Shown: positions 1-64,000 of the stretch, piece after piece
Layout of the letters: every line of letters starts with the position of its first letter
Position numbering within the stretch: the first letter of the stretch is position 1
DNA from: Gemmatimonadota bacterium
Lineage (GTDB): Bacteria > Gemmatimonadota > Gemmatimonadetes > Palauibacterales > Palauibacteraceae
Length of the DNA stretch: 64,000 nucleotides
Reading direction: 5' to 3'
Assembly: GCA_022820995.1 (NCBI GenBank)
Contig: JAJEEM010000044.1
Coordinates: 2,027-66,026 of the forward strand
The notes under the pieces: model-generated
What the model was told of the DNA's origin: nothing
Seen by the model: the letters and a program-made list of their open reading frames with translations, nothing else
Databases searched by the model: none
Position numbers and translations under genes: made by a program

Positions 1-1
1 G

Positions 2-388
2 CAGGGCGGCCTCTGGCCGCCTCACTGCGTCGCGGGGACGAGTGGAGCGGCGTTCCCGAAGTCCCTGCGACTTCCCGCGGCGACCGTCGTGATCTCGAAG
101 GCCGATGACCCGGCCTCCGAGGCCTACTCCGGCTTCGCGGGCACCGATCTCGCCGATCTTCTCTCGGATCGACGCGTCGAACGGGTCTTCGTCGGCGGAC
201 TCGCGACGGATTACTGTGTCCTTCAAACCGTACTCGACGCACGGGCGGTCGACCTCGACGTGATCGTTCTGGACGACGCGGTGAGAGCCGTGGACGTCGA
301 GTCGGGCGATGGGGCCCGCGCCATCGGACGCATGCGCGCGGCCGGGGCCATATTCGCGTCCGCGCGAACGGCCCTGGCCGAGGGGTAG
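2..388 (+). CDS. pncA: Nicotinamidase / isochorismatase-family hydrolase, 5'-truncated by the window edge
   Basis: Frame 2 is open from position 2 and translates to ...LWPPHCV.GTSGAAF... with the GGLATDYCV isochorismatase motif. It sits directly upstream of pncB. Confidence 0.7.
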   Translation, partial: QGGLWPPHCVAGTSGAAFPKSLRLPAATVVISKADDPASEAYSGFAGTDLADLLSDRRVERVFVGGLATDYCVLQTVLDARAVDLDVIVLDDAVRAVDVESGDGARAIGRMRAAGAIFASARTALAEG

Positions 389-394
389 CGAACC

Positions 395-1798
395 ATGCCG
401 GCAGGTGGCGTCACCCGGACGCCGGACCAGGGACGGAGCGCCCTGCTCACGGACCTCTACCAGCTCACCATGCTCAAGGCGTACTGGGAACACGGCATGA
501 ACGAGACCGCCGTGTTCGAGCTCTTCGTCCGCCGTCTCCCTCCGAATCGCAACTTCCTGTTGGCCGCGGGCCTGGCTCACGCCCTCGACTACCTGGAAGG
601 CCTGCGGTTCGAACCCGACGAGCTCGAGTGGCTCGGCGGCCAGCCCGGCTTCCCCCCGGCCTTCGTGGACTGGCTCGCCGACCTGCGCTTCACCGGGGAT
701 GTGGACGCCATGCCCGAGGGCACCGTCTTCTTCCCGGAAGAACCGCTGCTGCGGGTGACGGCGCCGCTCCCCGAGGCGCAACTCGTCGAGACACGACTCA
801 TCTCGCTGCTCAACTACGCCTCCCTCATCGCCTCGAAGGCGATCCGCTTCACGCTCGCAGCCCCGGCGGCCCGGCTCGTGGACTTCGGTCTGCGGCGGGC
901 ACACGGCTCGGAAGCGGGGCTACTCGCCGCCCGGGCCGCCCATATCGCCGGTTTCGACGGCACCGCGACCGTATTGGCCGGACAGCGCTGGGGGATCCCG
1001 ATCTTCGGCACGATGGCCCATTCGTTCATCCAGGCGCACGACAGCGAGGCCGACGCCTTCATTCGCTTCGCCCGCGCCCATCCCGACAACGCGGTGCTGC
1101 TCATCGACACCTACGACACCGAAGCGGGGGCGTCGAAGGCCGTCGAGATCGCTTCCCGCCTCCGCGCCGAAGGCATTGAGATCCAGGCGGTGCGACTGGA
1201 CTCGGGGGACCTCGACGCCCACGCGCGGCGGGTGCGCGAAATTCTGGACGACGGGGGCTGCCGGGATGTCCGTATCTTCGTGAGCAGTTCGCTGGACGAA
1301 CACGACGTAGCCCGGCTGGCCCATGCCCCGATCGATGGCTTCGGCGTGGGGGCGGCCCTCACGGTTTCCGCGGACGACCCGAAGCTCGACAGCGTCTACA
1401 AGCTTCAGGAGTACGCCGGCCAGCCGCGCCGCAAACGCTCGGAGGGGAAGGCGACGTGGCCGGGTCGCAAGCAGGTCTTTCGCTCCTGCGAACGCGGTCG
1501 GCTCGTGCGCGATGTGCTGGGGCTCGAGGACGAAGCGTTGTCCGGCGAGGCGATGCTCGTGCCCGTGGCGCGCGCCGGAGCACGACTTCGAGCGGATCCC
1601 CCGCTGGCAGAGATCCGTGACCGTGTCCGGGCCTCGCTGGCGACGCTCCCGGCGGAACTCCGGGCGCTGGAGCCGGCGCGCCCGCCGTTCCCGGTGGAAC
1701 CCTCGCCGGGCCTGCGTGAACTCGCCCGGGAGGTCGACCGCCGGTCGTCCGGAGACGGCATCGACGAGGGCTTCGCGGCGCCTGGCACATCCGGCTAA
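395..1798 (+). CDS. pncB: Nicotinate phosphoribosyltransferase
   Basis: 467 aa with the NAPRTase N-terminal motif LLTDLYQLTMLKAYW and the GTMAHSFIQA region. It is adjacent to pncA. Confidence 0.85.
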   Translation: MPAGGVTRTPDQGRSALLTDLYQLTMLKAYWEHGMNETAVFELFVRRLPPNRNFLLAAGLAHALDYLEGLRFEPDELEWLGGQPGFPPAFVDWLADLRFTGDVDAMPEGTVFFPEEPLLRVTAPLPEAQLVETRLISLLNYASLIASKAIRFTLAAPAARLVDFGLRRAHGSEAGLLAARAAHIAGFDGTATVLAGQRWGIPIFGTMAHSFIQAHDSEADAFIRFARAHPDNAVLLIDTYDTEAGASKAVEIASRLRAEGIEIQAVRLDSGDLDAHARRVREILDDGGCRDVRIFVSSSLDEHDVARLAHAPIDGFGVGAALTVSADDPKLDSVYKLQEYAGQPRRKRSEGKATWPGRKQVFRSCERGRLVRDVLGLEDEALSGEAMLVPVARAGARLRADPPLAEIRDRVRASLATLPAELRALEPARPPFPVEPSPGLRELAREVDRRSSGDGIDEGFAAPGTSG

Positions 1799-1830
1799 CT
1801 TTCGCCCACGCCCGTGTTCGAGGAGGTCAC

Positions 1831-3174
1831 ATGAGGTTCACCAAACTGTCCCTGGGGGTCGCCCTCGTCGCCTGTGCCGCGGCTCCCTTCGCCGCGGCCG
1901 GCGAGCAGGCGTCGCAGGACGGCGCCACCGCCTTCGTCGGCGTGAACGTGATTCCGATGGATTCCGAGCGGGTCCTCGCCGATCAGACCGTCGTCGTGCG
2001 CGGCGACCGGATCGTTGCGGTCGGGCCGTCCTCCGACGTCGACGTACCGGAGGGCGCCCGCCGCATCGATGGCGCCGGGAAGTACCTGATGCCGGGACTG
2101 TCGGAGATGCACGGACACACGCCGGGCGGCTTTCCGACCGACACCTTCCGCGAGCAGGTGATGTTCCTCTACGCGGCGAACGGCGTGACGACGGTGCGCG
2201 GGATGCTCGGACTGCCCGGCGACCTGGAGTTGAAGGCCAGGACGAACACGGGCGAGATCTGGGGGCCGACGCTCTACCTCGCGGGTCCGAGCTTCAACGG
2301 CAACTCCGTCACGTCGCCGTCTCAGGCGGCGGATCGCGTGTGGATCCAGAAGCAGGAAGGGTGGGACCACCTGAAGATCCACCCCGGACTCACCGTGCCG
2401 GAGTACGACGCGCTCGCCGCCGCCGCCGCGCAGGCCGGCATTCGCTTCGGGGGCCATGTCCCGGCCGATGTCGGGATCCGGCATGCCATCCTCATGGGAC
2501 AGGAGACCTTCGACCACCTCGACGGCTACATGGAGGAGGCGGGGGGCATCCGCGGCCCCATGGACCCGGCGCGGCTGGAGGAGCTGTTCGCGCTGACGAT
2601 CGGCGCCCGGGCGTGGGTCGTGCCCACGATGGTCCTCTGGGAAGTGGGCGTCATCGGCCTCGGCGACCCCGAGGCGCTCGCGGCCTATCCCGAGATGCGC
2701 TACTGGCCCCAGGAGGGCGTCCAGGGCTGGACAGACCGGCTCCAGGCGATCCAGGCGCGCGACGCATGGGACGTGGAGCAGGCGCGCCTGCACGCGAGCA
2801 ACCGGACGCGTCTCCTCGGCATGATGAACGAGGCCGGCGTGGGCATCCTCATGGGCACCGATTCGCCGCAGATGTTCAGCGTCCCCGGCTTCTCCCTCCA
2901 CCGCGAACTCGCGGCGATGGCCGACGCCGGGATGTCGCCGTACGAGATCCTCGTCAGCGGCACGCGGAACGTCGGGGAATACTTCCAGGGCTACGACACC
3001 TTCGGGACGGTGGCCCCGGGCCGGCGGGCGGACCTCATTCTGACGAACACGAACCCGCTCGAGGACGTGGCGAACGTCGCCGACCGCGCGGGCGTCATGG
3101 TGCGCGGCGTGTGGAAATCCGAGGAGGAGATCCAGCAGGGACTCGCCGAGATCGCCGCCAGCTTCGGCAACTGA
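1831..3174 (+). CDS. Secreted metal-dependent amidohydrolase family protein
   Basis: 447 aa with an N-terminal signal peptide. It has the PGLSEMHGH metal-binding motif and the overall amidohydrolase layout. Confidence 0.7.
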   Translation: MRFTKLSLGVALVACAAAPFAAAGEQASQDGATAFVGVNVIPMDSERVLADQTVVVRGDRIVAVGPSSDVDVPEGARRIDGAGKYLMPGLSEMHGHTPGGFPTDTFREQVMFLYAANGVTTVRGMLGLPGDLELKARTNTGEIWGPTLYLAGPSFNGNSVTSPSQAADRVWIQKQEGWDHLKIHPGLTVPEYDALAAAAAQAGIRFGGHVPADVGIRHAILMGQETFDHLDGYMEEAGGIRGPMDPARLEELFALTIGARAWVVPTMVLWEVGVIGLGDPEALAAYPEMRYWPQEGVQGWTDRLQAIQARDAWDVEQARLHASNRTRLLGMMNEAGVGILMGTDSPQMFSVPGFSLHRELAAMADAGMSPYEILVSGTRNVGEYFQGYDTFGTVAPGRRADLILTNTNPLEDVANVADRAGVMVRGVWKSEEEIQQGLAEIAASFGN

Positions 3175-3197
3175 CGGAGACGCACGGGACGGAGACG

Positions 3198-3632
3198 ATG
3201 ATGACGGAGAACGGAAGCATACGCGGCGTGGTGGAGCGCCACGACGGGATCATCACGGTGCGCGGTGGGGGACGTCACCGGGCGTGGAACGGGATCGAAT
3301 ACAAGACGGGGATGTGGGCGGAGAACGTGGGTTCGGGCGCACTCTCCATGAACGTGGCGATGATTCCGCCAGGTGGTGTCGCCAAGGCGCATATCCACGT
3401 GGACTTCGAGGTGATGCTCTACATCCTCCAGGGCAACGTCCGCCACGAGTTTGGCCCGCGGCTCGAGAAGACGCTCGACAACGAAGCGGGCGATTTCATC
3501 TTCATCGAACCGGGTGTGCCCCACGAGGTGTTCAACCTCAGCGACACGGAACCGGTCGTGGCGGTGGTCGCGCGCTCGGACGCGCAGGAGTGGGAGAACA
3601 TCGTCGACTTCGAGCGGCCCGGGCCGGAGTAA
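3198..3632 (+). CDS. Cupin domain protein
   Basis: 144 aa at the tail of a longer spurious ORF. It carries the cupin His motifs (HIHVDFEV...PGVPHEVFN). The ATG at 3198 is in frame. Confidence 0.6.
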   Translation: MMTENGSIRGVVERHDGIITVRGGGRHRAWNGIEYKTGMWAENVGSGALSMNVAMIPPGGVAKAHIHVDFEVMLYILQGNVRHEFGPRLEKTLDNEAGDFIFIEPGVPHEVFNLSDTEPVVAVVARSDAQEWENIVDFERPGPE

Positions 3633-3711
3633 CCTCCGGACACCAGGGCAGGCCCGACGCAACAGGTCGCCCTCGTCGGGGGCGGGACATGGTTGCCATC
3701 CGTCGAGGATC

Positions 3712-3750
3712 TTGAAATATGAGCATCGGATGTTCATATTTCAAATATGA
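3712..3750. promoter_or_regulatory. AT-rich near-perfect palindrome (TTGAAATATGA-gcatcggatg-TCATATTTCAA) with a flanking AAATATGA direct repeat that contains the ATG of the next gene
   Basis: The inverted repeat is read directly from the sequence. It is strongly AT-rich in a roughly 70% GC context and lies immediately 5' of, and overlapping, the ATPase start codon. Confidence 0.35.
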
Positions 3751-4913
3751 TCGCCCGCCCCGCACACGTCGCCGAGCTTGTCCGGAAGCTGGATGCGAAC
3801 CCGGTGGTCGCCTTGCTCGGCGCCCGTCAGGTTGGCAAGACCACCCTAGCGGACATGCTGGCCCGCAACCTCGCCGAGACGGGCCACCCCGCCACGCGTC
3901 TGGACTTGGAGGATCCACGGGATCTCGCCAGACTGGACGAGCCCACCCTCACCCTTGAGCCGCTTCGCGGCCTCGTCGTGATCGATGAGATCCAGCGCAG
4001 GCCGGACCTCTTCCCCGTGCTCCGCGTGCTCGCGGACCGCAGACCGCAGCCGGCGCGCTTCCTCGTTCTGGGGAGTGCGTCGCCCGAACTCCTGCGACAA
4101 GGGTCGGAATCGCTTGCGGGCCGGATCTCGTTTCATGAACTCACGGGATTCGATCTGGTTGAGGTCGAACCGGAGCGATGGCGCAGACTGTGGCTGAGGG
4201 GCGGCTTTCCCAGGGCATGGCTGGCGCGAGGCAACGCGGCCAGCATGGAGTGGCGGCGCGATTTCATCCGAACGTTCGTGGAGCGCGATCTGCCGGACCT
4301 GGGCATCGCCCTGCCGCCGCGGCTCCTGCACGACTTCTGGACCATGCTCGCCCATTATCACGGACAGGTCTGGAACGGGTCGGAACTGGGGCGCGCATTC
4401 GGAATCGCACACACCACCGTTCGGCGCCACCTCGACCGCATGACCGGCGCCTACGTCATGCGCCAATTGCGGCCTTGGCGCGAGAACCTCGGCAAGCGCG
4501 TCGTCAAGTCACCCAAGGTCTACATCGCCGACAGCGGTCTCCTGCACGCGCTACTCGACATCCCCACCGCGCGCGACTTGGCGGCACATCCCAAGGTCGG
4601 TGCGAGCTGGGAAGGATTCGCCCTCGAACAGGTCGTGCGCCGCCTGGGCGCCCGCCCGGACGAGTGCTACTTCTGGTCGTTGCACGGCGGTCCGGAGCTG
4701 GATCTTGTGGTCGTTCGCGGCCGGCGGCGGCTCGGCTACGAGTTCAAGCGCACGGACGCGCCCCGGGCCACGGCTTCCATGCGCGCCGCCATGCGGCACC
4801 TCGGACTCGACCGTCTGGATGTCGTGCACGTCGGCCGCGATACGTTCCCGCTGGCGGAGGGAATCCGGGCGGTGGGAGGAGGCGACATATCAACCGCGGT
4901 CGAGCCGCTGTAG
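3747..4913 (+). CDS. AAA+ ATPase of the DUF4143 family
   Basis: 388 aa with Walker A GARQVGKTT, Walker B VVIDEIQ and a C-terminal DUF4143-like region. Confidence 0.75.
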   Translation: MIARPAHVAELVRKLDANPVVALLGARQVGKTTLADMLARNLAETGHPATRLDLEDPRDLARLDEPTLTLEPLRGLVVIDEIQRRPDLFPVLRVLADRRPQPARFLVLGSASPELLRQGSESLAGRISFHELTGFDLVEVEPERWRRLWLRGGFPRAWLARGNAASMEWRRDFIRTFVERDLPDLGIALPPRLLHDFWTMLAHYHGQVWNGSELGRAFGIAHTTVRRHLDRMTGAYVMRQLRPWRENLGKRVVKSPKVYIADSGLLHALLDIPTARDLAAHPKVGASWEGFALEQVVRRLGARPDECYFWSLHGGPELDLVVVRGRRRLGYEFKRTDAPRATASMRAAMRHLGLDRLDVVHVGRDTFPLAEGIRAVGGGDISTAVEPL

Positions 4914-4927
4914 CCCGGACCAACCGG

Positions 4928-6856
4928 TCAGAATCCGAGCGACGCGGTCTCCCGCCTCACGTCCCCCGCGGCAGTCATCACCCCGGTCTCCGGGTCGCGC
5001 CAGGTCACCGTGGGAGCGCCGGCCCGCCAGTTCCAGAGCCCCCATGAGCGCACGTCGTGGCCCATGGCGCGCAGCGCTTCGGCCGTCTCCGCCGGGATCC
5101 GGTCCTCCATGTAGAGGACGGCGGGATTCCGGTTCACCTCGCTGCCGGTAGCCGGGAAGTTGTAGCTGCCGAAACGGGGCTGGTCCACGGCCTGCTCGGG
5201 GGACATCCCCCACACCACGACGTTGAGGAAGACCTGCAGGAGACACTGCATCTGCTGGTCGCCACCCGGGGTGGAGAGCCCCATGAACGGTTCGCCATCC
5301 CTCATCACGAGAAGGGGCGAATTGGTGTTCCGCGGGCGCTTTCCGGGCGCCATCACATTGGCAAGGTCCGGGTCCAGGTTGAACTGGCCCATGCGGTTGC
5401 CCAGCCCGAATCCCCATCCCGGAATCATGGGGGTGAACGTGTGGCCGTCGCTCTCGGTGACGGAAAACACGTTGCCCTCGGCGTCCATCACATTCAGCGA
5501 AGACGTGTCGAACGAGGGAGCCTCCGAATCCGCCGCGTCGGCCCCCGGGAGGTCCTGCACAGCGCCTGCGGGCCGACCTCCCGGCGCCACGAAGCTCGCG
5601 GGCGCGCCCTCCGCCACCGCCGCCATACGTACCGGATCGCCCCACGGAGGCATGTCCCGGAACGCGCGATTCTCGTCGATGAGCCCGATGCGCTCGCGCG
5701 CGTACGCCTTCCCGTACAATCCCTCCGGAGCGGGCGCGAAATCCGGATCCCCGACGTACCTGTGGGCGTCCGCCATCGCGAGGTCGATCACCTGTGAGAC
5801 GAGGTGGATGTACTCCGGCGTGTTGTAGCCGAGGGCGCGCAGGTCGTAGTTCTCCAGCATGTTGAGCATCAGGATGATGCGCGGCCCCTGACTCCATCCG
5901 TCGCCGGCGTGGACGTCGTAGCCGTTGAAGCGGGTCCCCAGCGGCTCCTCCCACCGACTCTCGTATCCCGCCATGTCCTCGTACCGGACGATGCCGTCGT
6001 GCTCCCGGAAGAAGCGGTCCACGGCGCGCGCGGGGTCCCCCCGGTAGAAGGCGTCCCGCGCCGCGTGGATCCCGTCGGAGCGGCTTCCCCCCGCCGCCAG
6101 CGCCTGCCGCTCGGCCTCGATCATGTAGCGGATGAGCCGTCCCAGGTCGGCGTTCACCATGACATCGCCCAGCCGCTGCTCGCCGATTCCGTTGGGAAAC
6201 CAGAAATCGCGATTGTAGGGAAAGGCGAGGATCTCCTCCGTCTGATCCTCGATCATCCATTTCTGCATCTTGTAGAGGTGATAGCCCTCCTCGGCGATGC
6301 GCAGCGTGGGCTGCGCGGCCTCGCCGAAGCTGAGGGTGCCGAAGCGGTCGAGAGCGGCGAGCCAGACATCCACGTCCGCGGGAATCAGCGCGTTGTTGAT
6401 GGGCGACTTGCCGTGTTCGAGGAAATGGTCGAGGGTGGCGAGCGCGGGGGAGGTTCCCGCCCCGACCCGGGTGATCACGCGGTCCTCGGCCGCGCTGTAC
6501 ACGATGAGCGGCGCGACCCCGGTCCATCCCGCGTAGTCCATCTTGAGCGCCTTGAGCGCCATCCCCGCGGTCACCCCGGCGTCGAAGGCGTTGCCGCCGG
6601 CCCGGAGCACGTCGTAACCGGCCTGCGTGGCGAGATAGTGCCCGGAGGAGATCACCCCGTGCGTGCCCATGATCCGCGGCCGCATCGCCTCGACGTTGTC
6701 GGCGTCGTGGACGGCGCCGTGACTCCGGAACGGAGCGATGGTGGCGAGGACGCCTTCCTCGGCGGCTGCGGACTCCTCCGGGGCGTCCATCCCCGGACCG
6801 CACGACGCGACGAGTGCCAGAGCTGCGACCGCAACCACACGTCCGAAAGGCTTCAT
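4928..6856 (-). CDS. ggt: Gamma-glutamyltranspeptidase, lipoprotein
   Basis: 642 aa with the lipobox LVASC signal and a GGT-family layout including the conserved T-nucleophile region. It starts 4 nt after the qhpE stop on the same strand. Confidence 0.8.
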   Translation of the reverse strand: MKPFGRVVAVAALALVASCGPGMDAPEESAAAEEGVLATIAPFRSHGAVHDADNVEAMRPRIMGTHGVISSGHYLATQAGYDVLRAGGNAFDAGVTAGMALKALKMDYAGWTGVAPLIVYSAAEDRVITRVGAGTSPALATLDHFLEHGKSPINNALIPADVDVWLAALDRFGTLSFGEAAQPTLRIAEEGYHLYKMQKWMIEDQTEEILAFPYNRDFWFPNGIGEQRLGDVMVNADLGRLIRYMIEAERQALAAGGSRSDGIHAARDAFYRGDPARAVDRFFREHDGIVRYEDMAGYESRWEEPLGTRFNGYDVHAGDGWSQGPRIILMLNMLENYDLRALGYNTPEYIHLVSQVIDLAMADAHRYVGDPDFAPAPEGLYGKAYARERIGLIDENRAFRDMPPWGDPVRMAAVAEGAPASFVAPGGRPAGAVQDLPGADAADSEAPSFDTSSLNVMDAEGNVFSVTESDGHTFTPMIPGWGFGLGNRMGQFNLDPDLANVMAPGKRPRNTNSPLLVMRDGEPFMGLSTPGGDQQMQCLLQVFLNVVVWGMSPEQAVDQPRFGSYNFPATGSEVNRNPAVLYMEDRIPAETAEALRAMGHDVRSWGLWNWRAGAPTVTWRDPETGVMTAAGDVRRETASLGF

Positions 6857-6860
6857 CGCG

Positions 6861-7613
6861 TCATCCTACGGGCAGCGCCGCCAGTGCGGCCAGCGCGGCG
6901 GCCCGGCCGCGCGCGTCCGGGAAGAGTTCGAACGCGAGGGCGACGATGCCGGTCGCGTTCGCCACGGCGAAGCTGATGCCGTTGAGGTTGCGCGTCGGCG
7001 GGACGCCCGGGATCGGCCGAGGGTAGCCCGACGCATACAGCACGCGCCGCCCATCGCGGCGCCCGATGCGGACGCGGTGCCGCGGCAGATCCCAGTCGAG
7101 GCACACGCCGAGTGCGCCGGGGAGGCTGCCCGGGAACTGACGCTGTCCTTCGTGCGAATAGGCCGCGATGACGAGCGTTCCGGCCCGCGCGGCGCACTCG
7201 ACCGCGGGCTGCAGCTGTTCGATGCGGCTCTGCCGCGGCGTCCCGAGGCTCAGATTGGCCAGCCGGCAGCCGCGCTCCCCGGCCCAGTCGATGGCCTTCG
7301 CCAGCGTCCGGGCGCTCGTCGCAAGTTCGTCGTGAAAGACGCGGGCGACGTGGACCCGCGAGCCCGGCGCCTTCTCCTGGATGGCGGCGGTGACGGCGGT
7401 CCCGTGGCCCAGCCGGTCCGTCAGGTCGTCGTGCTCGCGGCCGTCGGGAGTGAACGCGATGCCGCCCGCCAGGAGCCCCAGGTGCGGATGGCCCGGATGC
7501 GCCCCGCTGTCGATGACCGCGATCGAGACGCCCCGGCCGGTCCGGCTCCAAAGCGGTTCCGCGCGCATCCGCACGGAGGGCGCCACGGGCGGTCCCGGCA
7601 CCGCCGCCGTCAC
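6861..7613 (-). CDS. qhpE: Small subtilisin-like (S8) serine protease, QhpE-like leader peptidase
   Basis: 250 aa with the D/H/S triad motifs VIDSG, HGTAV and GISFA. It overlaps the upstream ABC gene stop with ATGA. Confidence 0.75.
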   Translation of the reverse strand: MTAAVPGPPVAPSVRMRAEPLWSRTGRGVSIAVIDSGAHPGHPHLGLLAGGIAFTPDGREHDDLTDRLGHGTAVTAAIQEKAPGSRVHVARVFHDELATSARTLAKAIDWAGERGCRLANLSLGTPRQSRIEQLQPAVECAARAGTLVIAAYSHEGQRQFPGSLPGALGVCLDWDLPRHRVRIGRRDGRRVLYASGYPRPIPGVPPTRNLNGISFAVANATGIVALAFELFPDARGRAAALAALAALPVG

Positions 7614-9328
7614 CCGGCGAACAGGGCGCGGAACGCACCCGGTCGACCGTCGAGCTCCGCCGGCCGGCCATCCTGCGCGACCCGCCCGTCGCGGAGCACC
7701 ACGACGCGCTCCGCCCGTCGCGCGAGCTCCGGGCGATGCGTGATGAGCACCGTGGTCCGCCCCCGCATCAGCGCCGCATAGCCCTCGAGCACCTGCGCCT
7801 CCGAGGCCGGGTCCAGCGCCCCTGTCGCCTCGTCGAACACGAGCACGGCCGGATCGGCCAGGAAGGCCCGCGCCACGGCCACGCGCTGCCGCTCGCCGGC
7901 GGAGAGCTGCCGGCCCCGCTCTCCGACGACCGTCCCGGCCCCCTCCGGAAGCGACGCGAGCAGCCCATCGAGCGCGGCGGCCGCGAGCGCCCCGACGACC
8001 TCCGGATCCGTGGCGTCGGGCCTGGCGTACCGCACGTTCTCGGCGATCGATGCGTGGAAGATGAACGGATCCTGCTCCACCACGGCGACGTTCCGGCGCA
8101 CGTCGGCGAGCGCGAGCGCAGTCAGGTCCCGCCCGTCCAGAAGCACCCTCCCGCCATCCGGGTCGAGCTGGCGCGAGAGCAGATCCGCGACCGTCGACTT
8201 CCCGCTCCCGCTCGCGCCGACGAGCGCGACGACCTGCCCGGCGGGCACCTCCAGCGACACGCCTTCCAGCACCTCGCCTCCGCGCCCGAAGCCGAGCCTC
8301 ACGTCGTCGAAAACCAGGGCCCCCGCCGCCCTCGCCAGCCGCTCCGCCCCCTCCGCCTCCACGACCTCCAACGGCGTGTCGAAGAGTTCATGGACGCGGA
8401 CGAGCGACGCCCGCGCGCTCGCGAGGTTCGCGTACAGCCCCATCAGCGCCTGCACGGGGAAGAGGAGCCGCATCTGGTACGCCATGAACGCGACGAACGT
8501 CCCCAGCGTCGTCGCCTCCGTGATGACCCGGTAGCCCCCGTACAGGAAGACGGCGGCCGTCCCCGTCTGCAGGAGGACCCCCGGCAGGCCTCCCGCCAGG
8601 TACGTGAACCAGCGCATCGACATCAGGGCCCGCACGAACCGGTCGTTGTGGCGCCCGAACCGCGCCGCCTCCCGCTCCTGCGCGTTGGAGGCCACCACCG
8701 TCCGCACCCCCTGCAGCGTCTCGATGAGGAAGCTCCCGATGTCCGCGCTCCGCTCCCGCAGTTGCGTCACGCGCCCCTCGAGCCGGTTCCGGTACCTCAC
8801 CAGCGCCCAGAGGCTCGGCGGCAGCGCGATGAGACCCGCCAGGAAGAGCCGCGCATCGAGATGGATGAGCATCCCCACGGTCCCGATGAGGAAGAGCACG
8901 TTCCCGAACAGCCCGAGCGCCGCGTCCGCCGTCACCCGCTGGATCTCGCCGATGTCGGCGTTGATGCGCGAGACGATGTCCCCGAACGGCGTCCGTGCGT
9001 AGAACCGCGGCGAGAGCCTCTGCAGGTGGCGGTAGAGCGCCAGCCGCATGTCGAAGAGGATGCCGGCCGACACCCGCGTGTACCGCATCCCGCTCGCGAC
9101 GTTCGTCCCGAAGGCGAGAATCGTGATCCCGATGAAAAGGCCGACGATCCTGAGCAGGAGAGGGAAGTCGCCCCCCAGGATCGCGTCGTCGATCATCGCT
9201 TTCGACAGGTAGGGGAGCGCCAGCCCGAGGGCGGTCCCGGCCGTGGAAAGGAGGACCACGGGAAGCAAGGCCCCCGCGTACGGTCGGACGTAGGCGAGGG
9301 CTCGGCGAAGGTGCGGGTCCCGGATCAC
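7610..9328 (-). CDS. qhpF: ABC exporter, fused TMD-NBD (QhpF-like)
   Basis: 572 aa. The N-terminal half has six predicted TM segments. It has Walker A GASGSGKST, signature LSAGERQRVAVARA and Walker B VLVFDEAT. Confidence 0.8.
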   Translation of the reverse strand: MIRDPHLRRALAYVRPYAGALLPVVLLSTAGTALGLALPYLSKAMIDDAILGGDFPLLLRIVGLFIGITILAFGTNVASGMRYTRVSAGILFDMRLALYRHLQRLSPRFYARTPFGDIVSRINADIGEIQRVTADAALGLFGNVLFLIGTVGMLIHLDARLFLAGLIALPPSLWALVRYRNRLEGRVTQLRERSADIGSFLIETLQGVRTVVASNAQEREAARFGRHNDRFVRALMSMRWFTYLAGGLPGVLLQTGTAAVFLYGGYRVITEATTLGTFVAFMAYQMRLLFPVQALMGLYANLASARASLVRVHELFDTPLEVVEAEGAERLARAAGALVFDDVRLGFGRGGEVLEGVSLEVPAGQVVALVGASGSGKSTVADLLSRQLDPDGGRVLLDGRDLTALALADVRRNVAVVEQDPFIFHASIAENVRYARPDATDPEVVGALAAAALDGLLASLPEGAGTVVGERGRQLSAGERQRVAVARAFLADPAVLVFDEATGALDPASEAQVLEGYAALMRGRTTVLITHRPELARRAERVVVLRDGRVAQDGRPAELDGRPGAFRALFAG

Positions 9329-9379
9329 CCGGACCTCACGAAGTCGAACGCCGGATCGAAACCGGATCGCGGGCCGGGA

Positions 9380-10465
9380 TCAGCCCGGATCGGGCACCAC
9401 GACGACGCTCGTCATGTCCGCGTCCAGCGTGACGGTGCGCAGGAACTCGAACGTCTCCTCGTCGTAGATGTCGATCGTGCTCCCGGCATTGTAGATATAG
9501 AGCTTCGTGCCGTCGGCGCTCGGCATCAACGCCATCCGCGGCCGCCCCGCGAAGGTGACGCGCCCGGCGACCCGCCGGTCCCGAAGATCGAACTTCCACA
9601 TTTCGTAATGCCCGATCTCGGACTTGAGTCCGTATCCCTTCGTCCCGTCCGGAGAGAGCGCGAACGACACCCCCTCATCGGGGCCGATGGGGTGGAACTC
9701 CACGTCCTGCCCGGCGAGGTCGACGGTCGCGATGCCCATGAGACGGCGGTTCTGGAGCGGATCCGTCATGCGGAAGAGGCCCGTGTATACGCCGTCCTCC
9801 TCCTGATAGGGACTCTGGCCGAAGGGAAGCCTCATCTGCCCCAGGCCGGGCTCGAACGGCTCGGAGATCTCCCAGCGGTCGACCTCCTCGTACGTCTCGG
9901 AATCGATCACGATGAGATCCTCCGCAAACATGTAGAGGAGGTCGCCGTCGGGGGAAAAGCGGAAGTTGGCGCCCCGGCGCAGCGTCTCGCCGGGCCACGG
10001 GATCGTGTCCGTGACCTCGTACGTCGTGAGGTCGTAGCGGAGGATGGTCGGCTCGTCGATCCGGTACCGGTCCGCAAGCTTCGTGCGGCTCTGCACGTTC
10101 ATCGCCATCCATTCCTGGCTCGGATGGACCTGAAAGGAACGGATCCACGTCCGGGTGGCGCCCTCGCTCAACGTGAACTCGCCGATGGACTCCTTGGAGG
10201 GGAGCGAGATGATCTCGATCGTCTCGAAGAACGGATCCATCACGTAAAGCCGCGACCGGTCCTCGGAAACTTCGAGACGAAGGGAGATCGGACGCTTGAC
10301 CGGGATCCGGTCCACGACTTCCTCGGTGGCCTCGTCCCAGACGAGGACTTCATTGCTGTAGTTGCCCATGTACCAGTGGGCGTTCCGGCCGTTCCCCTGC
10401 GCCTCCAGCGTCCGCGCCCCACCGAGGGCGCAGGCGAAGGCGACCACTGCGACGATGCACCGCAT
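9380..10465 (-). CDS. qhpB: Beta-propeller protein, QHNDH beta subunit-like
   Basis: 361 aa with a signal peptide and repeated SPDG/ADGTKLY blade motifs. The real start is internal to a 757-aa ORF whose N-terminal extension is R/G/P junk. It begins 8 nt after the qhpC stop. Confidence 0.7.
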   Translation of the reverse strand: MRCIVAVVAFACALGGARTLEAQGNGRNAHWYMGNYSNEVLVWDEATEEVVDRIPVKRPISLRLEVSEDRSRLYVMDPFFETIEIISLPSKESIGEFTLSEGATRTWIRSFQVHPSQEWMAMNVQSRTKLADRYRIDEPTILRYDLTTYEVTDTIPWPGETLRRGANFRFSPDGDLLYMFAEDLIVIDSETYEEVDRWEISEPFEPGLGQMRLPFGQSPYQEEDGVYTGLFRMTDPLQNRRLMGIATVDLAGQDVEFHPIGPDEGVSFALSPDGTKGYGLKSEIGHYEMWKFDLRDRRVAGRVTFAGRPRMALMPSADGTKLYIYNAGSTIDIYDEETFEFLRTVTLDADMTSVVVVPDPG

Positions 10466-10473
10466 CCGCGGGA

Positions 10474-10806
10474 TCACGGGAAGACGAGGTCCAGCTTCCG
10501 CCAGTCCTTCTGCGCCGATGCGCACTGGGACGTCCAGTCCGGCGAGTGGTTGAGCTGGTCGGGCACGTGCGCCGGCCAGAAGCAGGCGAGGTGGCAGTCG
10601 AACAGGTCGCGCTCCACCGGCTGGCACAGGCCCGCGGTCCCGCCGCTCGAGTCGACCTCCCAGCCGGGCGCGAAGACGAGCGAGCACCCGAGCGGGATGT
10701 GGGGCCCCTCCGGCCGGCTCTCGAGCCCCACGACGTCCATCTCCTCGCGGGCCACCTGCGCCTCGATGCGGCCGGCCTTCTGGTTGATCGGTTTCAGCTG
10801 TTTCAC
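10474..10806 (-). CDS. qhpC: QHNDH gamma subunit precursor (Cys-rich peptide carrying CTQ and thioether cross-links)
   Basis: 110 aa, GTG start after the SD GAGGGGGAA. The Cys/Glu/Asp/Trp register is C41-E50, C61-D67, C71, C75-W77 and C75-D83. This matches the Paracoccus gamma subunit spacing (Cys7-Glu16, Cys27-Asp33, Cys37-Trp43 CTQ, Cys41-Asp49). It ends ...DWRKLDLVFP. Confidence 0.8.
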   Translation of the reverse strand: MKQLKPINQKAGRIEAQVAREEMDVVGLESRPEGPHIPLGCSLVFAPGWEVDSSGGTAGLCQPVERDLFDCHLACFWPAHVPDQLNHSPDWTSQCASAQKDWRKLDLVFP

Positions 10807-10854
10807 GGCTTCCCCCTCGCATGCGAAGGGCGACCGGGCCCGCGCCCGGCCGCG

Positions 10855-12294
10855 TCAATGGTCGAAGCGGGACAGGTACTCCGGGTTCCGCTCCGACAAC
10901 TCCCCGTAGATCTCCAGACACGTATGCGTCCACGTCCGCACCCAGGTGCAGAAGTGCAGGTTGGGCGCGGTCGTCTCGCCGTGTCGCGTGTGCGCTTCGT
11001 GATAGCAGCCGCCCGAGCAGATCGGGCGGGCCCAGCATGTATGGCAGTCCGTCTTGTTCTTGACGTGGTGGCTCTCGAGGAAATCCTTCTGCCGCTCCCG
11101 GTCGATGCCCTCCGCGACGCTGCCGAAGCTGTGGTCGTTCGAGTACGCGAAGCGGTGGCAGAGCGACACGTCGCCCCCCGTCGTCACACCCATCAGCCCG
11201 AGCCCGGCCCCGCACGGATAGGCCTTGCTCACGCCCTTGTGGATCTCCTCCAGCGTGTCCTTCACGTTCGAGAAGCCGTGGTGCCGGTTCTCGACCGCGT
11301 GATCCAGCCAGTCGCGCGCCAACTCCCCGAACTGGCGCAGCATGCGGTCGTACCCCTCGTCCTCGATCTCGTAGTCGCGCCCGGAGGAGGTCGTGACCGG
11401 GGCGAAGCCCACCTCCCAGAACCCCATCTCCTCCGTCAGGTGCTCGTAGATCCGGTGGATGTCGAGGTTTTCGCGGGTGAGCGTCACGCGCGCGCCGATC
11501 GGGCGGGACTTGTGACGCCTGAGAAGTTCCCTGATCCGCGGCTTGACGGTCTCGTAGGAGCCCTTGCCGCTGTGGAAGACCCGCATGCGGTCCTGCATCT
11601 CCTTCGGTCCGTCGATGGAGACGGTCACGCCGATCTCGTTGTCCGCCAGCCACTCGATGATGTCGGGGCGGAGGAGCGTCGCGTTCGTCGTGAGACTGAA
11701 CTCGATCCGCTTCCCCTCCTCCTCGGCGCGCTTGCGGGCGTAGGCCACCGTGTCCTGGAGGACGGGGAAGTTGAGCAGCGTCTCACCGCCGAAGAAGGTG
11801 AGGTGCGCGACCTCGAGGGGGCCCGACTCCTTCAGGAGGAACTCGACGCTCTCCCGGGCCGTCTCGTCCCCCATGAACTTCGGGTCGTCCGTGCATGTCG
11901 TGTCGACGATCTTGTCCTCGCCGTACTCGTAGCAGTACGTGCACGCGAGATTGCACTTGTTCGTGACGTTGAGGACCATCGTCGTGAGCGGGAAGCCGTC
12001 CGGCGGCAGATCGTTCACGACCTGTTCGGCGGGAGCCCCCGCCTCCCCGATGGCTCGGATCTGCTGGAGCTCCAGCAACCCGTCGTGGACGCGGTCGACG
12101 GGGTAGCGGTCGGAAAGAGAGTTCACGACCTCGCCCGGCGCGCGGGGACCGTAGCTCAGCAGATCGAGGATCGCCGACGACGCTGCATCGATGCGGAAGA
12201 TGCCGGCCGAGGGGACGAGGTAGAGGAACCGCTCGCCTGCCGCCTCGAATGCATGGAATTCACGCAGCGCCAGTTGGCCGACGGGCTTGATCAC
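10855..12294 (-). CDS. qhpD: Radical SAM / SPASM-domain maturase (QhpD-like thioether-forming enzyme)
   Basis: About 479 aa with CNLACTYC (CxxxCxxC) and a C-terminal Cys-rich SPASM region (CGAGLG...CHRF, CHTCWARPICSGGCYHEA). The GTG start overlaps the qhpA stop (GTGA). Confidence 0.85.
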   Translation of the reverse strand: MIKPVGQLALREFHAFEAAGERFLYLVPSAGIFRIDAASSAILDLLSYGPRAPGEVVNSLSDRYPVDRVHDGLLELQQIRAIGEAGAPAEQVVNDLPPDGFPLTTMVLNVTNKCNLACTYCYEYGEDKIVDTTCTDDPKFMGDETARESVEFLLKESGPLEVAHLTFFGGETLLNFPVLQDTVAYARKRAEEEGKRIEFSLTTNATLLRPDIIEWLADNEIGVTVSIDGPKEMQDRMRVFHSGKGSYETVKPRIRELLRRHKSRPIGARVTLTRENLDIHRIYEHLTEEMGFWEVGFAPVTTSSGRDYEIEDEGYDRMLRQFGELARDWLDHAVENRHHGFSNVKDTLEEIHKGVSKAYPCGAGLGLMGVTTGGDVSLCHRFAYSNDHSFGSVAEGIDRERQKDFLESHHVKNKTDCHTCWARPICSGGCYHEAHTRHGETTAPNLHFCTWVRTWTHTCLEIYGELSERNPEYLSRFDH

Positions 12295-14063
12295 GGAACC
12301 AGCCTCCCCGTGGGAACCCCCTGCCAGGGGTCGAACTTGAGGTAGAGCGGCACCGTCACGATGAGGTGCGCCCGCGCGCGGAGACTCCGGGAAGCACCCG
12401 CATCGGCGTCGGAGCCCGCATAGGTCGCGACGATCCACACGTCGCCGACGTTGTTCCGGCTGCCCGTGCGGTCGGTATTCGGGCCATCGATCGCGGGGGT
12501 GAAGACGCCGTCGGACCCGAGCGCCCCGACGTATTGGATGTCGTCGTCGTCGAAGGTCGCCGCGTACTCCTCCATGCTCCAGGTCACCGGCACGCGCCCG
12601 AGCCGGAGATCGTCCTCCGTGTTCGGTTCTCCGTCGGGGCCGTCGTCCCACCCGATCGCGTCGTAGGGCTGATATCCCTTGGGAAAGGCCCCGCCGCCGA
12701 TCCGGGCCATGCCCGCGCGCGGCGTCACCTCGAGGCGGTCCACGCCATCGTGCACCTGAATCGCGCCCCGAAGGCTCGCGCCGGCGAGGAAGAGGTCGCG
12801 CTCCCCGACCGGTGCGTCATCGTCGACGGAAAGGCGGATCGTAATCCGGTCCCCATCGCCGCCCGTGGCGGACTCGACGCGGACACCGCGACCGAAGTCG
12901 AAGTCCGCCGGGTCGGGGTTCGCCGGCAGGTTCGCGCCGTGGACCCGGAGTTCGGCGGACGACGCGACGCGGATCGCCCGCGGGTGGACGCCCGATACGA
13001 CGGGGCCGCCGCTCACGCGGGTCAGCTTCACGTCGGGGCCGAACTCGTCGTACGCGCCCCTGAACCAACGGCCGGTCATCTCCTGCCAGTCGCGGTCGAC
13101 GGTCATGACCTCGCGCAACTCGTCCTGACCGCCCGGATTCGAACGCCCGCGCCACTGGTAGCCGGTATAGACGATGGACTGCCCGCTCCGGCTCTCCTGC
13201 TCCCCCGACTCCGCGTATGCGTACGTGATCGCGGTCCGGAATTCATCCGGGGCGTCGCCGGCGGTGATCTCCACCGTTCCGAAGACCTGCCCCTTCCCGG
13301 GCTCGAACCCGGCCAGCGCCCATGTGCCGGCGAGACGCGGCGTCCGCATCGAGGCCGACCAGGCGGACCACTCCGGCGTCTCGAGCGGGAAGGCTTCGGA
13401 GAGGTGGTCGATCGCCTCGTCCACGGGCTGGGGACCATCGCCCCCGCCCTGGAAGGCCTGGAAGTCGACGAGCGGGTAGAGACCGCGGTGCGTCGCCATG
13501 AGGAGTTCCCACTCCTCGCGCGTGCGTCGCTGGGTGATGACGCGGCCCATGCTGTGGCACTGGATGCAGGTGTTCTCGACGTCGCGGTCCGCCTCGTAAA
13601 CGTGCTCGATGAGGCGTCGCTCGACCTCGAAGCGGCCGGGCTCGAGTTCCTCCGGAGCGAGCCCCTGCCGGTTGGAGAGATAGCGCACGACCTCGCGCGC
13701 CTCATCGGGACCGAGGGAGACGTCGTTGAGCGCGACCATCCGGCGGACCGACGTCTGCCACCCTTCCGGCGTCTTCCGCTCGTAGGAGATCCGCGTCATC
13801 CGCCCCTCGTCATCGCGCTCGTGACAGCGCTGACAGCGGACGATGATGACCTGGCTGTCGATCGGATAACCCTCGTCGTCGGCCTGCCCCGGGGCTCCCG
13901 CGGTGCCGGCGAACCGAGCCGAAGCGAGGTCGACGGCCGGAGTCGAGGGCATGTCCGGGACCGGAGGCAGAGCGCGCGCGCCGAGGAAAACCAGCGCGCC
14001 GACGGCCATTGCGGCCGCCGGCAGTCGGTCAAGTGCCCGTCGCGTAGTCGCTTTGCGTCTCAT
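12291..14063 (-). CDS. qhpA: Diheme cytochrome c, QHNDH alpha subunit-like
   Basis: About 590 aa. The ATG at 14063 follows a GGAGGA SD. It has a signal peptide and two CxxCH heme motifs (CQRCH, CIQCH) followed by a large beta-rich C-terminal region. Confidence 0.8.
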   Translation of the reverse strand: MRRKATTRRALDRLPAAAMAVGALVFLGARALPPVPDMPSTPAVDLASARFAGTAGAPGQADDEGYPIDSQVIIVRCQRCHERDDEGRMTRISYERKTPEGWQTSVRRMVALNDVSLGPDEAREVVRYLSNRQGLAPEELEPGRFEVERRLIEHVYEADRDVENTCIQCHSMGRVITQRRTREEWELLMATHRGLYPLVDFQAFQGGGDGPQPVDEAIDHLSEAFPLETPEWSAWSASMRTPRLAGTWALAGFEPGKGQVFGTVEITAGDAPDEFRTAITYAYAESGEQESRSGQSIVYTGYQWRGRSNPGGQDELREVMTVDRDWQEMTGRWFRGAYDEFGPDVKLTRVSGGPVVSGVHPRAIRVASSAELRVHGANLPANPDPADFDFGRGVRVESATGGDGDRITIRLSVDDDAPVGERDLFLAGASLRGAIQVHDGVDRLEVTPRAGMARIGGGAFPKGYQPYDAIGWDDGPDGEPNTEDDLRLGRVPVTWSMEEYAATFDDDDIQYVGALGSDGVFTPAIDGPNTDRTGSRNNVGDVWIVATYAGSDADAGASRSLRARAHLIVTVPLYLKFDPWQGVPTGRLVP

Positions 14064-14166
14064 CCATCCTCCGTTCCGAACCGGTGAATTGTGCGCGAAA
14101 CGGAGCGGATGCGCCACCCCGAACGGGGCCTTCTCCACGCCTCGCGCCCACGCGCCCGCCCATCCG

Positions 14167-15708
14167 TCACGGGTCGGTCAGCTCGAGGAAGCCCGCGCCC
14201 ACCGCGAACGAGAGGGCGGCCAGGAAGTCCGGGAGCGGCACCGCCGTCCCGCGCCGGTTGTACGCCTCGAACAGGTCGGGCACCTGATCGGAGTCCGGCG
14301 CGATCTCCGTGAGCCGGCGGAGGTCGACGTTGCGTACGTAGCGCGCGCCGTCCGGGAGTCGGTCGGAGATAAGGCGCGCCTCGAGGGCGATCCGGTCCTC
14401 GACGACGGCGGGCCGTCGCACGCTCGAGAGTCGCGCCGCCGGGCGCAGGTGCACGGCCGGCAGCGAACGGATCGTCTCCCACGCCGTCCGCACTTCCGGG
14501 CGCCCCAGGAAGGCGTCGACCCGGCGTTCCGCGAGCGGGCGGTCTCCGGGTTCCGACACCGCGGGCGCTCCGGGCGCGGAGGCGGGCCCCGGGAGGTCCG
14601 CGCCCGCTTCCCGCGCCGCAGCCAGGCGAACCTCCCAGAACGCGTGGTCGTTCGCGGCGGCGGCCTGCTCGAAAAAGGGGACGGAGAGCACCCGGTAGGT
14701 CCGGTACACATCGCGTTCCCGGTCGTCGTACAACTCGCAGGCCGGCCCGACCATCGTCTCATCGTCCAGCGCCGTGTGAGTGACGATCGCGGCGAGCCAG
14801 GCGGAGGCGAGCGCCTTCTTGACCCCGTACGAGGAGAGGGGGTCGATGAAGGAGCCGGCGTCGCCGACGAGGAGCAGGCCCGGCCGGCCGTGCGAGGCTG
14901 CGCCGTAGAGCGACGCGGGGCAGGCGCGCACCGGCCCGTCCAGCCGTCCGTCGGCGAGGCGCTCGGCGAGCCGCGCCGCCTTGGCGAGTTCGGCGCGCCA
15001 CATGCCGTCGAGGCCCTTCTCGCGCGCCAGGTGCGTGCGGCGCGGGTCGACCATCGCCGTAACGCAGCGGGTACGCGGCGATGTCGGCACCGACCAGGCC
15101 CACCCGTCCGCGTAGCTCTCGATGAGCGTACAGCCGGGGTCCGGCGGAGCGTGCCCGCGGCCCGCGGTCCAGCGGCCGACGAGCGCGAGCGTGGCGATCC
15201 CGCGTTCGCGCGCCCGCAGCCCGCGCCGGGCGAACACCCCGGCCCGCCCGGAGGCGTCGAGCACCCAGCGACCCCGGTAGCGCGCGGTCGAGGTGGCGAC
15301 GCGCCAGCCATCGGGCTCCTCGGCCGTCTCGATGACCGGTCCGTCCGTCACGAGGCGCACGCCCGCCTTGCGGGCCACTCCGTGGAAGACGGCTTCAAGC
15401 GCCGCCCGATCCGCATGGAAACCATGCTCGGGCGCCCCGAACCGTTCTTCACGGCGGGGCATCCCGGCCCACCAGACGGTGTTGCCCTCGTTCGGCACGA
15501 GGCCCGCCGCGTCCAGGGCTTCCAGCGCTCCCACGCGTTCGAGGAGCTTCCGCGCCGAGCCGGGGATCGACTCGGCGAGCCATTTCGCCGGCGGCGCCGG
15601 CCGCGTGATCAGCGCTACGTCATGCCCGCGCCGCGCCAGCGACGCGGCGGCGGCGCAGCCGGCCGGCCCCCCGCCGACAACAACGACGTCGTACGGCGTA
15701 CCTGTCAG
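14167..15708 (-). CDS. qhpG: FAD-dependent monooxygenase (QhpG-like, tryptophan-halogenase/hydroxylase fold)
   Basis: The GGGPAG dinucleotide-binding motif (YDVVVVGGGPAG) lies upstream of the first in-frame GTG (15534). There is no ATG/GTG/TTG between the upstream in-frame TAA (15715-15717) and that motif. A CTG at 15708 gives a canonical Rossmann N-terminus. Confidence 0.65.
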   Translation of the reverse strand: MTGTPYDVVVVGGGPAGCAAAASLARRGHDVALITRPAPPAKWLAESIPGSARKLLERVGALEALDAAGLVPNEGNTVWWAGMPRREERFGAPEHGFHADRAALEAVFHGVARKAGVRLVTDGPVIETAEEPDGWRVATSTARYRGRWVLDASGRAGVFARRGLRARERGIATLALVGRWTAGRGHAPPDPGCTLIESYADGWAWSVPTSPRTRCVTAMVDPRRTHLAREKGLDGMWRAELAKAARLAERLADGRLDGPVRACPASLYGAASHGRPGLLLVGDAGSFIDPLSSYGVKKALASAWLAAIVTHTALDDETMVGPACELYDDRERDVYRTYRVLSVPFFEQAAAANDHAFWEVRLAAAREAGADLPGPASAPGAPAVSEPGDRPLAERRVDAFLGRPEVRTAWETIRSLPAVHLRPAARLSSVRRPAVVEDRIALEARLISDRLPDGARYVRNVDLRRLTEIAPDSDQVPDLFEAYNRRGTAVPLPDFLAALSFAVGAGFLELTDP

Positions 15709-15714
15709 GTCGGC

Positions 15715-16398
15715 TTACCGCTCCCGCCGCGAGAACTGCAGCAGCAGGTCGCCGCCGCTCGGCCCATCCGTCGCGAAGCAGTAGAAGCGCCCGTCACCCC
15801 CCGTCCCGCGCAGATTCTCGAGGCTGCAGCCCCGCGACCCGTGGGCCTCGTTCCACGAGGTCGGGTTCTGTCCGCCACCCACGCGGTCGTGGTGCCCGAC
15901 GAGCGCGCTCCCCTCACCGCTCGACGTCCAGTTGCCGCACGTCGTGTCCCCGTCGGCGTCCGACGCCATGCCGTTCATCAGGGACCCGGTGAGGATGTCG
16001 TGCTGGTTCGGCTGGTCGCCCCGCCCGTTCACCTCGCTGCCGGTCTCCGTGAGGATCGTGGCCTTCGTGAGGTTCGGGCCGTTGCTGTGCAGGTGCTCGA
16101 CATCCCGGGCGATCATCGTGCCCGCGTGGTTGTACCACGGCCCGTCTCCGATGCGGTCGCGCGCGTTCACGCCGCCCGCGCCCGTCGTGCTCAGGTAGGC
16201 CCGCCACATGCGGTCGGGCAGCCCCGCCGCCTCGGCCAGCGCCTCGCAGTAGGCGTCCGCGCCCTCGAGACCGCCGAGATCCGCGCCGTCCCCCGGATTC
16301 GAACTGGTGATGAAGAAGCTGATGTTCTCGTCCTGCGCTGCCGCCCCGCCCGCGCCGAATGCGAACAGGATGGCCATGAAGCCAATCGTGCGTCTCAT
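15715..16398 (-). CDS. Secreted hypothetical protein with a Cys-containing lectin-like C-terminal region
   Basis: 227 aa with a signal peptide and the C-terminal stretch ...CGNWTSS...SWNEAHGSRGC...GRFYCFA. Its stop lies directly before qhpG and in the same frame. Confidence 0.45.
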   Translation of the reverse strand: MRRTIGFMAILFAFGAGGAAAQDENISFFITSSNPGDGADLGGLEGADAYCEALAEAAGLPDRMWRAYLSTTGAGGVNARDRIGDGPWYNHAGTMIARDVEHLHSNGPNLTKATILTETGSEVNGRGDQPNQHDILTGSLMNGMASDADGDTTCGNWTSSGEGSALVGHHDRVGGGQNPTSWNEAHGSRGCSLENLRGTGGDGRFYCFATDGPSGGDLLLQFSRRER

Positions 16399-16431
16399 CT
16401 CCGACTCCCGTGCTGGTTGTTGCGAAATCTG

Positions 16432-17457
16432 CTAACGCCGGATGTACTTTCTCATCTGACGGGGTCCGACCTCGGCCCCGTAGAGGTTGCCGTGCGCGTC
16501 GACGGCGATTCCCTCCGCGCCGCTCGTGCCGGAGGCGTCCTGATTGGGTTCCGGATCCGGGATGAAGGCCGTCACCCAGCCGGTCGCCGCGTCGCCGATG
16601 TAGATGCCGCGGAGCCACCCCTTGTTGCGGCGCGCGTTCGACTCCGAGTCCGTCGAGTAGAGGACATCGCCCTCGTCGATGAACAGTCCGCTCGGACGTC
16701 CGAACTGGTGCCAGGTTTCGAGGTGGTTCCCCTCCTGATCGAAGATCTGGACGCGGCTGTTCCCGCGATCGCCGACGAAGAGACGTCCCTGCGAGTCCAT
16801 CGCGAGCGCGTGCGGGTCGCGGAACTCGCCGTTCGCCGTGCCCATGCGTCCCCATTCCATGAGGAAGGAGCCATCGGGCGCGAACTTCACGATGCGGTTG
16901 TTGCCGCCCGCGTCGTGCCCGTCCGCCACGAAGATGCTGCCGTCGGGCGCGACGAGGATGTCCGACGGCTTGTTGAAGTGGTTCGGGCCGTCGCCGGCGA
17001 CGCCTTTCTCGCCCAGCGTCATCAGGACCTCACCCTCAGGGCTGAACTTGTAGACCACGTGTCCCCAGCCCTCCGGCACCGGCGCGTATCCCACGGCATC
17101 GGCCACCCATACGCTGCCGTCCTCCTCGACGAACATCCCGTGCGGCCACGCGATCAGTCCCGAACCGAAACTCCGCACGAGGTTCCCCTCGGTATCGAAG
17201 AGCAGGATCGGGTCGACGTCGCTCTCGACGCACAGGTTCGCGCCGCACCGCTCGCCCACCCAGATGTGTTCGCCGTCCGGGGCCGGGTAGACGGCGCTGG
17301 TCGCGCCCCACGCGCGTCCGTCGGGAAGCTGGCCCCAGCCGTCCATCGCCCTGTACGGGTTCGGCGCCGTCAACTGCGCCGCGAGCGCGCCGGCGCCCGA
17401 AATGGCCGCCGCAAGCGCGAGTGTCGCGATGAATCCGATTCGCCTTGTGCCTTGCAT
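16432..17457 (-). CDS. Secreted NHL-repeat beta-propeller protein (PAL-like)
   Basis: 341 aa with a signal peptide and repeated NHL-like blades (FVADGHDAGGNNRIVKF, FVGDRGNSRVQIFD). The real start is internal to a 685-aa ORF. Confidence 0.65.
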   Translation of the reverse strand: MQGTRRIGFIATLALAAAISGAGALAAQLTAPNPYRAMDGWGQLPDGRAWGATSAVYPAPDGEHIWVGERCGANLCVESDVDPILLFDTEGNLVRSFGSGLIAWPHGMFVEEDGSVWVADAVGYAPVPEGWGHVVYKFSPEGEVLMTLGEKGVAGDGPNHFNKPSDILVAPDGSIFVADGHDAGGNNRIVKFAPDGSFLMEWGRMGTANGEFRDPHALAMDSQGRLFVGDRGNSRVQIFDQEGNHLETWHQFGRPSGLFIDEGDVLYSTDSESNARRNKGWLRGIYIGDAATGWVTAFIPDPEPNQDASGTSGAEGIAVDAHGNLYGAEVGPRQMRKYIRR

Positions 17458-17561
17458 CCGTCCTCCTGTCCTTCCGATCCGCGCCATCCGTGTCGGGCCG
17501 AAGACGATGGGACGCCAACGGCAAAGCGGGCAAGCGGCGCAGCGGGGCGGGGTGCGGCGGA

Positions 17562-19004
17562 CTACTCCGCCAGGGCCGTCCGGCCGCCGCCCTTCGCCTT
17601 CGCAGCCAGCTTGCCGAAGGGTCCGCTGATCGCCCACGCCGCGCCCACGACGATGAGCGCGAGCGCGCCCCAGCGCATGAGGGCGGCGGCCAGCGCTCCG
17701 TCGAAGGCGGGCCACGCAAATCGGTAGGCCAGCAGGTCGGAGCCCCGGTCCGTCATCCAGTGCCAGCCCGTGTGCGCCAGCAGCGCCGACCCGATGATCG
17801 TCCCCATCCGCTCCGCCACGACCTTCCGGAACACCACCTCGACCACCGGAACGGCGACCGCGACCACGACGAGCTGTCCCAGTTCCACGCCGACGTTGAA
17901 CGCGAGCAGGGACGTGAGCAGATGCCCGCCCGCGAACTGCAGCGACTCGCTGAGCGCGAACGAAAAGCCGAACCCGTGCACGAGCCCGAATCCGAACGCG
18001 AGCAGCCAGCGTTTTCGAGGTTTCGCGCCGACGATGTTCTCGAGCGCCATGTAGACGATCGAGAGCGCGATGAGGGTTTCGATCAGCGGCGGGAACCAGA
18101 GGGCGCGCGGCGCGATGCCGAAGGCGGAGGCGATGAGCGTGATCGAGTGCGCGATCGTGAAGGAGGTGATGACGGGGATCAGACCCCACAGCGTCCGCAG
18201 CGGGATGACGAGACAGAGGAGGAAGAGGAGGTGGTCGATCCCGTCGAGGATGTGCGTGAAGCCGAGCGACACGAAGCGCAGCGCCGCCTGGTGCCAGCGG
18301 GGGTCGAGCCGCACGAGCCCCGGGTCGCCGACGTACTGGAAGACGCGCTCCGGCCGGTCCGGCGGCCGCAGGCGCAGCACCGTGACCGTGCGCAGGCCGA
18401 GGTGCGCGAAGCCCGGATCGATCGAGAAGCGGGACTCGTCCGACGCGATATCGTACTCCAGCAATACATCGAGCAGAGCCTGGCGCCACGGGAGCTGCAG
18501 CCCCGGGTCGAGCGGCGGGGCGTCGAAGTGCGCCAGCGCCGTCTCGTAGCTCGCGAAGGACCGGTCCGAGGGGAGCGAGACGCGGGTTGCGACGATGCGG
18601 GGCGCCTCCAGGCGCCGATCCTCCTCGTAGAACGTCACGTAGTCGGCGAGCCAGAGTTGCGCGGCGTCCCGGAGGAACGGGTCCGCCGCCTCCAGGTCCA
18701 GATACCCGAGTCCGTACCGGGGGAACTCGATGTCCCTCATCGCCTCGAGCGGCGCACGGACGAGGAAACGGAGACGGGATCCCTCCGGCGTGACGAAGGC
18801 CTGCACGGTGACGTCCGCCGGAATCTCGTGCGGCACGGCAGCGGTCGCCCCGGCCGCCCGATCCGACGCCGCCCGTTCAGGCACCTCCCGCTCGGGTGCC
18901 GCCCGTGCCGCGCCGGCCAGACTCGTCAGGCCGTAAAGCGCGAGAACGCACCCCATCAGGGGCGCCGTGCGCCGGGCGGGACGCCGTGTGTCACCTCGCT
19001 TCAT
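17562..19004 (-). CDS. Fusion of a novel periplasmic N-terminal domain with a HupE/UreJ-family membrane domain
   Basis: About 480 aa. The C-terminal roughly 230 aa has the HupE/UreJ-type motifs HILDGIDHLLF and FGFGLVHGFGF with multiple TM segments. The N-terminal roughly 250 aa has no recognisable family. Confidence 0.55.
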   Translation of the reverse strand: MKRGDTRRPARRTAPLMGCVLALYGLTSLAGAARAAPEREVPERAASDRAAGATAAVPHEIPADVTVQAFVTPEGSRLRFLVRAPLEAMRDIEFPRYGLGYLDLEAADPFLRDAAQLWLADYVTFYEEDRRLEAPRIVATRVSLPSDRSFASYETALAHFDAPPLDPGLQLPWRQALLDVLLEYDIASDESRFSIDPGFAHLGLRTVTVLRLRPPDRPERVFQYVGDPGLVRLDPRWHQAALRFVSLGFTHILDGIDHLLFLLCLVIPLRTLWGLIPVITSFTIAHSITLIASAFGIAPRALWFPPLIETLIALSIVYMALENIVGAKPRKRWLLAFGFGLVHGFGFSFALSESLQFAGGHLLTSLLAFNVGVELGQLVVVAVAVPVVEVVFRKVVAERMGTIIGSALLAHTGWHWMTDRGSDLLAYRFAWPAFDGALAAALMRWGALALIVVGAAWAISGPFGKLAAKAKGGGRTALAE

Positions 19005-19185
19005 CCGCGATTCCCGATGGGAAGAGCACTCCTGGTCCGCCCGCACGATGGCGCGGCCGGCCCGCGCCGTCGACCCCGGCCGGTCTCTGGACGAACGCGG
19101 ATGGCATCGGTAGCGTGAATCGATCCGGGACAAGCCGGGATCGGGCGAGTCGGCAGCGACTCAGGATCCGCAAGGAGAGACAGCC

Positions 19186-20382
19186 ATGAACGGAAAGCGG
19201 CGAACCCTCATCTTCGGTGTGGTCGCGGGTATCGCCCTCGCGCTCGCGTGCGGCCAGGCGGCCATGGACGACGGGGCTCAGGCCAGCGAGGGCCAGGGCG
19301 TCGAGGCGCCGATGTTCGAGGTGGATCCGTTCTGGCCGAAACCGCTGCCGGACCACTGGGTGCTCGGCTCGGCCATCGGCGTGGGTGTGGACTCGCGCGA
19401 CCACGTCTTCATCGTGCACCGCGGCAACCTCACCGAGCGCACCGAGGGCGGGGCCGACGCCGATCCGCCCATCGGCGAATGCTGCCGCGCCGCGCCGCCC
19501 GTGCTCGAGTTCGATCCGGACGGAAATCTCGTGAACGCCTGGGGAGGCCCCTCCGAGGACTACGTGTGGCCCGGCTCGAACCACGGGATCACCGTCGACC
19601 ACATGGACAACCTGTGGATCGGCGGGAACGGGCCGAACGACACGCACATCCTGAAGTTCTCCCGCGACGGCGAGTTCCTCGCCTCCTACGGCGAGCCGGA
19701 GGCGGGACCGGAACCCGACAGCCACAGCGAGACGCGCTTCAACCGCGTGGCCAAGCTCGCCTTCGACGCCTCGGCCAACGAGGCCTACCTCGCGGACGGC
19801 TACGGGGGACGCAGGGTCGCGGTGCTCGACGCATCGACCGGCGCCTTCAAGCGCTACTGGGGCGCCTACGGGAATGCGCCCGACGACACGCGGACGCCGC
19901 CCTACGACCCCGACGCGCCGCTCATCCAGCAGTTCCGCACGCCGGTGCACTGTGCCGAGCCTTCGCTCGACGGCCTCGTCTACGTGTGCGACCGCCCCAA
20001 CGACCGCATCCAGGTCTTCCAGACGGACGGCACGTACGTGGACGAGGTGCGGATCGCGCCGCGCACGCTCGGCGACGGGTCGACGTGGGACATCGCCTTC
20101 TCGCGCGACGCGGACCAGAAGTACATGTACGTCGCCGACGGGAAGAACATGCGGGTCTACATCATGGACCGCGCCTCGCTCGAGATCCTGACCAGCTTCG
20201 GGGACGGGGGCCGTCAGCCGGGCCAGTTCTTCGCCGTCCACAGCATCGCGACGGACTCGAACGGCAACATCTACACGACCGAAACCTACGAGGGGAAGCG
20301 CGTCCAGAAGTTCGTGTACATGGGCCTGGGCCCGGTACCGGCCGAGCACCAGGGACCGCCCTGGCCGCGCGGCGACCAGTAA
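19186..20382 (+). CDS. Lipoprotein NHL-repeat protein, paralog 1
   Basis: 398 aa. It has a lipobox (LALACGQ), a GECCRAAPPVLEFDPDGNLV motif and NHL blades. Confidence 0.7.
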   Translation: MNGKRRTLIFGVVAGIALALACGQAAMDDGAQASEGQGVEAPMFEVDPFWPKPLPDHWVLGSAIGVGVDSRDHVFIVHRGNLTERTEGGADADPPIGECCRAAPPVLEFDPDGNLVNAWGGPSEDYVWPGSNHGITVDHMDNLWIGGNGPNDTHILKFSRDGEFLASYGEPEAGPEPDSHSETRFNRVAKLAFDASANEAYLADGYGGRRVAVLDASTGAFKRYWGAYGNAPDDTRTPPYDPDAPLIQQFRTPVHCAEPSLDGLVYVCDRPNDRIQVFQTDGTYVDEVRIAPRTLGDGSTWDIAFSRDADQKYMYVADGKNMRVYIMDRASLEILTSFGDGGRQPGQFFAVHSIATDSNGNIYTTETYEGKRVQKFVYMGLGPVPAEHQGPPWPRGDQ

Positions 20383-20410
20383 ACCGTCCGACCGGCGAGG
20401 AGGTGCAGCC

Positions 20411-21604
20411 ATGAACGGGAAACGGCGAACCCTCATCGGCGGTGTGACGGCCGGCGTGGTCATCGCCCTCGCCTGCGGGCAGGCGGCGATGGACGACGCG
20501 GGCTCGGCCGACGCGACGGGCTCGGGCGTCGAGGCGCCGATGTTCGAGGTGGACCCCTTCTGGCCCAAACCACTGCCGGAGCACTGGCTGCTCGGCTCCA
20601 CCGTCGGGGTCGGCGTGGACTCCCGCGACCACGTGTTCATCATCCATCGCCGCGCCTCGATCAACCCCGGAACGGAACTGGGGCTCGACGCGGATCCGCC
20701 GACCAGCGAGTGCTGCCGGGCGGCCCCGGAGGTGCTCGAGTTCGATCCCGAGGGGAATCTCGTGAACTCGTGGGGAGGCCCGTCCGACGCCTACGTGTGG
20801 CCCGAGTCGAACCACGGGATCACGGTCGACCACATGGACAACGTGTGGATCGGCGGCAACGGGGCGAGCGACTCGCACGTCCTCAAGTTCTCGCGCGACG
20901 GCGAATTCCTCGCGTCGTACGGACAGCCCGCCCTGGGGCAGGACCCGGACAGCCACAGCGAGACCCGCTACAACCGCCCGGCGAAGGTCGCCTTCGACGC
21001 CGAGGCCAACGAAGCCTACGTCGCGGATGGCTACGGCGGCCGCCGCGTGGCGGTGCTCGACGCGTCGACGGGCGAATTCAAGCGCTACTGGGGCGCCTAC
21101 GGAAACGCGCCGGACGACACGCCGCCGCCGCCCTACGATCCGGATGCGCCGCCGTTCCAGCAGTTCCGCACGCCCGTCCACTGCGCCGACCCCTCGCTGG
21201 ACGGTCTGGTCTACGTCTGCGACCGCGCCGGCGACCGGATCCAGGTCTTCCAGCGGGACGGGACGTACGTGGATGAGATGATGATTGCGCCGCGCACGCT
21301 GGGCGCGGGCTCGACGTGGGACATCGCCTTCTCGCGCGATGCGGACCAGAAGTACATGTACGTCGCCGATGGATCGAACCACCGGGTCTACGTCGTGGAC
21401 CGCGCCTCGCTCGAGGTGCTGACGACGTTCGGCGATGGCGGCCGGCAGCCGGGCCAGTTCATCGGCGTCCACAGCATCGCGACGGACTCGCAGGGCAACG
21501 TCTACACGACCGAGACGTACGACGGGAAGCGGCTCCAGAAGTTCGTCTACATGGGCATGGGCCGCGTACCGGCCGAACAGGGCCCCCTCTGGCCGGGCCG
21601 CTAG
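20411..21604 (+). CDS. Lipoprotein NHL-repeat protein, paralog 2 (tandem duplicate)
   Basis: 397 aa, collinear with paralog 1 and sharing the same N-terminus MNGKRRTLI. Confidence 0.7.
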   Translation: MNGKRRTLIGGVTAGVVIALACGQAAMDDAGSADATGSGVEAPMFEVDPFWPKPLPEHWLLGSTVGVGVDSRDHVFIIHRRASINPGTELGLDADPPTSECCRAAPEVLEFDPEGNLVNSWGGPSDAYVWPESNHGITVDHMDNVWIGGNGASDSHVLKFSRDGEFLASYGQPALGQDPDSHSETRYNRPAKVAFDAEANEAYVADGYGGRRVAVLDASTGEFKRYWGAYGNAPDDTPPPPYDPDAPPFQQFRTPVHCADPSLDGLVYVCDRAGDRIQVFQRDGTYVDEMMIAPRTLGAGSTWDIAFSRDADQKYMYVADGSNHRVYVVDRASLEVLTTFGDGGRQPGQFIGVHSIATDSQGNVYTTETYDGKRLQKFVYMGMGRVPAEQGPLWPGR

Positions 21605-21650
21605 GAGACCCGGAGCCGCCGGGAAACCCGGAGCCGCTAGGAGACCTGCA
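21596..21650. repeat. Short duplicated motif (CCGCTAGGAGACC x2, CCCGGAGCCGC x2) in the convergent intergenic region
   Basis: Read directly from the sequence. Both convergent genes terminate at the TAG embedded in the repeated unit. Confidence 0.3.
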
Positions 21651-24273
21651 GGCGCGCGTACAGGTAGCGGCCGTTGAATCCCATCGCCGAGAACGAGCGG
21701 TAGGGGAAGATCCCTCCGAATGCGTCCACCCGCGTCGGGAAGGCATCGAAGAGGTTCTCGCCGCCGACCGTGAGGCGCCACCTTTCCGCCAGATCGATGT
21801 GGACTCCCGCATCGAAGATGACCTTCGGTTCGAGGAGTCGGATCCTGTGGGGGTGCTCTCCGACGCCGAGCGCGCGCAGTTCCTCCTGCGCCCCGTAGAC
21901 GTTCGCCGCCAGGCCGAACTCGAACGCTCCGCTCGTGAACCCCGCCTGGAACCTGCCGCGCCAGTCCGGGCGTCCCTCCTCGAGGAAGAAGACGTCGAAC
22001 CCGTCGTAGATCCTGAACGATTCGTCCCGCAGCGCCTCGTTCTCCTTCGCGCAGGCCGCGATGTCGCCGTCGGGGCACCGCCCGCGCACCTGCCCCCAGT
22101 GCGCGGAGGCGCCGAACTCAAGGCGTGACGCGTCCCCGAGCCGCCACCCCCACGTGACCCCCGCGTCGATGCCGTACGACCGGAGGTCGACCGCGTTGGA
22201 GAAGAAGCGGATCGATTCCGCGGTGAAGTCCGCCAGCAGAAGCTCGAGGAGGCCGCTGGCGCCCGTCTCCAGCCGGTTGGAGAGGAGGACGGCGTCGTCG
22301 ACCTCCGTCGCATACCCGTCGACCGTGATGTGCAGATCGTCGGCTGGGGTGAGCGCAAACCCCGCGCCGACCGAGCGCGACCTCTCCCCCCGGAGGGGCG
22401 ACGCGCCGACGGCCCGGGCTTCCGGCGCGTCCACGGGGAACGTGCCCGCCTCGAACCCGCGAACGGCGCCCGCCCCGTCCGGGTCTTCGCGACGCCCCGC
22501 CGTCACGTGTCCGTAGTGGGACTGGCTCAACGAGGGCGGCCGGAATCCCGTGGACGCGCTCGCGCGGAAGACGGCGGCTCCGGAGAGCGCGAGGCGCAGC
22601 GCGAGCTTCCCGTTCAGCGTGCCGCCGACATCGCTGAAGCGTTCGTAGCGTCCCGTCGCGGAGACCAGGAGCCACCGTGCGAGCGGCGCGTCGGCGTCAC
22701 CGTGGAGGCTGACGCTCGACCGGTACCAGCCCCCGGACTCCTCCGGCCGGAAACCGGTGAAGCGTTGAGCGCCCGCCGCCGCGACGCCGCCGCTCTGGGT
22801 CGGGTGAAAGCCGTCGATCCGCGACGCGGGTTCTCCCGCCAGGATCCGGTAGCCATCGACGCGGAACGTCGCCCCGAGGCCGAGGCTCAACGGCCCCGCG
22901 CCGAATCCCGTCTCGATCCGACGCCCCACGTCCGCGTTCGCAAGGAACTGGTGGCTTTCGAGCGCGCCCGTGGAGAACCGGGTCCGGTTCGGAATCCCCG
23001 GGTCGTCCGCGGTGCCGGGAATCCCGTCCGCGCCGGGCGCGCACGCGGATTCCAGGCACGGTCCGAGCGACGGATTGAGCGTATCGAACAGGTCATTGTC
23101 GATCCGATTGGCGCCGTATTGCGCGTTCAGGTCCCAGCTCCAACCCCTCCTGGACCCATCCCCGGCCTCCGTCTCGGACCCGGCCCCCTGCCGATCCTCC
23201 ACGCCTCCCCGGAGGCCGGTGACGAGGGAAACGTCCCGCGTATCGGTGTCGAAGCTCGGCAGGAAGCCCAGCGGATGGATCCCGGGCCAGTTGCGGTCCT
23301 CCATCGCGCGCACGAAGACGCCCGAGTGCAGGTCCCGGCGCCGACTGTAACCGCCGAACGCGTAGAGTTCGGCGCCGCCGGAGTCGGCGCGCTGGGTCGT
23401 GAGGGGGAGTTCGAGGTTGGCGAACAACATGACGTTCGAGGACTCTCCGTCTCCCCACAGGTGGTTCGGCTGCGCCACCTCGTTGTGCTTGCGGATGACG
23501 AGGCCCCGGTCGACGAAGTCCGCGTCCCCCGGGAGGATCTGGTCGCGGCCATCGGCGCCCGCGCGGTTCACGGGTTCCCGCTGGCTGAAGGCGCCCGTGA
23601 GGTTCAGGACACCGGCGCGTCCGACCGCGAGTCCCCAGTTCCCGGAGAGGTCATAGCGGAGTCCGTCGTCATCCCATTCGTCCGGAAAGTGGTGGCCGAC
23701 GGAGGCGATGAACTCGGGCGCCGAGACGGTGTTTCGGAGGCGCACGTCGATGACCCCGGCGACCGCGTCGGAGCCGTGCCGCGTCGTGCCTCCGTCGCGC
23801 ATGATTTCCATGCGGTCGATCGCCTGAAGCGGGAAGGCGTTCATGTCCACGCCGCTCCCGCCCGGAAAGGCGCCGCCGCCCAGCGTGTGCACGACCGCCG
23901 TGGCGTGGCGGCGTTTCCCGTTCACGAGGACGAGCGTGTGGTCCGGCGAAAGTCCGCGCAGCTGAAAGGGTCGAACCCCCGACGTGAGATCGGCGAGCTG
24001 CCGGCGCGGGAAGTAGGCGGATGGCAGGAGTTCGCTGAGGACGGCAGCGAGTTCCGCCTGCCCGGTCTCGAGAATCTCCGCCCGCGAAAACAGTTCGCCG
24101 GACGCCGTCCTCCGCTCGTGAGCCGCCCGACCGAGAGTGTCCGGCGATGTGCGACCGGACGGGTCGGCCTGCGCCTCGGCGGCCCGGGGCGCGGCAGCCG
24201 AGTACGTCGCGGCGCCGGCGAGGAGCAGCGTGCCGAGCGCGAACCGCGCCGGTGAGATCCGCGTGTCGGTCAT
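21637..24273 (-). CDS. TonB-dependent outer-membrane receptor
   Basis: 878 aa with a signal peptide, a plug region (FPLQAIDRMEIMRDGGTTRHGSDAVAGVIDVRL) and a long barrel. The C-terminus is aromatic-rich (...YLYARLQVS). Confidence 0.8.
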   Translation of the reverse strand: MTDTRISPARFALGTLLLAGAATYSAAAPRAAEAQADPSGRTSPDTLGRAAHERRTASGELFSRAEILETGQAELAAVLSELLPSAYFPRRQLADLTSGVRPFQLRGLSPDHTLVLVNGKRRHATAVVHTLGGGAFPGGSGVDMNAFPLQAIDRMEIMRDGGTTRHGSDAVAGVIDVRLRNTVSAPEFIASVGHHFPDEWDDDGLRYDLSGNWGLAVGRAGVLNLTGAFSQREPVNRAGADGRDQILPGDADFVDRGLVIRKHNEVAQPNHLWGDGESSNVMLFANLELPLTTQRADSGGAELYAFGGYSRRRDLHSGVFVRAMEDRNWPGIHPLGFLPSFDTDTRDVSLVTGLRGGVEDRQGAGSETEAGDGSRRGWSWDLNAQYGANRIDNDLFDTLNPSLGPCLESACAPGADGIPGTADDPGIPNRTRFSTGALESHQFLANADVGRRIETGFGAGPLSLGLGATFRVDGYRILAGEPASRIDGFHPTQSGGVAAAGAQRFTGFRPEESGGWYRSSVSLHGDADAPLARWLLVSATGRYERFSDVGGTLNGKLALRLALSGAAVFRASASTGFRPPSLSQSHYGHVTAGRREDPDGAGAVRGFEAGTFPVDAPEARAVGASPLRGERSRSVGAGFALTPADDLHITVDGYATEVDDAVLLSNRLETGASGLLELLLADFTAESIRFFSNAVDLRSYGIDAGVTWGWRLGDASRLEFGASAHWGQVRGRCPDGDIAACAKENEALRDESFRIYDGFDVFFLEEGRPDWRGRFQAGFTSGAFEFGLAANVYGAQEELRALGVGEHPHRIRLLEPKVIFDAGVHIDLAERWRLTVGGENLFDAFPTRVDAFGGIFPYRSFSAMGFNGRYLYARLQVS

Positions 24274-24446
24274 CCCGCATCTTCACACGCGCTTGCGCCG
24301 AGCGCCAACGTGCGGCGCCGGACCCCCCGGTCGCCGCCGGACCCCGGCTGTCCCCGCCATCCAGCTTCCGCGCTGTACGGCGCGCGGATGGAGCGCAAGA
24401 TTCGGGGCTCGGCTGCACTGAACGACTTCCGAAGGATACGGCAACC

Positions 24447-27400
24447 GTGGCAGAATCCCGCACCGCCCGACCGACGACCCGAATCGCACGGACCCTGCTC
24501 GCGCTGGCGCTGCTCGGCACTTCCGCTTCCGCGGGCGCGCACGCCCAGCCCGTCGACGACGGATGGCTCGATCTCCTCGAATGGCGCTCGATCGGACCCA
24601 CCCGCGGCGGCCGCGTGCTCGGCGTGGCCGGCCACCCCACGGACGATCTCGTCTTCTACCAGGGCGTCGCCGGCGGCGGCGTCTGGAAGACCGGGGATGG
24701 CGGGGCGAACTGGCGGAACGTCTCCGACGGCTACTTCGGCACGGGCTCCGTCGGAGCCGTCGAGGTCAGCCCTTCCCACCCCGAAATCGTCTACGTCGGC
24801 ATGGGCGAGACGTGCATCCGCGGCAACGCCTCGCACGGCGACGGCGTCTACCGCTCCGATGACGGGGGCGCAAGCTGGCGGCACCTCGGGCTTGCGGAGA
24901 CGCTTCAGATCGCCCGCGTGCGCATACATCCGGGGAACCCCGACGTCGCCTGGGTGGCGGCGCTCGGCGACGCCTGGGGCGCGAGCGAGGCGCGCGGCGT
25001 CTACCGCACGCGCGACGGCGGCGCGACATGGGAGAAGGTCCTCTACCGGGACGAGAACTCCGGCGCGATCGATCTCGTGCTCGATCCCGCGAACCCCGAT
25101 GTCCTGTACGCGTCGCTGCTGGAATTGAGGCGCTTCCCCTGGGGCTTCCGCAGCGCGGGCCCCGGCACCGGACTCTTCAAGAGCACGGACGGCGGCGACA
25201 CGTGGACCGAGTTGACGGACAATCCCGGCCTCCCGTCCGGCCTCAAGGGACGGATCGGGATCACCATCTCGCCACGGAACTCAAATCGTCTGTGGGCGAT
25301 CGTCGACGCGGCGCGCGGAGCGAAGGGGATCTTTCGCTCCGACGACGCGGGAGAGACGTGGACGCGCGTGAACGAAGACGCCAACCTCCTCCAGCGCCCG
25401 TGGTACTACCACCACATCGTCGCGGACCCCGGCGACGAGAACACGGTCTTCGTCCTCAACGTCCTCCTCTGGAAGTCGACGGACGGCGGCGAGACCTTCG
25501 AGCGCGTCTTCACGCCGCACCCGGATCACCACGACCTGTGGATCGATCCCGCGAATCCCCGGCGGATGGTCAACGGGAGCGACGGCGGCGCCGCGGTAAG
25601 CTTCGACGGCGGCCTCTCGTGGTCGAGTCTTCTCAACCAGGCGACGGCGCAGATGTACCACGTGACCGCCGACCACCAGACGCCGTACCGGCTCTACGCT
25701 TCACAGCAGGACAACACGTCGATCTCCGTCCCCGTCCGCTCCGACTTCGGCCGCATCAGCATCGAGGACTGGTACACCGTGGGCGGAGGCGAAGACGGTT
25801 ACATCGCGGTGAACACCGAGGACCCGAACATCGTCTACGCGGGGGATCATCACTGGGTGTACCGCTACGACCACCGCAACCGGCAAGTGCGCGACATCTC
25901 CCCGAACCCCGAGACGCACTACGGCTGGGGTTCGGCGGACATCAACTACCGGTTCTGGTGGACGTATCCGGTGATGACGTCGCCCCACGACCCGGACATC
26001 CTCTACGTCACCTCGCAGCACGTCCACCGGACGACGGACGAGGGTCACAGCTGGGAGGTCATCAGCCCCGACCTCACGCGCGCCGACCCGCGGACGCTGG
26101 AGCCGACGCCGGCGTACGAAGATGAGGAGACGGGAGAATACTGGGGGCCGATCACGCGGGAGGCGTACGGTCCCGAATGGTACGCGACCATCTTCGCGTT
26201 CGCCGAGTCGCCGCTCGATCCGGGGCTCCTGTGGGCGGGATCGGATGACGGGTACATCCACGTGTCGCGCGACGGCGGCGCGAACTGGGAGAACGTGACG
26301 ATCCCGGGGCTGCCCGAGTTCGCGCTCATCTCCATCCTCGAGCCATCGCTCCACGATCCCGCGACCGCCTATGTCGCCGCAACGCGGTACAAGCTCTCGG
26401 ACCATGCTCCGTATCTGTACCGGACCACGGACTACGGGGAGACGTGGACCCGGATCACGGCCGGGATCCCGGACGACGACTTCACGCGCGTCATCCGGGA
26501 GGATCCGGGCCGGGCCGGGCTCCTGTACGCCGGCACCGAACGCACCGTCCATGTCTCGTTCGACGCCGGGGACTCCTGGCAGCCGCTGAGCCTCAACCTC
26601 CCGGTCGTCCCCATCCACGACCTCGTGCTCCGGGACGGGGACCTCGCGGCGGCCACGCACGGGCGCTCGTTCTGGGTCCTGGACAACGTGGACCTGCTCC
26701 ACCAGCTCGCGGCCGGCGAAGGGGCGAGCGAGCCGAGGCTCTTCCGTCCGCCCACCACGACCCGCTTCAACCCGGGCGCCTCGCCCGCCGCCCTGTTCTC
26801 GACCATGGGCCGGCCGGGCGCGGGGGATCCGGCCGGGGCGAATCCGCCGGACGGGGTCGTGATCCCGTACTACCTCCCCGAGGCCGCGCCGGGCGGGATC
26901 ACGCTGCGGATCCGTGAAGGCGAGGCGCTGATCCGCGAATTCTCCAGCGAGACGGCCTCGGAGCCGACCGGGGCGGGCTTCTTCGGCTTCGGCGGCGGCG
27001 GCGCGACGCTCTCCGCCGACGCCGGCGCGCACACGTTCGTGTGGGACCTGCGCGTGGAGCCGGCCGACGTGCTCGACGGCGCCGTCTTCCAGGGGAGCGC
27101 CCAGGGCCCTCGCGTGCCGCCCGGCGACTACACGGTCGAGCTGGATCTGGGCGAGCGGACCCTCTCGCAGCCCTTCACGGTCGTACGCGATCCGAGGGTG
27201 GACGTGACGGACGAGGAACTGCGCGCACAGTTCGAGTTCCTCCTTGAAGCGAGGGATCGCCTGACCGAGACGATGGAGCTGGTGGCGAGGATCCGGGACC
27301 TGCGGACCCGGGCCGAGCAGGCCGTGGAACGCGGCGGGGGAGGGGACCGTCTGCAGGCCGCGCTCTCGGACCTGAACGGCGAGCTCTACCCCGTCGAGGA

Positions 27401-27632
27401 GCGCCTCGTGCAGTACCGGGCTCGCGCCGGTCAGGACCTGATCGCGAACCCGACGGGCATCGACAGCAAGCTGGCCCGGCTCATGGGGTTCGCCTCGATG
27501 GGAGACGGCCCGCCCACGCAGGGACAGATCGACCTTCTGACCCGCCTGGGGGTCGGAATCGAGGAGCGGGCCGCGGCGGTGGACGAAATCGAGCGAACGA
27601 CGTGGGCGGAACTCGTGAGACTCGTCCCCTGA
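24447..27632 (+). CDS. Secreted BNR/Asp-box repeat protein (sortilin/GH74-like double propeller)
   Basis: About 1061 aa. The GTG start gives a signal peptide (...SASAGAHAQP). It has 10 or more S/T-x-D-G-G-x-T/S-W motifs. Confidence 0.7.
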   Translation: MAESRTARPTTRIARTLLALALLGTSASAGAHAQPVDDGWLDLLEWRSIGPTRGGRVLGVAGHPTDDLVFYQGVAGGGVWKTGDGGANWRNVSDGYFGTGSVGAVEVSPSHPEIVYVGMGETCIRGNASHGDGVYRSDDGGASWRHLGLAETLQIARVRIHPGNPDVAWVAALGDAWGASEARGVYRTRDGGATWEKVLYRDENSGAIDLVLDPANPDVLYASLLELRRFPWGFRSAGPGTGLFKSTDGGDTWTELTDNPGLPSGLKGRIGITISPRNSNRLWAIVDAARGAKGIFRSDDAGETWTRVNEDANLLQRPWYYHHIVADPGDENTVFVLNVLLWKSTDGGETFERVFTPHPDHHDLWIDPANPRRMVNGSDGGAAVSFDGGLSWSSLLNQATAQMYHVTADHQTPYRLYASQQDNTSISVPVRSDFGRISIEDWYTVGGGEDGYIAVNTEDPNIVYAGDHHWVYRYDHRNRQVRDISPNPETHYGWGSADINYRFWWTYPVMTSPHDPDILYVTSQHVHRTTDEGHSWEVISPDLTRADPRTLEPTPAYEDEETGEYWGPITREAYGPEWYATIFAFAESPLDPGLLWAGSDDGYIHVSRDGGANWENVTIPGLPEFALISILEPSLHDPATAYVAATRYKLSDHAPYLYRTTDYGETWTRITAGIPDDDFTRVIREDPGRAGLLYAGTERTVHVSFDAGDSWQPLSLNLPVVPIHDLVLRDGDLAAATHGRSFWVLDNVDLLHQLAAGEGASEPRLFRPPTTTRFNPGASPAALFSTMGRPGAGDPAGANPPDGVVIPYYLPEAAPGGITLRIREGEALIREFSSETASEPTGAGFFGFGGGGATLSADAGAHTFVWDLRVEPADVLDGAVFQGSAQGPRVPPGDYTVELDLGERTLSQPFTVVRDPRVDVTDEELRAQFEFLLEARDRLTETMELVARIRDLRTRAEQAVERGGGGDRLQAALSDLNGELYPVEERLVQYRARAGQDLIANPTGIDSKLARLMGFASMGDGPPTQGQIDLLTRLGVGIEERAAAVDEIERTTWAELVRLVP

Positions 27633-27648
27633 GCCGGGGCCCGTACCC

Positions 27649-28428
27649 TCAGCGGTCGCGCGTCGTGATCACGAGAGCGCCGATGTAGCCGTCGCCCCCG
27701 TAGCGCGCGGAAGCTTCGGTCCGCGACAGGATCTCGATCCGGCTCACCTCGTCGATCGACAGCTCGCGAATCGCGTTCACGCCATCGCCTTCGCGCCTCT
27801 CGTTGATGCGAACCTCCATCGCCTGCTCCCGGAAGGATCCCCATGAGCTCAACGTCACCGACGTGAGGAGGATGACCTCGCCGAGCGTGCTCATGCGGTC
27901 GAATTTCAGGAGCGAGTGTTGGCGCAGAAGCTCGTACACGCTCATCTCGGGAAGATCCACCAGATCCTCGGCCCGGATGACCTCGGAGCCCAGGACCCGG
28001 CTCCGGCTGCCCCCTCCGGCCAGGGATCCGACCTCCTCCCTCCGGGGGTCCGCGGTCAGGGAGAGGGAGAGATCCTGCTGCGCCAGCGTGACCGTGGTGG
28101 TGTACGGGACGGCTTCGCCTCGCCGATCCCCGAAGATGGCCCGCAACGAGACCTCAATGTCCTGCGGCAATCCGCAGATGGCGTAGAGACCCTCCATGCC
28201 GACCTCGGCTTCGACGCGTTGGCGGGCGTCGAACTGCACCCAGCTCGCCGCCACGGTCGCCCCGGGCACGATCGTCGCCGCTTCGGGGTCCGTCACGTAA
28301 CCCACGACGGCCGCTTCCGTCTCGGGGTCCCCGCCGGGGCAGAAATCGGCGAACGACTGGGCGGCCGCGGAGTTCGCGACCACGAGCATCAGCGCCGGCG
28401 CCGAAAGGCGTACAAACGAGTGCGGCAT
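27649..28428 (-). CDS. Secreted protein comprising only a TonB-receptor N-terminus (carboxypeptidase-regulatory-like domain + plug), copy 1
   Basis: 259 aa with a signal peptide and a VVGYVTDPEA...GATVAASWVQ beta-sandwich region. It then has the plug-like stretch EVIRAEDLVDLPEMSVYELL...ARYGGDGYIGALVITTRDR. No barrel follows. Confidence 0.55.
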   Translation of the reverse strand: MPHSFVRLSAPALMLVVANSAAAQSFADFCPGGDPETEAAVVGYVTDPEAATIVPGATVAASWVQFDARQRVEAEVGMEGLYAICGLPQDIEVSLRAIFGDRRGEAVPYTTTVTLAQQDLSLSLTADPRREEVGSLAGGGSRSRVLGSEVIRAEDLVDLPEMSVYELLRQHSLLKFDRMSTLGEVILLTSVTLSSWGSFREQAMEVRINERREGDGVNAIRELSIDEVSRIEILSRTEASARYGGDGYIGALVITTRDR

Positions 28429-28454
28429 GTCGACTGCTCTCCCTCCGAAGCCGG

Positions 28455-29234
28455 CTAGCGGCCTCGCGTTGTAATCGCGATCGCTCCGACGAAACCGTCT
28501 CCGCCGTAGCGCGCGGAAGCTTCGGTACGCGTCAGGATCTCGATCCGGCTGACGTCATCGATCGACAGGTCGCGGATCGCCGCAACGCCGTCCACCTCCC
28601 GCCGCTCGTTGATTCTCACCTGCACGGACTGCAGGCGACCGGCGCGGAGGCTCGATGTCGCGGAGGTGAGGAGGATGACCTCGCCCAGCGTGCTCATGCG
28701 GTCGAACCTGAGAAGCTGGTGCCGGCGCAGCAGTTCGTACACGCTCATCTCGGGCAGATGAAGGAGATCCTCCGCGCGGATGACTTCAGAGCTGAACGCC
28801 TGGCCCCTGCCGCCGCCGGCGGCCAGCGATCCGACCTCCTCGCGCGTCTCGGGTTCGCCGGTAAGCGAAATGAAGAGATCCGCCTGGGCCAGCGGGGCGG
28901 ACGTCGCGTAGGGAACGGCCTCTCCGCGCCGGTCTCCGAGGAGGGCCCGCAGCGTGACTTCCGTGTCCTGCGGCAGCCCGCAAAGCGCATAGAGACCCTG
29001 AATGTCCGTCTGCACCTCGATTCGCCGGCGCTCGTCGTCCTGCACCCAGCTTGCGGCCACGGTCGCGCCGGGTACGACCGTCTCCGCCTCCGGATCCGTC
29101 ACATAGCCCACCACGGCCGCCTGCGTCGCTTCGTCGCCGCCGGGACAGAAGTCGGCGAACGACTGGGCCGCGGAGGTATTCGCGATGACCAGAAACAGGA
29201 CAGGCCCCGTAAGGCGCACGATCGAGTGCCGCAT
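28455..29234 (-). CDS. Same architecture as above, copy 2 (tandem paralog, about 70% identical)
   Basis: 259 aa. It starts MRHSIVRL where copy 1 starts MPHSFVRL. The shared AAQSFADFCPGGD and plug-like C-terminus are present. Confidence 0.55.
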   Translation of the reverse strand: MRHSIVRLTGPVLFLVIANTSAAQSFADFCPGGDEATQAAVVGYVTDPEAETVVPGATVAASWVQDDERRRIEVQTDIQGLYALCGLPQDTEVTLRALLGDRRGEAVPYATSAPLAQADLFISLTGEPETREEVGSLAAGGGRGQAFSSEVIRAEDLLHLPEMSVYELLRRHQLLRFDRMSTLGEVILLTSATSSLRAGRLQSVQVRINERREVDGVAAIRDLSIDDVSRIEILTRTEASARYGGDGFVGAIAITTRGR

Positions 29235-29453
29235 GTCGATCCCTCTCGTCTGCGTTGGTTCTTCCCGGCTGTAGCACGCGTGTGCGGGCACGGCGCCGAT
29301 GGGTGTCGCGGTGCGAGCGACCCACCGACCTTTTAGGATACTCCCCGGCCGATTTGCGTTTAGTCCGGGGCCCCTCGGGAAGTCGACGACCCCGACCTCT
29401 CCTGTACCCCGCAACATGCCGCGGGTGCCGTCCCGGGCGTTACGGAGGAGCCG

Positions 29454-30827
29454 CTGAGCAAGATCGACAGACGAGACTTCGTGCGCCGCGCCGGGTGCTG
29501 GGCGGGGGCCGCGGCGCTCGCGCCTTCGCTCTCGGGTCTCGCCGCGTGTGCCCGACCCGCAACCGCGTCCACGGCCAGGTCGGATCGCGGATCCGCGGGA
29601 TACGGACCGCTGCGCCCGGCAGGGCCGGAGCTCGCCCTCCCCGAGGGGTTTTCCTACGCCGTTTTCGGCGTGGAAGGCCGGCCGATGTCGGACGGTCGGC
29701 CCACGCCCCGCGCGCACGACGGAATGGGACTCTTCCCGGTGAGCGACGATGTCGTCCGCCTGGTGCGAAACCATGAAGATCAGGACCCTCCCGGCGTCGC
29801 GGTTCCGCTGGTCCCCCCCGAACTGGCGTACGATCCCCTCGCGGGCGGGGGCACGACGACGCTGGAAGTCCGGATCGAGGCGGACGGGCGTCCCGTCCTC
29901 CTGCGGGATTTCGTGAGCGCGGGAGGCACGCTGATCAACTGCGCGGGGGGGACGACGCCGTGGCGCAGCTGGCTGACGTGCGAGGAAACGACCTTCGGAC
30001 CTGGGCGCGGCTGGACGGTGCCCCACGGGTATGTGTTCGAGGTTCCCGCCGATGCGGACGAACCGGTCCGGGCCGAACCGATACGGGACATGGGACGGTT
30101 CACGCACGAAGCCATCGCGGTGGACCCCGCGACGGGATTCGTCTACGAGACGGAAGACTACAATCGTCGCTCGGGGTTCTATCGCTTTCGCCCCCATACT
30201 CCCGGCGTCCTCCGGGACGGGGGCGTTCTGGAGATGCTCGCCGTGCGGGGGGCGCCGCAGGTGGATCTCCGCACCGGGCAGCAGCCGGGGGCGTGGCGTG
30301 AGGTCGAATGGGTGCCGATCGAGAACCCCGACCCGCCCGAAGCCGAGCGCAGCGCGTCCACGGTGTGGCGGGAGGGATTCGAGGCGGGCGGGGCCCGGTT
30401 CTCCCGGCTCGAGGGCTGCTGGTACGGGGACCGGAGCATCTATTTCCACGCGACGAACGGGGGCGACGCCCAGCTGGGCCAGGTCTGGCGGTACGTACCG
30501 GAGGAAGAGGCGCTCGCGCTCGTCTTCGAGTCGCCGTCGGAGGATGTCCTCTCCGGTCCCGACAACCTCACGGTGAGTCCCCGGGGCGGGATCCTCATCT
30601 GCGAGGACAACTCCGGAGAAACGCACCTCCGGGGATTGGCGCCCGACGGGGAGATCTTCCCCTTCGCCCGAAATCTCCTGAACGTGCGCGAGTTCGCCGG
30701 CGCCTGCTTCACGCCCGACGGCCGGACGCTCTTCATCAACCTCCAGGGAGACACGGTCTCGATGGGCGCGGGGAATTTCGGCCAGACGTTCGCGATCTGG
30801 GGACCGTGGGAGCGGGGGCCGCTCTGA
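29454..30827 (+). CDS. Tat-secreted PhoX/DUF839-like beta-propeller protein (putative phosphatase)
   Basis: The twin-arginine motif DRRDFVRRAG precedes the first GTG (29481). The only in-frame start upstream of the RR is a CTG at 29454, 3 nt after a GGAGGAG SD. Confidence 0.6.
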   Translation: MSKIDRRDFVRRAGCWAGAAALAPSLSGLAACARPATASTARSDRGSAGYGPLRPAGPELALPEGFSYAVFGVEGRPMSDGRPTPRAHDGMGLFPVSDDVVRLVRNHEDQDPPGVAVPLVPPELAYDPLAGGGTTTLEVRIEADGRPVLLRDFVSAGGTLINCAGGTTPWRSWLTCEETTFGPGRGWTVPHGYVFEVPADADEPVRAEPIRDMGRFTHEAIAVDPATGFVYETEDYNRRSGFYRFRPHTPGVLRDGGVLEMLAVRGAPQVDLRTGQQPGAWREVEWVPIENPDPPEAERSASTVWREGFEAGGARFSRLEGCWYGDRSIYFHATNGGDAQLGQVWRYVPEEEALALVFESPSEDVLSGPDNLTVSPRGGILICEDNSGETHLRGLAPDGEIFPFARNLLNVREFAGACFTPDGRTLFINLQGDTVSMGAGNFGQTFAIWGPWERGPL

Positions 30828-30850
30828 GCCCGCGAAGGGCCGCGTTCGGC

Positions 30851-31513
30851 GTGGCCCTCGCCACCGCGCTCGCCGGCCAGGCCTGCGTGTGGTCCGTGCC
30901 GCTCGCGACCGCGCCGACCGCGCCGCCCAGCGACCCTTCGCTCTACGCCGTCGGCTGGACCCAGACCGGCATCGCTTCGTGGTACGGGGAGCCGTTCCAC
31001 GGTCGGACGACGGCGGCCGGGGGCACCTACGACATGGATGAAATATCGGCCGCCCACCAGACGATCCCGTTCGGCGCGTGGATCCGCGTGGACAACCTCG
31101 ACAACGGGCGCTCCATCGAACTCGACGTGAACGATCGCGGCCCCTTCGTGCGCGGGCGCATCCTGGACGTGTCCCGGGCCGCCGCGAGGGCGCTCGAAAT
31201 GATCGGCCCCGGCACGGCGCGCGTGCGGATTACGATCATCGAGGCGGCGAACGCGGTCTCCGCGCGCGGCGGCTGCGTCGTCGTCCAGGTCGCGGCCTAT
31301 CGGGAGCGCCGGAGCGCCGAGGCGAAGCGAGAGGCGGTCGCGCGGGCGGGGTTCGAAGCCTCGATCGAGCCGTACGGGAACATGTACCGCGTCGTGGCCG
31401 GTCCCTTCTCGGATGAGCCCGCAGTCAGCCGCGCACAGGAAACGCTGGGCGGGTTCATGCGCCGCTGCCGACGGTCCCGGGGGAGACCGGCGGACTGCCG
31501 GGACGTGACCTGA
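30851..31513 (+). CDS. rlpA: RlpA-like lipoprotein (DPBB domain + C-terminal SPOR domain)
   Basis: It has the DPBB motif GIASWYGEPFHGRTTAAGGTYDMDEISAAH. The C-terminal VVQVAAY...YRVVAGPF stretch is a SPOR-like repeat. It has a GTG start. Confidence 0.6.
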   Translation: MALATALAGQACVWSVPLATAPTAPPSDPSLYAVGWTQTGIASWYGEPFHGRTTAAGGTYDMDEISAAHQTIPFGAWIRVDNLDNGRSIELDVNDRGPFVRGRILDVSRAAARALEMIGPGTARVRITIIEAANAVSARGGCVVVQVAAYRERRSAEAKREAVARAGFEASIEPYGNMYRVVAGPFSDEPAVSRAQETLGGFMRRCRRSRGRPADCRDVT

Positions 31514-31680
31514 CTCGCGCTTCAGTCGTGCTAGTGTCGACACGGATCGCAATAGCGAAGGTCGGGTGCCTCGGGTAGCTTTCGACACCCCTGACTGCTT
31601 GCCGTCCGCGATGCGGCACGGCCCCCCGGGGCCCAGGAACCCGGGAAGGTCGAAAGCAGTGGTCTCCTGGTGGAGGTCGT

Positions 31681-34600
31681 ATGCTTCGAAGAACTCACGC
31701 GCTCGTCGCGCTGGCCGCTCTCGCGGCCTTCTCGGGTCCCGCCGCTGCCGCGCTGGAGGGGCAGGCCGGCCGGTATTTCGGCCGGAACAAGGTGGTCTAC
31801 GAGTCTTTCGACTTCGAGGTGCTCAAGACGCAGCACTTCGACATCTACTACTACGAGGAGAGCGCGGTCGGCGCGCAGATGGTGGGCCGCCTCGCCGAGC
31901 GCTGGTACGCCCGCCTCTCCCGGGTGCTCAACCACGAGTTCCGCCAGCGCCAGCCGATCATCCTCTACGCCGACCATCCGGATTTCGAGCAGACGAACAC
32001 GTCCGGCCAGTTCATCGACGAGGGCACGCAGGGCTTCACGGAGATCCTGAAGCGGCGGCTCGTCATGCCGATGATGGTGTCGCTCCACGAGACCGATCAC
32101 CTGCTCGGCCACGAACTCGTGCACGCCTTCCAGTTCGACATGACGGGGCAGGGGACGGGAGGCCCGGGGCTGGACGTGCCCGGCGCGATCCGGCTCCCGC
32201 TGTGGTTCATCGAAGGCATGGCCGAATACCTCTCGATCGGACCCATCGACCCGTTCACGACGATGTGGATGCGGGACGCCCTGGATCTGGAGGACGGGTT
32301 CCCGACGATTCCGGAACTCGCTGACAGGCGGTACTTCCCGTACCGCTACGGCCACGCCTTCTGGTCCTACATCGGCGGTGCGTTCGGGGACGACCGGATC
32401 GGCAGGATTCTCAATCTCGCCGCGCGCACGGGGAACGCGCTGGCGGCGATCGAAGCCGTTCTCGAGGTGCCGATCGGAGAGCTTTCGGATCGCTGGAAGA
32501 CCGAACTCGAGACCTATTTCGCGGACGCGCGCCAGGAGACCCGATCCCCCGACGACTACGGGCGGCGCGTCGTCTACGAGCCTCCCGATGAGGGGAAGCT
32601 CCACCTTGGCCCGGCGCTGAGTCCCAACGGCCTGGACATGGTCTACGTTTCGCAGAGCGACCTCTTCTCCATCGAGATGTTCGGGGCCGACGCACGCACC
32701 GGAGAGGTGAAGCGCCGCCTCACGAACAACGCGGTCGACCCGCACTTCGAGAGCCTCCAGTTCATCCACTCGGCCGGGGACTGGCACCCGAACGGCCGGC
32801 TCTTCGCGGTCGCCGGCATCAAGACGGGCAATCCGCTGCTCACGATCATGGAGGCGGAGAGCGGAAACATCGTCAGGGAGATCCCGGTCGAGGGATTTCA
32901 GCTGGGCGCGATCTTCACGCCGAGCTGGTCGCCGGACGGGTCGCACATCGCGTTCAGCGGCCACTCCGCCGGATTCACGGACCTGTATGTGATCAACGTC
33001 GAAACCGGGCAGCTGAGGCGGCTCACGGAGGACCCGTTCGCCGACCTCCAGCCCGCCTGGTCGCCCGATGGCCGGTCGGTGGCGTTCGCGACGGACCGCT
33101 TCACGACCGATCTGGAGCTGCTCGTCCCCGGGACCTACCAGATCGCGCTGGTGGACCTGGAGAGCGGGGAGATCGAGCCGCTGCCGGGCTTCGACGACCA
33201 GTTCAGGAACTACAATCCGCAGTGGTCGCCGGACGGCCGCAGCGTGTACTTCGTGTCGGACCACGACGGGATCGCCAATCTCTACCGGCTCGACCTCGAG
33301 ACGCGGGAGCGGTACCTGGTCACCGACCTGTGGACCGGAGTGAGCGGACTCACGGCCATCAGCCCGGCCGTGTCCGTGGCCCGCGCCACCGGCGATGTCG
33401 CGTTCAGCGTGAACAAGGGCGGGCCGTTCAGCTACGAGATCTACGTGATCGACGATCCGGAGGTCCTGGCGGGGGAGCCGGCGCCGGAGATGCTCGTGGG
33501 CGTTGACGCCTCGATCATCCCGCCGCGGGAACGGATGTCGACCACGCACGCGGAACTGCTCTCCAACGCCCGCCTCGGCCTGGCCGACCCGATCACCTTC
33601 GAAGAGGGCGAGTTCCAGTCGCGGCTGTCCCTCGACTTCATCTCGCAGCCCACCATCGCCTTCGGGGCGAGTGATTTCGGGGTCTTCTTCGCGGGCGGCG
33701 CGAGCCTCTTCTTCTCGGACCTGCTCGGAAACCGCACGCTGCAGACCATCCTGAACGTCAATACGACCTTCGGGAACCTGGTTCAGGGGACGGCGCTCCT
33801 CGCCGGCTACGAGAACCGGTCCAGCCGCTGGAACTGGGCGATGATCGGAGGCCAGGTGCCGCTGGTCACGCGCCAGATCGGATTCCAGTCGGTTCAGGCC
33901 GGGGGCAGGTACGTAAACGCTTTTCAGGACTTCCGCTGGTTCGAGGTCAACCGGGAGCTGACCGGAATCGTCGCCTATCCCTTCAACCGGAACTCGCGGG
34001 TCGAATTCTCCGCCTCGGCGCGCCAGATCGACTTCTCCGGCGAGATCGAGGAGTTCGGGTTCGACGCCTTCACGGGTCAGCTGCTGTTCCAGGAGGAAAC
34101 GGATCTGCCGGATTGCGCGGGAGAGATCGTGTCGTTCGGGGAGGAGCCCTGCGCCTTCGAGTCGCTGTACACGGCGAGCGGAAGCGCGGCCCTCGTATAC
34201 GACAGCTCGATTTTTGGCGGCACGAGTCCGATCGCCGGGCAGCGCTACCGTCTGGAAGTGGAGCCGGCGTTTGGAACCCTCAACTTCCTCACGGTCACCG
34301 GCGACGTTCGGCAATATGTTCGCGCCGGGCCCTTCACGGTCGCCGGACGCGCCCTCCACTTCGGCCGTTGGGGCGGCGGAGCTGACGATCCGCGCCTGGG
34401 CCGACTCTACCTCGGGGTGCCATCCCTCGTTCGCGGATACGACAACCGGTCCATCGATGTCGTCGAGTGCACGAGCTCGGGTCAGGCCGCGTTCTTCAAC
34501 TGTCCTCTCATCGCGAACCTCATCGGCAACCGCGTGGCGGTAGGCAACGTGGAGCTGCGGCTTCCCCTCCTGGGCGGGATCGGCGTGATCCGGGCCGCGG

Positions 34601-34842
34601 GCGTGCCCCCGGTCGAAGTCGGCCTCTTCTATGACATGGGCAAGGCGTGGTCGGGGGAAACGCCCCTGAACTGCCCGGATGGAAACTGCTCGTTCGAGGA
34701 TCGGAACTGGGTGTCGAGCGCCGGCCTTCTTGCACGGGTCAACCTCTTCGGCCTCATGATCGGCGAACTCAACTTCGTGCGGCCGTTCGATCGTCCCGAC
34801 AAGGGCTGGATCTGGCAGTTCAATCTGACGCCCGGATTCTGA
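31681..34842 (+). CDS. Large outer-membrane protein: HExxH metallopeptidase-like N-terminus + TolB/PD40-like beta-propeller + C-terminal beta-barrel
   Basis: 1053 aa with a signal peptide, HELVHAF and repeated WSPDG(S/R) PD40 blades. The C-terminal residue is Phe (...NLTPGF), which is typical of OM barrels. Confidence 0.6.
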   Translation: MLRRTHALVALAALAAFSGPAAAALEGQAGRYFGRNKVVYESFDFEVLKTQHFDIYYYEESAVGAQMVGRLAERWYARLSRVLNHEFRQRQPIILYADHPDFEQTNTSGQFIDEGTQGFTEILKRRLVMPMMVSLHETDHLLGHELVHAFQFDMTGQGTGGPGLDVPGAIRLPLWFIEGMAEYLSIGPIDPFTTMWMRDALDLEDGFPTIPELADRRYFPYRYGHAFWSYIGGAFGDDRIGRILNLAARTGNALAAIEAVLEVPIGELSDRWKTELETYFADARQETRSPDDYGRRVVYEPPDEGKLHLGPALSPNGLDMVYVSQSDLFSIEMFGADARTGEVKRRLTNNAVDPHFESLQFIHSAGDWHPNGRLFAVAGIKTGNPLLTIMEAESGNIVREIPVEGFQLGAIFTPSWSPDGSHIAFSGHSAGFTDLYVINVETGQLRRLTEDPFADLQPAWSPDGRSVAFATDRFTTDLELLVPGTYQIALVDLESGEIEPLPGFDDQFRNYNPQWSPDGRSVYFVSDHDGIANLYRLDLETRERYLVTDLWTGVSGLTAISPAVSVARATGDVAFSVNKGGPFSYEIYVIDDPEVLAGEPAPEMLVGVDASIIPPRERMSTTHAELLSNARLGLADPITFEEGEFQSRLSLDFISQPTIAFGASDFGVFFAGGASLFFSDLLGNRTLQTILNVNTTFGNLVQGTALLAGYENRSSRWNWAMIGGQVPLVTRQIGFQSVQAGGRYVNAFQDFRWFEVNRELTGIVAYPFNRNSRVEFSASARQIDFSGEIEEFGFDAFTGQLLFQEETDLPDCAGEIVSFGEEPCAFESLYTASGSAALVYDSSIFGGTSPIAGQRYRLEVEPAFGTLNFLTVTGDVRQYVRAGPFTVAGRALHFGRWGGGADDPRLGRLYLGVPSLVRGYDNRSIDVVECTSSGQAAFFNCPLIANLIGNRVAVGNVELRLPLLGGIGVIRAAGVPPVEVGLFYDMGKAWSGETPLNCPDGNCSFEDRNWVSSAGLLARVNLFGLMIGELNFVRPFDRPDKGWIWQFNLTPGF

Positions 34843-34876
34843 CGGCGGTGGCGGCGGTCGCCGCGCAGAGCGGTTC

Positions 34877-35227
34877 ATGGCCCTGATCCGCAGCTGGCTG
34901 ATCAACGCCGCGGCGCTGTACGCGACGGCGCGGCTCCTGGCCGGGGTCCGGGTCGACAGTCCGGAAGCGCTCATCGGAGGGGCGCTCGCGATCGGCCTCG
35001 TCAACGCGGTCGTGCGGCCGATCCTGCGCGTCGTGACCTTTCCGATCACGGTCCTGACGCTGGGACTGTTCTACTTCGTCCTCAACGGCCTGATGTTCCA
35101 ACTCGCCGCCTCGCTGATCCCGGGGTTCGAACTCGACGGCCTCGTGGCTGCGGTCGGCGGCGCGCTCGTGATGTCGATCGTCGCGACCGTGCTGCACGTC
35201 TTCCTGAAGCCGCGCAGGAAGAAGTAG
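34877..35227 (+). CDS. DUF360 (phage-holin-4-like) small membrane protein
   Basis: 116 aa, four predicted TM segments and an ...RPIL...LNGL... pattern. Confidence 0.5.
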   Translation: MALIRSWLINAAALYATARLLAGVRVDSPEALIGGALAIGLVNAVVRPILRVVTFPITVLTLGLFYFVLNGLMFQLAASLIPGFELDGLVAAVGGALVMSIVATVLHVFLKPRRKK

Positions 35228-35272
35228 CCGAAGGCGGCGTTGAACGTCGTCGGGAGGCGTTGGGCGTGTACG

Positions 35273-35869
35273 CTAGGCGTAGTAGGGATTGCTGCCGGCG
35301 GCGTGGTCGGTGACGTCCTGCACGTCGACGATCTCCGGAGCCGCGTCCCGGATCATCTGCTTGATCCCCTGCGTGAGCGTCACGGAGGCCATGCCGCAGC
35401 CCTGGCAGCCGCCGCCCATGGTCACGTAGACGACGTTGTCGCGGATGTCGACGAGACGCACGGTCCCGCCGTGCGACGCGACCCCCGGGTTGATCTGCTC
35501 GTCGATGACGCGGCGTACGCGGTCGACGAGAGGTCCGTCCAGCGGCTTGGCGCCCAGCGGCTGGATGTTGGGGTTGTTGAAATGAAAGCCCGAGCCCTGG
35601 AGCGACTCCACCCAGTCGATGCGGGTGCCGGAGAGAATGTCCGCGCTCTTCGAATCGACGACGACTTCGAAGCCGGGGGCGTCGAAGGACCGGTCCTCCG
35701 CTTCCCGCTCGAAGGGTTCGATGAGCGCCATCTCGTATTCCGGCGCGATGGGGCTCGCGTTCTGGACGCTGACGCGCACGGCGAGACCCTCCGCGGGGTC
35801 CTCGTCGATGAACGATCGGATCCGCTCGCTGGCGGCGTCGGTGAATGTCAAAAGATCCTTGTCGGACAC
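35273..35869 (-). CDS. nfuA: Fe-S cluster biogenesis protein NfuA
   Basis: 198 aa with an IscA-like N-terminal half and an Nfu C-terminal half (GGCQGCGMA). Confidence 0.8.
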   Translation of the reverse strand: MSDKDLLTFTDAASERIRSFIDEDPAEGLAVRVSVQNASPIAPEYEMALIEPFEREAEDRSFDAPGFEVVVDSKSADILSGTRIDWVESLQGSGFHFNNPNIQPLGAKPLDGPLVDRVRRVIDEQINPGVASHGGTVRLVDIRDNVVYVTMGGGCQGCGMASVTLTQGIKQMIRDAAPEIVDVQDVTDHAAGSNPYYA

Positions 35870-35921
35870 GTCTTCTTCTCCCGATGATTGCCGATGAAGT
35901 CGGCGTGGGGTCAGGCGTTCG

Positions 35922-36497
35922 TCAGGAAGCCGAACCGTTGGCGGCCACCGCCGCCCTGAGATCGCTCGCCGTATAGAGTACCATCGTCCGCAGACCCGCC
36001 CCCTCGAGCGTGGCCTTTCCCCCCTCCTCGCGGTCCACGAGGCCGAGCACGCCGAGCACCTCGCCGCGCGCGCGATTCACCGCCTCGACCGCCTGGAAGG
36101 CGGACCCGCCGGTCGTGATCACGTCCTCGACGACGACGACCCGGGCGCCCGGCTCGAAGCAGCCCTCGATCAACTGTCCCTTGCCGTGTCGCTTGGCGCG
36201 CTTGCGGACCGAGAACGCGTGGATCGGGTCCCCCGCGCGCCAACTGGCGGCGGCGATGGCGTAGGCCAGCGGATCGGCGCCCATCGTGAGGCCGCCGACC
36301 GCATCCGGCCGAAGCCCGGCGTCGCGGATGGCCGCGAGACCGACCTCGCCCATCAGCACCTGTCCGTGTGCGTGCATGGTCGAGGTCCGGCAGTCGATGT
36401 AGTAGTCGCTCCGGGCGCCGGAGGCGAGCACGAAGTCTCCGAGCCGGAACGAGCGCTCGGCGAGCAGGTTCAGAAGTCTCGAATGGGCGGAACTCAG
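35922..36497 (-). CDS. pyrE: Orotate phosphoribosyltransferase
   Basis: It has the PRTase motif VVVVEDVITTGGS. An N-terminus with conserved length (17 aa before FRLGDF) requires a CTG start at 36497, 5 nt after an AGGAGG SD that overlaps the fur TAG. Confidence 0.75.
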   Translation of the reverse strand: MSSAHSRLLNLLAERSFRLGDFVLASGARSDYYIDCRTSTMHAHGQVLMGEVGLAAIRDAGLRPDAVGGLTMGADPLAYAIAAASWRAGDPIHAFSVRKRAKRHGKGQLIEGCFEPGARVVVVEDVITTGGSAFQAVEAVNRARGEVLGVLGLVDREEGGKATLEGAGLRTMVLYTASDLRAAVAANGSAS

Positions 36498-36506
36498 CGG
36501 AGCCTC

Positions 36507-37007
36507 CTAGCTGATCCGGCGTATGGCCTGGCCGGATTCGACGTCGCAGCGGGCACAGAGCCCGTACAGCTTGAGTTGACGCTGCAGTACATGGAAACCG
36601 AATTGCCCGGCGACCTCCGTCTGCAGGCGGTTGAGTTCATCGCGCTGAAACCGGACCACGTCGCCGCACGCCGTGCAGATCAGGTGGTCCTGCTGCGCCC
36701 GGCCCACCTTCGCCTCGTATCGCTTGAACCCCTCGTCGAAGTCGTGCTCCGTTGCGAGGCCGACGCGAACAAGGAGGCTCAGGGTCCGGTAGACCGTCGC
36801 CTTCCCCGCGAGCTCGCCGTCGCCCCGCAGGCGTTCCACGACCTCGTCCGCCGAGAGTCGCCGCCCCGACTCGAACAGGACGCGGGAGATCGCTTCCCGC
36901 TGATGGGTGACGGGCAGATGATGCTCCTGCAGCGCGGCCCGGAAGAGGCCGAGCATCACGGCGGCGCAGCCGAGAGGCGGTCGGGGGGTGAGGGTGTCCG
37001 TGGTCAT
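36507..37007 (-). CDS. fur: Fur-family transcriptional regulator
   Basis: It has the Fur fold motifs (...RQREAISRVL..., HHDHLICTACGDV, CARC). An alternative start at M18 (36956) would give about 149 aa. Confidence 0.75.
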   Translation of the reverse strand: MTTDTLTPRPPLGCAAVMLGLFRAALQEHHLPVTHQREAISRVLFESGRRLSADEVVERLRGDGELAGKATVYRTLSLLVRVGLATEHDFDEGFKRYEAKVGRAQQDHLICTACGDVVRFQRDELNRLQTEVAGQFGFHVLQRQLKLYGLCARCDVESGQAIRRIS

Positions 37008-37043
37008 GGTGTTCTCAACGCGCTGAGAAGATAAGCGCGCTCG

Positions 37044-37778
37044 TCACGCCTGCAACCAGTGCGCCTCGAAGTCGTCCACTACCTGCCGCAACAGGCGGTC
37101 GACGGGGGAGGCCGGCCGGGGCGTGAGGAATCGGTCCGAGAAGCGGTTCAGGGCGACGCGGAGGGCGGTGAACGTCTTCGCGGCGTCGCGATAGCAGCCA
37201 TCGAGTTGCTGGCGGCGGGCGAACGGGGCGTCGGCGGCCAGCGAGAAGCCCGTCTGACCCATCGCCTCGTAATAGCCGAGGTCGGGTCCCGCCCGGCGTC
37301 GCTCCCGGGTGGAGATCCAGTCCGGGAAGAGGCCCGACAGCCAGAGCGAGAAGTTGCCGAGATGCGCGCTCAGCAGGAAGCCGCGGCGACCGTCCGATTC
37401 GGCGATCTCCGAAACGAGGTCGACGAGATAGCGGTACTCGCGGTCGTCGTACTCCGCGATGCGGTGGGCCCTCGCCTCCCTCGCGAAGTGGAGGAAGATC
37501 GAGGTCACGTAGTCGGCCATGAGGCGGGACTCGACGCCGCCCTCGAGCAGGCTGTGACGCAGCGCCACGTAGGAGAAGAGCTCCAGCGGGAGCGCCGAGA
37601 GCCCCGGTTCGGCGGTGAGCGCGCGGGGCGCCTTCGGGTGATCGAGCAGCGCGTCGATCCCGCGCTCCGAAACCAGCGCCTCGAGGCGGGTCCGGTCCTC
37701 GCCCCCGCGGGCGAGCGTGTAGACGAGTCGGGCCGCGTCGTCCCGTCCGAAGGAAGCCCTGACATCCGGAAGAATCAT
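37044..37778 (-). CDS. Hypothetical protein
   Basis: 245 aa from the internal ATG at 37778 (the N-terminal extension is G/R junk). No family was recognised. Confidence 0.4.
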   Translation of the reverse strand: MILPDVRASFGRDDAARLVYTLARGGEDRTRLEALVSERGIDALLDHPKAPRALTAEPGLSALPLELFSYVALRHSLLEGGVESRLMADYVTSIFLHFAREARAHRIAEYDDREYRYLVDLVSEIAESDGRRGFLLSAHLGNFSLWLSGLFPDWISTRERRRAGPDLGYYEAMGQTGFSLAADAPFARRQQLDGCYRDAAKTFTALRVALNRFSDRFLTPRPASPVDRLLRQVVDDFEAHWLQA

Positions 37779-37909
37779 GCCGCTCCCCCTTCCCGTGGTC
37801 CCTCCCCGTCGGCCCGCGCCACCTCGTTCCATACCCCAACCTCGCCTGCTAGTTTTCTCTCCGGGAGGAGTGGCCGCAACGGAGTCGACCCGAATGACGA
37901 CGATCTGAC

Positions 37910-38422
37910 ATGCCGAAAGAACGATTGAGAGAGCGCGGATGCGTGCTGCTGGCGGCCCTTGCGGCCGTCTTGGCGGCGTGCGGCTCGGCGGACGCGGATG
38001 TTCGCGGCGCCGACGTTGGGGGAAACGGCGGGCAGGCCGCCGAGACGGGGACGGGCGCCGTCGCCCAGGCGGTGGAACTCGTCCCGCTCCGGGTGGGCGG
38101 GATCGAGATCCAGGTCGAGATCGCCGACGACGCCGACGAGCGGCAGCAAGGGCTGATGTACCGCGAGTCGCTCGGCGAGAACGAGGGGATGCTGTTCGTC
38201 TACCCCGAGCAGCGCACCCTGGGCTTCTGGATGAAGAATACGCTCATCCCTCTCGACATCGCGTACATCGACCGCGAAGGCCGCATCGTCGACATCCAGC
38301 ACATGGAGCCGCAGACCACGGAAACCCACGACTCGGCCGCGCCCGCCATGTACGCGCTGGAGATGAACCTGGGGTGGTTCGAGGCCAACGGGATCCGCAT
38401 CGGAGACCTCATCGAGTTCTAG
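37910..38422 (+). CDS. DUF192 lipoprotein
   Basis: 170 aa with a lipobox (LAACG) and the DUF192-like GLMYRESLGENEGMLFVYP...FWMKNTLIPLDIAYID pattern. Confidence 0.6.
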   Translation: MPKERLRERGCVLLAALAAVLAACGSADADVRGADVGGNGGQAAETGTGAVAQAVELVPLRVGGIEIQVEIADDADERQQGLMYRESLGENEGMLFVYPEQRTLGFWMKNTLIPLDIAYIDREGRIVDIQHMEPQTTETHDSAAPAMYALEMNLGWFEANGIRIGDLIEF

Positions 38423-38476
38423 TCACGCGCCGCGCGCAATCCCGACAACCCACGACCCACGCACGGACACCCACGC

Positions 38477-39865
38477 ATGGATCATCGCAGGGAGAAGGAC
38501 TCCATGGGGGAGATGGCGATCCCCGCCGACCGGCTCTACGGAGCGCAGACGGAGCGGGCCCGCCAGAACTTCCCCATCTCGGACCTCCGCTTCGGACGCC
38601 GCTTCATCGAGGCGCTCGGCGCGATCAAGCTGGCCGCGTCCCGCGTGAACCGGGACCTGGGGCTCCTCGAACCCGAACTCGGCGAAGCGATCGAGCGGGC
38701 GGCCGGCGAGGCCATGACCGGGGAACTCGACTCCCATTTCGTGCTGGACATCTTCCAGACCGGGTCCGGCACGTCGACGAACATGAACGCGAACGAAGTC
38801 ATCGCGAACCGCGCCATTCAGCTCCTGGGCGGCGTCGTGGGTTCGCGAAGCCCCGTCCACCCCAACGATCACGTGAACCTGGGGCAGTCGTCGAACGACG
38901 TGATTCCGACCGCCACCCACGTCTCCGGACTCGTCGCGATCGAGCGTGAGCTGCTGCCCGCGCTGGAGCGGCTGCGCGCGGCGCTCGCGGCGAAGGCGGA
39001 GGAGTTCGATCACATCGCCAAGGCGGGGCGCACGCACCTGCAGGACGCGACGCCCGTCCGCCTGGGGCAGGAGTTCGGCGGCTACGCGAGCCAGGTGGGG
39101 CACGGGATACGGCGCGTCGAGGCCGTCCGTCCGGCGCTGGCGGAACTCGCCATCGGAGGGACGGCGGTGGGGACCGGCATCAACACGCCGGCCGACTTCG
39201 GCGCGCGGATGTCGGCGGCGCTGAGCGAGATTCTCGGGGTCGAGTTCGTGGAGGCGTCGAACCACTTCGAGGCGCAGTCGGCACGCGACGCGGTGGTCGA
39301 GGCGAGCGGGGCGCTGCGAACCGTCGCCGTGAGCCTGACCAAGATCGCGAACGATCTGCGCTGGCTGTCGTCCGGTCCGCGCACGGGCCTCGGCGAGATC
39401 AACCTGCCCGCGGTGCAGCCGGGCTCATCGATCATGCCGGGCAAGGTCAACCCGGTGATGGCGGAATCGGTGCTCCAGGTCTGCGCGCAGGTCATCGGCA
39501 ACGACGCCGCGATCGTCGTGGGCGGGCAGTCGGGGAACCTCGAACTCAACGTCATGATCCCCGTGATGGCCCACAACCTGCTCGAGAGCGTCCGGATTCT
39601 CTCCACCGCGAGCGTCGAGTTCGCCGAACGCTGCGTCCGCGGGATCACGGCGAACGAGGAGCGCTGCCTCCGGAACGCCGAATCCACTGCGGCGCTCGCC
39701 ACCGCGCTCGCGCCCGTCATCGGGTACGACAAGGCGGCGGAACTCGCCAAGCTCAGCCTCGCGGAGGACCGCACGCTGAAGGAACTCGTGCTGGAGCAGG
39801 GGCTCGTCGCCCCGGCGGAACTCGACCGGATCCTCGATTTCCGCGCGATGACCGAGCCCGGCTGA
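38477..39865 (+). CDS. fumC: Class II fumarate hydratase (fumarase/aspartase superfamily)
   Basis: 462 aa with GSSIMPGKVNP and QTGSGTSTNMNANEVIANRA, which is closer to FumC than to AspA. Confidence 0.7.
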   Translation: MDHRREKDSMGEMAIPADRLYGAQTERARQNFPISDLRFGRRFIEALGAIKLAASRVNRDLGLLEPELGEAIERAAGEAMTGELDSHFVLDIFQTGSGTSTNMNANEVIANRAIQLLGGVVGSRSPVHPNDHVNLGQSSNDVIPTATHVSGLVAIERELLPALERLRAALAAKAEEFDHIAKAGRTHLQDATPVRLGQEFGGYASQVGHGIRRVEAVRPALAELAIGGTAVGTGINTPADFGARMSAALSEILGVEFVEASNHFEAQSARDAVVEASGALRTVAVSLTKIANDLRWLSSGPRTGLGEINLPAVQPGSSIMPGKVNPVMAESVLQVCAQVIGNDAAIVVGGQSGNLELNVMIPVMAHNLLESVRILSTASVEFAERCVRGITANEERCLRNAESTAALATALAPVIGYDKAAELAKLSLAEDRTLKELVLEQGLVAPAELDRILDFRAMTEPG

Positions 39866-39919
39866 CCCGGCCCGGCCGGCCCCCGGCGCTGCTGGTCGAA
39901 CCCCGTCGGCCCGGCCCGC

Positions 39920-40849
39920 TCAGGGGACGGGAACGAGCGCCTCCGGGAGAAGGCGGTTCACCGTGAGGCTGGAGAGCCGGAAGGCTTCCGTTCCGTCCGC
40001 GACGCGGGCGACCCAGTCTCCGCGCTCCTCGTCCTCCAGCAGGAGGATCGCGAGTTCGAGCCGCCGGCCGGTCACGTCCGCGGATCCCTCCGAGAACACT
40101 TCGAACGACCCGTCCGCCAGCGTGAAGTCGGCGGACGCCTCTTCCTCCTCCGTGGGGAAGCCGGAGGCGGAGACGGAGGGCAGGAGGGCGAGGAGCCTCT
40201 GCACGAGCGCCGAATCCGCCGGCGCGTCTCCCGCGAGCCACCCCTCGCCGCTCCGGCGCAGCACCGCCTCACGGTCGCCGCGACGCATGAGGATCTCGCG
40301 TACGCCGGCGGTGTCCACCGAGGCGATCAGGCGCGGGCGCCACCCGTCGCGGTCGCGATTCAGGTAGCCTCCGGCCGGACCGTCGAGCCGGTAGACGACA
40401 TCGTCTCCGGGGAGACGCACGAAATAACCCCCGGAGCGCGTGTCGCGGTCGCCGAGATGGAACCGCCGCGCGTCGCCGCCGTCCGTCCGCACCTCGACGC
40501 GCCGCCCGCCCTCCGCGACGCCCAGGCTCGCGTGATTCGACGGGTTGCGCGCGACGAGTTCCGACGAGGAGAGCCGACCGATCACGTCCAGGAGGTCGCG
40601 GATCTTCGGCTCGTCCGCCACGTACCCGTCGACCGTCCACCCCGCGTCCGTCCGCGCCAGACGCACCGTGCCGGCGTTCTCCGCGAGCACGATGTCGACG
40701 CCCGCGATGGAGTCCGCCACCACGAAGGAGAAGCCGTCCCCGACATCCAGCGTCCCGCCTTCGCCGCTGTCCCTGAACAGCCGGGGCAGGTAGAGAAGGA
40801 CGGCCACGCCGAGCACGGCCGCGATGACCTTCAGCTGTTTCGCGTTCAT
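39920..40849 (-). CDS. DUF4340 domain protein (ABC-2/GldG-associated)
   Basis: 309 aa with an N-terminal TM anchor. Its start overlaps the stop of the upstream permease (ATGA). Confidence 0.55.
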   Translation of the reverse strand: MNAKQLKVIAAVLGVAVLLYLPRLFRDSGEGGTLDVGDGFSFVVADSIAGVDIVLAENAGTVRLARTDAGWTVDGYVADEPKIRDLLDVIGRLSSSELVARNPSNHASLGVAEGGRRVEVRTDGGDARRFHLGDRDTRSGGYFVRLPGDDVVYRLDGPAGGYLNRDRDGWRPRLIASVDTAGVREILMRRGDREAVLRRSGEGWLAGDAPADSALVQRLLALLPSVSASGFPTEEEEASADFTLADGSFEVFSEGSADVTGRRLELAILLLEDEERGDWVARVADGTEAFRLSSLTVNRLLPEALVPVP

Positions 40850-43101
40850 ACGAGCGCTCCTCCCTCCGTGAAGGAACGCTGCTGCACCTGCCGCCGCCGC
40901 GCGAGCCGCAGCACGCCGACGAAAACGAAGAGCAGCGGGACGCCGGCCAGGTTCCCGTACCGGGTCAGGTCCGGGAGCCATTCGTTGGGGAAGAGGAGCG
41001 TCGGGGGCGCGCGGTCCTTGGACCGGATCGAGATCAGCGCCTCGTCCTGGGCGAGCCAGTCGATCGCGTTCTGGAAGAAGATCATCCCGGCAAGCCCGGA
41101 CACCGACTGCTGAAGCGTCTCGTCGTGGACCAGCGACGAGGAGCCCGCGAGGACGATGCGGCCGCCGCCCGGCTGCGTGTAGGCCAGGGCGAGCGTCTCC
41201 ATCGTCACGTCGTCCTCCGAGATCCGTCCATCCGGCGCGATCAGCGTTTCCCACTCCTGCATCGCGTCGATCGAGAGCGGGGTCCCAAGTCGTCCGCCTA
41301 CCTCCGACGTCGTGAGAAGCGGCGTCACGAGGGTGCTGTCCTCCACCTCGACGAGGAGCGGACTTCCGAATCGGACCGGCACGTTGGCCACGCCGTCCAC
41401 GATCACGTGCTCGGAGGCCGGCTGGGCGAGCGTCCACAGCGGATAGCCCACGATGAAGGCGCCGCCCTGGGACGGCACCTGCACCTGTTCGTGGAGCGCC
41501 AGGTCGAAGGCCATCGACGGAACGATGCCGAGACCTCGCGCCTGCAGCAGCGAATCGAGCGCCGGATCGAAGGTCGGTCCCGCGTAGCGCGCCTGCATGT
41601 CCGCCGTCACGCCCGATTTCAGGATGAAGAGGCTCCCGCCCTCGTCGACGAAGCGGCTCACGATCTCGCCGGCCGCGGGTTCGAGCGGCGTCCGGCCGCC
41701 GGCGATCAGGAGTACGTCGATCGAATCCGGCACCGCCGTGGTCGTCGAGTCGACGCGGAACTCCCTCAGGTCGTACTCCAGGGCGAGGCGGCCGCGGGCG
41801 ATCCGAAGCCCCGCGTCCAGACTCAGTTCGCCGTGTCCGGTCAGGATCCCGATGGTGGGACGTTCGGCGCGCGTGAGGGCGCGGATCATCGAGGCGAGAC
41901 GGTATTCGAGGTCGGCCGTCTGCCGGATGAGCGGGATGATCTGGCTATCGCCGGCGTACTGGATCGCAAGCGCGAAGTAGCGCTCCTGGTACGACACCTC
42001 GTCATCGGCGAGGATCTGGAACGGCACGGGGCGGATGCCGAGCATCCCCGCCTCCTCCTGGGCGTCGGGGTCCTCGTCGGGGTTCGCGCGGACGAGGTTC
42101 ACGTTGGCGCCTCCGGTGGCATCGAGATCCCGGAGGAGATCGTCCACGTCCCGGCTCAGGGGCGCGAGCTGCGCCGGCAGTTCCGCGGACTGGAAGAGCT
42201 TGATCGTGACGAGGTCGTCGAGTCCGCGCAGCAGGTCGGCCGTCGGCGCGGACAGCGTGTAGACCTTGCCCGGCGTGAGGTCGAGCCGGCCGCGCAACTG
42301 CCCGCCCGCCAGCGCGGCGAAGACGGCGATCCCCACCAGGCCGAGCACGCCCATGCGCAGCCGTCCGTACGCCGGCCTGTCGCGGCTCAGGCGCTCGCGC
42401 ATGACGGAGAAATACGTGAGCGAGAGGAACGCCGTCCCGAGCGCCGCGAAGTACAGGACGTCCCGCAGGTCGATCACGCCTCGCGCCACGTTCGAGAAGT
42501 GCCCGAGCACGCCCAGGCGCGCCGCCGCCCCCGCGAGCGGGGCGGGGAGGGAGAGCGTGACCGTGGGCAGTCCGATGAGGTAGAGGGCGAAGCTGACCGT
42601 GACGCCGATGATGAACGCGGTCACCTGGTTCCTCGTGAGCGAGGAGGCCCAAAGGCCGACCGCGATGAGCGCCGATATGAGGAACATCGATCCCAGGTAC
42701 TGGGTGAAGATGACGCCCCACTGAAGGTCGGCGCCGAGCGTGAGGCCGAGCGGGATGCCCAGCGTCCCCGCCATGGCGACCAGCAGGAAGAAGAGGACGC
42801 CGAGGAACTTGCCGAGCAGGAACTCCACGACCTGGATCGGCTGCGCGAGCACGAGTTCGAGCGTCCCCGCGTTCCGCTCCTCCGCGAACGACCGCATGCA
42901 GACGGCCGGAATGAAGAAGAGCAGGAGCCAGGGGAGGAGGGACAGCATCGGCCGCAGCGAGGCCTCGCCGAGGAGGTAGGCCTCCTGGAAGTAGAAGTAG
43001 AAATTGATCCCGAGGAAGATGACGAGGAGGATGTAGGCGGTCGCGTGGTCGAAGTAGCCCGCGAACTCCCGCTTCGCGACCGTCAGGATGCGGCCGATCA
43101 T
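40846..43101 (-). CDS. ABC-2 permease fused to a GldG-like periplasmic domain
   Basis: 751 aa. It has N-terminal ABC-2 TM helices, a large soluble region and a C-terminal TM. Its start overlaps the ATPase stop. Confidence 0.7.
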   Translation of the reverse strand: MIGRILTVAKREFAGYFDHATAYILLVIFLGINFYFYFQEAYLLGEASLRPMLSLLPWLLLFFIPAVCMRSFAEERNAGTLELVLAQPIQVVEFLLGKFLGVLFFLLVAMAGTLGIPLGLTLGADLQWGVIFTQYLGSMFLISALIAVGLWASSLTRNQVTAFIIGVTVSFALYLIGLPTVTLSLPAPLAGAAARLGVLGHFSNVARGVIDLRDVLYFAALGTAFLSLTYFSVMRERLSRDRPAYGRLRMGVLGLVGIAVFAALAGGQLRGRLDLTPGKVYTLSAPTADLLRGLDDLVTIKLFQSAELPAQLAPLSRDVDDLLRDLDATGGANVNLVRANPDEDPDAQEEAGMLGIRPVPFQILADDEVSYQERYFALAIQYAGDSQIIPLIRQTADLEYRLASMIRALTRAERPTIGILTGHGELSLDAGLRIARGRLALEYDLREFRVDSTTTAVPDSIDVLLIAGGRTPLEPAAGEIVSRFVDEGGSLFILKSGVTADMQARYAGPTFDPALDSLLQARGLGIVPSMAFDLALHEQVQVPSQGGAFIVGYPLWTLAQPASEHVIVDGVANVPVRFGSPLLVEVEDSTLVTPLLTTSEVGGRLGTPLSIDAMQEWETLIAPDGRISEDDVTMETLALAYTQPGGGRIVLAGSSSLVHDETLQQSVSGLAGMIFFQNAIDWLAQDEALISIRSKDRAPPTLLFPNEWLPDLTRYGNLAGVPLLFVFVGVLRLARRRQVQQRSFTEGGALV

Positions 43102-44132
43102 GCGTCCACCTCCTCGCCCGCTTCCAGCGCCTCGTCGGACATGGCACCGGGGGTCTCGTCGCCGGTCTCGTCGACCGTCTCGTCCGCCGGCCCCGTGCTC
43201 TCGGCGGTGAGCCGGTGGAATAGATCCTCCAGACTCGCCTGGGCGAGGTGCAGTTCCCACAGCGGCCAGCCCCGCGCGGCAGCGAGTCGCGAGATGTCCG
43301 GCCGCGGGTCCTGGCCGGAAGCGCCTTCGACCGCGAACCGGGCGCGCCCGCCCGCGTCGGCTTCGACGGCGTCGGCTCGGGCAACGGAGGGGAGATCGCC
43401 CATGGCCTCCCCCGCGGCATCCGCCGGAGCCGCGACTTCGACCATCACCCGGGCGCCGCCCTGTCCCGCGACGAGTTCGTCGACGGAACCGTCGGCGACG
43501 ATCCGCCCCTCGTTGATGATGACGACGCGCGAGCACGTCTTCCGGACCTCCTGCATCACGTGCGTGCTGAGGAGGACGGTGCGGTCGGTCCCCACGTCGC
43601 GGATGAGGCTGCGGATCTCGACGCGCTGGTTCGGATCGAGCCCCTCCGTCGGTTCGTCGAGGATGAGGATCTCCGGCTGCGAGAGGATGGCCTGCGCGAG
43701 GCCGACGCGCTGCCGGTACCCCTTCGAGAGCTGGTTGATCGGCCGATAGTAGACGGCTTCGATCCCGGTCTGCGCGACGACATCGTCGGTCCGCGCGCGG
43801 ATCTCGGCAGCGCTCATCCCGCGCAGCCGGCCCATGAACGTGATGTATTCGCCGGCGAGCATGTCCCGGTAGAGGGGATTCGTCTCGGGCAGGTAGCCGA
43901 TGCGGCGCCTCAGCTCGACGGGGTGGTCCTCGATGGACAGGCCATCGATGGAAATCGTGCCCCCATCGGGCTCGAGATACTGCGTGAGGAGCCGCATCGT
44001 CGTCGTCTTGCCCGCGCCGTTCGGCCCGAGGAAGCCGACGACTTCGCCGCGGTCGATCGAGAAGGTCGCGGAGTCGACCGCGACGGTCTCGCCGAACGTC
44101 TTCACGACATCGGTAAGCGATACGAGTGACAT
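43098..44132 (-). CDS. ABC transporter ATP-binding protein (GldA-like)
   Basis: 344 aa with Walker A GPNGAGKTT, signature LSKGYRQRVGLAQA and Walker B ILILDEPT. Confidence 0.8.
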   Translation of the reverse strand: MSLVSLTDVVKTFGETVAVDSATFSIDRGEVVGFLGPNGAGKTTTMRLLTQYLEPDGGTISIDGLSIEDHPVELRRRIGYLPETNPLYRDMLAGEYITFMGRLRGMSAAEIRARTDDVVAQTGIEAVYYRPINQLSKGYRQRVGLAQAILSQPEILILDEPTEGLDPNQRVEIRSLIRDVGTDRTVLLSTHVMQEVRKTCSRVVIINEGRIVADGSVDELVAGQGGARVMVEVAAPADAAGEAMGDLPSVARADAVEADAGGRARFAVEGASGQDPRPDISRLAAARGWPLWELHLAQASLEDLFHRLTAESTGPADETVDETGDETPGAMSDEALEAGEEVDA

Positions 44133-44396
44133 GCGAGTGACGTCGGATCCGGGTTGGAGTGTGCGAACCGCCCGCGGTCGACGGAACGTCGCCGGGCGAA
44201 CCCGCCGATGGACAGTCGAGCGGGGTCGAACTGTTGCCCGCGCCGCGGCCATCTTCGGGCCGTCTCCCGACGGGGCGGGAAAGGTAGATGGGGCGCGGTG
44301 CGAGTCAAGCGCCGCCGGGCCCGTCGGCGCTTGCCGCCAGCCGGCCGCTGCAGGTCATCGCAGACAGGCCGGTGGCGCGGGTGTAGCTTTTCCGGC

Positions 44397-46343
44397 ATGA
44401 ACCTATTCCTCGATGCGGGTCGGCGGATCCTGGGACTCTGTCTGGTCGTGCTCGTCGCCGTCCCCGTGTTTCTGATCCTCGATCCCGACGGATCCACCAC
44501 GCCGCTCGATGTACCCATGCGCCGCGCAGGGTTGGAGCACTGGTCGTACACGTGGGGCGCGTCGACCGGTGTCTGGACGCTCCTCGTCGTTGGAGGCGCC
44601 ATCCTTGCCGGGATGCTCGGGAAGGGAAGGGTGTCCGGCACCCTCCCCCGGATAGGTCGCGCGATCGAACGTCCGCCGACGTGGTCCGCAGCTGCGTTCA
44701 TGGGACTTGTGGGTGCGGGGCTCACGGCCGCGGTGCTGCTGCTGGTGTTCGAGGGGAGCCCGATTCTCAACGACGCAAGCGTCCAACTCTTGCAGGCCAG
44801 GTATTTCGCTGCCGGGGAGCTGGCCGGGCCTCCGCTCGCGATGCCGGAGTTCTGGTCGATGCAGTTCATGGTCCCCACCGCCGCGGGATGGGTGTCCCAG
44901 TACCCGCCCGGGCACGCCCTGTGGCTCGCCGCCGGGTTCAAGCTCGGCGAAGCGTGGATCGCCATGGCGGCAGCCACCGGAATGTTGGGTGTCTTCTCGG
45001 TTCTGTCCTTCGAGCGCCTGCTGCCCGGCCGAATCGCAGCGGCGCGGCTCGGCGCCCTCCTCGCGGTCACGAGTCCGCTGCTGCTGGCCCTGGCCGGAGC
45101 CTACATGAACCACGCGACCGTGGCGGCCTTCGCCGCGCTCGCCCTGTGGCTCGCGCTCCGGGCCGAGACGGGCCGGGCCGCGTGGGCGCTGGCGGCGGGC
45201 GGCGCGATGGGCTTCATGGTCACGACGCGCCCCGTCTCCGGTCTGCTCATCGGCGCCGCCGTGACGGCCGGCGTGTGGCTCACCGCGCCGCGGAGGGAAC
45301 CGGGCCTGCACCGGCCGTGGCTCCTGCGCCGCTTCGCCTGGTGGGCGCTGGGCGGCCTCCCGTTCGCGGTCGGCTTCGCCTGGTTCAACGCCCGCTTCTT
45401 CGGCAGCCCGCTCACCCTCGGCTATACCGCCGCCGCCGGCCCGAGCCACGGCCTCGGCTTCCACGTAGACCCGTGGGGCCGCGTGTACGGCTTCACTCAA
45501 GCGCTCGGATACACGTCGACCGAACTCATTTCGCTGGGGCGCGAACTCCTCGGAACCGTGCTCCCCGTCGGCGTGCTCGTCGGCCTCTTCCTGCTCCTCG
45601 CGCGGCGGCTCGATCGAGGCGAGCGAATCCTGGCCGCGTGGGCCCTGCTGCCCGTCCTGGCGAGCGCCATGTACTGGCACCACGACCTCGTAATGGGCCC
45701 CCGAATGCTCGGTGAAGCCGTCCCCGCCTGGTGCGCGCTCCTCGTGCTGGCGACGATCGGTCTCGCACGCGTCGCCCGCCGCGGCTGGCTCTCGGACGCG
45801 GTCGTCGTTCTCGTCCTCATCTCCATCGGCTATGGTCTCGCAGTGGGAGGGCGCGAGCGCATCGTGCGCCTGGGAGGCCGCGTCGTGCCCGCTCTCGCGG
45901 TCACGGAGCCCGGCCCATCGCTCGTCTTCGTGCACGAAACCTGGCAGGACCGGATCGGGGCCCGGCTCGCGGCGCGGCCGATGCGCCTCGACAGCGTGCG
46001 CGCGCTTCTGAATCAGTATTCTCCCTGCCGCCTGGAGGGTGCCCTGATCGGCGCCCAGCGACCGGAAGAGGTGGAGGATCGGTGCCGTCGGGAGAACAGC
46101 TCCGACCGGCTCGGCTGGATCGGACTCACCGACAACCTGTGGCGCGGAGACCTGCCGGGGCTCGGCGGCTCGGGGGTGCTGTGGACCAGGGATCTCGGCC
46201 CCGAGGCGAATGCCCGCCTCATCGAAGCCTACCCCGACCGGACGCCCCTCCTCGCCATGCCGGACGGGGAAGGGGAAGGCGGCGGCCTCGTCGTCCCCTA
46301 CGAGATGGGCGTGACGGCCCTCTGGGGCCCCGCCCCGCCGTAG
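44397..46343 (+). CDS. Polytopic membrane protein, possibly a GT-C-type (ArnT/PMT-like) glycosyltransferase
   Basis: 648 aa with at least 10 hydrophobic segments in the N-terminal roughly 450 aa, then a soluble C-terminal domain. Confidence 0.45.
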   Translation: MNLFLDAGRRILGLCLVVLVAVPVFLILDPDGSTTPLDVPMRRAGLEHWSYTWGASTGVWTLLVVGGAILAGMLGKGRVSGTLPRIGRAIERPPTWSAAAFMGLVGAGLTAAVLLLVFEGSPILNDASVQLLQARYFAAGELAGPPLAMPEFWSMQFMVPTAAGWVSQYPPGHALWLAAGFKLGEAWIAMAAATGMLGVFSVLSFERLLPGRIAAARLGALLAVTSPLLLALAGAYMNHATVAAFAALALWLALRAETGRAAWALAAGGAMGFMVTTRPVSGLLIGAAVTAGVWLTAPRREPGLHRPWLLRRFAWWALGGLPFAVGFAWFNARFFGSPLTLGYTAAAGPSHGLGFHVDPWGRVYGFTQALGYTSTELISLGRELLGTVLPVGVLVGLFLLLARRLDRGERILAAWALLPVLASAMYWHHDLVMGPRMLGEAVPAWCALLVLATIGLARVARRGWLSDAVVVLVLISIGYGLAVGGRERIVRLGGRVVPALAVTEPGPSLVFVHETWQDRIGARLAARPMRLDSVRALLNQYSPCRLEGALIGAQRPEEVEDRCRRENSSDRLGWIGLTDNLWRGDLPGLGGSGVLWTRDLGPEANARLIEAYPDRTPLLAMPDGEGEGGGLVVPYEMGVTALWGPAPP

Positions 46344-46383
46344 AGCCCTGGTGGCGGTGAAGGGTCGCTCGTAAGAGTCTCAC

Positions 46384-46800
46384 TCAGAGACGTGATTCCA
46401 GTGTGGGCGGCACCACGAGTTCGAGTTCCGTGTGGCGGGCGATGGTGTCGAAGTCGCGATTCCGGGCCAACAGAGGGCGGCGCGCATCCAGGGCCGCGGC
46501 GGCGACCAGGCAGTCTACCGTGGACCGAATCGTACGTCCCGCCCGCTGACACGTGCGGTAGATCCGCGCGGCGCTCCGGAACTGGCCCAGCGAGTCGGGG
46601 ATCAGGATCTCGAAGCGGCCGAGCAGCCTCAACAGATCCAGCTCCTCGGATTCGCTGCGACAACCTGCGAGTAGTTCCATGACTGCGGGAGCGGGCGTGG
46701 CGATCGCGCTCCCGGTCTGTACGGCGTGTCTCAGACCGAGGTTGACGGGACTTTCCGTGCGGCGCAGGTATTCGATCCACGCGGACGTGTCGACGATCAC
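46384..46800 (-). CDS. vapC: PIN-domain toxin VapC
   Basis: 138 aa with a [13 protein letters not shown]-terminus and a GTG start overlapping the vapB stop (GTGA). Confidence 0.75.
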
Positions 46801-47213
46801 GGGAGGGCGCCGGGGTTGCCGTCTCGCATCGCGTCCAGATCCCCCTCCCAGCCCACACCCTGCATGGCGAGCGCCTCCTCCTTCGTCATCGGGACGAAGG
46901 CCTGGCGGGCCAGTGCCTCCGCCACGGCCGCGGACCAGTCGGCCAGGCCGTACCGCCGCCGCACCGCCTCCAGGTCGTGCTCCGGCAACCTCACTTCCAG
47001 GTCGACGAACCGCAGGCCGGCGGACTCGGTGGTCCCGTATGGCGGTCCCGTCTCTCGCACCGCACCGGTGCTTCCGCCCCGCAACTCGCGCGCGCGCGCG
47101 CCCCGCAGCGCCCGCCGGACCCACGCGGAGACGGTGACCCGGTTGCGCCGCGCGGCGTCGCGGATCTCATCCAACTCCGCCACCGGCATCACCACCTGCA
47201 GTCGCGTACTCAT
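46797..47213 (-). CDS. vapB: Antitoxin VapB (ribbon-helix-helix type)
   Basis: 138 aa with an N-terminal RHH-like [32 protein letters not shown]. Confidence 0.6.
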
Positions 47214-47240
47214 GATATCAGTATGATATACTCAGCACGC
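47211..47240. promoter_or_regulatory. AT-rich direct repeat ATGATAT(C/A) x2 with an embedded GATATC palindrome immediately 5' of vapB
   Basis: Read directly from the sequence. It is probably the vapBC promoter/operator. Confidence 0.3.
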
Positions 47241-47284
47241 TCACGCCAGATGAAGCGACCCTCGAGCGTGGCGCCCGAAGATCC

Positions 47285-48283
47285 CTACGAAAAGGCGGCG
47301 TCGAAGGCGGTGGCGGAGGGGGGGAAGGTCATGGCCCGCAGCCGTTGGCAGGCTTCCCGGGCGCCGTGTTCGCGGTCCATGCCGCTGTCCTCCCACTCGA
47401 TGGAGAGGGGACCCGCGTAGCCCACGCGGTCCAGCGCGCGGAGGATCTCCTCGAACTTCACCCGCCCGCGCCCGATGGAACGGAAGTCCCACCCCCGCTC
47501 CGCATGCCCGAAGTCGAGGTGGCCTCCGAAGACGCCGGAGCGGCGCGGCGTGTCCGACCACCACACGTCCTTCATGTGGGCGTGGTGGATGCGGTCGGCG
47601 AACTCGAGGATGAAGCCGACGTAGTCGACGCCCTGGTAGGCGAGATGGCTGGGGTCGTAGTTGAAGCCGAACGCGGCGTGCCCCGCCACGGCCTCCACGG
47701 CCCGCGCCGCGCTGGCGGCGTCGAAGGCGATCTCCGTGGGGTGCACTTCGAGGGCGAACTTCACGTTCGCGGCGTCGAAAGCGTCGAGGATCGGGTTCCA
47801 GCGATCGGCGAAGTCGGCGAAGCCGGCTTCCACGAAGCCGGGCGGATGCGGGGGGAAGGCGTAGGCGGCGGCCCAGATCGAGCTGCCGGTGAAGCCGTTC
47901 ACGACCGGGACGCCGAGCGCAGCCGCCGCGGCAGCCGTCCGGCTCATTTCCGCCGCGGCCCGCCGCCGCACGCCCTCGGAGTCGCCGTCGCCCCACACGC
48001 GCTCCGGCAGGATGAGCTGGTGGCGGGCGTCGATCGGATCGCACACGGCCTGGCCGACGAGGTGGTTGGCGATCGCGTGCACTTCGAGGCCGTGGACCGC
48101 CAGCAGATCGCGCTGCCCGGCCGCGTAGCCGTCCTCCTCCGTCGCCCGCAGGACGTCGAAGTGGTCGCCCCAGCAGGCGAGCTCGAGCCCGTCGTAGCCC
48201 CACTCGGCCGCCTTGGCCGCGAGCGTCGCCAGCGGCATGTCCGCCCACTGCCCGGTGAACAGCGTGATCGGTCGTGCGCTCAT
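47285..48283 (-). CDS. Sugar phosphate isomerase/epimerase (xylose-isomerase-like TIM barrel)
   Basis: 333 aa from the ATG at 48283. It has the family pattern of Glu/His metal ligands (ALEVHP..., [15 protein letters not shown]). Confidence 0.7.
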
Positions 48284-49479
48284 CGCGTCGGCTCCCCCGG
48301 CTCGGCCGGCGGCTCTCCCGGCGGTTCGTAGCACGCGTCCACCCACGCGCCGCGCCGCCCGCTCTCCACCGCCCGTTCGAGGAAGTGCACCCCGCGGGCC
48401 CCGTCCCACACCGTGGGGAAGTCGAGGTCCGCCTCGTCCGGCGTCCGCCCTTCGTCGAGCGCGCCGATGGTCGAGATCACGTTCCGGTACAGGTTCGCGA
48501 ACCCCTCGATGAACCCCTCCGGATGACCCGGCGGGACCCGCGAGGCCCGGATCGCCTCGGGCGAGATCCAGCCGTGCCCCCGCCGCCGCGGCTGGATCTG
48601 CCCGTCCGGCGTCCGGTGCCACAGCGTCTCCGCGTCGTCGTGCCGCCAGGCGATCGAGCCCTCGCTCCCGTACACGCGGATCGCGAGCCCGTTCTCCTCG
48701 CCCGCCGCCACCTGCGACACCGTGAGCGTCCCCCGCACGCCGCCGTTCCACCGCATGAGCAGGCTCGCGTCATCTTCGAGACGCCGCCCCGGCACGAACG
48801 TCGTCAGCTCGCCGCACAGCGCCTCGACCTCCAGCCCGGTCACGTAGCGGGCCAGGTGGTGCGCATGCGTCCCGATGTCCCCCAGCGCCCCGGCGGCCCC
48901 CGCCCGCGCCGGATCCGTGCGCCACACCGCCTGCGGGTGCCCGGTCAACTCGAGCGGCGTCGCCAGCCACCCCTGGAAGTACTCGAGCTGGATGCGGCGG
49001 ATGGCCCCCACGCGTCCCTCGCGCACGATGGCGCGCGCGTCCTTGATCATCGGGTAGCCGCCGTAGTTGTGCGTGAGCGCGAACACCCGGTCCCCGGCCG
49101 CCACGAGCCGGCACAGCGCTTCGGCGTCCTCGACCGTCGTCGTCAGCGGCTTGTCGCACACGACGTGGAACCCCGCCTCGAGGAACGTCCGCGCCATGTC
49201 GAAGTGGAGATGGTTCGGCGTGACGATGATCACGAAGTCGAGCCGTCGATCCCGAGGCAGGGAAGCCTCGGCCTCCGCCATCTCCGCATAGTTTCCATAC
49301 ACGCGGTCCGGGTCGAGTCCGATCTCGGCCCCCTTGGTCGCGGACCGCTCCGGGTCCGAAGAGAAGGCGCCGGCCGCGATGCGCGCGAGGCCGTCGAGTT
49401 CCGCCGCCATCCGGTGCACGTCCCCGATGAAGGCCCCCGGTCCGCCCCCGACCATCCCGTAGCTGAGCCGGCGAGTCAT
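48280..49479 (-). CDS. Gfo/Idh/MocA-family NAD(P)-dependent oxidoreductase
   Basis: 399 aa with an N-terminal Rossmann motif [13 protein letters not shown] and the EKPL-like motif CDKPL. Its stop overlaps the downstream isomerase start. Confidence 0.75.
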
Positions 49480-49486
49480 CCGTGCG

Positions 49487-50965
49487 TCATCCGTCGCCCG
49501 ACCCCGCTCCGATCCGGACCGCCCGGTATCCGCCCGCACGCCGGTCGCGCATACGGATGAGTCCGAAGATGAGGATGAGTACGGCCGTGATCGGAACGAG
49601 ACGCCGGAACGAGACCCGGCCCCCGTAGTTGTCCGCCGGCCCGAGGATCGCGCTCGCCCGCTCCACCAGCGCCTCATCGCCTCCGGAGTCGATGATCGCC
49701 CGCAGCGCGTTCGCCGTGACCGACGCAGGCAGCGCGCCATCCGGCCCCAAGCCGGCGAGCGCCTCCCCCACCGCCTCGCCCGCCGCCGCCAGATCCGGGG
49801 CGGCGATCTCGTCGGCCCCCGCGAACGCCATCGACGCGTCCTCGAGGAGCGCCGTCGTCTCAGCCACGGGGATCCGCTCGTGCCCCACCTCGTCGGCGAT
49901 CTTCCCCATCCACGGCGTCGTCCACAGTCCCACCACCGCCATCCCCGTCGCCCCCATCATCCCCAGTCCGAGCGCGCCGGATCGCGGCACCCGCTCCGAC
50001 ACGAAGCCGAGCATCGTCGGCCAGAAGTAGCACACGCCGACCGCGAACACGGTGGCGGAAGCGAATGCCATCGCCGTCGTTTCCGCGTAGCTGAGCCAGA
50101 GCAGCCCCAGGACGGAGACCGCGGCGCTCGTCGACAGCACCCCCGTTGGCGAAAGCGTCTCGACCACGGGCCCGGCCTTGTAGCGCAGGATCGCCATAAG
50201 GCCGTTGATCCACGCCAGCACGAGGATCCCCGGAATCCCGCCCGCTTCGAGCACCGCCGGCACCCAGCGGTTCGGCCCCAGTTCCGTCGACGCCGTGATC
50301 GCCATGCAGAACAGCATCAGGATCATCAGGGGCGTCGTGAACGTGGCCTGGAACATCGCGCCCATGCCCACCCCGGCCCGCACGCCCTCCGTCGGCGGGA
50401 ACTCCTCCCGCCACATCAGATGCCCGTAGATGAGGGTAGGGATGAGGATGAGAGCGATCTTCAGTTGCCACGCCGTGAGCCCGGCCGAGTCGAGCCCGAA
50501 AGCGAGCACGGAGCCGATCACGATTCCGCCCGGGAACCAGACGTGGAACTGGTTCAGCTTGACCGTCTTCCGGTCGGGATACAGCGCCGCCACCAGCGGG
50601 TTGCAGGCGGCCTCGACGAGTCCGTTCCCCAGCGCCAGCGTCAGCGCCCCGGCGAAGGCCTGCCACAAGCCGCCCGCCGTGATGAGTACGATCGCCCCTA
50701 CCAGGTGACACGCGAAAGCGAGCCGGAGCAGGAACCGCATGCCGAGCACGTCGCAGAAGGGAGCGAACAGCACCTGCGACACGGCGAACCCCCAGATCGC
50801 CGCCCCGCCGATCAGGCCCACCTCGTAGTTCGTGAGGGTGAACTCGCTCTTGAGCGTGAACATGACGATGCCGACCACCGCGAAGGTGACGGAAGTCGCG
50901 ATCAGCGACACGCAACTGCCCAGGAAGAGCCGCCTGGGGCGGACGGCGGAAGACGTCGTATTCAC
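49487..50965 (-). CDS. MFS-type transporter with a C-terminal soluble extension
   Basis: About 492 aa from a GTG. It has about 12 TM helices and then a roughly 130-aa Ala/Gly-rich tail. Confidence 0.55.
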   Translation of the reverse strand: MNTTSSAVRPRRLFLGSCVSLIATSVTFAVVGIVMFTLKSEFTLTNYEVGLIGGAAIWGFAVSQVLFAPFCDVLGMRFLLRLAFACHLVGAIVLITAGGLWQAFAGALTLALGNGLVEAACNPLVAALYPDRKTVKLNQFHVWFPGGIVIGSVLAFGLDSAGLTAWQLKIALILIPTLIYGHLMWREEFPPTEGVRAGVGMGAMFQATFTTPLMILMLFCMAITASTELGPNRWVPAVLEAGGIPGILVLAWINGLMAILRYKAGPVVETLSPTGVLSTSAAVSVLGLLWLSYAETTAMAFASATVFAVGVCYFWPTMLGFVSERVPRSGALGLGMMGATGMAVVGLWTTPWMGKIADEVGHERIPVAETTALLEDASMAFAGADEIAAPDLAAAGEAVGEALAGLGPDGALPASVTANALRAIIDSGGDEALVERASAILGPADNYGGRVSFRRLVPITAVLILIFGLIRMRDRRAGGYRAVRIGAGSGDG

Positions 50966-51118
50966 GCGGATCGCTCCTCGGATGGGGCGGACGGGGCCGG
51001 TCGGCACGCTAGCCCCGGCCCGTCCGAATCCGCAACGCCGCGGCGACGCTACCGGGCGGCGGATGCGACGGTCTATGTTCAGGCGACGCCAAGGCCGCTC
51101 CAGACCCGGGAGGATCCC

Positions 51119-53488
51119 GTGAAACGTCCGTCCATCTTCGGTGCGCCAACGAAGTTGGCATCCCTCGTTCCGGTCGCTCTCTTCGCGGTGGTCCCCTTCG
51201 CCGCACCGCCGGCCGCCGCCGCCCAGTCCCGGCCCTACCAGCCGGAATCCGTGAGCGCGAGCGAGTACGCGCGCGCCGAGCAGTTCCTGCCATGGCACGC
51301 GGAGAAGCTCACGTCGGGCGTCACGGTGGACCCCCGCTGGGTCGACGCGGACCGCTTCTGGTACCGCAACCAGGTGTTCGGCGGCCACGAGTTCATCATG
51401 ATCGACGCCGCGGCCCGCACCCGCCGGCCGGCCTTCGACCACGACCGGCTCGCCGCCGCCCTCTCCGAGGCCTCCGACGAGAGCCACGAGGCGACGGACC
51501 TCCCCTTCGACGAGTTCGAGTTCAACGCGTCCGGCGGGATCCGTTTCTGGACGGACACCCACGAGCGCTGGGACTGCGACATCGGCGCCTACCGCTGCAC
51601 CGGTCCGGACTCGGTCGCGCGGGCGACGCATGAAATCGATTCACCCGATGGCGCGCTCGCCGTCTTCTCGCGCGATGAGAACCTGTGGGTCCGCGACACG
51701 GGCTCCGACGAGGAGCGCCAACTCTCGACGGACGGCGAACTCCACTGGGGCTACGGGGTCGCGCCGGAGGGCTGCTGCCAGGAGATCTCCAACCGCCGCC
51801 GCGACTTCAAGCCGCCCCCGGTGGCCGAGTGGTCCCCGGACGGCCGCCGGATCGCGACGCACCGCTACGACGAGCGCGACGTCGAGGACCTGCACCTGCT
51901 CGAGGCCGCGACCGGACGCCCGATCCTCCACAGCTACCGCTACGCGCTCCCCGGCGACTCCATCGTCCCCACCTGGCAGCTCCAAATCTTCGACGCCGGG
52001 ACCGGCGCCCACGTGCGGGCCGACTACGACCCCGTCGTCGGGTACTTCGGAGGGGCGGACACGACCTGGCACGCCGCCCAGTGGACCCCGGACGGCGCCC
52101 GCGTCTACTTCTCGCACCATTCGCGCGACTTCAGGAACCAGACGCTCGTCGAGGTCGACGCCGCGACGGGCGCGTCGCGCAGGGTCATCGTCGAGAGCGG
52201 CGACACCTGGGTGGAGTTGAACCAGCTCCGCACGCCCTACAACTGGCGCGTGCTCGACAACGGGAGCGAGTTCATCTGGTTCTCCGAGCGCGAGGGCTGG
52301 GGCCACCTCTACCTGCACGACCTCGCCACCGGAGAGATGAAGAACCGCATCACGCAGGGGTCCTGGCTCGTCGTCCAGCTGCTCTCAATCGATGAGGCCG
52401 CACGGCAGGTCTACTTCACCGGCGTGGGGCGCGAGCTCGGCCGCGATCCGTACCGCCATCACCTCTACCGGGCCTCGCTCGACGGCGGCGGGGTGACGCT
52501 CCTCTCGCCGGAAGACGCACACCACGCGGTCTCCGCCTCACCCGACGGCCGCTACTTCGTGGACACGCACTCCACCCGCGGCACGGCTCCCGTCACCGTC
52601 CTCCGGGACCGGACGGGACGCCCCGTGATGACGGTCGAGCAGGGCGACATCTCCCCGCTCCTCGAGGCCGGCTGGGAGCCCCCGGTGCGCTTTTCCGCGA
52701 AGGCGCGCGACGGAGTGACGGACGTGTACGGCTATCTCTGGCTCCCCCCGAACATGGAGGAGGGGGCCGTCTATCCCGTCATCGACTACGTCTACCCCGG
52801 CCCGCAGATCGGCCCCATCCGCACGCCCGGCTTCACCTCCGGGCCGCGGGGTCAGGGCCACGCGCTCGCCCAGCTCGGTTTCATCACCTTCGCGGTCGAC
52901 GCCATGGGCACGCCGTACCGCTCCAAGGCCTTCCACGAGAGCTACTACGGGGACATGCGGGACAACGGGATCCCGGATCACGTCTCGGCGCTCAAGGCGC
53001 TCGCCCTCCGCTATCCCATCGACATCGAGCGGGTGGGAATCTTCGGCCACTCCGGGGGCGGCTTCTCCTCGACCGACGCCATCCTCACCTTCCCCGACTT
53101 CTTCAAGGTCGCGGTGTCGGGGGCGGGGAATCACGACCAGCGAGGGTACCACTTCCCGTGGGGGGAGAAATACCACGGGCTGCTCGAACGGAACCCGGAC
53201 GGGACGGACAGCTTCGACTCGCAGGCGAACCAGAACATCGCCTCGAACCTCAAGGGGAAGCTGTTGCTCCACTACGGGTCGCTGGACGACAACGTGCACC
53301 CGAACATGACGCTGCTCGTGGCCGACGCTCTCATCGAGGCGAACAAGACGTTCGACATGCTCGTGTTCCCGAACCGGAACCACGGCTACGCGCGCGAGCC
53401 GTACCTGATCCGGCGCACCTGGGACTACTTCATCGAGCACCTCATGGGCGCCGAACCGCCCGTCGACTACCGCATCGTCCAGCCGTAG
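51119..53488 (+). CDS. Secreted S9-family serine peptidase (DPP-IV / acylaminoacyl-peptidase-like, propeller + alpha/beta hydrolase)
   Basis: 789 aa from a GTG with a signal peptide. It has the GFSGGG-type nucleophile elbow GHSGGG plus a C-terminal D...H pattern. Confidence 0.8.
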   Translation: MKRPSIFGAPTKLASLVPVALFAVVPFAAPPAAAAQSRPYQPESVSASEYARAEQFLPWHAEKLTSGVTVDPRWVDADRFWYRNQVFGGHEFIMIDAAARTRRPAFDHDRLAAALSEASDESHEATDLPFDEFEFNASGGIRFWTDTHERWDCDIGAYRCTGPDSVARATHEIDSPDGALAVFSRDENLWVRDTGSDEERQLSTDGELHWGYGVAPEGCCQEISNRRRDFKPPPVAEWSPDGRRIATHRYDERDVEDLHLLEAATGRPILHSYRYALPGDSIVPTWQLQIFDAGTGAHVRADYDPVVGYFGGADTTWHAAQWTPDGARVYFSHHSRDFRNQTLVEVDAATGASRRVIVESGDTWVELNQLRTPYNWRVLDNGSEFIWFSEREGWGHLYLHDLATGEMKNRITQGSWLVVQLLSIDEAARQVYFTGVGRELGRDPYRHHLYRASLDGGGVTLLSPEDAHHAVSASPDGRYFVDTHSTRGTAPVTVLRDRTGRPVMTVEQGDISPLLEAGWEPPVRFSAKARDGVTDVYGYLWLPPNMEEGAVYPVIDYVYPGPQIGPIRTPGFTSGPRGQGHALAQLGFITFAVDAMGTPYRSKAFHESYYGDMRDNGIPDHVSALKALALRYPIDIERVGIFGHSGGGFSSTDAILTFPDFFKVAVSGAGNHDQRGYHFPWGEKYHGLLERNPDGTDSFDSQANQNIASNLKGKLLLHYGSLDDNVHPNMTLLVADALIEANKTFDMLVFPNRNHGYAREPYLIRRTWDYFIEHLMGAEPPVDYRIVQP

Positions 53489-53513
53489 CGAAGGGGAGCC
53501 GGGGACGCCGAAC

Positions 53514-53531
53514 ACGTTCCCGCGGGAACGT
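53514..53531. terminator. Perfect 18-bp palindrome ACGTTCCCGCGGGAACGT, 26 nt after the S9 peptidase stop, overlapping a second near-palindrome CGCGGGAACGTCCCGCG
   Basis: Read directly from the sequence. It has no U-tail, so it is a hairpin candidate only. Confidence 0.35.
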
Positions 53532-53547
53532 CCCGCGCCTCGGTGGC

Positions 53548-53603
53548 GGATTTGGTATACATTTTCCGCCACCGGGTGTCCGGTTTGGTATACATTTTCT
53601 GCC
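53548..53603. repeat. Two 24-25 bp direct repeats (GG(A)TTTGGTATACATTTTC(C/T)GCCAC) 8 bp apart
   Basis: Read directly from the sequence. They form an AT-rich core with a GTATAC palindrome and lie about 155 bp upstream of the beta-lactamase-family gene. Confidence 0.35.
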
Positions 53604-53759
53604 ACGGGCGACGCCGTTCGAGGTCCTGATCGGGCCGTCGCCCGCTTGTCACGCGCAATCGCTCGGACCACGTTCCAACAACTGCCGCGGCACTCGAGGC
53701 CGCCCTGCGAGACCGGGCACATGAGCACGACCGTACCTGGACGAACCGGAGGATCACCC

Positions 53760-55301
53760 ATGCGTTTCATCCGCGACCGGCTTTCCCTGACCCACCTCTG
53801 CTGTGCGCTTTCGCTCTCCCTGTTCGGCCTTATCGCCTGCGCGCCGGAGGACGGCGGCGAGGAGGGGATGGCGTCGACGCAGGAAGTACCGCCCGGTGAT
53901 GGGTCCACCGAAAGCCTGATCTCACGCGGAGAAGCGCTCGAGCTTCCGACGGCGTGGGACCCGCCCCCGGGCGAGCCCATCGTGCATCACACGGCGGGCT
54001 TCGCGAAGACGCTCTGCTCCGGGACCTTCATCACCGGCCTCGACTGGCGCGACGCGGCGGCGAACGTGGGCGGCTTCACCGCGCCCTTCCAGCACCGCGG
54101 CGCGGTCGTCGACACGGTCGTCGACATGGAGGCGCAGACGGTAAGCCTGACCCTCGGCTCGGGGATCACGCGCACGGCCAAGCTCTATGGCAGCCAGGGC
54201 TGCATCACGCACCCGCTGGGCCGGGATTCCATCTACTTCACCCCGACCGTCGTCGAGCCGAACACCCCGGATCCGGCCACCACGCCGTGGCCCATGGGGG
54301 ACGTGCTCCCGGACGAGCCGTACCCGACCGAGATCGACATGGACAAGGTCGGGCAGGCGGTCGAGATCGCGATGGACCAGGAAGGGATGACGCTCGGCTT
54401 CGTCGTCACCTACAACGGGCGGATCATCGGCGAGGACTACGGCCCCGGCGTCGGCATGCACACCCCGTTCGAGAGCTGGTCGAAGGGGAAGTCGCTCACC
54501 GGGACGCTCATGGCCGTCCTCATCCAGCAGGGCGTGTACGGCCTGTGGCAGCGCGCCCCGATCCCGGAATGGCAGGGCGATGACAGGAAGAACATCCGCA
54601 TCGCGGACATCATGCGCATGTCGAGCGGGATCCGGATCGTTGCGCCGCAGGACCCCGGGTACACGGAAGAGATGGGGTACCCCGACCACCTCTACCTCTA
54701 CACGGGCGAGAACGCCTTCGAGTGGGCGGCCACCCGCCCGCAGCAGTGGGAGCCGAACGCCGTGGGACGGTACCGGAACACCGATCCGGCGCTGACGAAC
54801 TACCTGACGCGCCTCGGCGTCGAGGGGCGCGGCGACGACTATCACGCCTTCCCGCAGCGGCACCTGTTCGACAAGCTCGGGATCCGGAACTTCATCATGG
54901 AGACGGACCCGAACGGGAACTTCCTCACCCAGGGTTACGAGTTCGGCTCCGCGCGCGACTGGGCGCGGCTCGGCAACCTCTACCTGCAGGACGGCGTGTG
55001 GGAGGGCGAGCGCATCCTCCCCGAGGGCTACGTCGACTACGCGATGGAGGTCGCCCCGGCCTGGATCGCCGACGGTCGTCCGGTCTACGGCGGCGGCTTC
55101 GTGTGGAAGGATCTCGGCTTCCCGATCGATGACGACTACGGCGCCTTCGCGGGCGCCGGCGGCCAGTACACGGTGTTCATTCCCGCGCGCGGCCTCGTCA
55201 TCACCCGCCTCGGCAAGTACACGGGCGCCGGCCCGGGAGGCGAGAACCTGCGCGCCGCGATCGCCCTGCTGATGGAGGCCGTCCCCCCGATCGGCGACTA
55301 G
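53760..55301 (+). CDS. Beta-lactamase-family serine hydrolase, lipoprotein
   Basis: 513 aa with a lipobox (LIACAP) and an S-x-x-K motif (FESWSKGKS). It has a class C / esterase-like layout. Confidence 0.65.
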   Translation: MRFIRDRLSLTHLCCALSLSLFGLIACAPEDGGEEGMASTQEVPPGDGSTESLISRGEALELPTAWDPPPGEPIVHHTAGFAKTLCSGTFITGLDWRDAAANVGGFTAPFQHRGAVVDTVVDMEAQTVSLTLGSGITRTAKLYGSQGCITHPLGRDSIYFTPTVVEPNTPDPATTPWPMGDVLPDEPYPTEIDMDKVGQAVEIAMDQEGMTLGFVVTYNGRIIGEDYGPGVGMHTPFESWSKGKSLTGTLMAVLIQQGVYGLWQRAPIPEWQGDDRKNIRIADIMRMSSGIRIVAPQDPGYTEEMGYPDHLYLYTGENAFEWAATRPQQWEPNAVGRYRNTDPALTNYLTRLGVEGRGDDYHAFPQRHLFDKLGIRNFIMETDPNGNFLTQGYEFGSARDWARLGNLYLQDGVWEGERILPEGYVDYAMEVAPAWIADGRPVYGGGFVWKDLGFPIDDDYGAFAGAGGQYTVFIPARGLVITRLGKYTGAGPGGENLRAAIALLMEAVPPIGD

Positions 55302-56188
55302 CCGGACGGCTCCCGGCGCGCGGCAGCGAGGCGTTCCGCGCGAGAAGGAAGGTCGGGAGCGTCGAGGATCGTCGCGACGAGGTCGAAGTCGTCGCGTGGC
55401 CCCGTCCACTCGAGGTCGTCCACGGTCGCTGAGACCGGGGCGTCGCGAACGAGCGTGGCGAGGCGGCGGAAGAGGAGCGCGTCGTCCAGCCCGTTGCGCA
55501 GCGTCTGGGCGAGGCGTTCGGGGCCGCGCACGGACACGTCCCAATCTCGTCCGTCCGAGGGGATATCCTCTATGCGGCCGTAGCGCGCGAGCACCGCGGC
55601 TGCCGTTTTCGCGCCGAAGCCGCGGATGCCGGGGAATCCATCCGCGGAGTCTCCCACCAGGGCCAGCCAGTCGGGGATCGCGGCGGGAGGGACCCCGAAC
55701 TTCTCGATGACGCCGGCCTCGTCGCGCAGGAGCCGCTGCCGGCGGTCGAACTGCACGATGCGGTCGCCCTCGACGCACTGGGCGAGATCCTTGTCCGGCG
55801 TGCAGAGGAAGACGCGCTCCACGCGCGGGTCCGCGGCGGCCATCGCGGCGCCGGAGGCCATCGCGTCGTCCGCCTCGTGCTCCACCATCGGCCACACGGT
55901 GAACCCCGCCGAGGCGAGCGCCTCATCCACCAGCGGGAACTGCGAGTAGAGCGCCGGATCGATGCCGGAGCCGTCCTTGTAGCCGGGCCACAGCTCGTTG
56001 CGGAAGGACTCGATGACGCGGTCGGTGGCGATGGCGACGTGCGTGGCGCCCCCCTCGAGGAGGCCGAGCATCGAATTCACGACCCCGCGCGCCGCCCCCA
56101 CCTCGTGGCCCCCCGCGTTCTTCGCCGGGGGCGCACCGTAGAAGTGCCGGAACAGCTCGTAGGTGCCGTCGATGAGGTGGACCTGCAC
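55298..56188 (-). CDS. 5'-3' exonuclease / flap endonuclease (Pol I N-terminal domain-like)
   Basis: 296 aa with PIN-like acidic motifs (ATDR..., EADD) and an H3TH region GIRGFGAKTAAAVL. Confidence 0.7.
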   Translation of the reverse strand: MQVHLIDGTYELFRHFYGAPPAKNAGGHEVGAARGVVNSMLGLLEGGATHVAIATDRVIESFRNELWPGYKDGSGIDPALYSQFPLVDEALASAGFTVWPMVEHEADDAMASGAAMAAADPRVERVFLCTPDKDLAQCVEGDRIVQFDRRQRLLRDEAGVIEKFGVPPAAIPDWLALVGDSADGFPGIRGFGAKTAAAVLARYGRIEDIPSDGRDWDVSVRGPERLAQTLRNGLDDALLFRRLATLVRDAPVSATVDDLEWTGPRDDFDLVATILDAPDLPSRAERLAAARREPSG

Positions 56189-56388
56189 GCGAACTCCGCC
56201 TTCCGCTTACGACCCGCCGTGACTCTCCGCCCCGTCCCGCTCCCGCCTCCGAAGCGTCGTGCGTCGGAGCGCGGCGTGCAACGGCCCGCTCTGGGACTGG
56301 TGCGGGGTTGGCGCCGGTGTACCTTTGGTGGCCTTCCGCCGGCCCCGCGGCCGGCTGTGGGTCCCGGTCCCGCTGTGAGGCGTTCGAC

Positions 56389-57564
56389 GTGAGCCAGCTC
56401 CAACCAGTTTCGACCCCCGATGGCGCCGCCGCGCCGGCCTTGACGCGCGAGGCGATCGCGACGGCCAAGCGGGTCGTCCTCAAGGTGGGGACGGGCGTCG
56501 TCACGCACGACGATGGAACGATCGCCCTCTCCCGGCTGTTCCGCGTCGTGGAGAGCGCGAGCCGTCTGCGGCGGGAGGGCCGGGAGGTCCTCATCGTGAC
56601 CTCGGGAGCGGTGGGCCTGGGGCGCGTCGCCCTCCAGCTCCCGGAGCCGCCCGAAACGGCCTCGCTGAAACAGACGTGCGCCGCGATCGGCCAGAGCCGG
56701 CTCATGGAACTCTACCAGCAAGGGTTCGCCCGGCTCGGCGTGACCTGCGCGCAGATCCTCATCACGTGGACGGACTTCGACGACCGGGTGCGCTACCTGA
56801 ACCTGCACGAGACGCTGCAGAGTCTCTTCCGGCTCGGCGTCGTCCCCGTCGTGAACGAGAACGATGCGATCTCGCTGAACGATCGCGTGTACCGGGGAAC
56901 GGGGAAGCGGCCGATCTTCGACGACAACGACCGGCTGGGGGCGCTCGTCGCGAGCGAACTGGCGGCGGATCTGATCGTGCTCCTCACGGACGTGCCGGGG
57001 GTGATGACGGCCGACCCCAGACGCGACCCGGACGCGAGGCTGGTCGGCCGGATCGACCGGCCCGATGAGCACGGGCTCGACGTGGACGGGCGCTCCGGAC
57101 CCGGCCGGGGCGGGATGGCGAGCAAGCTCGAGGCGGCCCGGGTCGCGTCGCGCGGGGGCTGCCACGTCGTCATCGCTTCAGGCGTCGAGCCGGGCGCGCT
57201 CGACCGCGTCCTCGCCGGCGAGGAGGAGGGGACGTGGGTCCCTCCGCGCGCCGCCCTCTCCTCGCGCAGCCGCTGGATCGCCTACTGTTCACACCCGCGC
57301 GGGACGCTGGTCCTGGCGGAGGGCGGGGAGGAACGTCTCCGGGGCGGCGAGTCGCTGCGGGCCGGGGACGTCGCGCGGGCGGACGGCGCGTTCCGGCGGG
57401 GCGACGTGGTCGAGGTGCGGGCGCTCGACGGATCGCTGGTCGGACGGGGCGTCGTCTCGCTCGACTCCCGGCTCGCCCTCCAGGCGGCCTCGCACCAGGC
57501 GGGGGCGAACGTCGAACTCGTGGGGCGGGAGCATCTCATCCTCAAGGAAACGAACGATGCCTGA
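56389..57564 (+). CDS. proB: Glutamate 5-kinase with a C-terminal PUA domain
   Basis: It has the kinase motifs KRVVLKVGTGVV and VPVVNENDAI. The GTG start at 56389 is tentative; an in-frame ATG at 56308 would add about 27 aa. Confidence 0.8.
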   Translation: MSQLQPVSTPDGAAAPALTREAIATAKRVVLKVGTGVVTHDDGTIALSRLFRVVESASRLRREGREVLIVTSGAVGLGRVALQLPEPPETASLKQTCAAIGQSRLMELYQQGFARLGVTCAQILITWTDFDDRVRYLNLHETLQSLFRLGVVPVVNENDAISLNDRVYRGTGKRPIFDDNDRLGALVASELAADLIVLLTDVPGVMTADPRRDPDARLVGRIDRPDEHGLDVDGRSGPGRGGMASKLEAARVASRGGCHVVIASGVEPGALDRVLAGEEEGTWVPPRAALSSRSRWIAYCSHPRGTLVLAEGGEERLRGGESLRAGDVARADGAFRRGDVVEVRALDGSLVGRGVVSLDSRLALQAASHQAGANVELVGREHLILKETNDA

Positions 57565-58846
57565 GACGCTGAGGGAGCGAGCGGCGGGCGTACGGGCGGC
57601 GCAACGCACCATCGGGAGCGCCCCGGCGGAGCGCCGGACGGCGGCGCTGCGCGCGCTGAAGGACGTATTGGTCCGGTCTCGCGCCGAGATTGCCCGGGCG
57701 AACGACGAGGACCTGGCGCGCGCCGCGGAGGAAGGGCTCTCCGGATCGCTCCTCCATCGGCTGGGGCTCCCGGACGCCAAGTTCGAGAGCCTGCTCGAGG
57801 GGATCGACGCGCTGGTCGAGGGCGAGGATCCGATCGATCGCGTTCTCACCCGCACGGAACTCGATGACGGTCTCGTCCTCGAGCGCGTGCGCAGCCCGCT
57901 CGGCGTGCTCCTCATCATCTTCGAGAGCCGGCCCGACGCGGTGATCCAGATCGGGTCGCTCGCCATCCGCTCCGGCAACGGGGTCATCATGAAGGGCGGC
58001 CGCGAGGCGGCGCGCTCGAACGAGGTGCTCGTCGGCTGCCTGCAGCAGGCGCTTGAGGAGGCCGGCCTCGATCGCCGCGCCGTCCTCGGCGTCCCGGACC
58101 GGCGGGATGTCGACGAACTGCTCGCCCTCGACGACCTCATCGACCTCGTGATCCCGCGGGGGTCGGGTGCGCTGGTGCGCTCGATCCAGGAGCGGAGCCG
58201 GATCCCGGTGCTGGGCCACGCGGAGGGCGTGTGCCACCTCTACGTGGACGCCTCGGCGGATCCGGAGATGGCCGTGCGGCTCGCCGTGGATGGAAAGTGC
58301 GACTACCCGGCGGCGTGCAACGCGACCGAGACGCTGCTCGTGCACGGATCGTTCCTCCCGAGGCTGGGACCGATCGGCGAGGCGCTCCGCGAGCGCGGCG
58401 TCGAACTCCGCTGCGACGAGCCCTCCCGCCGGGTCCTGCCGTGGGCCGAGGCCGCATCCGAGGAGGATTGGGGACTCGAATTCGGCGACCTCACGCTGGC
58501 CGTGCGGACCGTGGCCGGCCTGGAAGAAGCCATCGACTTCATTCACACGTACGGGAGCAGCCACACGGACGCGATCGTGGCCGAAGACGGGGAAGTCGCG
58601 GAGCGGTTCCTGAAGGCGGTCGACGCGGCGAGCGTGTTCCACAACGCGAGCACCCGCTTCGCCGACGGGTTCCGCTACGGTCTCGGGGCCGAGGTGGGAA
58701 TCAGCACGGCCCGCATCCACGCGCGCGGACCGGTCGGTGTCGAAGGCCTCCTGACGACGCGCTGGCTACTGCGCGGCGGGGGGCAAGGAGCCGCCGACTA
58801 CGGCCCCGGCAAACGGGCCTTCACGCACCGCGCCCTCGACTGCTAG
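57557..58846 (+). CDS. proA: Gamma-glutamyl phosphate reductase
   Basis: 429 aa with the ALDH-like catalytic region CNATETLLVH. It overlaps the proB 3' end by 8 nt. Confidence 0.85.
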   Translation: MPETLRERAAGVRAAQRTIGSAPAERRTAALRALKDVLVRSRAEIARANDEDLARAAEEGLSGSLLHRLGLPDAKFESLLEGIDALVEGEDPIDRVLTRTELDDGLVLERVRSPLGVLLIIFESRPDAVIQIGSLAIRSGNGVIMKGGREAARSNEVLVGCLQQALEEAGLDRRAVLGVPDRRDVDELLALDDLIDLVIPRGSGALVRSIQERSRIPVLGHAEGVCHLYVDASADPEMAVRLAVDGKCDYPAACNATETLLVHGSFLPRLGPIGEALRERGVELRCDEPSRRVLPWAEAASEEDWGLEFGDLTLAVRTVAGLEEAIDFIHTYGSSHTDAIVAEDGEVAERFLKAVDAASVFHNASTRFADGFRYGLGAEVGISTARIHARGPVGVEGLLTTRWLLRGGGQGAADYGPGKRAFTHRALDC

Positions 58847-59005
58847 CCCTGGAGTGGGCCCTGGAGCTGGCCCATGCGGCGCCCGCCCCGCCACCGACCG
58901 CCATGAACCCGATCCTCCAGATCGAGCCCAGGTCTACGACCTGATCGATCAGCAGCAGGACGACGAACCCCGCAGCAGCCCATGCTGCAAAACTGCGGAC
59001 ACGCA

Positions 59006-59797
59006 CTAGGACGAGATCCGGCGGGCGCGGACGTTGCGGTACCAGACGGGGTCTCCGTGGTCCTGCAGGCCGAGGTGGCCTTCGTGGTGGCGGCCGTAGT
59101 CGGGCCACTGGATGAACTTGCTTCCCGCCACCAGCGCCTCCCATTCGGGCGAAGCGATCTCGTACTCGACGACCTGCACGCCGTTGAGCCAGTGCACGAC
59201 CTGGTTGCCGTGGCGGACGATCCGCACCTCGTTCCATTCGCCGACCGGACGCGTCACATCCTCCGGCGGCGCGTGCAGGCCGTAGTTCGACCCCGCCGAG
59301 GTGAGCGGATCGCCCCCGTCGTAGTGCCCCGCGTTGTCGAGAACCTGCATCTCCGGTCCGGACTGGAAGGCGCTCTCCGTGCTCTCCACGATACCGAAGA
59401 AAATCCCGCTGTTGCCTCCCTCGTCGACCTTCCACTCGAGGCGCAGATCGAAGTCGGCGTAGGTGTCGCGCGTGATCAGCGTGCCGCCCCCGACGCCCGG
59501 CGTGAAGGCGAGCGCCCCGTCCTTCGCGCTCCAGCCCGCCGGGACATCCTCCATCTGAAACCCGCGCCACGCGTCGACCGACTCCCCGTCGAACAGGAGC
59601 TCGAAGCCTTCGGCAGCCTCCTCGGCCGAGAGCCGGTTCGCAGCCGCCTGCGTGTCAAAGGCAGCATCGGAAGCGTCTTCTTCCGCCGGTTGCGATCCGG
59701 CTTCCGCTGGTCCGCATGCGGTTGACGCACCGATGACCAAGGCGAATAAAGTGCATATGAGAGGGGGCGGTACGAACGGATAGGTGTGTCGTCTCAC
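59006..59797 (-). CDS. Secreted DUF1080 domain protein (laminin-G-like / 3-keto-disaccharide hydrolase family)
   Basis: About 264 aa from a GTG with a signal peptide. It has FELLFDGESVDAWRG...WSAKDGAL...GNSGIFF...LQDHGDPVWYRNV, which is typical of DUF1080. Confidence 0.6.
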   Translation of the reverse strand: MRRHTYPFVPPPLICTLFALVIGASTACGPAEAGSQPAEEDASDAAFDTQAAANRLSAEEAAEGFELLFDGESVDAWRGFQMEDVPAGWSAKDGALAFTPGVGGGTLITRDTYADFDLRLEWKVDEGGNSGIFFGIVESTESAFQSGPEMQVLDNAGHYDGGDPLTSAGSNYGLHAPPEDVTRPVGEWNEVRIVRHGNQVVHWLNGVQVVEYEIASPEWEALVAGSKFIQWPDYGRHHEGHLGLQDHGDPVWYRNVRARRISS

Positions 59798-59943
59798 GGA
59801 GGAACTCCCGGTTCCGAACCAGGTTGCGTGGGCTCGTGTCACGGTAGACTCGGGGCACGACCGACACAACCACGCGGGGCCCGCAACAGTTAGCTTGTCC
59901 GTGCAGGATGCGGTACGCTGCTCCAAGGCAAGAAGGGGGTGCC

Positions 59944-60150
59944 ATGCTGTCCATACAGCTTCCAGAAGAGATCGAAGCGCGACTCGACCGCCTCGCCAGG
60001 AAGACGGGCCGCACCAAGAGCGACTACGCGTGTGAAGCCATCCTCGAGAAAATCGAGGATATGGAAGACGTGTATCTGGCCGAGCAGGTCCTGGATCGCA
60101 TCCAGGAGGGAGCTGAACAGGTCATAAGCGCTGACGAGGTATATCGATAG
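59944..60150 (+). CDS. Ribbon-helix-helix antitoxin-like protein (ParD/CopG type), no cognate toxin adjacent
   Basis: 68 aa with the RHH N-terminus MLSIQLPEEIEARLDRLARKTGRTKSDYACEAILEKI. Convergent and divergent neighbours leave no room for a toxin ORF. Confidence 0.5.
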   Translation: MLSIQLPEEIEARLDRLARKTGRTKSDYACEAILEKIEDMEDVYLAEQVLDRIQEGAEQVISADEVYR

Positions 60151-60166
60151 CGTACGCGCACCTCCA

Positions 60167-61402
60167 CTAGCGGCGGCCGCCGGCGATGCGGGCGGCTTCG
60201 GGGCGGCGTCGCAGGGCGAGCATGCTCCAGGTGCCGAGGGCCGGGCCGATGGCGAGGGGCGCGAAGGCCCACTCCCAGCCGATCCACGACTCCCAAACCG
60301 GGATGAGGCGGATCGTGGCGATCGTGAGCAGGAAGCCGATCGCAGTCTGCAGCGTGAGGGCGGTGCCGACGTACTCGGGTTCGGCGAGTTCGCTCACGCA
60401 GGCGGAGAACTGCGCGGAGTCGGCGACGATCGCGAACCCCCACACGAGACAAACCGCCGCGATCGGCCACACCGAGCCTCCGAACAGCGGTCCGATGGCG
60501 AGACAGCAGGCGCCGCTCACGACCATGCTCCAACTCGTGACGGCCGTCCGTCCGAAACGGTCGGCGAGGACGCCCGCCGCGGCCGCGCCCAGTCCTCCGG
60601 CCGCGATCGTCCCGAAGGCCAGGTACGAGGCGAGGGGCGCCGTCGTGCCCGCGCTCGCGTCCGCCGCGAAACTCGCCGCCAGGAAGGCGGGGATCCACGT
60701 CCACACGGCGAAGAGTTCCCACATGTGTCCGAAGTAGCCGCCGTTGGCGAGCATCGTCGCCCGGTCGGCGAAGATGCGCCGCGCGGCGCGGGGATCGAAG
60801 GGCGCGGCCGGCGCCTGGTGGGGACCCGCGCGGAGCCCGGTCGCGGCGAGAACGGCCGCCATGACGGCGAAGCCCGAGGCGAGCAGGAGCACGGGCTGCC
60901 AGGCACCGATTCCTCCGAGCGGCCGCAGCAGGTGGGGCAGCGCGCTCCCGACCGCGAGGGCGCCGATGAGGACTCCGATCGCCATCCCGCGTCCGGCGCG
61001 GAACCAGCCGGCGACCATCTTCATCCCGGGCGGATAGACCCCCGCCAGCGCGACCCCCGTCACGAACCGCAGCACGACGGTGAGGGCGAGTCCGTCTGCG
61101 AACAGGGCGATCGCCGCGGTGGCAGCCGCGCCGAGCAGGGCCGACCCGGCGATGAGGCGGCGCGGATCCCACACGTCGGACAGCGTGAGCAGCGCCGAGA
61201 GGACCGCGCCCGCGGCGAAGCCGAGTTGCACGGAGGTCGTGAGCCAGGCCGCCCCGGCGTCGTCGAGCCCCCACGCGTCGCGCAACTCCGGCACGACGGC
61301 GCTTGCCGAGAACCAGAGGCTCATCGCGAGCAGATCGACCAGCGCGAGGAGCGCGAGTTGACCCGCTCTCCGCGAACCGGTGTCCGAGGAGGGCGGGGTC
61401 AT
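60167..61402 (-). CDS. MFS transporter
   Basis: About 411 aa with 12 predicted TM helices. The start at M24 was chosen to avoid overlap with the acs 3' end. Confidence 0.6.
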   Translation of the reverse strand: MTPPSSDTGSRRAGQLALLALVDLLAMSLWFSASAVVPELRDAWGLDDAGAAWLTTSVQLGFAAGAVLSALLTLSDVWDPRRLIAGSALLGAAATAAIALFADGLALTVVLRFVTGVALAGVYPPGMKMVAGWFRAGRGMAIGVLIGALAVGSALPHLLRPLGGIGAWQPVLLLASGFAVMAAVLAATGLRAGPHQAPAAPFDPRAARRIFADRATMLANGGYFGHMWELFAVWTWIPAFLAASFAADASAGTTAPLASYLAFGTIAAGGLGAAAAGVLADRFGRTAVTSWSMVVSGACCLAIGPLFGGSVWPIAAVCLVWGFAIVADSAQFSACVSELAEPEYVGTALTLQTAIGFLLTIATIRLIPVWESWIGWEWAFAPLAIGPALGTWSMLALRRRPEAARIAGGRR

Positions 61403-61451
61403 GGGCGTCGGCGTCGGCGAGCGGACGGTGGCGTGGCTGGGTTCCTTCCGG

Positions 61452-63437
61452 TCAGCCCTCGCTATCGGCAAATTGTTGCTGCAGGCTTCTCACCACGGCG
61501 GGATCGGCGAGCGTCGTCGTGTCGCCCAGCGCGCGTCCCTCCGCCACGTCGCGCAGGAGGCGCCGCATGATTTTCCCGCTCCGCGTCTTGGGCAGCTCGG
61601 CGGCGAAGATGAGGTCGGCCGGCCGCGCGATCGCGCCGATCTGCGCCGCGACGTGCCCGCGCAGTTCCTGGCGCAGCGCCTCGGAGGTCTCCGTCCCCTC
61701 CACCACGCTCACGAACGCGGCCACCGCCTGTCCCTTGATCTCGTCCGAACGCCCCACGACCGCGGCCTCCGCCACGGCCTCGTGGTCGACGAGCGCGGAC
61801 TCCACCTCCATGGTCCCGATCCGGTGGCCGGCCACGTTCAGCACGTCGTCGACGCGCCCCATGATCCAGTAGTAGCCGTCCTCATCCACCCGCGCCCCGT
61901 CGCCCGGGAAGTAGATGTCGGGCCACTTCGACCAGTACGTCTCGCGGTAGCGTTCCTCGTCTCCCCACACCCCCCGCAGCATCCCCGGCCACGGCGAGGT
62001 GATCGCCAGGTAGCCGGACTCCGCCGGGTTCCCCTCCTCGTCGAGAATCGCCGCCTCGATGCCGGGGAAGGGGACCGTCGCCGTCCCCGGCTTCGTGGTG
62101 ATCGCCCCGGGAAGCGGCGTGATCATGATCCCGCCCGTCTCCGTCTGCCACCACGTGTCGACGATGGGACAGCGGCCGCCGCCGATGTGGCGGTCGTACC
62201 ACACCCAGGCCTCCGGGTTGATGGGTTCGCCCACCGTCCCGAGCAGCCGGAGCTTCGAGAGGTCGTAGCCCGCCGGCCAGTCGTCCCCCCACCGCATGAA
62301 CGCCCGGATCGCCGTCGGCGCCGTGTAGAACACCGTCACCGCGTAGCTCTCGCACAGGTCCCAGAAGCGGCCCCGGTCGGGCCAGTCGGGCGATCCCTCG
62401 TACATCACCACCGTCGCCCCGTTCGCGAGCGGGCCGTACACGATGTAGGAGTGGCCCGTCACCCAGCCGACATCAGCCGTGCACCAGTAGATGTCGTCCT
62501 CCCTGAGGTCGAACACCCACTTCGCGGTCGCGGTCACGTGCGTCATGTAGCCGCCGGTCGTGTGCATCACGCCCTTCGGCTTCCCCGTCGTCCCGGAGGT
62601 GTAGAGGATGTAGAGCAGGTCCTCCGAATCCATCGGCTCGGCGGGGCAATCGGCGTCCGCCGCGGCGACCAGTTCGTGATACCAGTGGTCGCGGCCTTCG
62701 GTCATCTCGCAGGACGGCGTGTCCACCCGGTCTCCGTGGGGCGCGGCCTCGGGGTCGGTCGCGGCGGAGCGCTGGACGACGACGACGTTCTTCACGTAGT
62801 CGAGACCGTCAATGGCCGCGTCCGTGCTCGCCTTGAGCGGGATGATCCCGCCGCGGCGATATCCCCCGTCCGCCGTGATCACGCACGTGGCGTGGGCGTC
62901 CTCGATCCGGTCGCGGAGGGACTGCGGCGAGAAGCCTCCGAAGACGACGGAATGCGGCGCCCCGATGCGCGCGCATGCGAGCATGGCGATGGCCGCCTCC
63001 GGGACCATGGGCAGATAGATCGCGACCCGGTCCCCCTTCCCGATGCCGAGCCCCTTGAGCGCGTTCGCGAACCGGCCTGCCTCCTCATGCAACTCGCGGT
63101 AGGTGTAGCGCCGTACGTCTCCCGGCTCGCCCTCCCAGATGAGCGCCGTCTTCGAACCGCGCGTCTCCAGGTGGCGGTCGAGGCAGTTGTGCGCGGCGTT
63201 GAGGGTGCCGCCGACGAACCACTTCGAGAAGGGAGGAGCCCATTCCAGCACCGTGTCCCACGGCGTGAACCAGTCGAGCCGGCGCGCCCACGCCTCCCAG
63301 TACGCTTCGCGGTCCCGGCCGGCCTCGTCGTACGGGCCGCGATCGCCCACGTGGGCGGCCGCGACGAAGTCCGCCGACGGCTCGAAAGTCCTCTGTTCGT
63401 CCAGCAGGACGTCGATTTCCCGGTGCTGTTCGGTCAT
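61452..63437 (-). CDS. acs: Acetyl-CoA synthetase (AMP-forming)
   Basis: 661 aa with the AMP-binding motif [18 protein letters not shown] and the C-terminal [11 protein letters not shown]. Confidence 0.85.
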
Positions 63438-63602
63438 GGAGTCGCTCGAATCGGAGGGGAGGAACCGACGGTCGCGCTTGTCACGGAGCCGCCGGGTGCG
63501 CCATCTAGTGAGCCGGCCGAGGGCCGCCCGGCGTGACAGTAGACGACGCCCGGCGGCGCAGGCAAGAACCCGGCGCCCCGGCGCGACGAAGCACGGAGTT
63601 TC

Positions 63603-63911
63603 ATGACCGAAGACACGGTGGCCCGGATCCTGATCATCGCCGGCTCCCTGGGCGCGCTCCTCGCCCTCGCCTTCGGCATCTGGGTGGGGCTGGGCTCTCC
63701 GGGCCTCTACGACAGGCACGCGCCGACGGGAAGGGCGCCGCGCGAATCGCCCTGGCGCTGGTTGCTGGGAGGCCGGCAGCGCGCCCGTTCGAGCCGCTTC
63801 GACGCCGTGATGCGGGATGCGGAAGTCGAAGAGGGGGAAGAAGAGGCGGAAGAGCCCGAGCGGTACTCATCGAAGCCGGACTTCAGCCGGGGGCGTCGCT
63901 TCAGACGATGA
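63603..63911 (+). CDS. Small hypothetical membrane protein
   Basis: 102 aa with one N-terminal TM helix, then a charged E-rich tail. Support is weak. Confidence 0.3.
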
Positions 63912-63921
63912 GTCCGGGGCG

Positions 63922-64000
63922 GTGAACTCGGCGGCGGACCGCCACGGACGCGTGCGCCGCATACTCCTGTGGGTGCTGCTCGCGAACGTGGCGGTGATCG
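63922..64000 (+). CDS. Possible 5' end of a membrane-protein gene (runs off the window)
   Basis: GTG start; the translation (...RRILLWVLLANVAVI) looks like an N-terminal TM segment. It is open to the window edge. Confidence 0.2.
   Translation, partial: MNSAADRHGRVRRILLWVLLANVAVI

Follow-up and report, generated by a model that had tools for sequence, protein, structure and literature searches.

An accidental, recently tightened junction probably joins a qhp cluster to a non-canonical GGT-family gene in Candidatus Palauibacter

Results

The qhp cluster and its neighbours

The window, by which we mean the whole stretch of 64,000 nucleotides that was analysed, came from Candidatus Palauibacter, a Gemmatimonadota genus named chiefly on the basis of bins from sponge and marine metagenomes. 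An open reading frame of 642 aa (4928..6856, minus strand) encoded a GGT-family Ntn hydrolase, identified by PF01019, by alignments and by an AF2 model. Directly upstream of it, and also on the minus strand, lay qhpG–qhpA–qhpD–qhpC–qhpB–qhpF–qhpE. The flavoprotein monooxygenase gene qhpG (14167..15534, a maximal ORF; 431 aa in a relative) was assigned from a Trp_halogenase-like match and its conserved position, and qhpA (12291..14138, a maximal ORF; 591 aa in relatives), encoding the dihaem alpha subunit, matched PF09098, PF14930, PF09099 and PF09100. Next came qhpD (10855..12300), encoding a radical SAM enzyme with Radical_SAM and Fer4_12 domains, and qhpC (10474..10806), encoding the gamma subunit precursor of 110 aa, for which PF08992 (QH-AmDH_gamma) was matched on the orthologues in relatives. 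The ORF taken as qhpB, for the beta subunit of the amine dehydrogenase QHNDH (9380..10429, start approximate; 361 aa in relatives), had no Pfam match and was assigned by position only, between qhpC and qhpF, a place that it kept in every qhp locus examined. The ABC exporter gene qhpF (7610..9328) matched ABC_membrane and ABC_tran. The last gene, qhpE (6861..7613), encoded a subtilisin-like S8 protease of 250 aa (PF00082) whose best NCBIfam match was QhpE, slightly below the cut-off (NF049966, 152 bits against 165). No qhpR was identified adjoining the cluster.

The described qhp genes are qhpABCDEFGR, without a GGT gene, and QHNDH is periplasmic (PMC7876137); the operon of Methyloversatilis is qhpRADCBFE (PMC5023235). 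The one-direction arrangement in the window resembled that of Paracoccus denitrificans and Pseudomonas putida (qhpABCDEFGR), whereas the GGT-family gene was present in the window and in none of these described operons (PMC7876137, PMC5023235). GGT therefore corresponded to none of qhpA to qhpG or qhpR, in agreement with the preliminary description, which had stated that GGT is absent from described qhp loci. A role of GGT in QhpC maturation was ruled out, since almost all qhp loci lack GGT.

Convergent with GGT was an accessory AAA_14/DUF4143 ATPase gene (3747..4913, plus strand), recognised by Pfam and by PADLOC (PDC-S01, E 6e-75). The gene is inserted variably in the interval from GGT to a cupin gene: L004, L079 and L082 carry it, and L001, L003 and L005 do not. 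The neighbours found comprised the qhp genes, this ATPase gene, the cupin gene, an amidohydrolase gene and NAD-salvage genes; no 4-alkyl-L-proline pathway genes (LmbB1/B2/W/X/Y-type) occurred among the neighbours examined.

A GGT-family protein with a non-canonical pocket

PF01019 (G_glu_transpept) matched the protein over its full length (profile positions 2-511 of 512, E 4e-92, 310 bits against a cut-off of 27), which places it in the GGT superfamily (PF01019, MEROPS T03 Ntn hydrolases). Its N-terminus, MKPFGRVVAVAALALVAS followed by C, was read directly from the translation as a predicted signal peptide with a lipobox (LVAS before Cys19; 6800..6856, minus strand). The protein had earlier been called periplasmic; export is retained, and the location can be refined to that of a predicted lipoprotein.

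The predicted catalytic and autoprocessing nucleophile was Thr451 (codon 5504..5506, minus strand), which aligned with T391 of E. coli Ggt (Ala in the T391A mutant, 2e0w) and with T421 of LmbA2991; Thr was found in this column in all 120 sequences having a residue there (121 aligned). Autoprocessing is predicted to occur between D450 and T451. The oxyanion pair G531-G532 aligned with E. coli G483-G484, and G531 was invariant in 121 of 121 sequences, so that by alignment the protein carries both the catalytic Thr and the Gly-Gly oxyanion hole of the superfamily. It scored below the cut-offs of the models for the canonical enzyme, with 241.2 bits against the equivalog cut-off of 357.85 for TIGR00066 and 145 against 990 for NF007187. 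In E. coli, according to the structures of Okada et al. 2006, R114, N411, Q430, D433, S462 and S463 reportedly hold the alpha-carboxylate and alpha-amino groups of the gamma-glutamyl moiety. In the phmmer alignment all six of these binding residues were replaced, by A133, G471, R488, Q491, N510 and T511, respectively, a pocket comparison made by sequence alignment at about 25-30% identity and with a medium-confidence AF2 model (pLDDT 71.8). The replacements were themselves conserved: A133 and N510 were invariant (121/121), as were G471 and R488 in the 120 sequences having a residue at the column, while among the 121 aligned sequences position 491 was Q in 119 and position 511 was T in 115 and S in the other 6.

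Compared with E. coli Ggt (2DBU/2E0W, TIGR00066), the protein shared the full-length Pfam domain, export, the Thr-nucleophile precursor, the Gly-Gly oxyanion hole and the Thr/Ser partner (S469, corresponding to T409). Unlike the E. coli enzyme, it carried some 40 additional residues ahead of the nucleophile, a predicted lipoprotein anchor and the altered donor pocket. The closest relative of solved structure was LmbA2991 (6j3i/6j3a), which was the best PDB match by sequence (E 1.7e-56, against 6e-43 for E. coli GGT) and the best fold match in Foldseek with the same AF2 model (TM-score 0.71 on the query and 0.78 on the target, 27% identity over the alignment); 6J3A was identified from the Foldseek description and then from PMC5519988. 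Both proteins had the D-T autoprocessing dipeptide, Arg at the Q430 position and a K/R-R-P-R motif, whereas the deposited chain of LmbA2991 has no signal peptide. PMC5519988 describes LmbA, LmbA2991 and Ant6 as C-C-cleaving actinobacterial homologues and gives the natural role of LmbA2991 as not known; LmbA2991 is reported to be a GGT homologue without gamma-glutamyl activity. According to the authors' published reply, LmbA and Ant6 have no gamma-glutamyl transfer or hydrolysis activity (PMC5519988; PMC6085292). The class IV cephalosporin acylase of Bacillus halodurans (2NLZ), a GGT fold of altered specificity, was alike in fold (TM-score 0.68-0.69 on the query) and in full-length precursor architecture but only 22-23% identical, and acylase substrates had no support for the window protein.

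On these alignments, the protein probably does not hydrolyse glutathione or other gamma-glutamyl compounds; it is likely a Thr-nucleophile hydrolase that processes itself and has a conserved substrate pocket of another kind. The automatic annotation as gamma-glutamyltransferase is probably misleading.

The junction between qhpE and GGT

On the minus strand the junction reads ctgcccgtAGGATGAcgcgATGaag, with the qhpE stop TGA at 6863-6861, the spacer cgcg at 6860-6857 and the GGT ATG at 6856-6854. The two genes were thus separated by 4 nt on the same strand, as the preliminary description had stated, with no promoter- or terminator-sized room between them. A sigma-70 and terminator scan of 3500-16500 gave no terminator-like site at the junction; a terminator within 6856-6861 had been named beforehand as evidence against co-transcription. 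The scan also gave no promoter at the junction and none for the qhp cluster itself, and was thus uninformative for this phylum. A 230-kb scaffold at ENA and a Logan contig from an independent assembly both carried the same junction, so that it cannot have arisen from a single assembler. Three recorded contigs hold an identical full-length QhpE with the C-terminus specific to the deletion.

Pairwise alignment with L081 showed that the window lacked 93 nt of a GGT leader of about 95 nt. Homology to relatives stopped at 6869 on the qhp side and began at 6867 on the GGT side, which puts the deletion junction at about 6867/6868. The missing stretch, as seen in relatives, includes GC-rich sequence together with a perfect GC-rich palindrome of 14 nt. 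Lost with it were the native qhpE stop, the attachment-site palindrome, a promoter-like block and half of the Shine-Dalgarno sequence; GGAGG had gone and AGGA alone was left. The leader remnant, AGGATGACGCG (6857..6867, minus strand), delimited by the breakpoints and by pairwise and multiple alignment of upstream regions, held this residual AGGA (6867-6864), located 7 nt 5' of the GGT ATG, the TGA now serving qhpE and the 4-nt spacer. Compared with the C-termini of relatives, about the last 4 codons of qhpE and its stop codon were products of the deletion. The closest genomes with a full spacer (96-97 nt) had QhpE 96-97% and GGT 94-95% identical; by this comparison the deletion is young. The GGT ORF was full length with every catalytic residue intact, and its dN/dS of 0.14-0.17 against the closest orthologues was similar to that of other pairs, which points to purifying selection.

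Spacing and gene order in relatives

Gene boundaries in relatives were those of called genes, GC3-based calling having been set aside as crude. The spacer was 4 nt in the window and also in L004, through read-through of the L004 qhpE ORF, and the two reached this arrangement independently. It was 96-97 nt in L053, L054, L081 and L090, 126 nt in L005, 582-652 nt in L007, L062 and L079, 2874 nt in L006 and 3514 nt in L082, and about 50 kb in L086/L001 (same chromosome), where it was occupied by an integrase island with a flanking 16-bp repeat. Interruptions of the spacer recurred in Palauibacter and consisted of genes on the opposite strand, a gene for a small lipoprotein, remnants of integrases or a whole island. 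In L082, the three genes that separate qhpE from GGT had no PADLOC or Pfam match.

The same-strand order of qhpE and GGT was found in at least 10 Palauibacter species. Among 80 species-level GGT loci, qhp lay upstream in 8, all Palauibacter, and was not present in the DNA examined around the other 72; for one of the latter, L001, qhp was located about 50 kb upstream. GGT orthologues of 60-88% identity occurred in about 70 other species without qhp in the DNA examined. Conversely, GGT was missing after qhpE in five qhp loci (L087, L088, L091 and L092/L093), drawn from four other lineages, two of them Palauibacter; qhpE ended these loci and faced a convergent cupin or permease gene. No universal functional partner of GGT was found across the 80 loci, its partners being clade-specific: an amidase and NHL in Longimicrobiales, and dnaX and recR in Acidobacteriota. 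Among the loci surveyed, the compared gene orders confine the qhpE-GGT adjacency to one genus, Palauibacter, and GGT did not co-occur with qhp across lineages as a member of the qhp operon would. Whether ggt follows qhp in related genomes had been raised in the preliminary description; it does so in Palauibacter, where the distance varies between 4 nt and some 50 kb, and in no other genus among the loci surveyed.

The GGT leader and its attachment site

The leader of about 95 nt accompanied GGT whatever lay upstream. A multiple alignment showed that it was kept even next to unrelated or oppositely oriented upstream DNA (L001, L003, L082 and L006), and that it was modular and partly absent in some relatives. 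It began with the 16-bp core CGTTCCCGCGGGAACG. A 16-bp direct repeat flanked the 50-kb island of L086/L001, which opened with a Phage_integrase gene, and the insertions in L082 and L006 broke inside the palindrome, with a Phage_int_M fragment in L006. No integrase was found near a second palindrome copy at 53.5 kb. From the repeat and the insertion points, the core evidently marks the attachment site for integrase-borne islands in Palauibacter genomes. By eye, TTGCCG-N16-TAGCTT was a candidate GGT promoter in the leader. A riboswitch or structured RNA in the leader was rejected, as Rfam gave no match at E ≤ 10 and the MFE of -42 kcal/mol was not below that of shuffles (z = -0.11).

Discussion

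We consider it probable that the junction between qhp and GGT is an accidental juxtaposition that was recently tightened, which matches the earlier remark that the coupling may be incidental. In Palauibacter, the gene for the exported GGT-family hydrolase stands downstream of qhpGADCBFE with its own leader of about 95 nt. Because the 16-bp core of this leader serves as an attachment site for integrase-borne islands, the spacer is a hotspot of insertion and deletion. In the window lineage, the loss of 93 nt took away the native stop of qhpE, half of the Shine-Dalgarno sequence, the palindrome and the promoter-like block, and qhpE now stops at a TGA within what was the ribosome-binding region of GGT, with 4 nt left to the GGT start. 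Since the leader is lost and qhpE has a new stop, GGT would most likely be transcribed by read-through from qhp, and it may be translationally coupled to qhpE. The preliminary description had considered co-transcription very likely; from the same-strand spacing of 4 nt and the deletion of the GGT leader, it is plausible and the likeliest state in this strain only. The hydrolase itself likely acts independently of the amine dehydrogenase.

The deletion could instead have crippled GGT expression, the loss of the promoter and half of the ribosome-binding site leaving a silent or weakly expressed gene in early decay, so that the tight junction would be a scar and not an operon. The loss of the conserved leader with its GGAGG is consistent with this, and the young event leaves little time for decay to show. 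Set against it are the full-length ORF with its intact catalytic residues, a dN/dS no different in kind from that of other pairs, and an AGGA 7 nt before the ATG which, with the 4-nt stop-start distance, fits translation by coupling; we therefore regard decay as unlikely.

Functional coupling appears more doubtful still. It would have the GGT-like hydrolase free periplasmic primary amines from gamma-glutamyl-amines or other amides for QHNDH, and the deletion would then be an adaptive operon capture placing a non-canonical periplasmic GGT-like hydrolase under amine-inducible qhp control, with host-derived amide as the source of the amines. If this were true, a two-step amide-to-aldehyde pathway would be under assembly, and the protein would be a symbiosis enzyme with a substrate new to the GGT fold. 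Both products are exported (GGT by its predicted lipobox, QHNDH to the periplasm; PMC7876137), the same-strand adjacency recurs within the genus, two independent lineages arrived at the 4-nt junction, and GGT has stayed intact under purifying selection after the deletion. However, the adjacency is absent outside one genus and its spacer has been broken repeatedly by mobile DNA, up to 50 kb; about 70 species have GGT with no qhp beside it, and the five surveyed loci have qhp and no GGT; and other clades pair GGT with an amidase or place it beside dnaX and recR. The functional link between GGT and the amine dehydrogenase that had been proposed for this locus is thus unsupported. The accompanying idea that gamma-glutamyl-amine cleavage feeds QHNDH has no active-site support, because the canonical gamma-glutamyl-binding residues are all replaced and the nearest solved relative, LmbA2991, reportedly has no gamma-glutamyl activity. 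Mis-assembly or mis-binning of the GC-rich palindromic region as the source of the 93-nt gap is highly improbable, given the identical junction from different assemblers and the QhpE C-terminus on three contigs, although such a palindrome can be hard to assemble.

Points that run against the accidental reading are the gene order in at least 10 species, the two lineages at 4 nt and the modular nature of the leader. Given that order, weak selection for proximity of qhpE and GGT may exist. For the pathway the value of the locus is small, as the link between qhp and GGT is positional and not functional on this evidence. It offers a clean case in which a small deletion at an integration hotspot makes two transcription units look like an operon, and it urges caution when function is read from close packing seen in one genome. 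The protein represents a well-conserved, uncharacterised branch of the GGT fold with a rebuilt donor pocket, occurring across phyla in largely sponge and marine MAGs. At 83-87% identity, its subfamily was common to MAGs that carry Gemmatimonadota and Acidobacteriota labels, and many of these MAGs came from sponge metagenome series.

Junction of qhpE and GGT

The minus-strand junction, read directly from the window, was ...ctgcccgtAGGATGAcgcgATGaagcc. The qhpE gene, an S8 protease ORF of 250 aa (6861–7613, minus strand), ended with a TGA at 6863–6861 and was followed by four spacer bases (6860–6857) and by the ATG of GGT at 6856. The GGT ORF (4928–6856, minus strand) encoded 642 aa and matched PF01019 (G_glu_transpept) over its whole length (E 4e-92). 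On re-reading of the minus strand, the preliminary description proved exact in its coordinates and in the 4-nt spacing, and the identical junction occurred in two other sequences, a 230-kb ENA scaffold and a Logan contig from an independent assembly. The same-strand genes 5′ of GGT matched components of quinohemoprotein amine dehydrogenase (QHNDH) in the order qhpG–qhpA–qhpD–qhpC–qhpB–qhpF–qhpE, with qhpB assigned by position, as a Pfam match was absent for that ORF. The qhp operon has been described as qhpABCDEFGR, and GGT, as already stated in the preliminary description, is not a member (PMC7876137; PMC5023235).

QhpE of the window (6861–7613, minus strand) scored 152 bits against NCBIfam NF049966 (cut-off 165); its context was unambiguous, and the model may under-call Gemmatimonadota QhpE. 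Convergent with GGT, an AAA_14/DUF4143 ATPase gene (3747–4913, plus strand) matched the PADLOC candidate defence family PDC-S01 (E 6e-75). This gene was a presence/absence insertion in close relatives, being present at loci L004, L079 and L082 and absent from L001, L003 and L005.

Conservation of the Adjacency

The closest GGT and QhpE proteins (90–100% identity) belonged to Candidatus Palauibacter, a Gemmatimonadota genus named largely on the basis of bins from sponge and marine metagenomes. A scan for GGT orthologues with one genome per species yielded 80 loci, which were searched by tblastn with all qhp proteins. The adjacency, for which the preliminary description had proposed a survey of related genomes, was not generally conserved: qhp genes lay upstream of GGT at only eight loci (L004, L005, L006, L007, L053, L054, L062 and L079), all of Palauibacter type with GGT identity of at least 88%. 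No qhp genes were found in the DNA searched around GGT at the other 72, including orthologues of 83–87% identity in MAGs labelled as Longimicrobiales, Vicinamibacteria, Marinacidobacterium, Gammaproteobacteria and Dehalococcoidia.

The reverse survey located the contigs encoding QhpE homologues. A convergent cupin gene directly followed qhpE in Ca. P. irciniicola L087 (90%), Palauibacter L091 (83%) and the more distant relative L088 (69%), an amino-acid permease gene followed it in L092/L093 (58%), and GGT was absent after qhpE on all of these contigs. The cupin gene was the same as the one beyond GGT in the window, indicating that GGT fills a qhpE–cupin slot that is empty in other lineages.

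Spacer Variation and Integration Hotspot

Where both genes adjoin, the distance from the qhpE stop to the GGT start was highly variable. It was 4 nt in the window and L004, 96–97 nt in L053, L054, L081 and L090, and 126 nt in L005, the spacers of the latter five loci containing only the GGT leader. The 582–652-nt spacers of L007, L062 and L079 contained a gene for a 127-aa lipoprotein, which was observed in L062 and linked to L079 and L007 by spacer homology. The spacer was 2874 nt in L006, including an integrase fragment, 3514 nt in L082 (GGT 95% identical), with three opposite-strand genes, and about 50 kb in L086/L001, an integrase island on one 3.80-Mb chromosome (NZ_OZ253465.1). On this chromosome qhpE was followed by a Phage_integrase gene and, about 50 kb on, by GGT. 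The interval was bounded by the direct repeat CGTTCCCGCGGGAACG, whose first copy lay 3 nt past the qhpE stop and whose second copy closely preceded GGT; the duplicated 16-bp core was located at L086:6753–6775 and L001:9900–9925, and the intact site at L081:9903–9922. The smaller insertions of L082 and L006 broke within the same palindrome, which together with the repeat-bounded island identifies the intergenic region as an attachment site and mobile-DNA hotspot. The 16-bp core after the qhpE stop, lost from the window by deletion, resembles an attB site.

L004 is an independent route to the 4-nt distance: about 125 nt of spacer DNA was retained, the native qhpE stop was lost, and the ORF read to the same TGA. 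This read-through (L004:9870–9999) gave QhpE about 40 extra residues, with the stop codon lying 4 nt ahead of the GGT start. The predicted lipoprotein of L062 (L062:9542–9925; MKKLTSVLLVSALSAGC...) was encoded on the same strand between qhpE and GGT and had no family assignment.

Leader Loss and Expression of GGT

When the 220 nt preceding GGT were aligned, a conserved leader emerged, GTTCCCGCGGGAAC...TTGCCG-16 nt-TAGCTT...ACAGGAGGATGACGCG-ATG. The leader was kept where the upstream DNA was qhpE (L081, L053, L054, L005) and also behind genes on the opposite strand (L082), the end of an island (L001) and unrelated genes (L003). In several relatives GGT is out of reach of qhp transcription and so requires its own promoter, for which TTGCCG-N16-TAGCTT is a candidate judged from its sequence. 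The leader was modular, with a second block, GGGTC.CCATCTCGGG, in some lineages and missing in others.

In the window, homology on the qhp side ended at 6869 and homology on the GGT side began at 6867, and pairwise alignment with L081 showed a clean 93-nt gap. These 93 nt included the original stop of qhpE, the att palindrome, the promoter-like block and the 5′ half of GGAGG, and the present qhpE TGA is that of the former AGGAGGATGACGCG ribosome-binding region. Because the spacer was still 96–97 nt in relatives with QhpE 96–97% identical, parsimony places the deletion recently in the window's lineage. The arrangement is that of a non-canonical GGT-family gene brought up to the qhp operon when 93 nt were deleted at a hotspot of integration.

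In the window strain, where the leader is missing, expression of GGT most likely relies on qhp read-through. Co-transcription of qhp and GGT is plausible there, and more likely because the leader was lost. An AGGA motif is found 7 nt ahead of the GGT start codon, and the 4-nt stop–start distance would allow translational coupling of qhpE and GGT. GGT was intact and its dN/dS was 0.14–0.17 against the three closest orthologues, like other pairs, so that no decay was seen, though the deletion may be too recent to show it.

An exact second copy of GTTCCCGCGGGAAC was located at 53516–53529, 28 nt past the stop codon of an ORF (49880–53488) for a DPP-IV/S9 peptidase-like protein, and was followed by two direct copies of TTTGGTATACATTTTC at about 53550–53600. 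No integrase was found near this copy, which might be a secondary, unoccupied att site or else a shared terminator or operator.

Identity of the Encoded Enzyme

The GGT protein had the lipobox LVAS/C, a Gly-Gly oxyanion hole and a predicted autoprocessing site, D450/T451, aligned with T391 of E. coli GGT and T421 of LmbA2991. In the 2006 E. coli structures, R114, N411, Q430, D433, S462 and S463 reportedly hold the gamma-glutamyl group. All six differed in the window protein (R114→A133, N411→G471, Q430→R488, D433→Q491, S462→N510 and S463→T511), and across 120 homologues of at least 64% identity the replacements were invariant or nearly so, defining a distinct, selected pocket. Against TIGR00066 the protein scored 241 bits, below the cut-off of 357.85.

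Among solved structures, LmbA2991 was the closest in both sequence (E 1.7e-56) and fold (TM-score 0.71 query-normalised and 0.78 target-normalised; AF2 model pLDDT 71.8). This Streptomyces GGT homologue autoprocesses at D/T and cleaves a C–C bond, and LmbA-like proteins form a clade separate from gamma-GTs (PMC5519988). In the authors' published reply, LmbA and Ant6 are described as without gamma-glutamyl transfer or hydrolysis activity (PMC6085292). Identity to LmbA2991 was 27% over the Foldseek alignment, which does not fix the substrate; the likeness does remove the presumption of a gamma-glutamyl one.

The metabolic link to QHNDH entertained in the preliminary description found no support in conservation, junction history or active site, and an adaptive operon capture with GGT feeding amines to QHNDH is very improbable. 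The junction instead reflects ordinary genome dynamics.

GGT in Other Lineages

In one Longimicrobiales clade, an amidase-signature gene lay within about 5 nt after the GGT orthologue, flanked also by hydantoinase-like and HAD hydrolase genes, and in an Acidobacteriota clade GGT preceded dnaX and recR. Neither a universal partner nor an amine dehydrogenase partner was found among these neighbourhoods elsewhere. In the neighbour-joining tree, Palauibacter GGTs formed one clade, and an Acidobacteriota clade was nested in Gemmatimonadota GGTs (83–87% identity), suggesting inter-phylum transfer.

Among the 80 GGT loci, GGT was 83–87% identical across MAGs labelled Gemmatimonadota, Acidobacteriota (Vicinamibacteria and Marinacidobacterium), Gammaproteobacteria and Dehalococcoidia (L008–L080), and the gene neighbourhoods differed. 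The pattern suggests that the gene has spread horizontally between phyla, or that some of the bins are mislabelled.

Upstream of qhpG, the window encoded an NHL-repeat protein (16432–17460, minus strand) with a weak ScyF-like match. Its Longimicrobiales homologue (about 71% nucleotide identity; L089:12458–14828) was two genes downstream of GGT, after an amidase gene starting about 5 nt past GGT, and this GGT–amidase–NHL neighbourhood may be an older context of the GGT gene.

In L081 (12403–17807), GGT was followed by a segment carrying a Phage_AlpA excisionase-like gene and then by a second GGT copy of 573 aa. The GGT match ended at residue 507 in L053 and L054 (at about 11520). The 3′ part of GGT may itself be the target of an integrating element.

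Follow-up and report, generated by a model that had tools for sequence, protein, structure and literature searches.

Background

Quinohemoprotein amine dehydrogenase (QHNDH) is a known enzyme of the periplasm, and its small subunit matures in the manner of a modified peptide. It has been crystallised from two sources, Paracoccus denitrificans and Pseudomonas putida (1JJU and 1JMX, with 7CTQ for the flavoprotein QhpG). The mechanism by which this enzyme matures has been established for Paracoccus and Pseudomonas (PMC7876137). According to the literature, the qhp operon is present in more than 1300 species, and both the order and the strand of its genes are variable. The radical SAM enzyme of the operon, QhpD, is related to the ranthipeptide maturases; indeed, it was from this relative that ranthipeptides were recognised. 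It has further been reported that antiSMASH 'ranthipeptide' BGCs are a trait of the Palauibacterales.

The locus described here lies on a scaffold of Candidatus Palauibacter, an uncultured marine member of the Gemmatimonadota, within a 64-kb stretch of DNA, the whole of which we call the window. An earlier note, made from the letters of this stretch, had supposed a non-proteobacterial host, which is correct, and had read seven consecutive minus-strand genes as a full QHNDH set. The open reading frames and the family matches of all seven proteins bear the second claim out as well. The locus is a member of an already known system, although not one previously characterised.

The seven genes

Seven adjacent and intact ORFs occupy positions 6861-15708 of the minus strand and make up the complete qhp set for QHNDH:

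qhpE, 6861-7613, minus strand: 250 aa; small subtilisin-like leader peptidase, GTG start overlapping the qhpF stop
qhpF, 7610-9328, minus strand: 572 aa; fused TMD-NBD ABC exporter without a peptidase domain
qhpB, 9380-10465, minus strand: 361 aa; beta subunit, divergent 7-bladed beta-propeller
qhpC, 10474-10806, minus strand: 110-aa gamma precursor; about 34 aa of leader followed by about 76 aa of mature subunit
qhpD, 10855-12294, minus strand: 479 aa; radical SAM/SPASM thioether-forming maturase, GTG start overlapping the qhpA stop
qhpA, 12291-14063, minus strand: 590 aa; alpha subunit, four-domain di-haem cytochrome c
qhpG, 14167-15708, minus strand: 513 aa; FAD-dependent peptidyl-tryptophan dihydroxylase, CTG start

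Two genes outside the core are considered below:

gamma-glutamyltransferase, 4928-6856, minus strand: neighbour of qhpE (PF01019, E 4.3e-92)
227-aa secreted protein with no assigned function, 15715-16398, minus strand: neighbour of qhpG (weak DUF1554 match, E 0.0055)

All seven orthologues are intact, and every cross-link and cofactor residue is kept. Three of the proteins (alpha, gamma and QhpD) score above the curated cut-offs of NCBIfam, while beta, QhpE and QhpG fall under the trusted ones (58.8 bits against 223, 152.4 against 165 and 226.9 against 240, respectively), the last two by a small margin. All six match their families at E values that chance would not give. The cluster is tightly coupled, with two 4-nt overlaps and one 8-nt gap. 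The qhpA/qhpD overlap (GTGA) and the 8-nt gap between qhpC and qhpB are as the earlier note gave them; the qhpF/qhpE overlap, given there as ATGA, is GTGA too. Its end of the cluster, 15717, also has to be moved, for that position belongs to the stop codon of the ORF that precedes qhpG, and qhpG starts with the CTG at 15708.

The similarity of the 590-aa and 361-aa proteins to the alpha and beta subunits was the point on which the reading as an enzyme had been made to depend. For alpha it is beyond dispute: QhpA scores 470.1 bits against TIGR03908 (QH_alpha; cut-off 274, E 7.7e-141), carries all four QHNDH alpha domains (PF09098, PF14930, PF09099 and PF09100), and matches PDB 1jmx_A with E 2.9e-77. 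It has two CxxCH motifs and no further Cys. Its closest homologues, at 85-97% identity, are found in Candidatus Palauibacter and are named QHNDH alpha by NCBI.

The beta subunit requires a longer argument. QhpB matches TIGR03907 (QH_beta) with E 4.9e-16 and fails the cut-off, and as a single sequence it has no match among the PDB beta chains. A profile of the clade's beta proteins does match 1jmx_B (E 4.7e-9) and 1jju_B (E 1.1e-8) over the full length. We further compared an AF2 model (pLDDT 87) by Foldseek, and its best matches are 1jju_B (E 5.5e-21, TM 0.74/0.78) and then 1jmx_B; TM to these two chains is 0.73-0.78, and the next propeller reaches 0.54. The family counts 626 homologues, with 53 invariant columns among 35 aligned sequences, and the place of the gene between qhpC and qhpF is kept across related loci. 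Judged by profile and predicted fold, the 361-aa protein is a divergent QHNDH beta subunit orthologous to QhpB, and so this half of the claim is upheld too. In public annotation the beta of this clade appears as "hypothetical protein" or "YncE". Both QhpA and QhpB have a signal-like segment at the N-terminus, as judged by eye from the translation.

The gamma precursor QhpC scores 130.6 bits against NF037958 (QH_gamma; cut-off 50, E 1.8e-38), matches PF08992, and finds 1jmx_G (E 3e-22) and 1jju_C (E 8e-22). The pairs Cys41/Glu50, Cys61/Asp67, Cys75/Asp83 and Cys71/Trp77 align with the cross-linked residues of these two chains. It has a leader and is without a signal peptide; it shares the leader motif MKxLKPxNxKA with Leisingera and Novosphingobium. 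In QhpD (TIGR03906, 565.6 bits against a cut-off of 453, E 7.3e-170; Pfam Radical_SAM and Fer4_12) the translation contains a CNLACTYC motif and a Cys-rich C-terminal SPASM region.

For QhpG the best NCBIfam match is NF049967 (E 4.2e-67), with CmlS as runner-up at 108.9 bits; secondary matches are GoxB (E 6e-27) and LodB (E 1.5e-23), and PDB 7ctq, which is QhpG itself, is found with E 3.7e-13. An Asn aligns to the catalytic Lys of halogenases (CndH K76). The first ATG, GTG or TTG of the gene, at 15534, follows the FAD-binding GxGxxG motif, hence the CTG at 15708 is the only plausible start. This CTG is kept in 13 Palauibacter-clade loci, and the NCBI pipeline has annotated the relatives' proteins in four RefSeq genomes with exactly the CTG-start length. 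Because the start is CTG, Prodigal-type callers shorten the protein, to 455 aa. Public annotation refers to QhpG of this clade as "NAD(P)/FAD-dependent oxidoreductase" or "tryptophan 7-halogenase".

The libraries searched hold no QhpF-specific model, and the NCBIfam matches of QhpF are generic (MsbA-like), with Pfam ABC_membrane at residues 24-291 and ABC_tran at 354-502. Its orthology is read from the position between qhpB and qhpE, which is kept in 40 loci, and from an identity of 31-47% with its counterparts in Paracoccus, Leisingera and Novosphingobium. QhpE matches NF049966 with E 1.1e-44 over profile positions 2-197 of 219 and Pfam Peptidase_S8; its translation contains the Asp, His and Ser motifs VIDSG, GHGT and GISFA.

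Gene order and neighbours

Of the 50 related loci, 40 have all seven genes collinear on a single strand, and 9 more are cut by contig ends and collinear where present. All 40 complete loci (Gemmatimonadota and two Acidobacteriota MAGs) have the order G-A-D-C-B-F-E. The earlier note described this order accurately but took it for unusual; it is the rule in the phylum and not special, it recurs in Leisingera, and published qhp orders vary anyway.

Neither neighbour belongs to the conserved set. The gamma-glutamyltransferase gene lies on the same strand 4 nt downstream of qhpE, and follows qhpE in some Palauibacter loci only, at variable distance. The stop codon of the gene for the 227-aa protein is 6 nt ahead of the qhpG CTG; this protein has no match in NCBIfam, and only in loci of the Palauibacter clade does its gene stand immediately upstream of qhpG. 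An AraC-type qhpR had been said to be missing, and indeed tblastn (E<=1e-3) with two AraC proteins that flank the Paracoccus and Leisingera clusters finds no QhpR-like protein in the window or in the 49 related loci; no HTH family is matched within 10 kb of the cluster. QhpR is an accessory feature outside the enzyme itself. No promoter-like or terminator-like signal at the cluster rises above shuffled controls.

Alternative explanations

Would the locus be better described as a stand-alone thioether RiPP cluster of ranthipeptide or sactipeptide type, with the small Cys-rich peptide as its secreted final product? The architecture (rSAM/SPASM enzyme, Cys-rich precursor, S8 protease and ABC exporter) does suggest this, as do the kinship of QhpD with ranthipeptide maturases and the 'ranthipeptide' BGCs called in Palauibacterales, and the PapB and SCIFF maturase models also match QhpD. 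Yet QhpD stays below the cut-offs of PapB (287.1 bits against 340, E 1.8e-85), SCIFF (245.6 against 425) and RumMC (136.7 against 720), and TIGR03906, whose equivalog cut-off it passes, outscores all three; we reject its assignment to the equivalog families of ranthipeptide or sactipeptide maturases. QhpC is orthologous to QH_gamma and has all CTQ and cross-link residues, and the alpha and beta genes stand among the maturation genes and are conserved together with them in 40 loci, which argues against a modified peptide that is released in free form. We therefore give this alternative next to no credence. The alpha, beta and gamma matches point instead, as had been proposed, to an enzyme whose CTQ cofactor derives from a peptide. 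A decaying, non-functional remnant, in which the qhpG start has been lost, beta has drifted and the regulator is missing, seems to us very improbable as well. It is true that no ATG, GTG or TTG precedes the FAD-binding motif and that callers output the shortened QhpG, that beta is under its family cut-off, and that the search of the window and the 49 related loci returned no QhpR homologue. On the contrary side, all seven frames are intact; the arrangement is kept at the protein level in many independent genomes, together with the CTG and the first 58 residues of QhpG; NCBI annotates the CTG-start form in four RefSeq genomes; and beta, with its many homologues, invariant columns and confident fold, does not look like a drifting protein. 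A functional cluster, coding for a predicted periplasmic QHNDH with its own maturation and export machinery, is thus by far the likeliest reading. Against it speak the three scores under the cut-offs, the non-canonical start of qhpG, the missing QhpR and aldehyde dehydrogenase homologues, the lack of a promoter-like or terminator-like signal above the shuffled controls, and a fifth Cys in gamma.

Granted a functional QHNDH, there is still the question of an extra Cys95 in QhpC, for which 1jju_C and 1jmx_G have Ala. The motif W-x3-C-x5-D-W is found in 49 of 49 related loci, and of 74 family representatives 59 have Cys at the position, some of them only 33-47% identical; the 5-Cys gamma thus runs throughout the clade and is the majority form in the sequence space of the family. 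This Cys has no disulfide partner, because in 47 of 50 loci alpha has no Cys besides the four of the haems, and in 48 of 49 the mature beta is free of Cys. One may suppose a distinct QHNDH subtype in which Cys95 enters a further link (QhpD might, for instance, join it to Asp101 by a fourth Cys-Asp thioether) or acts in catalysis or redox chemistry as a functional thiol. If so, the mature cofactor subunit would not be that of the two crystallised enzymes, and the textbook CTQ subunit with four thioethers would be a minority form only. The C-x5-D spacing, the same as in the known Cys27-Asp33 link, is suggestive. But Asp101 is also kept in 4-Cys enzymes and hence gives no specific signal, and in a low-confidence gamma model (pLDDT 48.8) residues 92-100 are helical, which would not bring i and i+6 next to each other. 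We looked for support in the literature and found none, and a free thiol that is merely buried would explain Cys95 more simply. For these reasons we consider both the extra link and the separate subtype unlikely, and retain the ordinary QHNDH as our interpretation.

Proposed maturation pathway

By orthology, the mechanism known from Paracoccus and Pseudomonas would carry over to Palauibacter. QhpD would bind the 110-aa precursor via its leader and introduce three Cys-to-Glu/Asp thioethers, Cys41-Glu50, Cys61-Asp67 and Cys75-Asp83. The flavoprotein QhpG, in complex with QhpD, would dihydroxylate Trp77; QhpE would cut off the leader, and QhpF would pass the cross-linked peptide to the periplasm. 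There gamma would join the separately exported di-haem alpha and the beta-propeller, and the Cys71-Trp77 cysteine tryptophylquinone would be finished. The assembled enzyme is expected to convert primary amines to aldehydes and ammonia, with electrons passing to the two haems and on to a soluble acceptor. For the Palauibacter enzyme, activity and substrate range are inferred, as are the precise point of leader cleavage and the co-transcription and regulation of the genes.

Implications

The earlier note saw more significance in such a cluster in this host than we do; the operon has been published as widespread, and NCBI already names the alpha subunit. The practical value of the finding is modest, and it brings neither a new mechanism nor an answer to a long-standing question. 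Nevertheless, a complete predicted QHNDH is present in uncultured, marine sponge-associated Palauibacterales and in most other sampled lineages of Gemmatimonadota, which would imply that primary amines are used there as a carbon, nitrogen or energy source. The analysis also lays bare annotation gaps, as beta and QhpG of the clade go unnamed in public annotation and QhpG is shortened by callers. Finally, the "ranthipeptide BGC" of Palauibacterales may be the qhp locus, that is, an enzyme-maturation locus rather than a natural-product cluster.

Comparison with known systems

The LodA/GoxA oxidases with their maturases LodB/GoxB share with qhp the CTQ cofactor and a related flavoprotein, but they are single-polypeptide oxidases without a thioether-caged gamma, rSAM enzyme, haems or exporter. 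The ranthipeptide systems (PapB/freyrasin, SCIFF) likewise use an rSAM/SPASM enzyme that acts on a ribosomal peptide with a leader and joins Cys S to Cbeta/Cgamma of Asp/Glu in thioethers, commonly with a protease and an exporter close by, as in qhp; unlike them, qhp yields a quinone-bearing enzyme subunit, and genes for alpha, beta and QhpG are present.

The systems of Paracoccus denitrificans and Pseudomonas putida have the same seven protein families, with the same cross-link and CTQ residues in gamma, a di-haem four-domain alpha and a 7-bladed beta. There too gamma has a leader and is without a signal peptide, and the ABC exporter contains no peptidase domain. Identity to the Paracoccus pantotrophus cluster is 33% for alpha, 38% for QhpD, 50% for mature gamma, 34% for QhpE and 31% for QhpF; beta has no tblastn match there and about 20% identity in a structural alignment. 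The Paracoccus order is G (on the opposite strand), then A-D-C-B-E-F followed by an AraC gene and an aldehyde dehydrogenase gene, whereas Palauibacter, with G-A-D-C-B-F-E, has neither. Its gamma leader is about 34 aa long against 28 aa in Paracoccus and Pseudomonas, its gamma has the fifth Cys that their enzymes do not, and its QhpG exceeds the family model of 423 positions by about 90 aa.

The plasmid NZ_CP081079.1 of Leisingera caerulea (Alphaproteobacteria) has the identical order and strand, G-A-D-C-B-F-E, yet its proteins resemble the Paracoccus type: QhpG with 369 bits and QhpE with 169 exceed their cut-offs, and gamma has 4 Cys. The plasmid also carries a divergent AraC regulator and, downstream, an aldehyde dehydrogenase gene; no homologue of the latter lies near the Palauibacter cluster, unlike in Paracoccus and Leisingera. 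The qhp-like cluster of the proteobacterial Novosphingobium sp. RL4 (plasmid NZ_CP141945.1), with the order A-D-C-B-(QhpG-like)-F-E, has its flavoprotein gene between B and F. It is the nearest sequence relative in the annotated collection (gamma 63%, QhpD 50%, QhpE 53%, QhpF 47% and alpha 38% identity), and it shares with Palauibacter both the fifth Cys of gamma and a beta under the TIGR03907 cut-off (63 bits).

Gene set and family assignment

The G+C content of the window is about 70% and uniform throughout, and seven closely packed open reading frames lie on the minus strand between 6861 and 15708.

Genes of the qhp cluster, in order of transcription (window positions)
14167-15708, minus strand: qhpG, FAD-dependent peptidyl-Trp dihydroxylase, 513 aa
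12291-14063, minus strand: qhpA, alpha subunit, 590 aa
10855-12294, minus strand: qhpD, radical SAM/SPASM maturase, 479 aa
10474-10806, minus strand: qhpC, gamma subunit, 110 aa
9380-10465, minus strand: qhpB, beta subunit, 361 aa
7610-9328, minus strand: qhpF, ABC exporter, 572 aa
6861-7613, minus strand: qhpE, S8 leader peptidase, 250 aa

Three junctions had been described in the earlier note. The qhpA/qhpD overlap is indeed GTGA and the qhpC-qhpB gap is indeed 8 nt, but the qhpF/qhpE overlap, given there as ATGA, is in fact GTGA.

Against the curated NCBIfam cut-offs, alpha (470 vs 274 bits), gamma (130.6 vs 50 bits) and QhpD (565.6 vs 453 bits) score above the threshold. QhpG (226.9 vs 240 bits) and QhpE (152.4 vs 165 bits) fall narrowly under it, although for both the qhp model is still the best match by far. 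Beta reaches 58.8 bits (E 4.9e-16) with TIGR03907, whose cut-off is 223. Because beta is far under its cut-off, and QhpG and QhpE just under theirs, these clusters are named in public annotation only in part. Pfam recovers all four alpha-subunit domains, the gamma domain, Radical_SAM, Peptidase_S8 and ABC_membrane with ABC_tran; beta has no match in the Pfam search of the seven proteins.

The two crystallised quinohemoprotein amine dehydrogenases (QHNDHs), 1jju from Paracoccus denitrificans and 1jmx from Pseudomonas putida, add structural evidence. Alpha matches 1jmx_A with E 2.9e-77. For gamma the matches are 1jmx_G and 1jju_C (E about 1e-22), and the alignment shows every cross-link residue conserved: Cys41/Glu50, Cys61/Asp67, Cys75/Asp83 and the Cys71/Trp77 pair of the cysteine tryptophylquinone (CTQ) cofactor. 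For beta, a single-sequence search of the PDB returned an archaeal YVTN propeller as its sole match, which called for a profile and a predicted structure. Built from 27 clade members, the profile matches 1jmx_B (4.7e-9) and 1jju_B (1.1e-8) end to end. The AlphaFold model built from 35 homologues (pLDDT 87.2) has 1jju_B and 1jmx_B as its top two Foldseek matches, at TM 0.73-0.78, while the next propeller is at TM 0.54.

The earlier claim of a full seven-gene set hinged on whether the 590-aa and 361-aa proteins resemble the alpha and beta subunits, and both do, beta by profile and fold. With that similarity the cluster is real, was rightly identified and is a complete qhp set.

The beta homologues of the clade (9380-10465 in the window; P0121-P0240 among the homologues collected) carry the label "hypothetical protein" at NCBI and "DNA-binding beta-propeller fold protein YncE" at JGI, as a result of scores far under the TIGR03907 cut-off.

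Proposed mechanism

The scheme is taken by orthology from the Paracoccus system (PMC7876137), and our own observations concern the presence and conservation of its parts. QhpD would bind the leader of QhpC and form three Cys-Asp/Glu thioethers, and QhpG would dihydroxylate the CTQ tryptophan within a ternary complex. The leader, predicted from the offset of the gamma alignment to be about 34 residues long, would be cut off by QhpE, and the peptide would be exported by QhpF. CTQ would then be completed upon periplasmic assembly with alpha and beta, to give an enzyme expected to oxidise primary amines.

QhpG: identity, start codon and insertion

In pairwise searches QhpG resembles flavin halogenases, and the QhpG structure 7ctq is matched too; the resemblance of QhpG itself to halogenases is already published (PMC7876137). 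A halogenase identity is rejected, as the catalytic Lys is replaced by Asn in the alignment and the QhpG model gives double the score.

The start of qhpG deserves comment. No ATG, GTG or TTG lies upstream of the GxGxxG FAD-binding motif, and the reading frame opens directly after the stop codon of an ORF for a 227-aa secreted protein (junction at window 15706-15717, minus strand). A CTG 6 nt past that stop, usually preceded by GGGAG, is kept in 13 loci of the Palauibacter clade, in which the upstream ORF is in the same frame (L001-L007, L010, L012, L013, L034, L046 and L049 of the related qhp loci). In less closely related loci the corresponding codon is ATG or GTG. Four RefSeq proteins (WP_428278627.1, WP_420617533.1, WP_420464350.1 and WP_423930746.1) are identical to CTG-start translations, which are 513-532 aa long; the ENA gene calls, at 443-462 aa, are truncated and lack the Rossmann motif.

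Readthrough of the stop codon, which would fuse the 227-aa protein to QhpG, is rejected on three grounds: the ORFs do not share a frame in four loci (L008, L009, L015 and L016), the stop codon is variable, either TAA or TGA, and the upstream protein is secreted whereas QhpG is cytoplasmic.

QhpG of the clade exceeds the 423-position QhpG model by about 90 residues. A Pro/Ala/Gly-rich insertion occupies residues ~360-440 (window ~14400-14650) and differs in length among relatives; in L013 and L049, for instance, GADI(A/P) repeats bring the protein to 527-532 aa. Public annotation calls the clade proteins "NAD(P)/FAD-dependent oxidoreductase" or "tryptophan 7-halogenase".

Regulation and neighbouring genes

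The absence of an AraC-type qhpR, remarked on in the earlier note, is borne out. Using AraC and aldehyde dehydrogenase queries from proteobacterial flanks, tblastn found no homologue in the 64-kb window or in 49 related loci, and no regulator families occur within 10 kb of the cluster. A promoter and terminator scan gave nothing exceeding shuffled background, and an Rfam scan of the whole window gave zero matches. All-against-all clustering of flanking ORFs from 50 loci revealed no phylum-wide gene beyond the seven, only synteny specific to Palauibacter.

Downstream, a gamma-glutamyltransferase gene with a lipoprotein-like N-terminus (4928-6856, minus strand) begins 4 nt past the qhpE stop and is probably co-transcribed with qhpE. 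It follows qhpE in some Palauibacter genomes only, at a varying distance. One may speculate that the enzyme releases amines from gamma-glutamyl amides. Upstream of qhpG, head to tail on the minus strand (15715-17460 and beyond; 5108-8349 in L001), are genes for the 227-aa secreted protein, with a weak DUF1554 match, an NHL-repeat protein with a ScyF-like match, and a HupE/UreJ-type gene. This arrangement is kept in the Palauibacter clade only and has no evident link to amine oxidation.

Ranthipeptide calls in Palauibacterales

QhpD has already been described as related to ranthipeptide maturases (PMC7327761). An ecogenomics paper on Palauibacterales lists antiSMASH "ranthipeptide" clusters as a trait distinguishing the order (PMC10469786); its main text is silent on QHNDH, although among 48 MAGs its supplement lists 17 with K08685 and PF08992. 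These published clusters may be qhp clusters, in line with the expectation in the earlier note that a mining tool would probably flag the locus as sactipeptide/ranthipeptide-like.

A fifth cysteine in the gamma subunit

The one lead that we regard as somewhat novel is a five-cysteine subtype of gamma. Every one of the 49 related loci has Cys95 (window 10522-10524, minus strand), in the motif W-x3-C-x5-D-W. Of 74 family representatives that cover the position, from clustering at 50% identity, 59 have the cysteine, whereas both crystallised QHNDHs have Ala there. Cys95 is left without a disulfide partner, since the only cysteines of alpha are the four that bind haem (47 of 50 loci) and mature beta is free of cysteine (48 of 49); it may be either a free thiol or part of a cross-link. 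The C-x5-D spacing is that of the known Cys27-Asp33 thioether. An AF2 model of gamma, made to judge the proximity of Cys95 and Asp101, was too low in confidence for use (pLDDT 48.8). We found no mention of the fifth cysteine in the literature searched. A cluster of this type also lies on a proteobacterial megaplasmid of Novosphingobium sp. RL4 (NZ_CP141945.1, 8749-17015 of L053), whose record has a single annotated feature; the subtype is thus not confined to Gemmatimonadota.

Relatives and gene order

The inference of a non-proteobacterial host was correct: the nearest alpha homologues, 85-97% identical, belong to Candidatus Palauibacter, of the order Palauibacterales in Gemmatimonadota, and already bear the name "quinohemoprotein amine dehydrogenase subunit alpha" at NCBI. 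An identical alpha sequence is found on an ENA metagenome scaffold of 230 kb. At E<=1e-10 alpha matches 2236 proteins, and a review (PMC8172795) cites Nakai 2014 for a wide distribution of QHNDH, Gram-positives included.

When a single genome was scanned for each species, 49 loci emerged: those of Palauibacter, Longimicrobiales and Gemmatimonadales, along with loci from two Acidobacteriota MAGs and a Bryobacterales MAG. The patterns used derive from the window's own protein, so that the scan favours relatives and is no census. Together with the window's own scaffold this makes 50 loci, whose gene order was read by tblastn with the window proteins. The order G-A-D-C-B-F-E on a single strand occurs in 40 of them, nine more end at contig edges and are collinear as far as the sequence reaches, and the Bryobacterales locus alone departs from it. 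The earlier note read the order correctly, but it is common rather than unusual. The cluster is, in sum, an ordinary member of a known, widespread and largely auto-annotated system, itself biochemically uncharacterised.

That qhp genes vary in order and strand has been described before (Oozeki et al.). A plasmid of Leisingera caerulea (Alphaproteobacteria) likewise has G-A-D-C-B-F-E, and its QhpG and QhpE pass the cut-offs. In Paracoccus pantotrophus, G lies on the other strand and is followed by A-D-C-B-E-F and then by AraC and aldehyde dehydrogenase genes. The Novosphingobium plasmid has A-D-C-B-(G-like)-F-E, with the QhpG-like gene between qhpB and qhpF, and its cluster is nearer to that of the window than Paracoccus-type clusters are.

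Follow-up and report, generated by a model that had tools for sequence, protein, structure and literature searches.

The open reading frame at positions 10474-10806 on the minus strand of the DNA analysed here, a stretch of 64,000 nucleotides with a GC content of about 70% (the window), almost certainly encodes QhpC, the precursor of the gamma subunit of quinohemoprotein amine dehydrogenase (QHNDH), a subunit of about 9 kDa which would be matured as in Paracoccus and Pseudomonas. The gene is an ordinary member of a known gene type and stands in a canonical maturation operon, and the genome that carries it belongs to the Gemmatimonadota and is close to Candidatus Palauibacter. From its sequence, this genome appears to hold the complete gene set for periplasmic oxidation of primary amines.

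The qhp operon is known from more than 1300 bacterial species, with a gene order that varies between species (PMC7876137). Reports of QHNDH also include an Acidobacteria genome, and a survey of soil genomes counted qhpA among the functions that it scored. The biochemistry of QHNDH, in contrast, so far concerns two Proteobacterial enzymes whose gamma subunits have four Cys, and hence the large branch found in uncultured phyla may differ in its cross-linking or substrate range. The gene call itself adds nothing new, as the NCBI equivalog model has already named the members of this protein's 90% cluster in Palauibacter and in other Gemmatimonadota genomes. What may interest the specialist is a fifth Cys present throughout the subfamily, a Phe in place of Trp beside the CTQ residue, an insertion near the N-terminus and a very divergent beta subunit.

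The gamma-subunit gene and its operon

The features of the operon are the following, in order of transcription.

14167-15708, minus strand: qhpG, predicted flavin monooxygenase dihydroxylating the CTQ Trp; NF049967 at 226.9 bits (cut-off 240), profile positions 1-409 of 423; 7ctq_A, a peptidyl tryptophan dihydroxylase, at E = 3.7e-13
12291-14063, minus strand: qhpA, di-haem alpha subunit; TIGR03908 at 469.9 bits (cut-off 274); four QHNDH alpha-subunit domains; 1jmx_A at E = 2.9e-77
10855-12294, minus strand: qhpD, radical SAM/SPASM enzyme predicted to install the Cys-to-Asp/Glu thioethers; TIGR03906 at 564.5 bits (cut-off 453); GTG start
10811-10818, minus strand: Shine-Dalgarno-like GAGGGGGA, 4 nt upstream of the qhpC GTG, read from the sequence
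10474-10806, minus strand: qhpC, gamma-subunit precursor of QHNDH; 110 aa, GTG start, TGA stop; from the translation and profile matches
10726-10806, minus strand: probable leader of QhpC, residues 1-27; motifs K-x-[IV]-N-x-K-A and D-V-V-[GA], with putative QhpE cleavage at G27|L28
10477-10725, minus strand: mature gamma-subunit region, residues 28-110; C41-E50, C61-D67, C75-D83 and the CTQ pair C71/W77
10522-10524, minus strand: codon (TGC) of C95, the fifth Cys of QhpC; Ala in both crystallised gamma subunits
9380-10465, minus strand: qhpB, divergent beta-propeller beta subunit with signal peptide; TIGR03907 at 58.8 bits (cut-off 223), E = 4.9e-16, profile positions 7-323 of 338
7610-9328, minus strand: qhpF, ABC exporter (fused permease and ATPase), presumed exporter of the gamma subunit; ABC_membrane and ABC_tran domains, MsbA-like
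6861-7613, minus strand: qhpE, subtilisin-like leader peptidase; NF049966 (QH_SP) at 152.4 bits (cut-off 165), E = 1.1e-44; Peptidase_S8

A preliminary description of this DNA had given the coordinates of qhpC with no strand. The ORF of 110 aa is real, and it lies on the minus strand, the translation of the same interval on the plus strand being meaningless. The GTG start is confirmed by the alignment, since homologues opening with MKHLKPINQKA begin in the same column. Counted by script, the residues of interest in the product are Cys 41, 61, 71, 75 and 95, Trp 49, 77, 91 and 102, and the acidic E50, D67 and D83.

Both family profiles recognised the protein well above their cut-offs: the equivalog model NF037958 of NCBIfam (QH_gamma) at 130.6 bits over residues 1-110 (cut-off 50, E = 1.8e-38), and PF08992 of Pfam at 116.4 bits (cut-off 25, E = 5.7e-34). 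A search of PDB sequences matched two chains only, 1jmx_G of P. putida (E = 3e-22) and 1jju_C of P. denitrificans (E = 8e-22), and in both cases residues 39-110 of QhpC fall on residues 5-76 of the chain without a gap, over 72 residues at about 50% identity and with an offset of 34. The Cys spacings put forward in the preliminary description (+20, +10 and +4, with the Trp at C75+2) are all exact in the translation, and so are the distances of the acidic partners (Glu at C41+9, Asp at C61+6, Asp at C75+8). With the offset of 34, the 1jju_C alignment places C41/E50 on Cys7/Glu16, C61/D67 on Cys27/Asp33 and C75/D83 on Cys41/Asp49, while C71/W77 stand in register with Cys37/Trp43; these are the three thioether pairs and the CTQ pair of the literature (PMC8172795, PMC7876137), so that the proposed equivalence with the cross-link and CTQ positions of P. 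denitrificans is borne out by a gap-free alignment. The motifs PGWEVD, LCQP, CxWPA (here CFWPA) and DWRKLxxVFP (here DWRKLDLVFP) are present and common to 1jju_C, as had been pointed out. Because the alignment to both crystallised gamma subunits is ungapped, the spacing match is no coincidence, and no observation made here speaks against QhpC as the identity of the protein.

Three sets of homologues were compared, namely about 120 nearest ones, 80 loci from Acidobacteriota and Gemmatimonadota genomes in GTDB, and 120 Proteobacterial sequences nearest to P. denitrificans. The genomes were scanned with the pattern C[WF]WPAQVP, and as the query itself reads CFWPAHVP and escapes this pattern, the 80 loci represent sister lineages without the Palauibacter clade. 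Across these roughly 320 homologues (120 + 80 + 120) the cross-link residues are invariant, save single exceptions at C61 and at D67, each of which is kept in 122 of 123 nearest homologues; C71 and W77 are invariant in every homologue of all three sets.

The full set of seven qhp genes lies side by side on the minus strand, in the order G-A-D-C-B-F-E. The same order was found in the 29 related Acidobacteriota and Gemmatimonadota loci that are fully covered, and the other 51 agree with it over the DNA available, save one in which qhpG lies downstream of qhpE (ADCBFEG); the positions of qhpB (78 loci) and qhpF are conserved in the related loci. The stop and start codons of qhpA/qhpD (12291-12294) and of qhpF/qhpE (7610-7613) overlap as GTGA on the minus strand, which suggests that these two pairs are translationally coupled. 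Regarding the NCBIfam models, QhpD and QhpA score above the cut-offs, QhpE (152 against 165) and QhpG (227 against 240) slightly below, and QhpB (59 against 223) far below. In spite of this low score, QhpB is homologous to TIGR03907 over its full length, although a phmmer search with it against the PDB left 1jju_B and 1jmx_B unmatched and found only an S-layer protein with a YVTN propeller. It is also the least conserved protein of the operon among 78 related loci, with a median identity of 41%. QhpA carries two CXXCH motifs and a signal-like segment at its N-terminus.

The start of qhpG deserves a comment. In QhpG the Rossmann motif that binds FAD (DVVVVGGGPAGC) is encoded in frame, upstream of the first ATG, GTG or TTG at 15534 (15534-15714, minus strand), and no ATG, GTG or TTG occurs upstream of the motif, the CTG at 15708 being the only candidate start there. 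This CTG lies six bases past the stop codon (TAA) of ORF 15715-16398, and taking it as the start raises the model match of QhpG from 175 to 227 bits; thus qhpG probably starts at CTG 15708.

No regulator gene qhpR was found adjoining the operon. Four nt after qhpE there is a gamma-glutamyltransferase gene (4928-6856, minus strand; PF01019 at 310 bits; signal- or lipoprotein-like N-terminus), which is probably unrelated to the operon because it is a neighbour in none of the 80 related loci. Directly upstream of qhpG, ORF 15715-16398 (minus strand) encodes 227 aa with a signal peptide and several Cys; it matched no Pfam or NCBIfam family and is not conserved beside the operon in the related loci. 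Secreted proteins with NHL repeats (16432-17460 on the minus strand and 19186-20382 on the plus strand) flank the region upstream of the operon and resemble NF035926 (ScyF-type) weakly, the scores of 89 and 66 bits falling far short of its cut-off. Two long plus-strand ORFs, 7736-10909 (1057 aa) and 10546-12345 (599 aa), run antisense to qhpF, qhpB, qhpC and qhpD and were rejected as high-GC artefacts belonging to no significant family, a sub-threshold FG-GAP match on 10546-12345 being the sole Pfam trace on them.

By homology with the Paracoccus and Pseudomonas systems (PMC7876137), the following pathway of maturation may be proposed. The N-terminal leader of QhpC would dock the precursor on the radical-SAM/SPASM enzyme QhpD, which would link the sulfur of Cys to a methylene carbon in three thioethers, namely C41-E50, C61-D67 and C75-D83. 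After this step QhpG would dihydroxylate W77, QhpE would remove the leader, probably after D-V-V-G27, and QhpF would export the cross-linked QhpC to the periplasm. There the gamma subunit would join QhpA with its two haems and the propeller subunit QhpB, and formation of the C71-W77 link and of the quinone would complete the CTQ in the heterotrimer, where it would oxidise primary amines.

A different view of the gene would be that QhpC is no enzyme subunit at all, being instead a stand-alone RiPP precursor of the ranthipeptide type or a chance ORF of high-GC DNA. QhpD is indeed related to ranthipeptide maturases (286 bits with the PapB model, 244 bits with that of the SCIFF maturase), and long spurious ORFs do arise in high-GC DNA, the two plus-strand ORFs above being examples. 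However, QhpD passes the QHNDH-specific equivalog cut-off (564 against 453) and fails those of PapB and SCIFF, genes for the alpha and beta subunits flank qhpC, the Trp and Cys of the CTQ are conserved, and as many as 2283 homologues carry the PF08992 domain. The family-profile, PDB and homologue matches of qhpC and its neighbours refute both forms of this view, and we give it practically no weight against a QHNDH gamma subunit.

As for prior annotation, the exact protein of 110 aa is present in public collections (NCBI, ENA), and its 90% cluster includes WP_310783730.1, which is named [quoted passage not shown]; the gene call was therefore already known. The nearest homologues, at 95% identity, come from Candidatus Palauibacter and other Gemmatimonadota. 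WP_310783730.1 and WP_419167509.1, from metagenome-assembled genomes (MAGs) of Palauibacter, Gemmatimonadota or Acidobacteriota, are either in the same 90% cluster or 95% identical, and both are named as the QHNDH gamma subunit. QhpC of such Gemmatimonadota and Acidobacteriota MAGs is like the query, with five Cys, F76, D106 and the same operon order, and shows essentially no difference from it; no experimental characterisation of these proteins was found in the literature searched.

Leader peptide and cleavage site

The leader of Paracoccus QhpC has 28 aa (PMC7876137). To place this cleavage on a sequence, we applied the published length to P0299, a Paracoccus-type precursor 97% identical to the 1jju_C core, which reads MKHLTPANAKAKAFAEAQELGREDEVVA|MNSLVGC; the Paracoccus cleavage A28|M29 is derived in this way. 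MAFFT, run on the query and 120 Proteobacterial precursors, places EVVAM opposite D24-V-V-G-L28 of the query, and the extra residues of the query, SRPEGPHIP against NSL, fall downstream of this DVVG/EVVA motif. Within the clade of the query, D-V-V-[GA]-L is near-invariant and is followed by a few residues of variable length and then by a fixed G-P-H-[IF]-P-L-G-C. The leader of the query also shares K-x-x-N-x-K-A and [DE]-V-V-[AG]-[ML] with the Proteobacterial leaders, and the match to NF037958 begins at residue 1. As judged from this alignment, the leader appears to be of the non-Sec type that would serve for binding by QhpD and then be removed by QhpE.

The preliminary description had proposed a longer leader, of about 34 aa against 28. 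The six or seven extra residues do exist, but they are located past the cleavage motif, and the figure of 34 is the alignment offset read as a leader length. Because the extra residues lie after the conserved cleavage motif, it is the mature N-terminus that would be longer: the leader has probably about 27 aa and is cleaved after D-V-V-G27. On the most economical reading, the mature subunit would then have 13 residues before its first Cys, compared with 6 in Paracoccus.

The fifth cysteine

The preliminary description listed a fifth Cys, C95, as a difference from Paracoccus QhpC, and this difference is real: C95 is aligned with Ala61 of both crystallised gamma subunits. All 121 nearest homologues and all 80 Acidobacteriota and Gemmatimonadota loci have Cys at position 95, which makes C95 as conserved in these two sets as the cross-linking Cys. 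Among the 120 Proteobacterial homologues nearest to P. denitrificans, in contrast, no sequence has Cys there (98 have Ala, nine Lys, six Ser, five Asn and the rest others), and exactly four Cys are found in 118 of the 120. With its five Cys the query departs from the four-Cys pattern of the characterised gamma subunits, a pattern that does not formally define the family. The family appears split into a type with F76, C95 and D106 in Acidobacteriota and Gemmatimonadota, and a Proteobacterial type with Trp, mostly Ala and mostly Gln at these positions. C95 occurs also in at least nine distant clusters, each taken by its 50%-identity representative. In every C95-bearing sequence seen, D101-W102 follows six residues downstream of the Cys, giving a spacing C-x5-D identical to that of C61 and D67.

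Regarding the state of this residue, the translations offer no disulfide partner within the heterotrimer: the only Cys of QhpA are the four that bind haem, and mature QhpB has none, so that C95 cannot form a disulfide there. The default and most likely reading is that C95 is a conserved free (buried) thiol, although a plain free thiol would not usually be kept so strictly, and unpaired, in a periplasmic protein. An AlphaFold2 model of QhpC from an alignment of 85 sequences (mean pLDDT 52, pTM 0.32) is too poor to place C95 relative to D101 or D106.

The alternative is a fourth thioether made by QhpD, from C95 to D101 (C-x5-D) or to D106, so that the subunit would contain four bridges and the CTQ. 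The invariance of C95 in 121 and 80 sequences, with its recurrence in the distant clusters, is in favour of it, and so are the lack of a disulfide partner in QhpA and QhpB and the constant position of D101-W102; what is more, PMC7876137 lists the equivalent of D101, residue 67 ("Glu67"), as an acidic residue on the surface of the gamma subunit. D101, however, is equally invariant in proteins with four Cys (117 of 120), and hence its conservation needs no cross-link. As to D106, it goes with C95 throughout the subfamily where Proteobacteria have A95 and Q106, and two distant clusters combine C95 with a Cys at 106, yet the split between A95/Q106 and C95/D106 may reflect a single phylogenetic event, and position 106 is Gln, Thr, Asn, Lys or Pro in several lineages that bear C95. 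No strict covariation of C95 with an acidic residue 106 exists among the 50%-identity representatives, where C95 is accompanied by Gln, Thr, Asn, Lys, Pro or Cys and D106 also occurs without C95. Such an extra bridge is not described in the literature searched. We therefore regard a fourth thioether as very improbable, and as unlikely even when the points in its favour are counted generously, and retain the free thiol as the preferred reading. If the bridge did exist, QhpD of Acidobacteriota and Gemmatimonadota would make four bridges, and the "cage" of the CTQ would extend into the C-terminal segment.

The two sequences with Cys at both 95 and 106 (P0228 and P0261, from distant 50%-identity clusters) have six Cys in total. 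In these proteins the two Cys could form a disulfide, which hints that positions 95 and 106 are close in space.

Comparison with characterised systems

One of the two closest characterised counterparts is QhpC of P. denitrificans (1JJU/1PBY, chain C). Besides the ungapped core of 72 residues and the motifs noted above, the two proteins have in common all residues that are modified (four Cys, the CTQ Trp and three acidic acceptors), in register; the motifs N-x-K-A and [DE]VV[AG][ML] of the Paracoccus leader are also in the query, and all seven genes qhpA-G are also in the window. The query differs in having Phe76 for Trp42 (beside the CTQ Trp), Cys95 for Ala61 and Asp106 for Gln72, in about seven residues inserted after the cleavage motif and ahead of the first Cys, and in ending at VFP without a C-terminal tail. 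At the level of the operon, the order here is G-A-D-C-B-F-E, qhpR is not adjacent and the beta subunit is highly divergent.

For P. putida, the gamma subunit (1JMX/1JMZ, chain G) is the best PDB match of QhpC and has the same register of cross-links, and the alpha subunit is the closest to QhpA, with two CXXCH motifs in both. Compared with this gamma subunit, the query has F76 for Trp, C95 for Ala and D106 for Gly, plus the N-terminal insertion. Ranthipeptides and SCIFF peptides (PapA/PapB, freyrasin) resemble QhpC in that leader-guided radical-SAM/SPASM enzymes link the sulfur of Cys to Asp or Glu at the beta or gamma carbon (PMC8172795). The product of QhpC, however, is a subunit of a quinone-bearing enzyme and no secreted peptide, and the QHNDH cut-off is the only one of these that QhpD passes.

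The codons of F76-W77 lie at 10576-10581 (minus strand). Phe precedes the CTQ Trp in the whole Acidobacteriota and Gemmatimonadota subfamily, whereas Proteobacteria have Trp (Trp42) in this place, and a docking model for P. putida shows a hydrophobic pocket of QhpG occupied by this Trp42 (PMC7876137).

What the first reader, a model, noticed from the sequence alone, without database searches (positions are those of the whole stretch)
15700..15720. qhpG has no canonical start codon: in-frame TAA of the upstream gene, then CTG, then the Rossmann motif
The secreted-protein ORF (15715..16398) and qhpG are in the same reading frame, separated by a single TAA (15715-15717). Between that TAA and the GGGPAG FAD-binding motif there is no ATG, GTG or TTG. 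The first in-frame GTG (15534) lies about 55 codons inside the conserved fold. A CTG at 15708, 6 nt after the TAA, would give M-TGTPYDVVVVGGGPAG, a textbook N-terminus for a flavoprotein. The alternatives are CTG initiation by re-initiation coupling, a sequencing error (ATG to CTG, or a sense codon to TAA creating an artificial split), or programmed stop-codon readthrough producing a fusion.
Basis: seen in the sequence. Interest (0 to 1): 0.55.

Follow-up and report, generated by a model that had tools for sequence, protein, structure and literature searches.

The report
Conserved CTG start codon of qhpG
In this sponge-associated bacterium and about 26 related genomes, the enzyme gene qhpG has no normal start codon and most likely begins at a rare CTG codon placed right after the stop of the gene in front. 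This is a real but already-annotated example of a known rarity, not a sequencing error.

Summary
On the minus strand a 227-aa secreted-protein gene ends with TAA (15717-15715). It is followed by GCC GAC, then CTG (15708-15706), then the FAD-binding motif. No ATG, GTG or TTG occurs before GTG 15534.

Sequencing error is excluded. Two assemblies of the source agree at the junction, and 26 other Palauibacterales loci, several from complete chromosomes, also lack a canonical start.

The 52 codons upstream of the first GTG are under strong purifying selection (dN/dS 0.08). That GTG is not conserved: it is GTC or GTA in 10 of 21 orthologues.

A readthrough fusion is excluded. The two genes are out of frame in seven loci, the stop varies (TAA, TGA, TAG), and the upstream protein has a signal peptide.

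An in-frame CTG lies 6-7 nt after the stop in 21 of 27 loci. It overlaps the stop (CTGA) in three, lies 18-19 nt downstream in two, and is absent in one. Outgroups have ATG or GTG and a longer spacer.

Best reading: CUG initiation, probably by termination-reinitiation coupling. RefSeq already annotates this CTG as the start in at least six orthologues. It is a new member of a known kind, of modest interest.

The parts
15715..16398 (-). Upstream gene 'sec227': 227-aa secreted protein (N-terminus MRRTIGFMAILFAFGAGGAAAQ) with an endostatin-like fold. Its terminating ribosomes are proposed to feed qhpG.
   Evidence: ORF. No Pfam or NCBIfam hit. Conserved directly upstream of qhpG in all Palauibacter loci. 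AlphaFold model and fold search hit only endostatins.
15721..15725 (-). Weak Shine-Dalgarno-like GGGAG inside the 3' end of sec227, 11-12 nt before the CTG.
   Evidence: Duplex energy about -6.6 kcal/mol with CACCUCCUU. Present in roughly 60% of orthologous loci and absent (-3 kcal/mol) in the TGA-type loci.
15715..15717 (-). TAA stop codon of sec227, in frame with qhpG in this genome.
   Evidence: It is TAA, TGA or TAG, in frame 0, +1 or +2 relative to qhpG, in the orthologues.
15709..15714 (-). 6-nt untranslated spacer GCCGAC. The GCC is nearly invariant; the second triplet varies.
   Evidence: A +1 insertion is tolerated here in L004/L041.
15706..15708 (-). Proposed CUG initiation codon of qhpG.
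   Evidence: It is the only table-11 start codon between the stop and the Rossmann motif. It is invariant in 21 loci while 18 of the 21 flanking sites vary. RefSeq annotates it as the start in at least six orthologues.
14167..15708 (-). qhpG-like FAD-dependent monooxygenase CDS, 513 aa if started at the CTG.
   Evidence: NF049967 QhpG, E = 4e-67, 226.9 bits against a cut-off of 240. Trp_halogenase and FAD Pfam domains. Matches PDB 7ctq and halogenases.
15658..15675 (-). GGC GGG GGG CCG GCC GGC, encoding GGGPAG, the dinucleotide-binding GxGxxG motif.
15532..15534 (-). First canonical in-frame start (GTG). It is used by Prodigal-type callers to give a 455-aa product and is not the real start.
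   Evidence: It is GTG in only 11 of 21 orthologues. The 52 codons upstream have dN/dS 0.08.
12291..14063 (-). qhpA, quinohemoprotein amine dehydrogenase alpha subunit, 103 nt downstream of the qhpG stop.
   Evidence: TIGR03908, E = 9e-141. Gene call in L001.
10855..12294 (-). qhpD radical-SAM maturase, overlapping the qhpA stop by 4 nt.
   Evidence: TIGR03906, E = 2e-169. Gene call in L001.
10477..10806 (-). qhpC gamma subunit, the substrate of QhpG. It has a canonical GTG start.
   Evidence: NF037958, E = 2e-37. ORF.
16432..17457 (-). NHL-repeat protein gene, 33 nt upstream of sec227. In outgroups it is the direct upstream neighbour of qhpG.

Best explanation
qhpG of this Candidatus Palauibacter genome is a functional gene whose translation starts at the CUG codon at 15708-15706, giving (f)Met-TGTPYDVVVVGGGPAG... 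Because the CUG lies 6 nt after the sec227 stop codon, the start is most likely served by ribosomes that have just terminated on sec227 (termination-reinitiation coupling). Independent recruitment through a strong Shine-Dalgarno site is less likely. The arrangement arose when sec227 came to lie directly in front of qhpG in the Palauibacterales ancestor, replacing the ATG and 38-106-nt leader seen in outgroups. A weak start would give low QhpG output relative to the structural genes that follow. Shown here: no canonical start exists; the N-terminal region is translated; the CTG and its closeness to the stop are conserved. Inferred: CUG is the codon actually used, reinitiation is the route, and low expression is the purpose.
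For: 1. No ATG/GTG/TTG lies between the stop and the GxGxxG motif in the window or in 22 of the 26 related loci. The exceptions are L004/L041, with a GTG further upstream inside sec227, L011, with a GTG even further upstream (165 nt before the motif), and L054, with TTG and GTG downstream of the CTG.
2. The 52 codons before the first canonical GTG have dN/dS 0.08, against 0.19 for the next 100 codons. That GTG is GTC or GTA in 10 of 21 orthologues.
3. An in-frame CTG lies 6-7 nt after the stop in 21 of 27 loci. All three of its bases are invariant, whereas 18 of the 21 neighbouring tail sites vary.
4. Where that CTG is lost, another in-frame CTG takes its place. In L011/L014/L029 a 1-nt deletion brings the CTG of aaCTGAgc into frame, giving a 4-nt overlap like the classic ATGA. 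L052/L053 have a CTG at -21.
5. Indels that are not multiples of three occur only between the stop and the CTG (L004/L041; L052 versus L053). The one indel after the CTG is a 12-nt in-frame duplication in L017.
6. A Leu codon 8 codons downstream (-9) shows ordinary synonymous drift (CTG/CTC/CTT/CTA/GTT), so CTG fixation is not a general feature of these genomes.
7. The Shine-Dalgarno-like motif is weak, 11-12 nt away, and missing in about 40% of loci. There is no conserved RNA structure.
8. Stop-to-start distances of -8, -4, +6 and +7 nt fall in the -8 to +10 nt range where termination-reinitiation is efficient (PMC10666635, PMC6728339).
9. Outgroups have ATG or GTG 1-2 codons before the Asp of beta-1, with 38-106-nt spacers or a TGATG overlap.
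10. The resulting N-terminus (6 residues before beta-1) matches solved homologues.
11. NCBI's pipeline independently chose this CTG: the exact CTG-started sequences exist as WP_428278627.1, WP_420617533.1, WP_419163751.1, WP_420637389.1, WP_420464350.1 and WP_423930746.1.
Against: There is no direct evidence of initiation: no proteomics, Ribo-seq or reporter data. CUG gives only about 1-2% of AUG activity in E. coli (bioRxiv 10.1101/063800). The invariance statistic is partly circular, because the 20 sequences were chosen for having the CTG. Six of 27 loci lack it at that position. L052/L053 place their CTG 18-19 nt after the stop, where coupling should be weak. L051 has no CTG at all, only an ATC overlapping the stop. 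Sixteen of 42 ordinary degenerate codons are also invariant in this set, so codon invariance alone is weak. In most orthologues, though not in this window, a second in-frame CTG at -9 could also serve, and RefSeq chose it once (P0126).
Confidence: 0.62

Rival explanations
1. The same CUG is the start, but it is used by free 30S subunits recruited through the weak GGGAG motif, without dependence on sec227 translation.
For: GGGAG lies 11-12 nt upstream in the window and in about 60% of loci. E. coli hda and yfjD use CTG starts without known coupling (PMC3531124). In L052/L053 the CTG is 18-19 nt from the stop.
Against: The motif is weak (-6.6 kcal/mol), at the far edge of usable spacing, and absent in the TGA-type loci (-3 kcal/mol). 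What is conserved is closeness to the stop codon, including a CTGA overlap.
Confidence: 0.2
2. Initiation occurs at another near-cognate codon or at several. In this window that would be ACG 15699-15697; in orthologues, the CTG at -9 inside strand beta-1.
For: ACG is present at -24 in 12 of 20 loci. CTG at -9 is present in 19 of 26 loci, and RefSeq chose it for one genome (P0126). An outgroup protein starts MVVVGGG, so very short N-termini are tolerated.
Against: The -24 codon is also AGG, GGG, GCG, ACC, AAG or GAG. The -9 codon is GTT here and CTC, CTT or CTA in seven other loci. Neither is available across the clade, and the window has no -9 candidate.
Confidence: 0.08
3. Programmed readthrough or frameshifting makes a sec227-QhpG fusion protein.
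For: The two ORFs are in frame and separated by a single stop in this window and in most loci.
Against: The frame offset is +1 or +2 in L004, L041, L011, L014, L029, L051 and L052. The stop is TAA, TGA or TAG. sec227 has a secretion signal, while QhpG acts on QhpC in a ternary complex with the radical-SAM enzyme QhpD before QhpC is exported to the periplasm (PMC7876137). No conserved RNA structure was found. The genes are separate and not adjacent in outgroups.
Confidence: 0.02
4. The true start is the downstream GTG (15534), giving a 455-aa protein without the Rossmann motif, or the gene is decaying.
For: Prodigal-type pipelines call exactly this product in many assemblies.
Against: dN/dS is 0.08 upstream of that GTG. 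The GTG is not conserved. The FAD-binding motif would be lost.
Confidence: 0.02
5. Sequencing or assembly error (ATG read as CTG, or a sense codon read as TAA).
For: The source is a metagenome assembly.
Against: The junction is identical in two assemblies of the source. The same CTG and stop are found in 20 further genomes, including complete chromosomes such as NZ_OZ253465.1 and NZ_OZ244907.1.
Confidence: 0.01

Closest known systems
CTG-initiated genes of Escherichia coli K-12 (hda, yfjD)
   Same: A functional chromosomal gene with CTG as its only usable start, recognised through N-terminal sequence conservation (EcoGene 3.0, PMC3531124).
   Different: Those starts were verified by mutagenesis, and coupling to an upstream stop is not described for them. 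Here the evidence is only comparative, the CTG sits 6 nt after a stop, and it is kept across a whole genus with turnover of the site.
AUU-initiated infC and pcnB of E. coli
   Same: A weak non-canonical start conserved on purpose to keep or regulate low expression (cited in bioRxiv 10.1101/063800).
   Different: The codon differs (AUU, not CUG). infC is autoregulated through IF3 discrimination (my own knowledge). No regulatory logic is shown for qhpG.
Translational coupling by termination-reinitiation at overlapping or closely spaced gene pairs (ATGA, TGATG)
   Same: Co-directional genes with stop-to-start distances of -8 to +10 nt. Three Palauibacter species even have the CTGA equivalent of ATGA (PMC6728339, PMC10666635).
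   Different: The described pairs restart at canonical start codons and are enriched for subunits of one complex. Here the restart codon is CUG and the partners (a secreted endostatin-like protein and a cytoplasmic maturase) have no known functional link.
QhpG of Paracoccus denitrificans (PDB 7CTQ), in the qhpADCBEFGR operon
   Same: An FAD monooxygenase encoded in a qhp cluster with qhpA, D, C and B.
   Different: The gene order is qhpG first. There is a C-terminal extension of about 90 residues. The NCBIfam score is just under the cut-off, and sequence similarity to halogenases is higher.

Membership tests
QhpG (peptidyl-tryptophan dihydroxylase, NCBIfam NF049967) | Score at or above the curated equivalog cut-off (240 bits) | tested here: not met
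   226.9 bits, E = 4.2e-67. QhpG is the best-scoring family, with profile positions 1-409 of 423 covered. This is a narrow miss.
QhpG (peptidyl-tryptophan dihydroxylase, NCBIfam NF049967) | Encoded in a qhp cluster with qhpA, qhpD, qhpC and qhpB | tested here: met
   qhpA TIGR03908 (E = 9e-141), qhpD TIGR03906 (E = 2e-169) and qhpB TIGR03907 (weak, below its cut-off); qhpC NF037958. All lie immediately downstream on the same strand.
QhpG (peptidyl-tryptophan dihydroxylase, NCBIfam NF049967) | N-terminal glutathione-reductase-type Rossmann FAD site (GxGxxG) | tested here: met
   VVVVGGGPAG at residues 8-17. It is present only if translation starts upstream of GTG 15534.
QhpG (peptidyl-tryptophan dihydroxylase, NCBIfam NF049967) | Dihydroxylation of the QhpC tryptophan | not testable with these tools
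   This is a biochemical property (PMC7876137).
Bacterial gene with a non-canonical (CUG) initiation codon | No in-frame ATG/GTG/TTG between the upstream stop and the conserved N-terminal domain | tested here: met
   for the window, and 22 of 26 related loci.
Bacterial gene with a non-canonical (CUG) initiation codon | The region upstream of the first canonical start is translated (purifying selection, in-frame indels only) | tested here: met
   dN/dS 0.08. There is a 12-nt in-frame duplication in L017, and non-3n indels occur only upstream of the CTG.
Bacterial gene with a non-canonical (CUG) initiation codon | The near-cognate codon is conserved among orthologues beyond its coding value | tested here: met
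   CTG is kept in 21 of 27 loci and replaced by another in-frame CTG in 5. Caveat: the statistic is partly circular.
Bacterial gene with a non-canonical (CUG) initiation codon | Direct evidence of initiation (N-terminal peptide, Ribo-seq, mutagenesis) | not testable with these tools
   The organism is uncultured and no such data are held here.
Termination-reinitiation coupled gene pair | Co-directional genes with a stop-to-start distance of about -8 to +10 nt | tested here: met
   +6 nt here. Across loci: +6 or +7 in 21, -4 in 3, -8 (with ATC) in 1, and +18/19 in 2.
Termination-reinitiation coupled gene pair | Downstream translation depends on upstream translation | not testable with these tools
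   This needs reporter constructs with premature stops.
Termination-reinitiation coupled gene pair | Shine-Dalgarno motif in the 3' end of the upstream gene (frequent but not obligatory) | tested here: inconclusive
   Weak GGGAG at 11-12 nt in about 60% of loci, none in the rest.
Programmed stop-codon readthrough or frameshift fusion | The frame relation and recoding signal are conserved among orthologues | tested here: not met
   Frame offsets of 0, 1 and 2, and stops TAA, TGA and TAG. No conserved structure.

The most novel reading that the evidence does not exclude
Since sec227 was placed in front of qhpG, the whole Palauibacterales clade (down to 64% protein identity) may have expressed qhpG only through ribosomes terminating on sec227. 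In that case the restart would need no cognate start codon. CUG would be preferred but movable (positions -33, -42, -21) and even dispensable (L051 has none, only an ATC overlapping the stop). This would be a natural, evolutionarily stable case of obligatory reinitiation at near-cognate codons in bacteria, possibly with selection keeping the start weak.
Probability: 0.25. Interest if true: 0.6.

Novelty: new member of a known kind. Interest (0 to 1): 0.38.

Why it matters
Practical value: gene callers limited to ATG/GTG/TTG truncate this enzyme by 58 residues and remove its FAD-binding site. The public protein collections hold dozens of such 455-462-aa fragments, plus other arbitrary starts, for this one gene. 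Any functional or structural inference from those entries is wrong.

Biological value: few bacterial CUG starts are known; in E. coli K-12 only two have been confirmed, hda and yfjD. This one comes with an unusually rich comparative record: 27 lineages, site turnover, and outgroups with canonical starts. It is therefore a good natural test case for whether post-termination ribosomes can restart at near-cognate codons, and for how expression of a maturation enzyme is set below that of the structural genes in one operon.

Tried and rejected
1. RNA structure at the junction. The RNAalifold consensus of 19 junctions has a covariation term of only -0.53 kcal/mol and one compensatory pair. The single-sequence fold has z = -0.08 against shuffles. 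No element was found.
2. Promoter and terminator scan of 13900-17700. There were no promoter-like sites, and terminator-like sites were at chance level. This is uninformative.
3. A genome-wide habit of CTG starts. A GC-by-codon-position screen of all long ORFs in the window found no other coding-like extension upstream of the first canonical start. The two weak candidates were checked and dismissed, or found uninformative.
4. Metagenome scan. It added only two Palauibacter loci, L040 and L041.
5. Literature. [quoted passage not shown] The Caulobacter dnaA CUG (PMC8443254) was shown not to be used in vivo. No paper on Palauibacter or QhpG mentions the start codon.
6. Selection against canonical starts. 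Too few substitutions are expected at one site to test this, so no claim is made.
Full report
**What is in the sequence**

On the minus strand a 227-codon ORF (ATG 16398) ends with TAA at 15717-15715. The next codons, in the same frame, are GCC GAC CTG(15708-15706) ACA GGT ACG CCG TAC GAC GTC GTT GTT GTC GGC GGG GGG CCG GCC GGC. The first ATG, GTG or TTG in that frame is GTG 15534. Every coordinate in the finding is correct.

The downstream ORF is the best match to NCBIfam QhpG (226.9 bits, E = 4e-67). It falls just under the 240-bit cut-off, and the profile starts at residue 8 counted from the CTG. It is followed on the same strand by:
- qhpA (TIGR03908);
- qhpD (TIGR03906), which overlaps the qhpA stop by 4 nt;
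- qhpC (NF037958);
- qhpB (a weak TIGR03907 match, 55.6 bits, below its 223-bit cut-off);
- an ABC exporter.

Solved homologues align from their residues 8-25 to residue 6-8 of the CTG-started protein. These include P. denitrificans QhpG (7ctq) and the halogenases 3e1t and 3i3l. A start at GTG 15534 would delete the FAD-binding beta-alpha-beta unit.

**Source and read-level question**

The 455-aa product called from GTG 15534 is on record in two assemblies: an ENA metagenome scaffold (KELL22-1, SAMN22237343) and a Logan assembly of run SRR16351690. The junction is base-for-base identical in both. The organism belongs to Candidatus Palauibacter (Gemmatimonadota), a group found largely in sponges and marine samples.

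**Comparative evidence**

I collected 26 further loci from the clade that has the same gene order. They came from a scan of one genome per species, a metagenome scan and look-ups of individual homologues. Several are complete chromosomes.

In 22 of the 26 there is no ATG, GTG or TTG between the sec227 stop and the GxGxxG motif, nor in any upstream part of the qhpG frame left open. The exceptions are:
- L004 and L041, where the qhpG frame stays open into sec227 and a GTG lies 13 codons upstream of the CTG;
- L011, where the frame is also open and the nearest in-frame GTG lies 165 nt upstream of the motif;
- L054, which has TTG and GTG a few codons after the CTG.

This rules out a sequencing error.

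**The N-terminal region is translated**

- Across 19 species the 52 codons from the Asp of strand beta-1 to the codon before the first GTG have dN/dS 0.08. The next 100 codons have 0.19.
- The codon equivalent to GTG 15534 is GTG in 11 orthologues, GTC in 9 and GTA in 1. It is an ordinary valine codon, not a conserved start.
- Within the window this 60-codon upstream extension is the only one with coding-type base composition (GC by codon position 0.78/0.63/0.87).

**Which codon starts the protein**

Positions are counted from the first Gly codon of GGGPAG.

| Candidate | Position | Distance from sec227 stop | Loci |
|---|---|---|---|
| CTG | -33 (-45 in L017, which has a 12-nt in-frame duplication downstream) | 6-7 nt after | 21 of 27, including the window |
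| CTG within aaCTGAgc | -42 | 4-nt overlap, like ATGA | L011, L014, L029 |
| CTG (the -33 codon is CGG) | -21 | 18-19 nt after TAG | L052, L053 |
| No CTG; only an ATC (ATCGCTGA) | -39 | 8-nt overlap | L051, the most basal member |

- In the 20 loci of the first class without the L017 insertion, all three bases of the CTG are invariant, while 18 of the other 21 sites of the tail vary. This statistic is partly circular, because the class is defined by the CTG.
- In L011, L014 and L029 a 1-nt deletion just downstream removed the -33 CTG and brought the CTGA codon into frame.
- Indels that are not multiples of three occur only between the stop and the candidate CTG (L004/L041; L052 versus L053). 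This places the 5' limit of translation there.
- The conserved Leu codon at -9 drifts among CTG, CTC, CTT, CTA and GTT. In the window it is GTT, so it cannot be the start here.
- ACG at 15699 is not conserved.
- The codon after the CTG always has C at its second position, giving Thr, Ala or Ser. Such small residues would allow removal of the initiator Met. This is an inference.

**How the arrangement arose**

In outgroups with 60-62% QhpG identity, qhpG has an ATG or GTG one or two codons before the Asp (M-H/R-D-V-x-V-I-G-G-G). It follows the NHL-repeat gene after 38-106 nt, or it overlaps a small ORF as TGATG. sec227, when present, lies on the other side of the NHL gene.

In the Palauibacter clade the order is HupE/UreJ-like, NHL, sec227, qhpG, qhpA. 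A rearrangement therefore put sec227 directly in front of qhpG and removed the old initiation region.

**Mechanism**

CUG is a table-11 start codon. It supports about 1-2% of AUG activity in E. coli (bioRxiv 10.1101/063800) and is the verified start of E. coli hda and yfjD (PMC3531124).

What is conserved here is nearness to the upstream stop (-8, -4, +6, +7 nt in 25 of 27 loci). That is the range in which termination-reinitiation works; coupling falls steeply beyond 10-20 nt (PMC10666635, PMC6728339).

The Shine-Dalgarno-like GGGAG is weak, lies 11-12 nt away, and is absent in about 40% of the loci. No conserved RNA structure exists.

My estimates:
- about 0.8 that the CUG at 15708 is the start;
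- about 0.75 that, given this, it is served mainly by reinitiation;
- about 0.6 for both together.

A physiological reason, low output of a maturation enzyme placed ahead of highly expressed structural genes, is plausible but untested.

**Rejected readings**

A readthrough or frameshift fusion is contradicted on several counts:
- The two genes are out of frame in seven loci.
- Three different stop codons are used.
- sec227 has a signal peptide.
- The genes are separate in outgroups.

Sequencing error and a start at the downstream GTG are contradicted as described above.

**What is already known**

The exact CTG-started proteins of six orthologues exist as RefSeq entries (WP_428278627.1, WP_420617533.1, WP_419163751.1, WP_420637389.1, WP_420464350.1, WP_423930746.1). 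NCBI's pipeline has therefore already made this call.

Other public entries for the same gene start at the -9 CTG, at GTG or ATG codons deep in the fold, or far upstream inside sec227. I found no publication on it.

**Verdict**

It is a new, well-documented member of a known rare class: a bacterial CUG start, probably coupled to the upstream gene. Interest is modest. It rises if the start-site turnover and the CTG-less L051 mean that reinitiation here does not need a defined start codon.

Noticed in passing
window 15715-16398 (minus strand): The upstream secreted protein has no Pfam or NCBIfam match. It belongs to a very large family: about 8000 candidates scored, nearly all significant, and every named one is called 'hypothetical'. 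Its AlphaFold model (pLDDT 72.8, pTM 0.74) matches only mammalian endostatin domains of collagen XVIII/XV in the PDB (E = 2.5e-6, TM 0.64). It is a bacterial endostatin-like, C-type-lectin-like fold of unknown function.
   Followed up: partly
window 14167-15708 (minus strand): The QhpG-like protein scores just under the NCBIfam QhpG cut-off (226.9 against 240 bits). By sequence it is closer to the flavin-dependent halogenases 3e1t and 3i3l (E = 1e-27) than to the solved QhpG 7ctq (E = 4e-13). It carries GWAWSVP, which resembles the halogenase WxWxIP motif, and a C-terminal extension of about 90 residues.
   Followed up: partly
L051:1330-1460 (ENA ERZ19489113, 3.05-Mb contig): The most basal genome with sec227 next to qhpG has no ATG, GTG, TTG or CTG before the Rossmann motif. 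Its only table-11 start is an ATC that overlaps the sec227 TGA by 8 nt (ATCGCTGA).
   Followed up: partly
L039, L034, L036 compared with window 15700-19133: The gene order differs between clades. Outgroups have HupE/UreJ-like, sec227, NHL, qhpG (or NHL, qhpG). Palauibacter has HupE/UreJ-like, NHL, sec227, qhpG. The HupE/NHL/sec227 module stays next to the qhp genes in several Gemmatimonadota lineages.
   Followed up: partly
public protein entries P0001-P0027 and P0121-P0154: One orthologous gene carries at least six kinds of annotated start: CTG -33, CTG -9, GTG/ATG/TTG codons 20-100 residues inside the fold, and long extensions that read the sec227 DNA in another frame (for example 552- and 561-aa products).
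   Followed up: yes
window 15712-15714 and orthologous positions: The GCC triplet directly after the sec227 stop codon is nearly invariant (G 20/20, C 20/20, C 19/20) although it is outside both coding regions. The reason is unknown; it may be termination or restart context.
   Followed up: no
L014:4540-5350 and L051:3012-3771: About 700 extra bases lie between qhpG and qhpA in these two genomes, against about 100 nt elsewhere. The content was not examined.
   Followed up: no
window 12291-12294: qhpA and qhpD overlap by 4 nt, the classic coupling overlap with a canonical start. The same operon therefore also uses standard stop-start overlap coupling.
   Followed up: no
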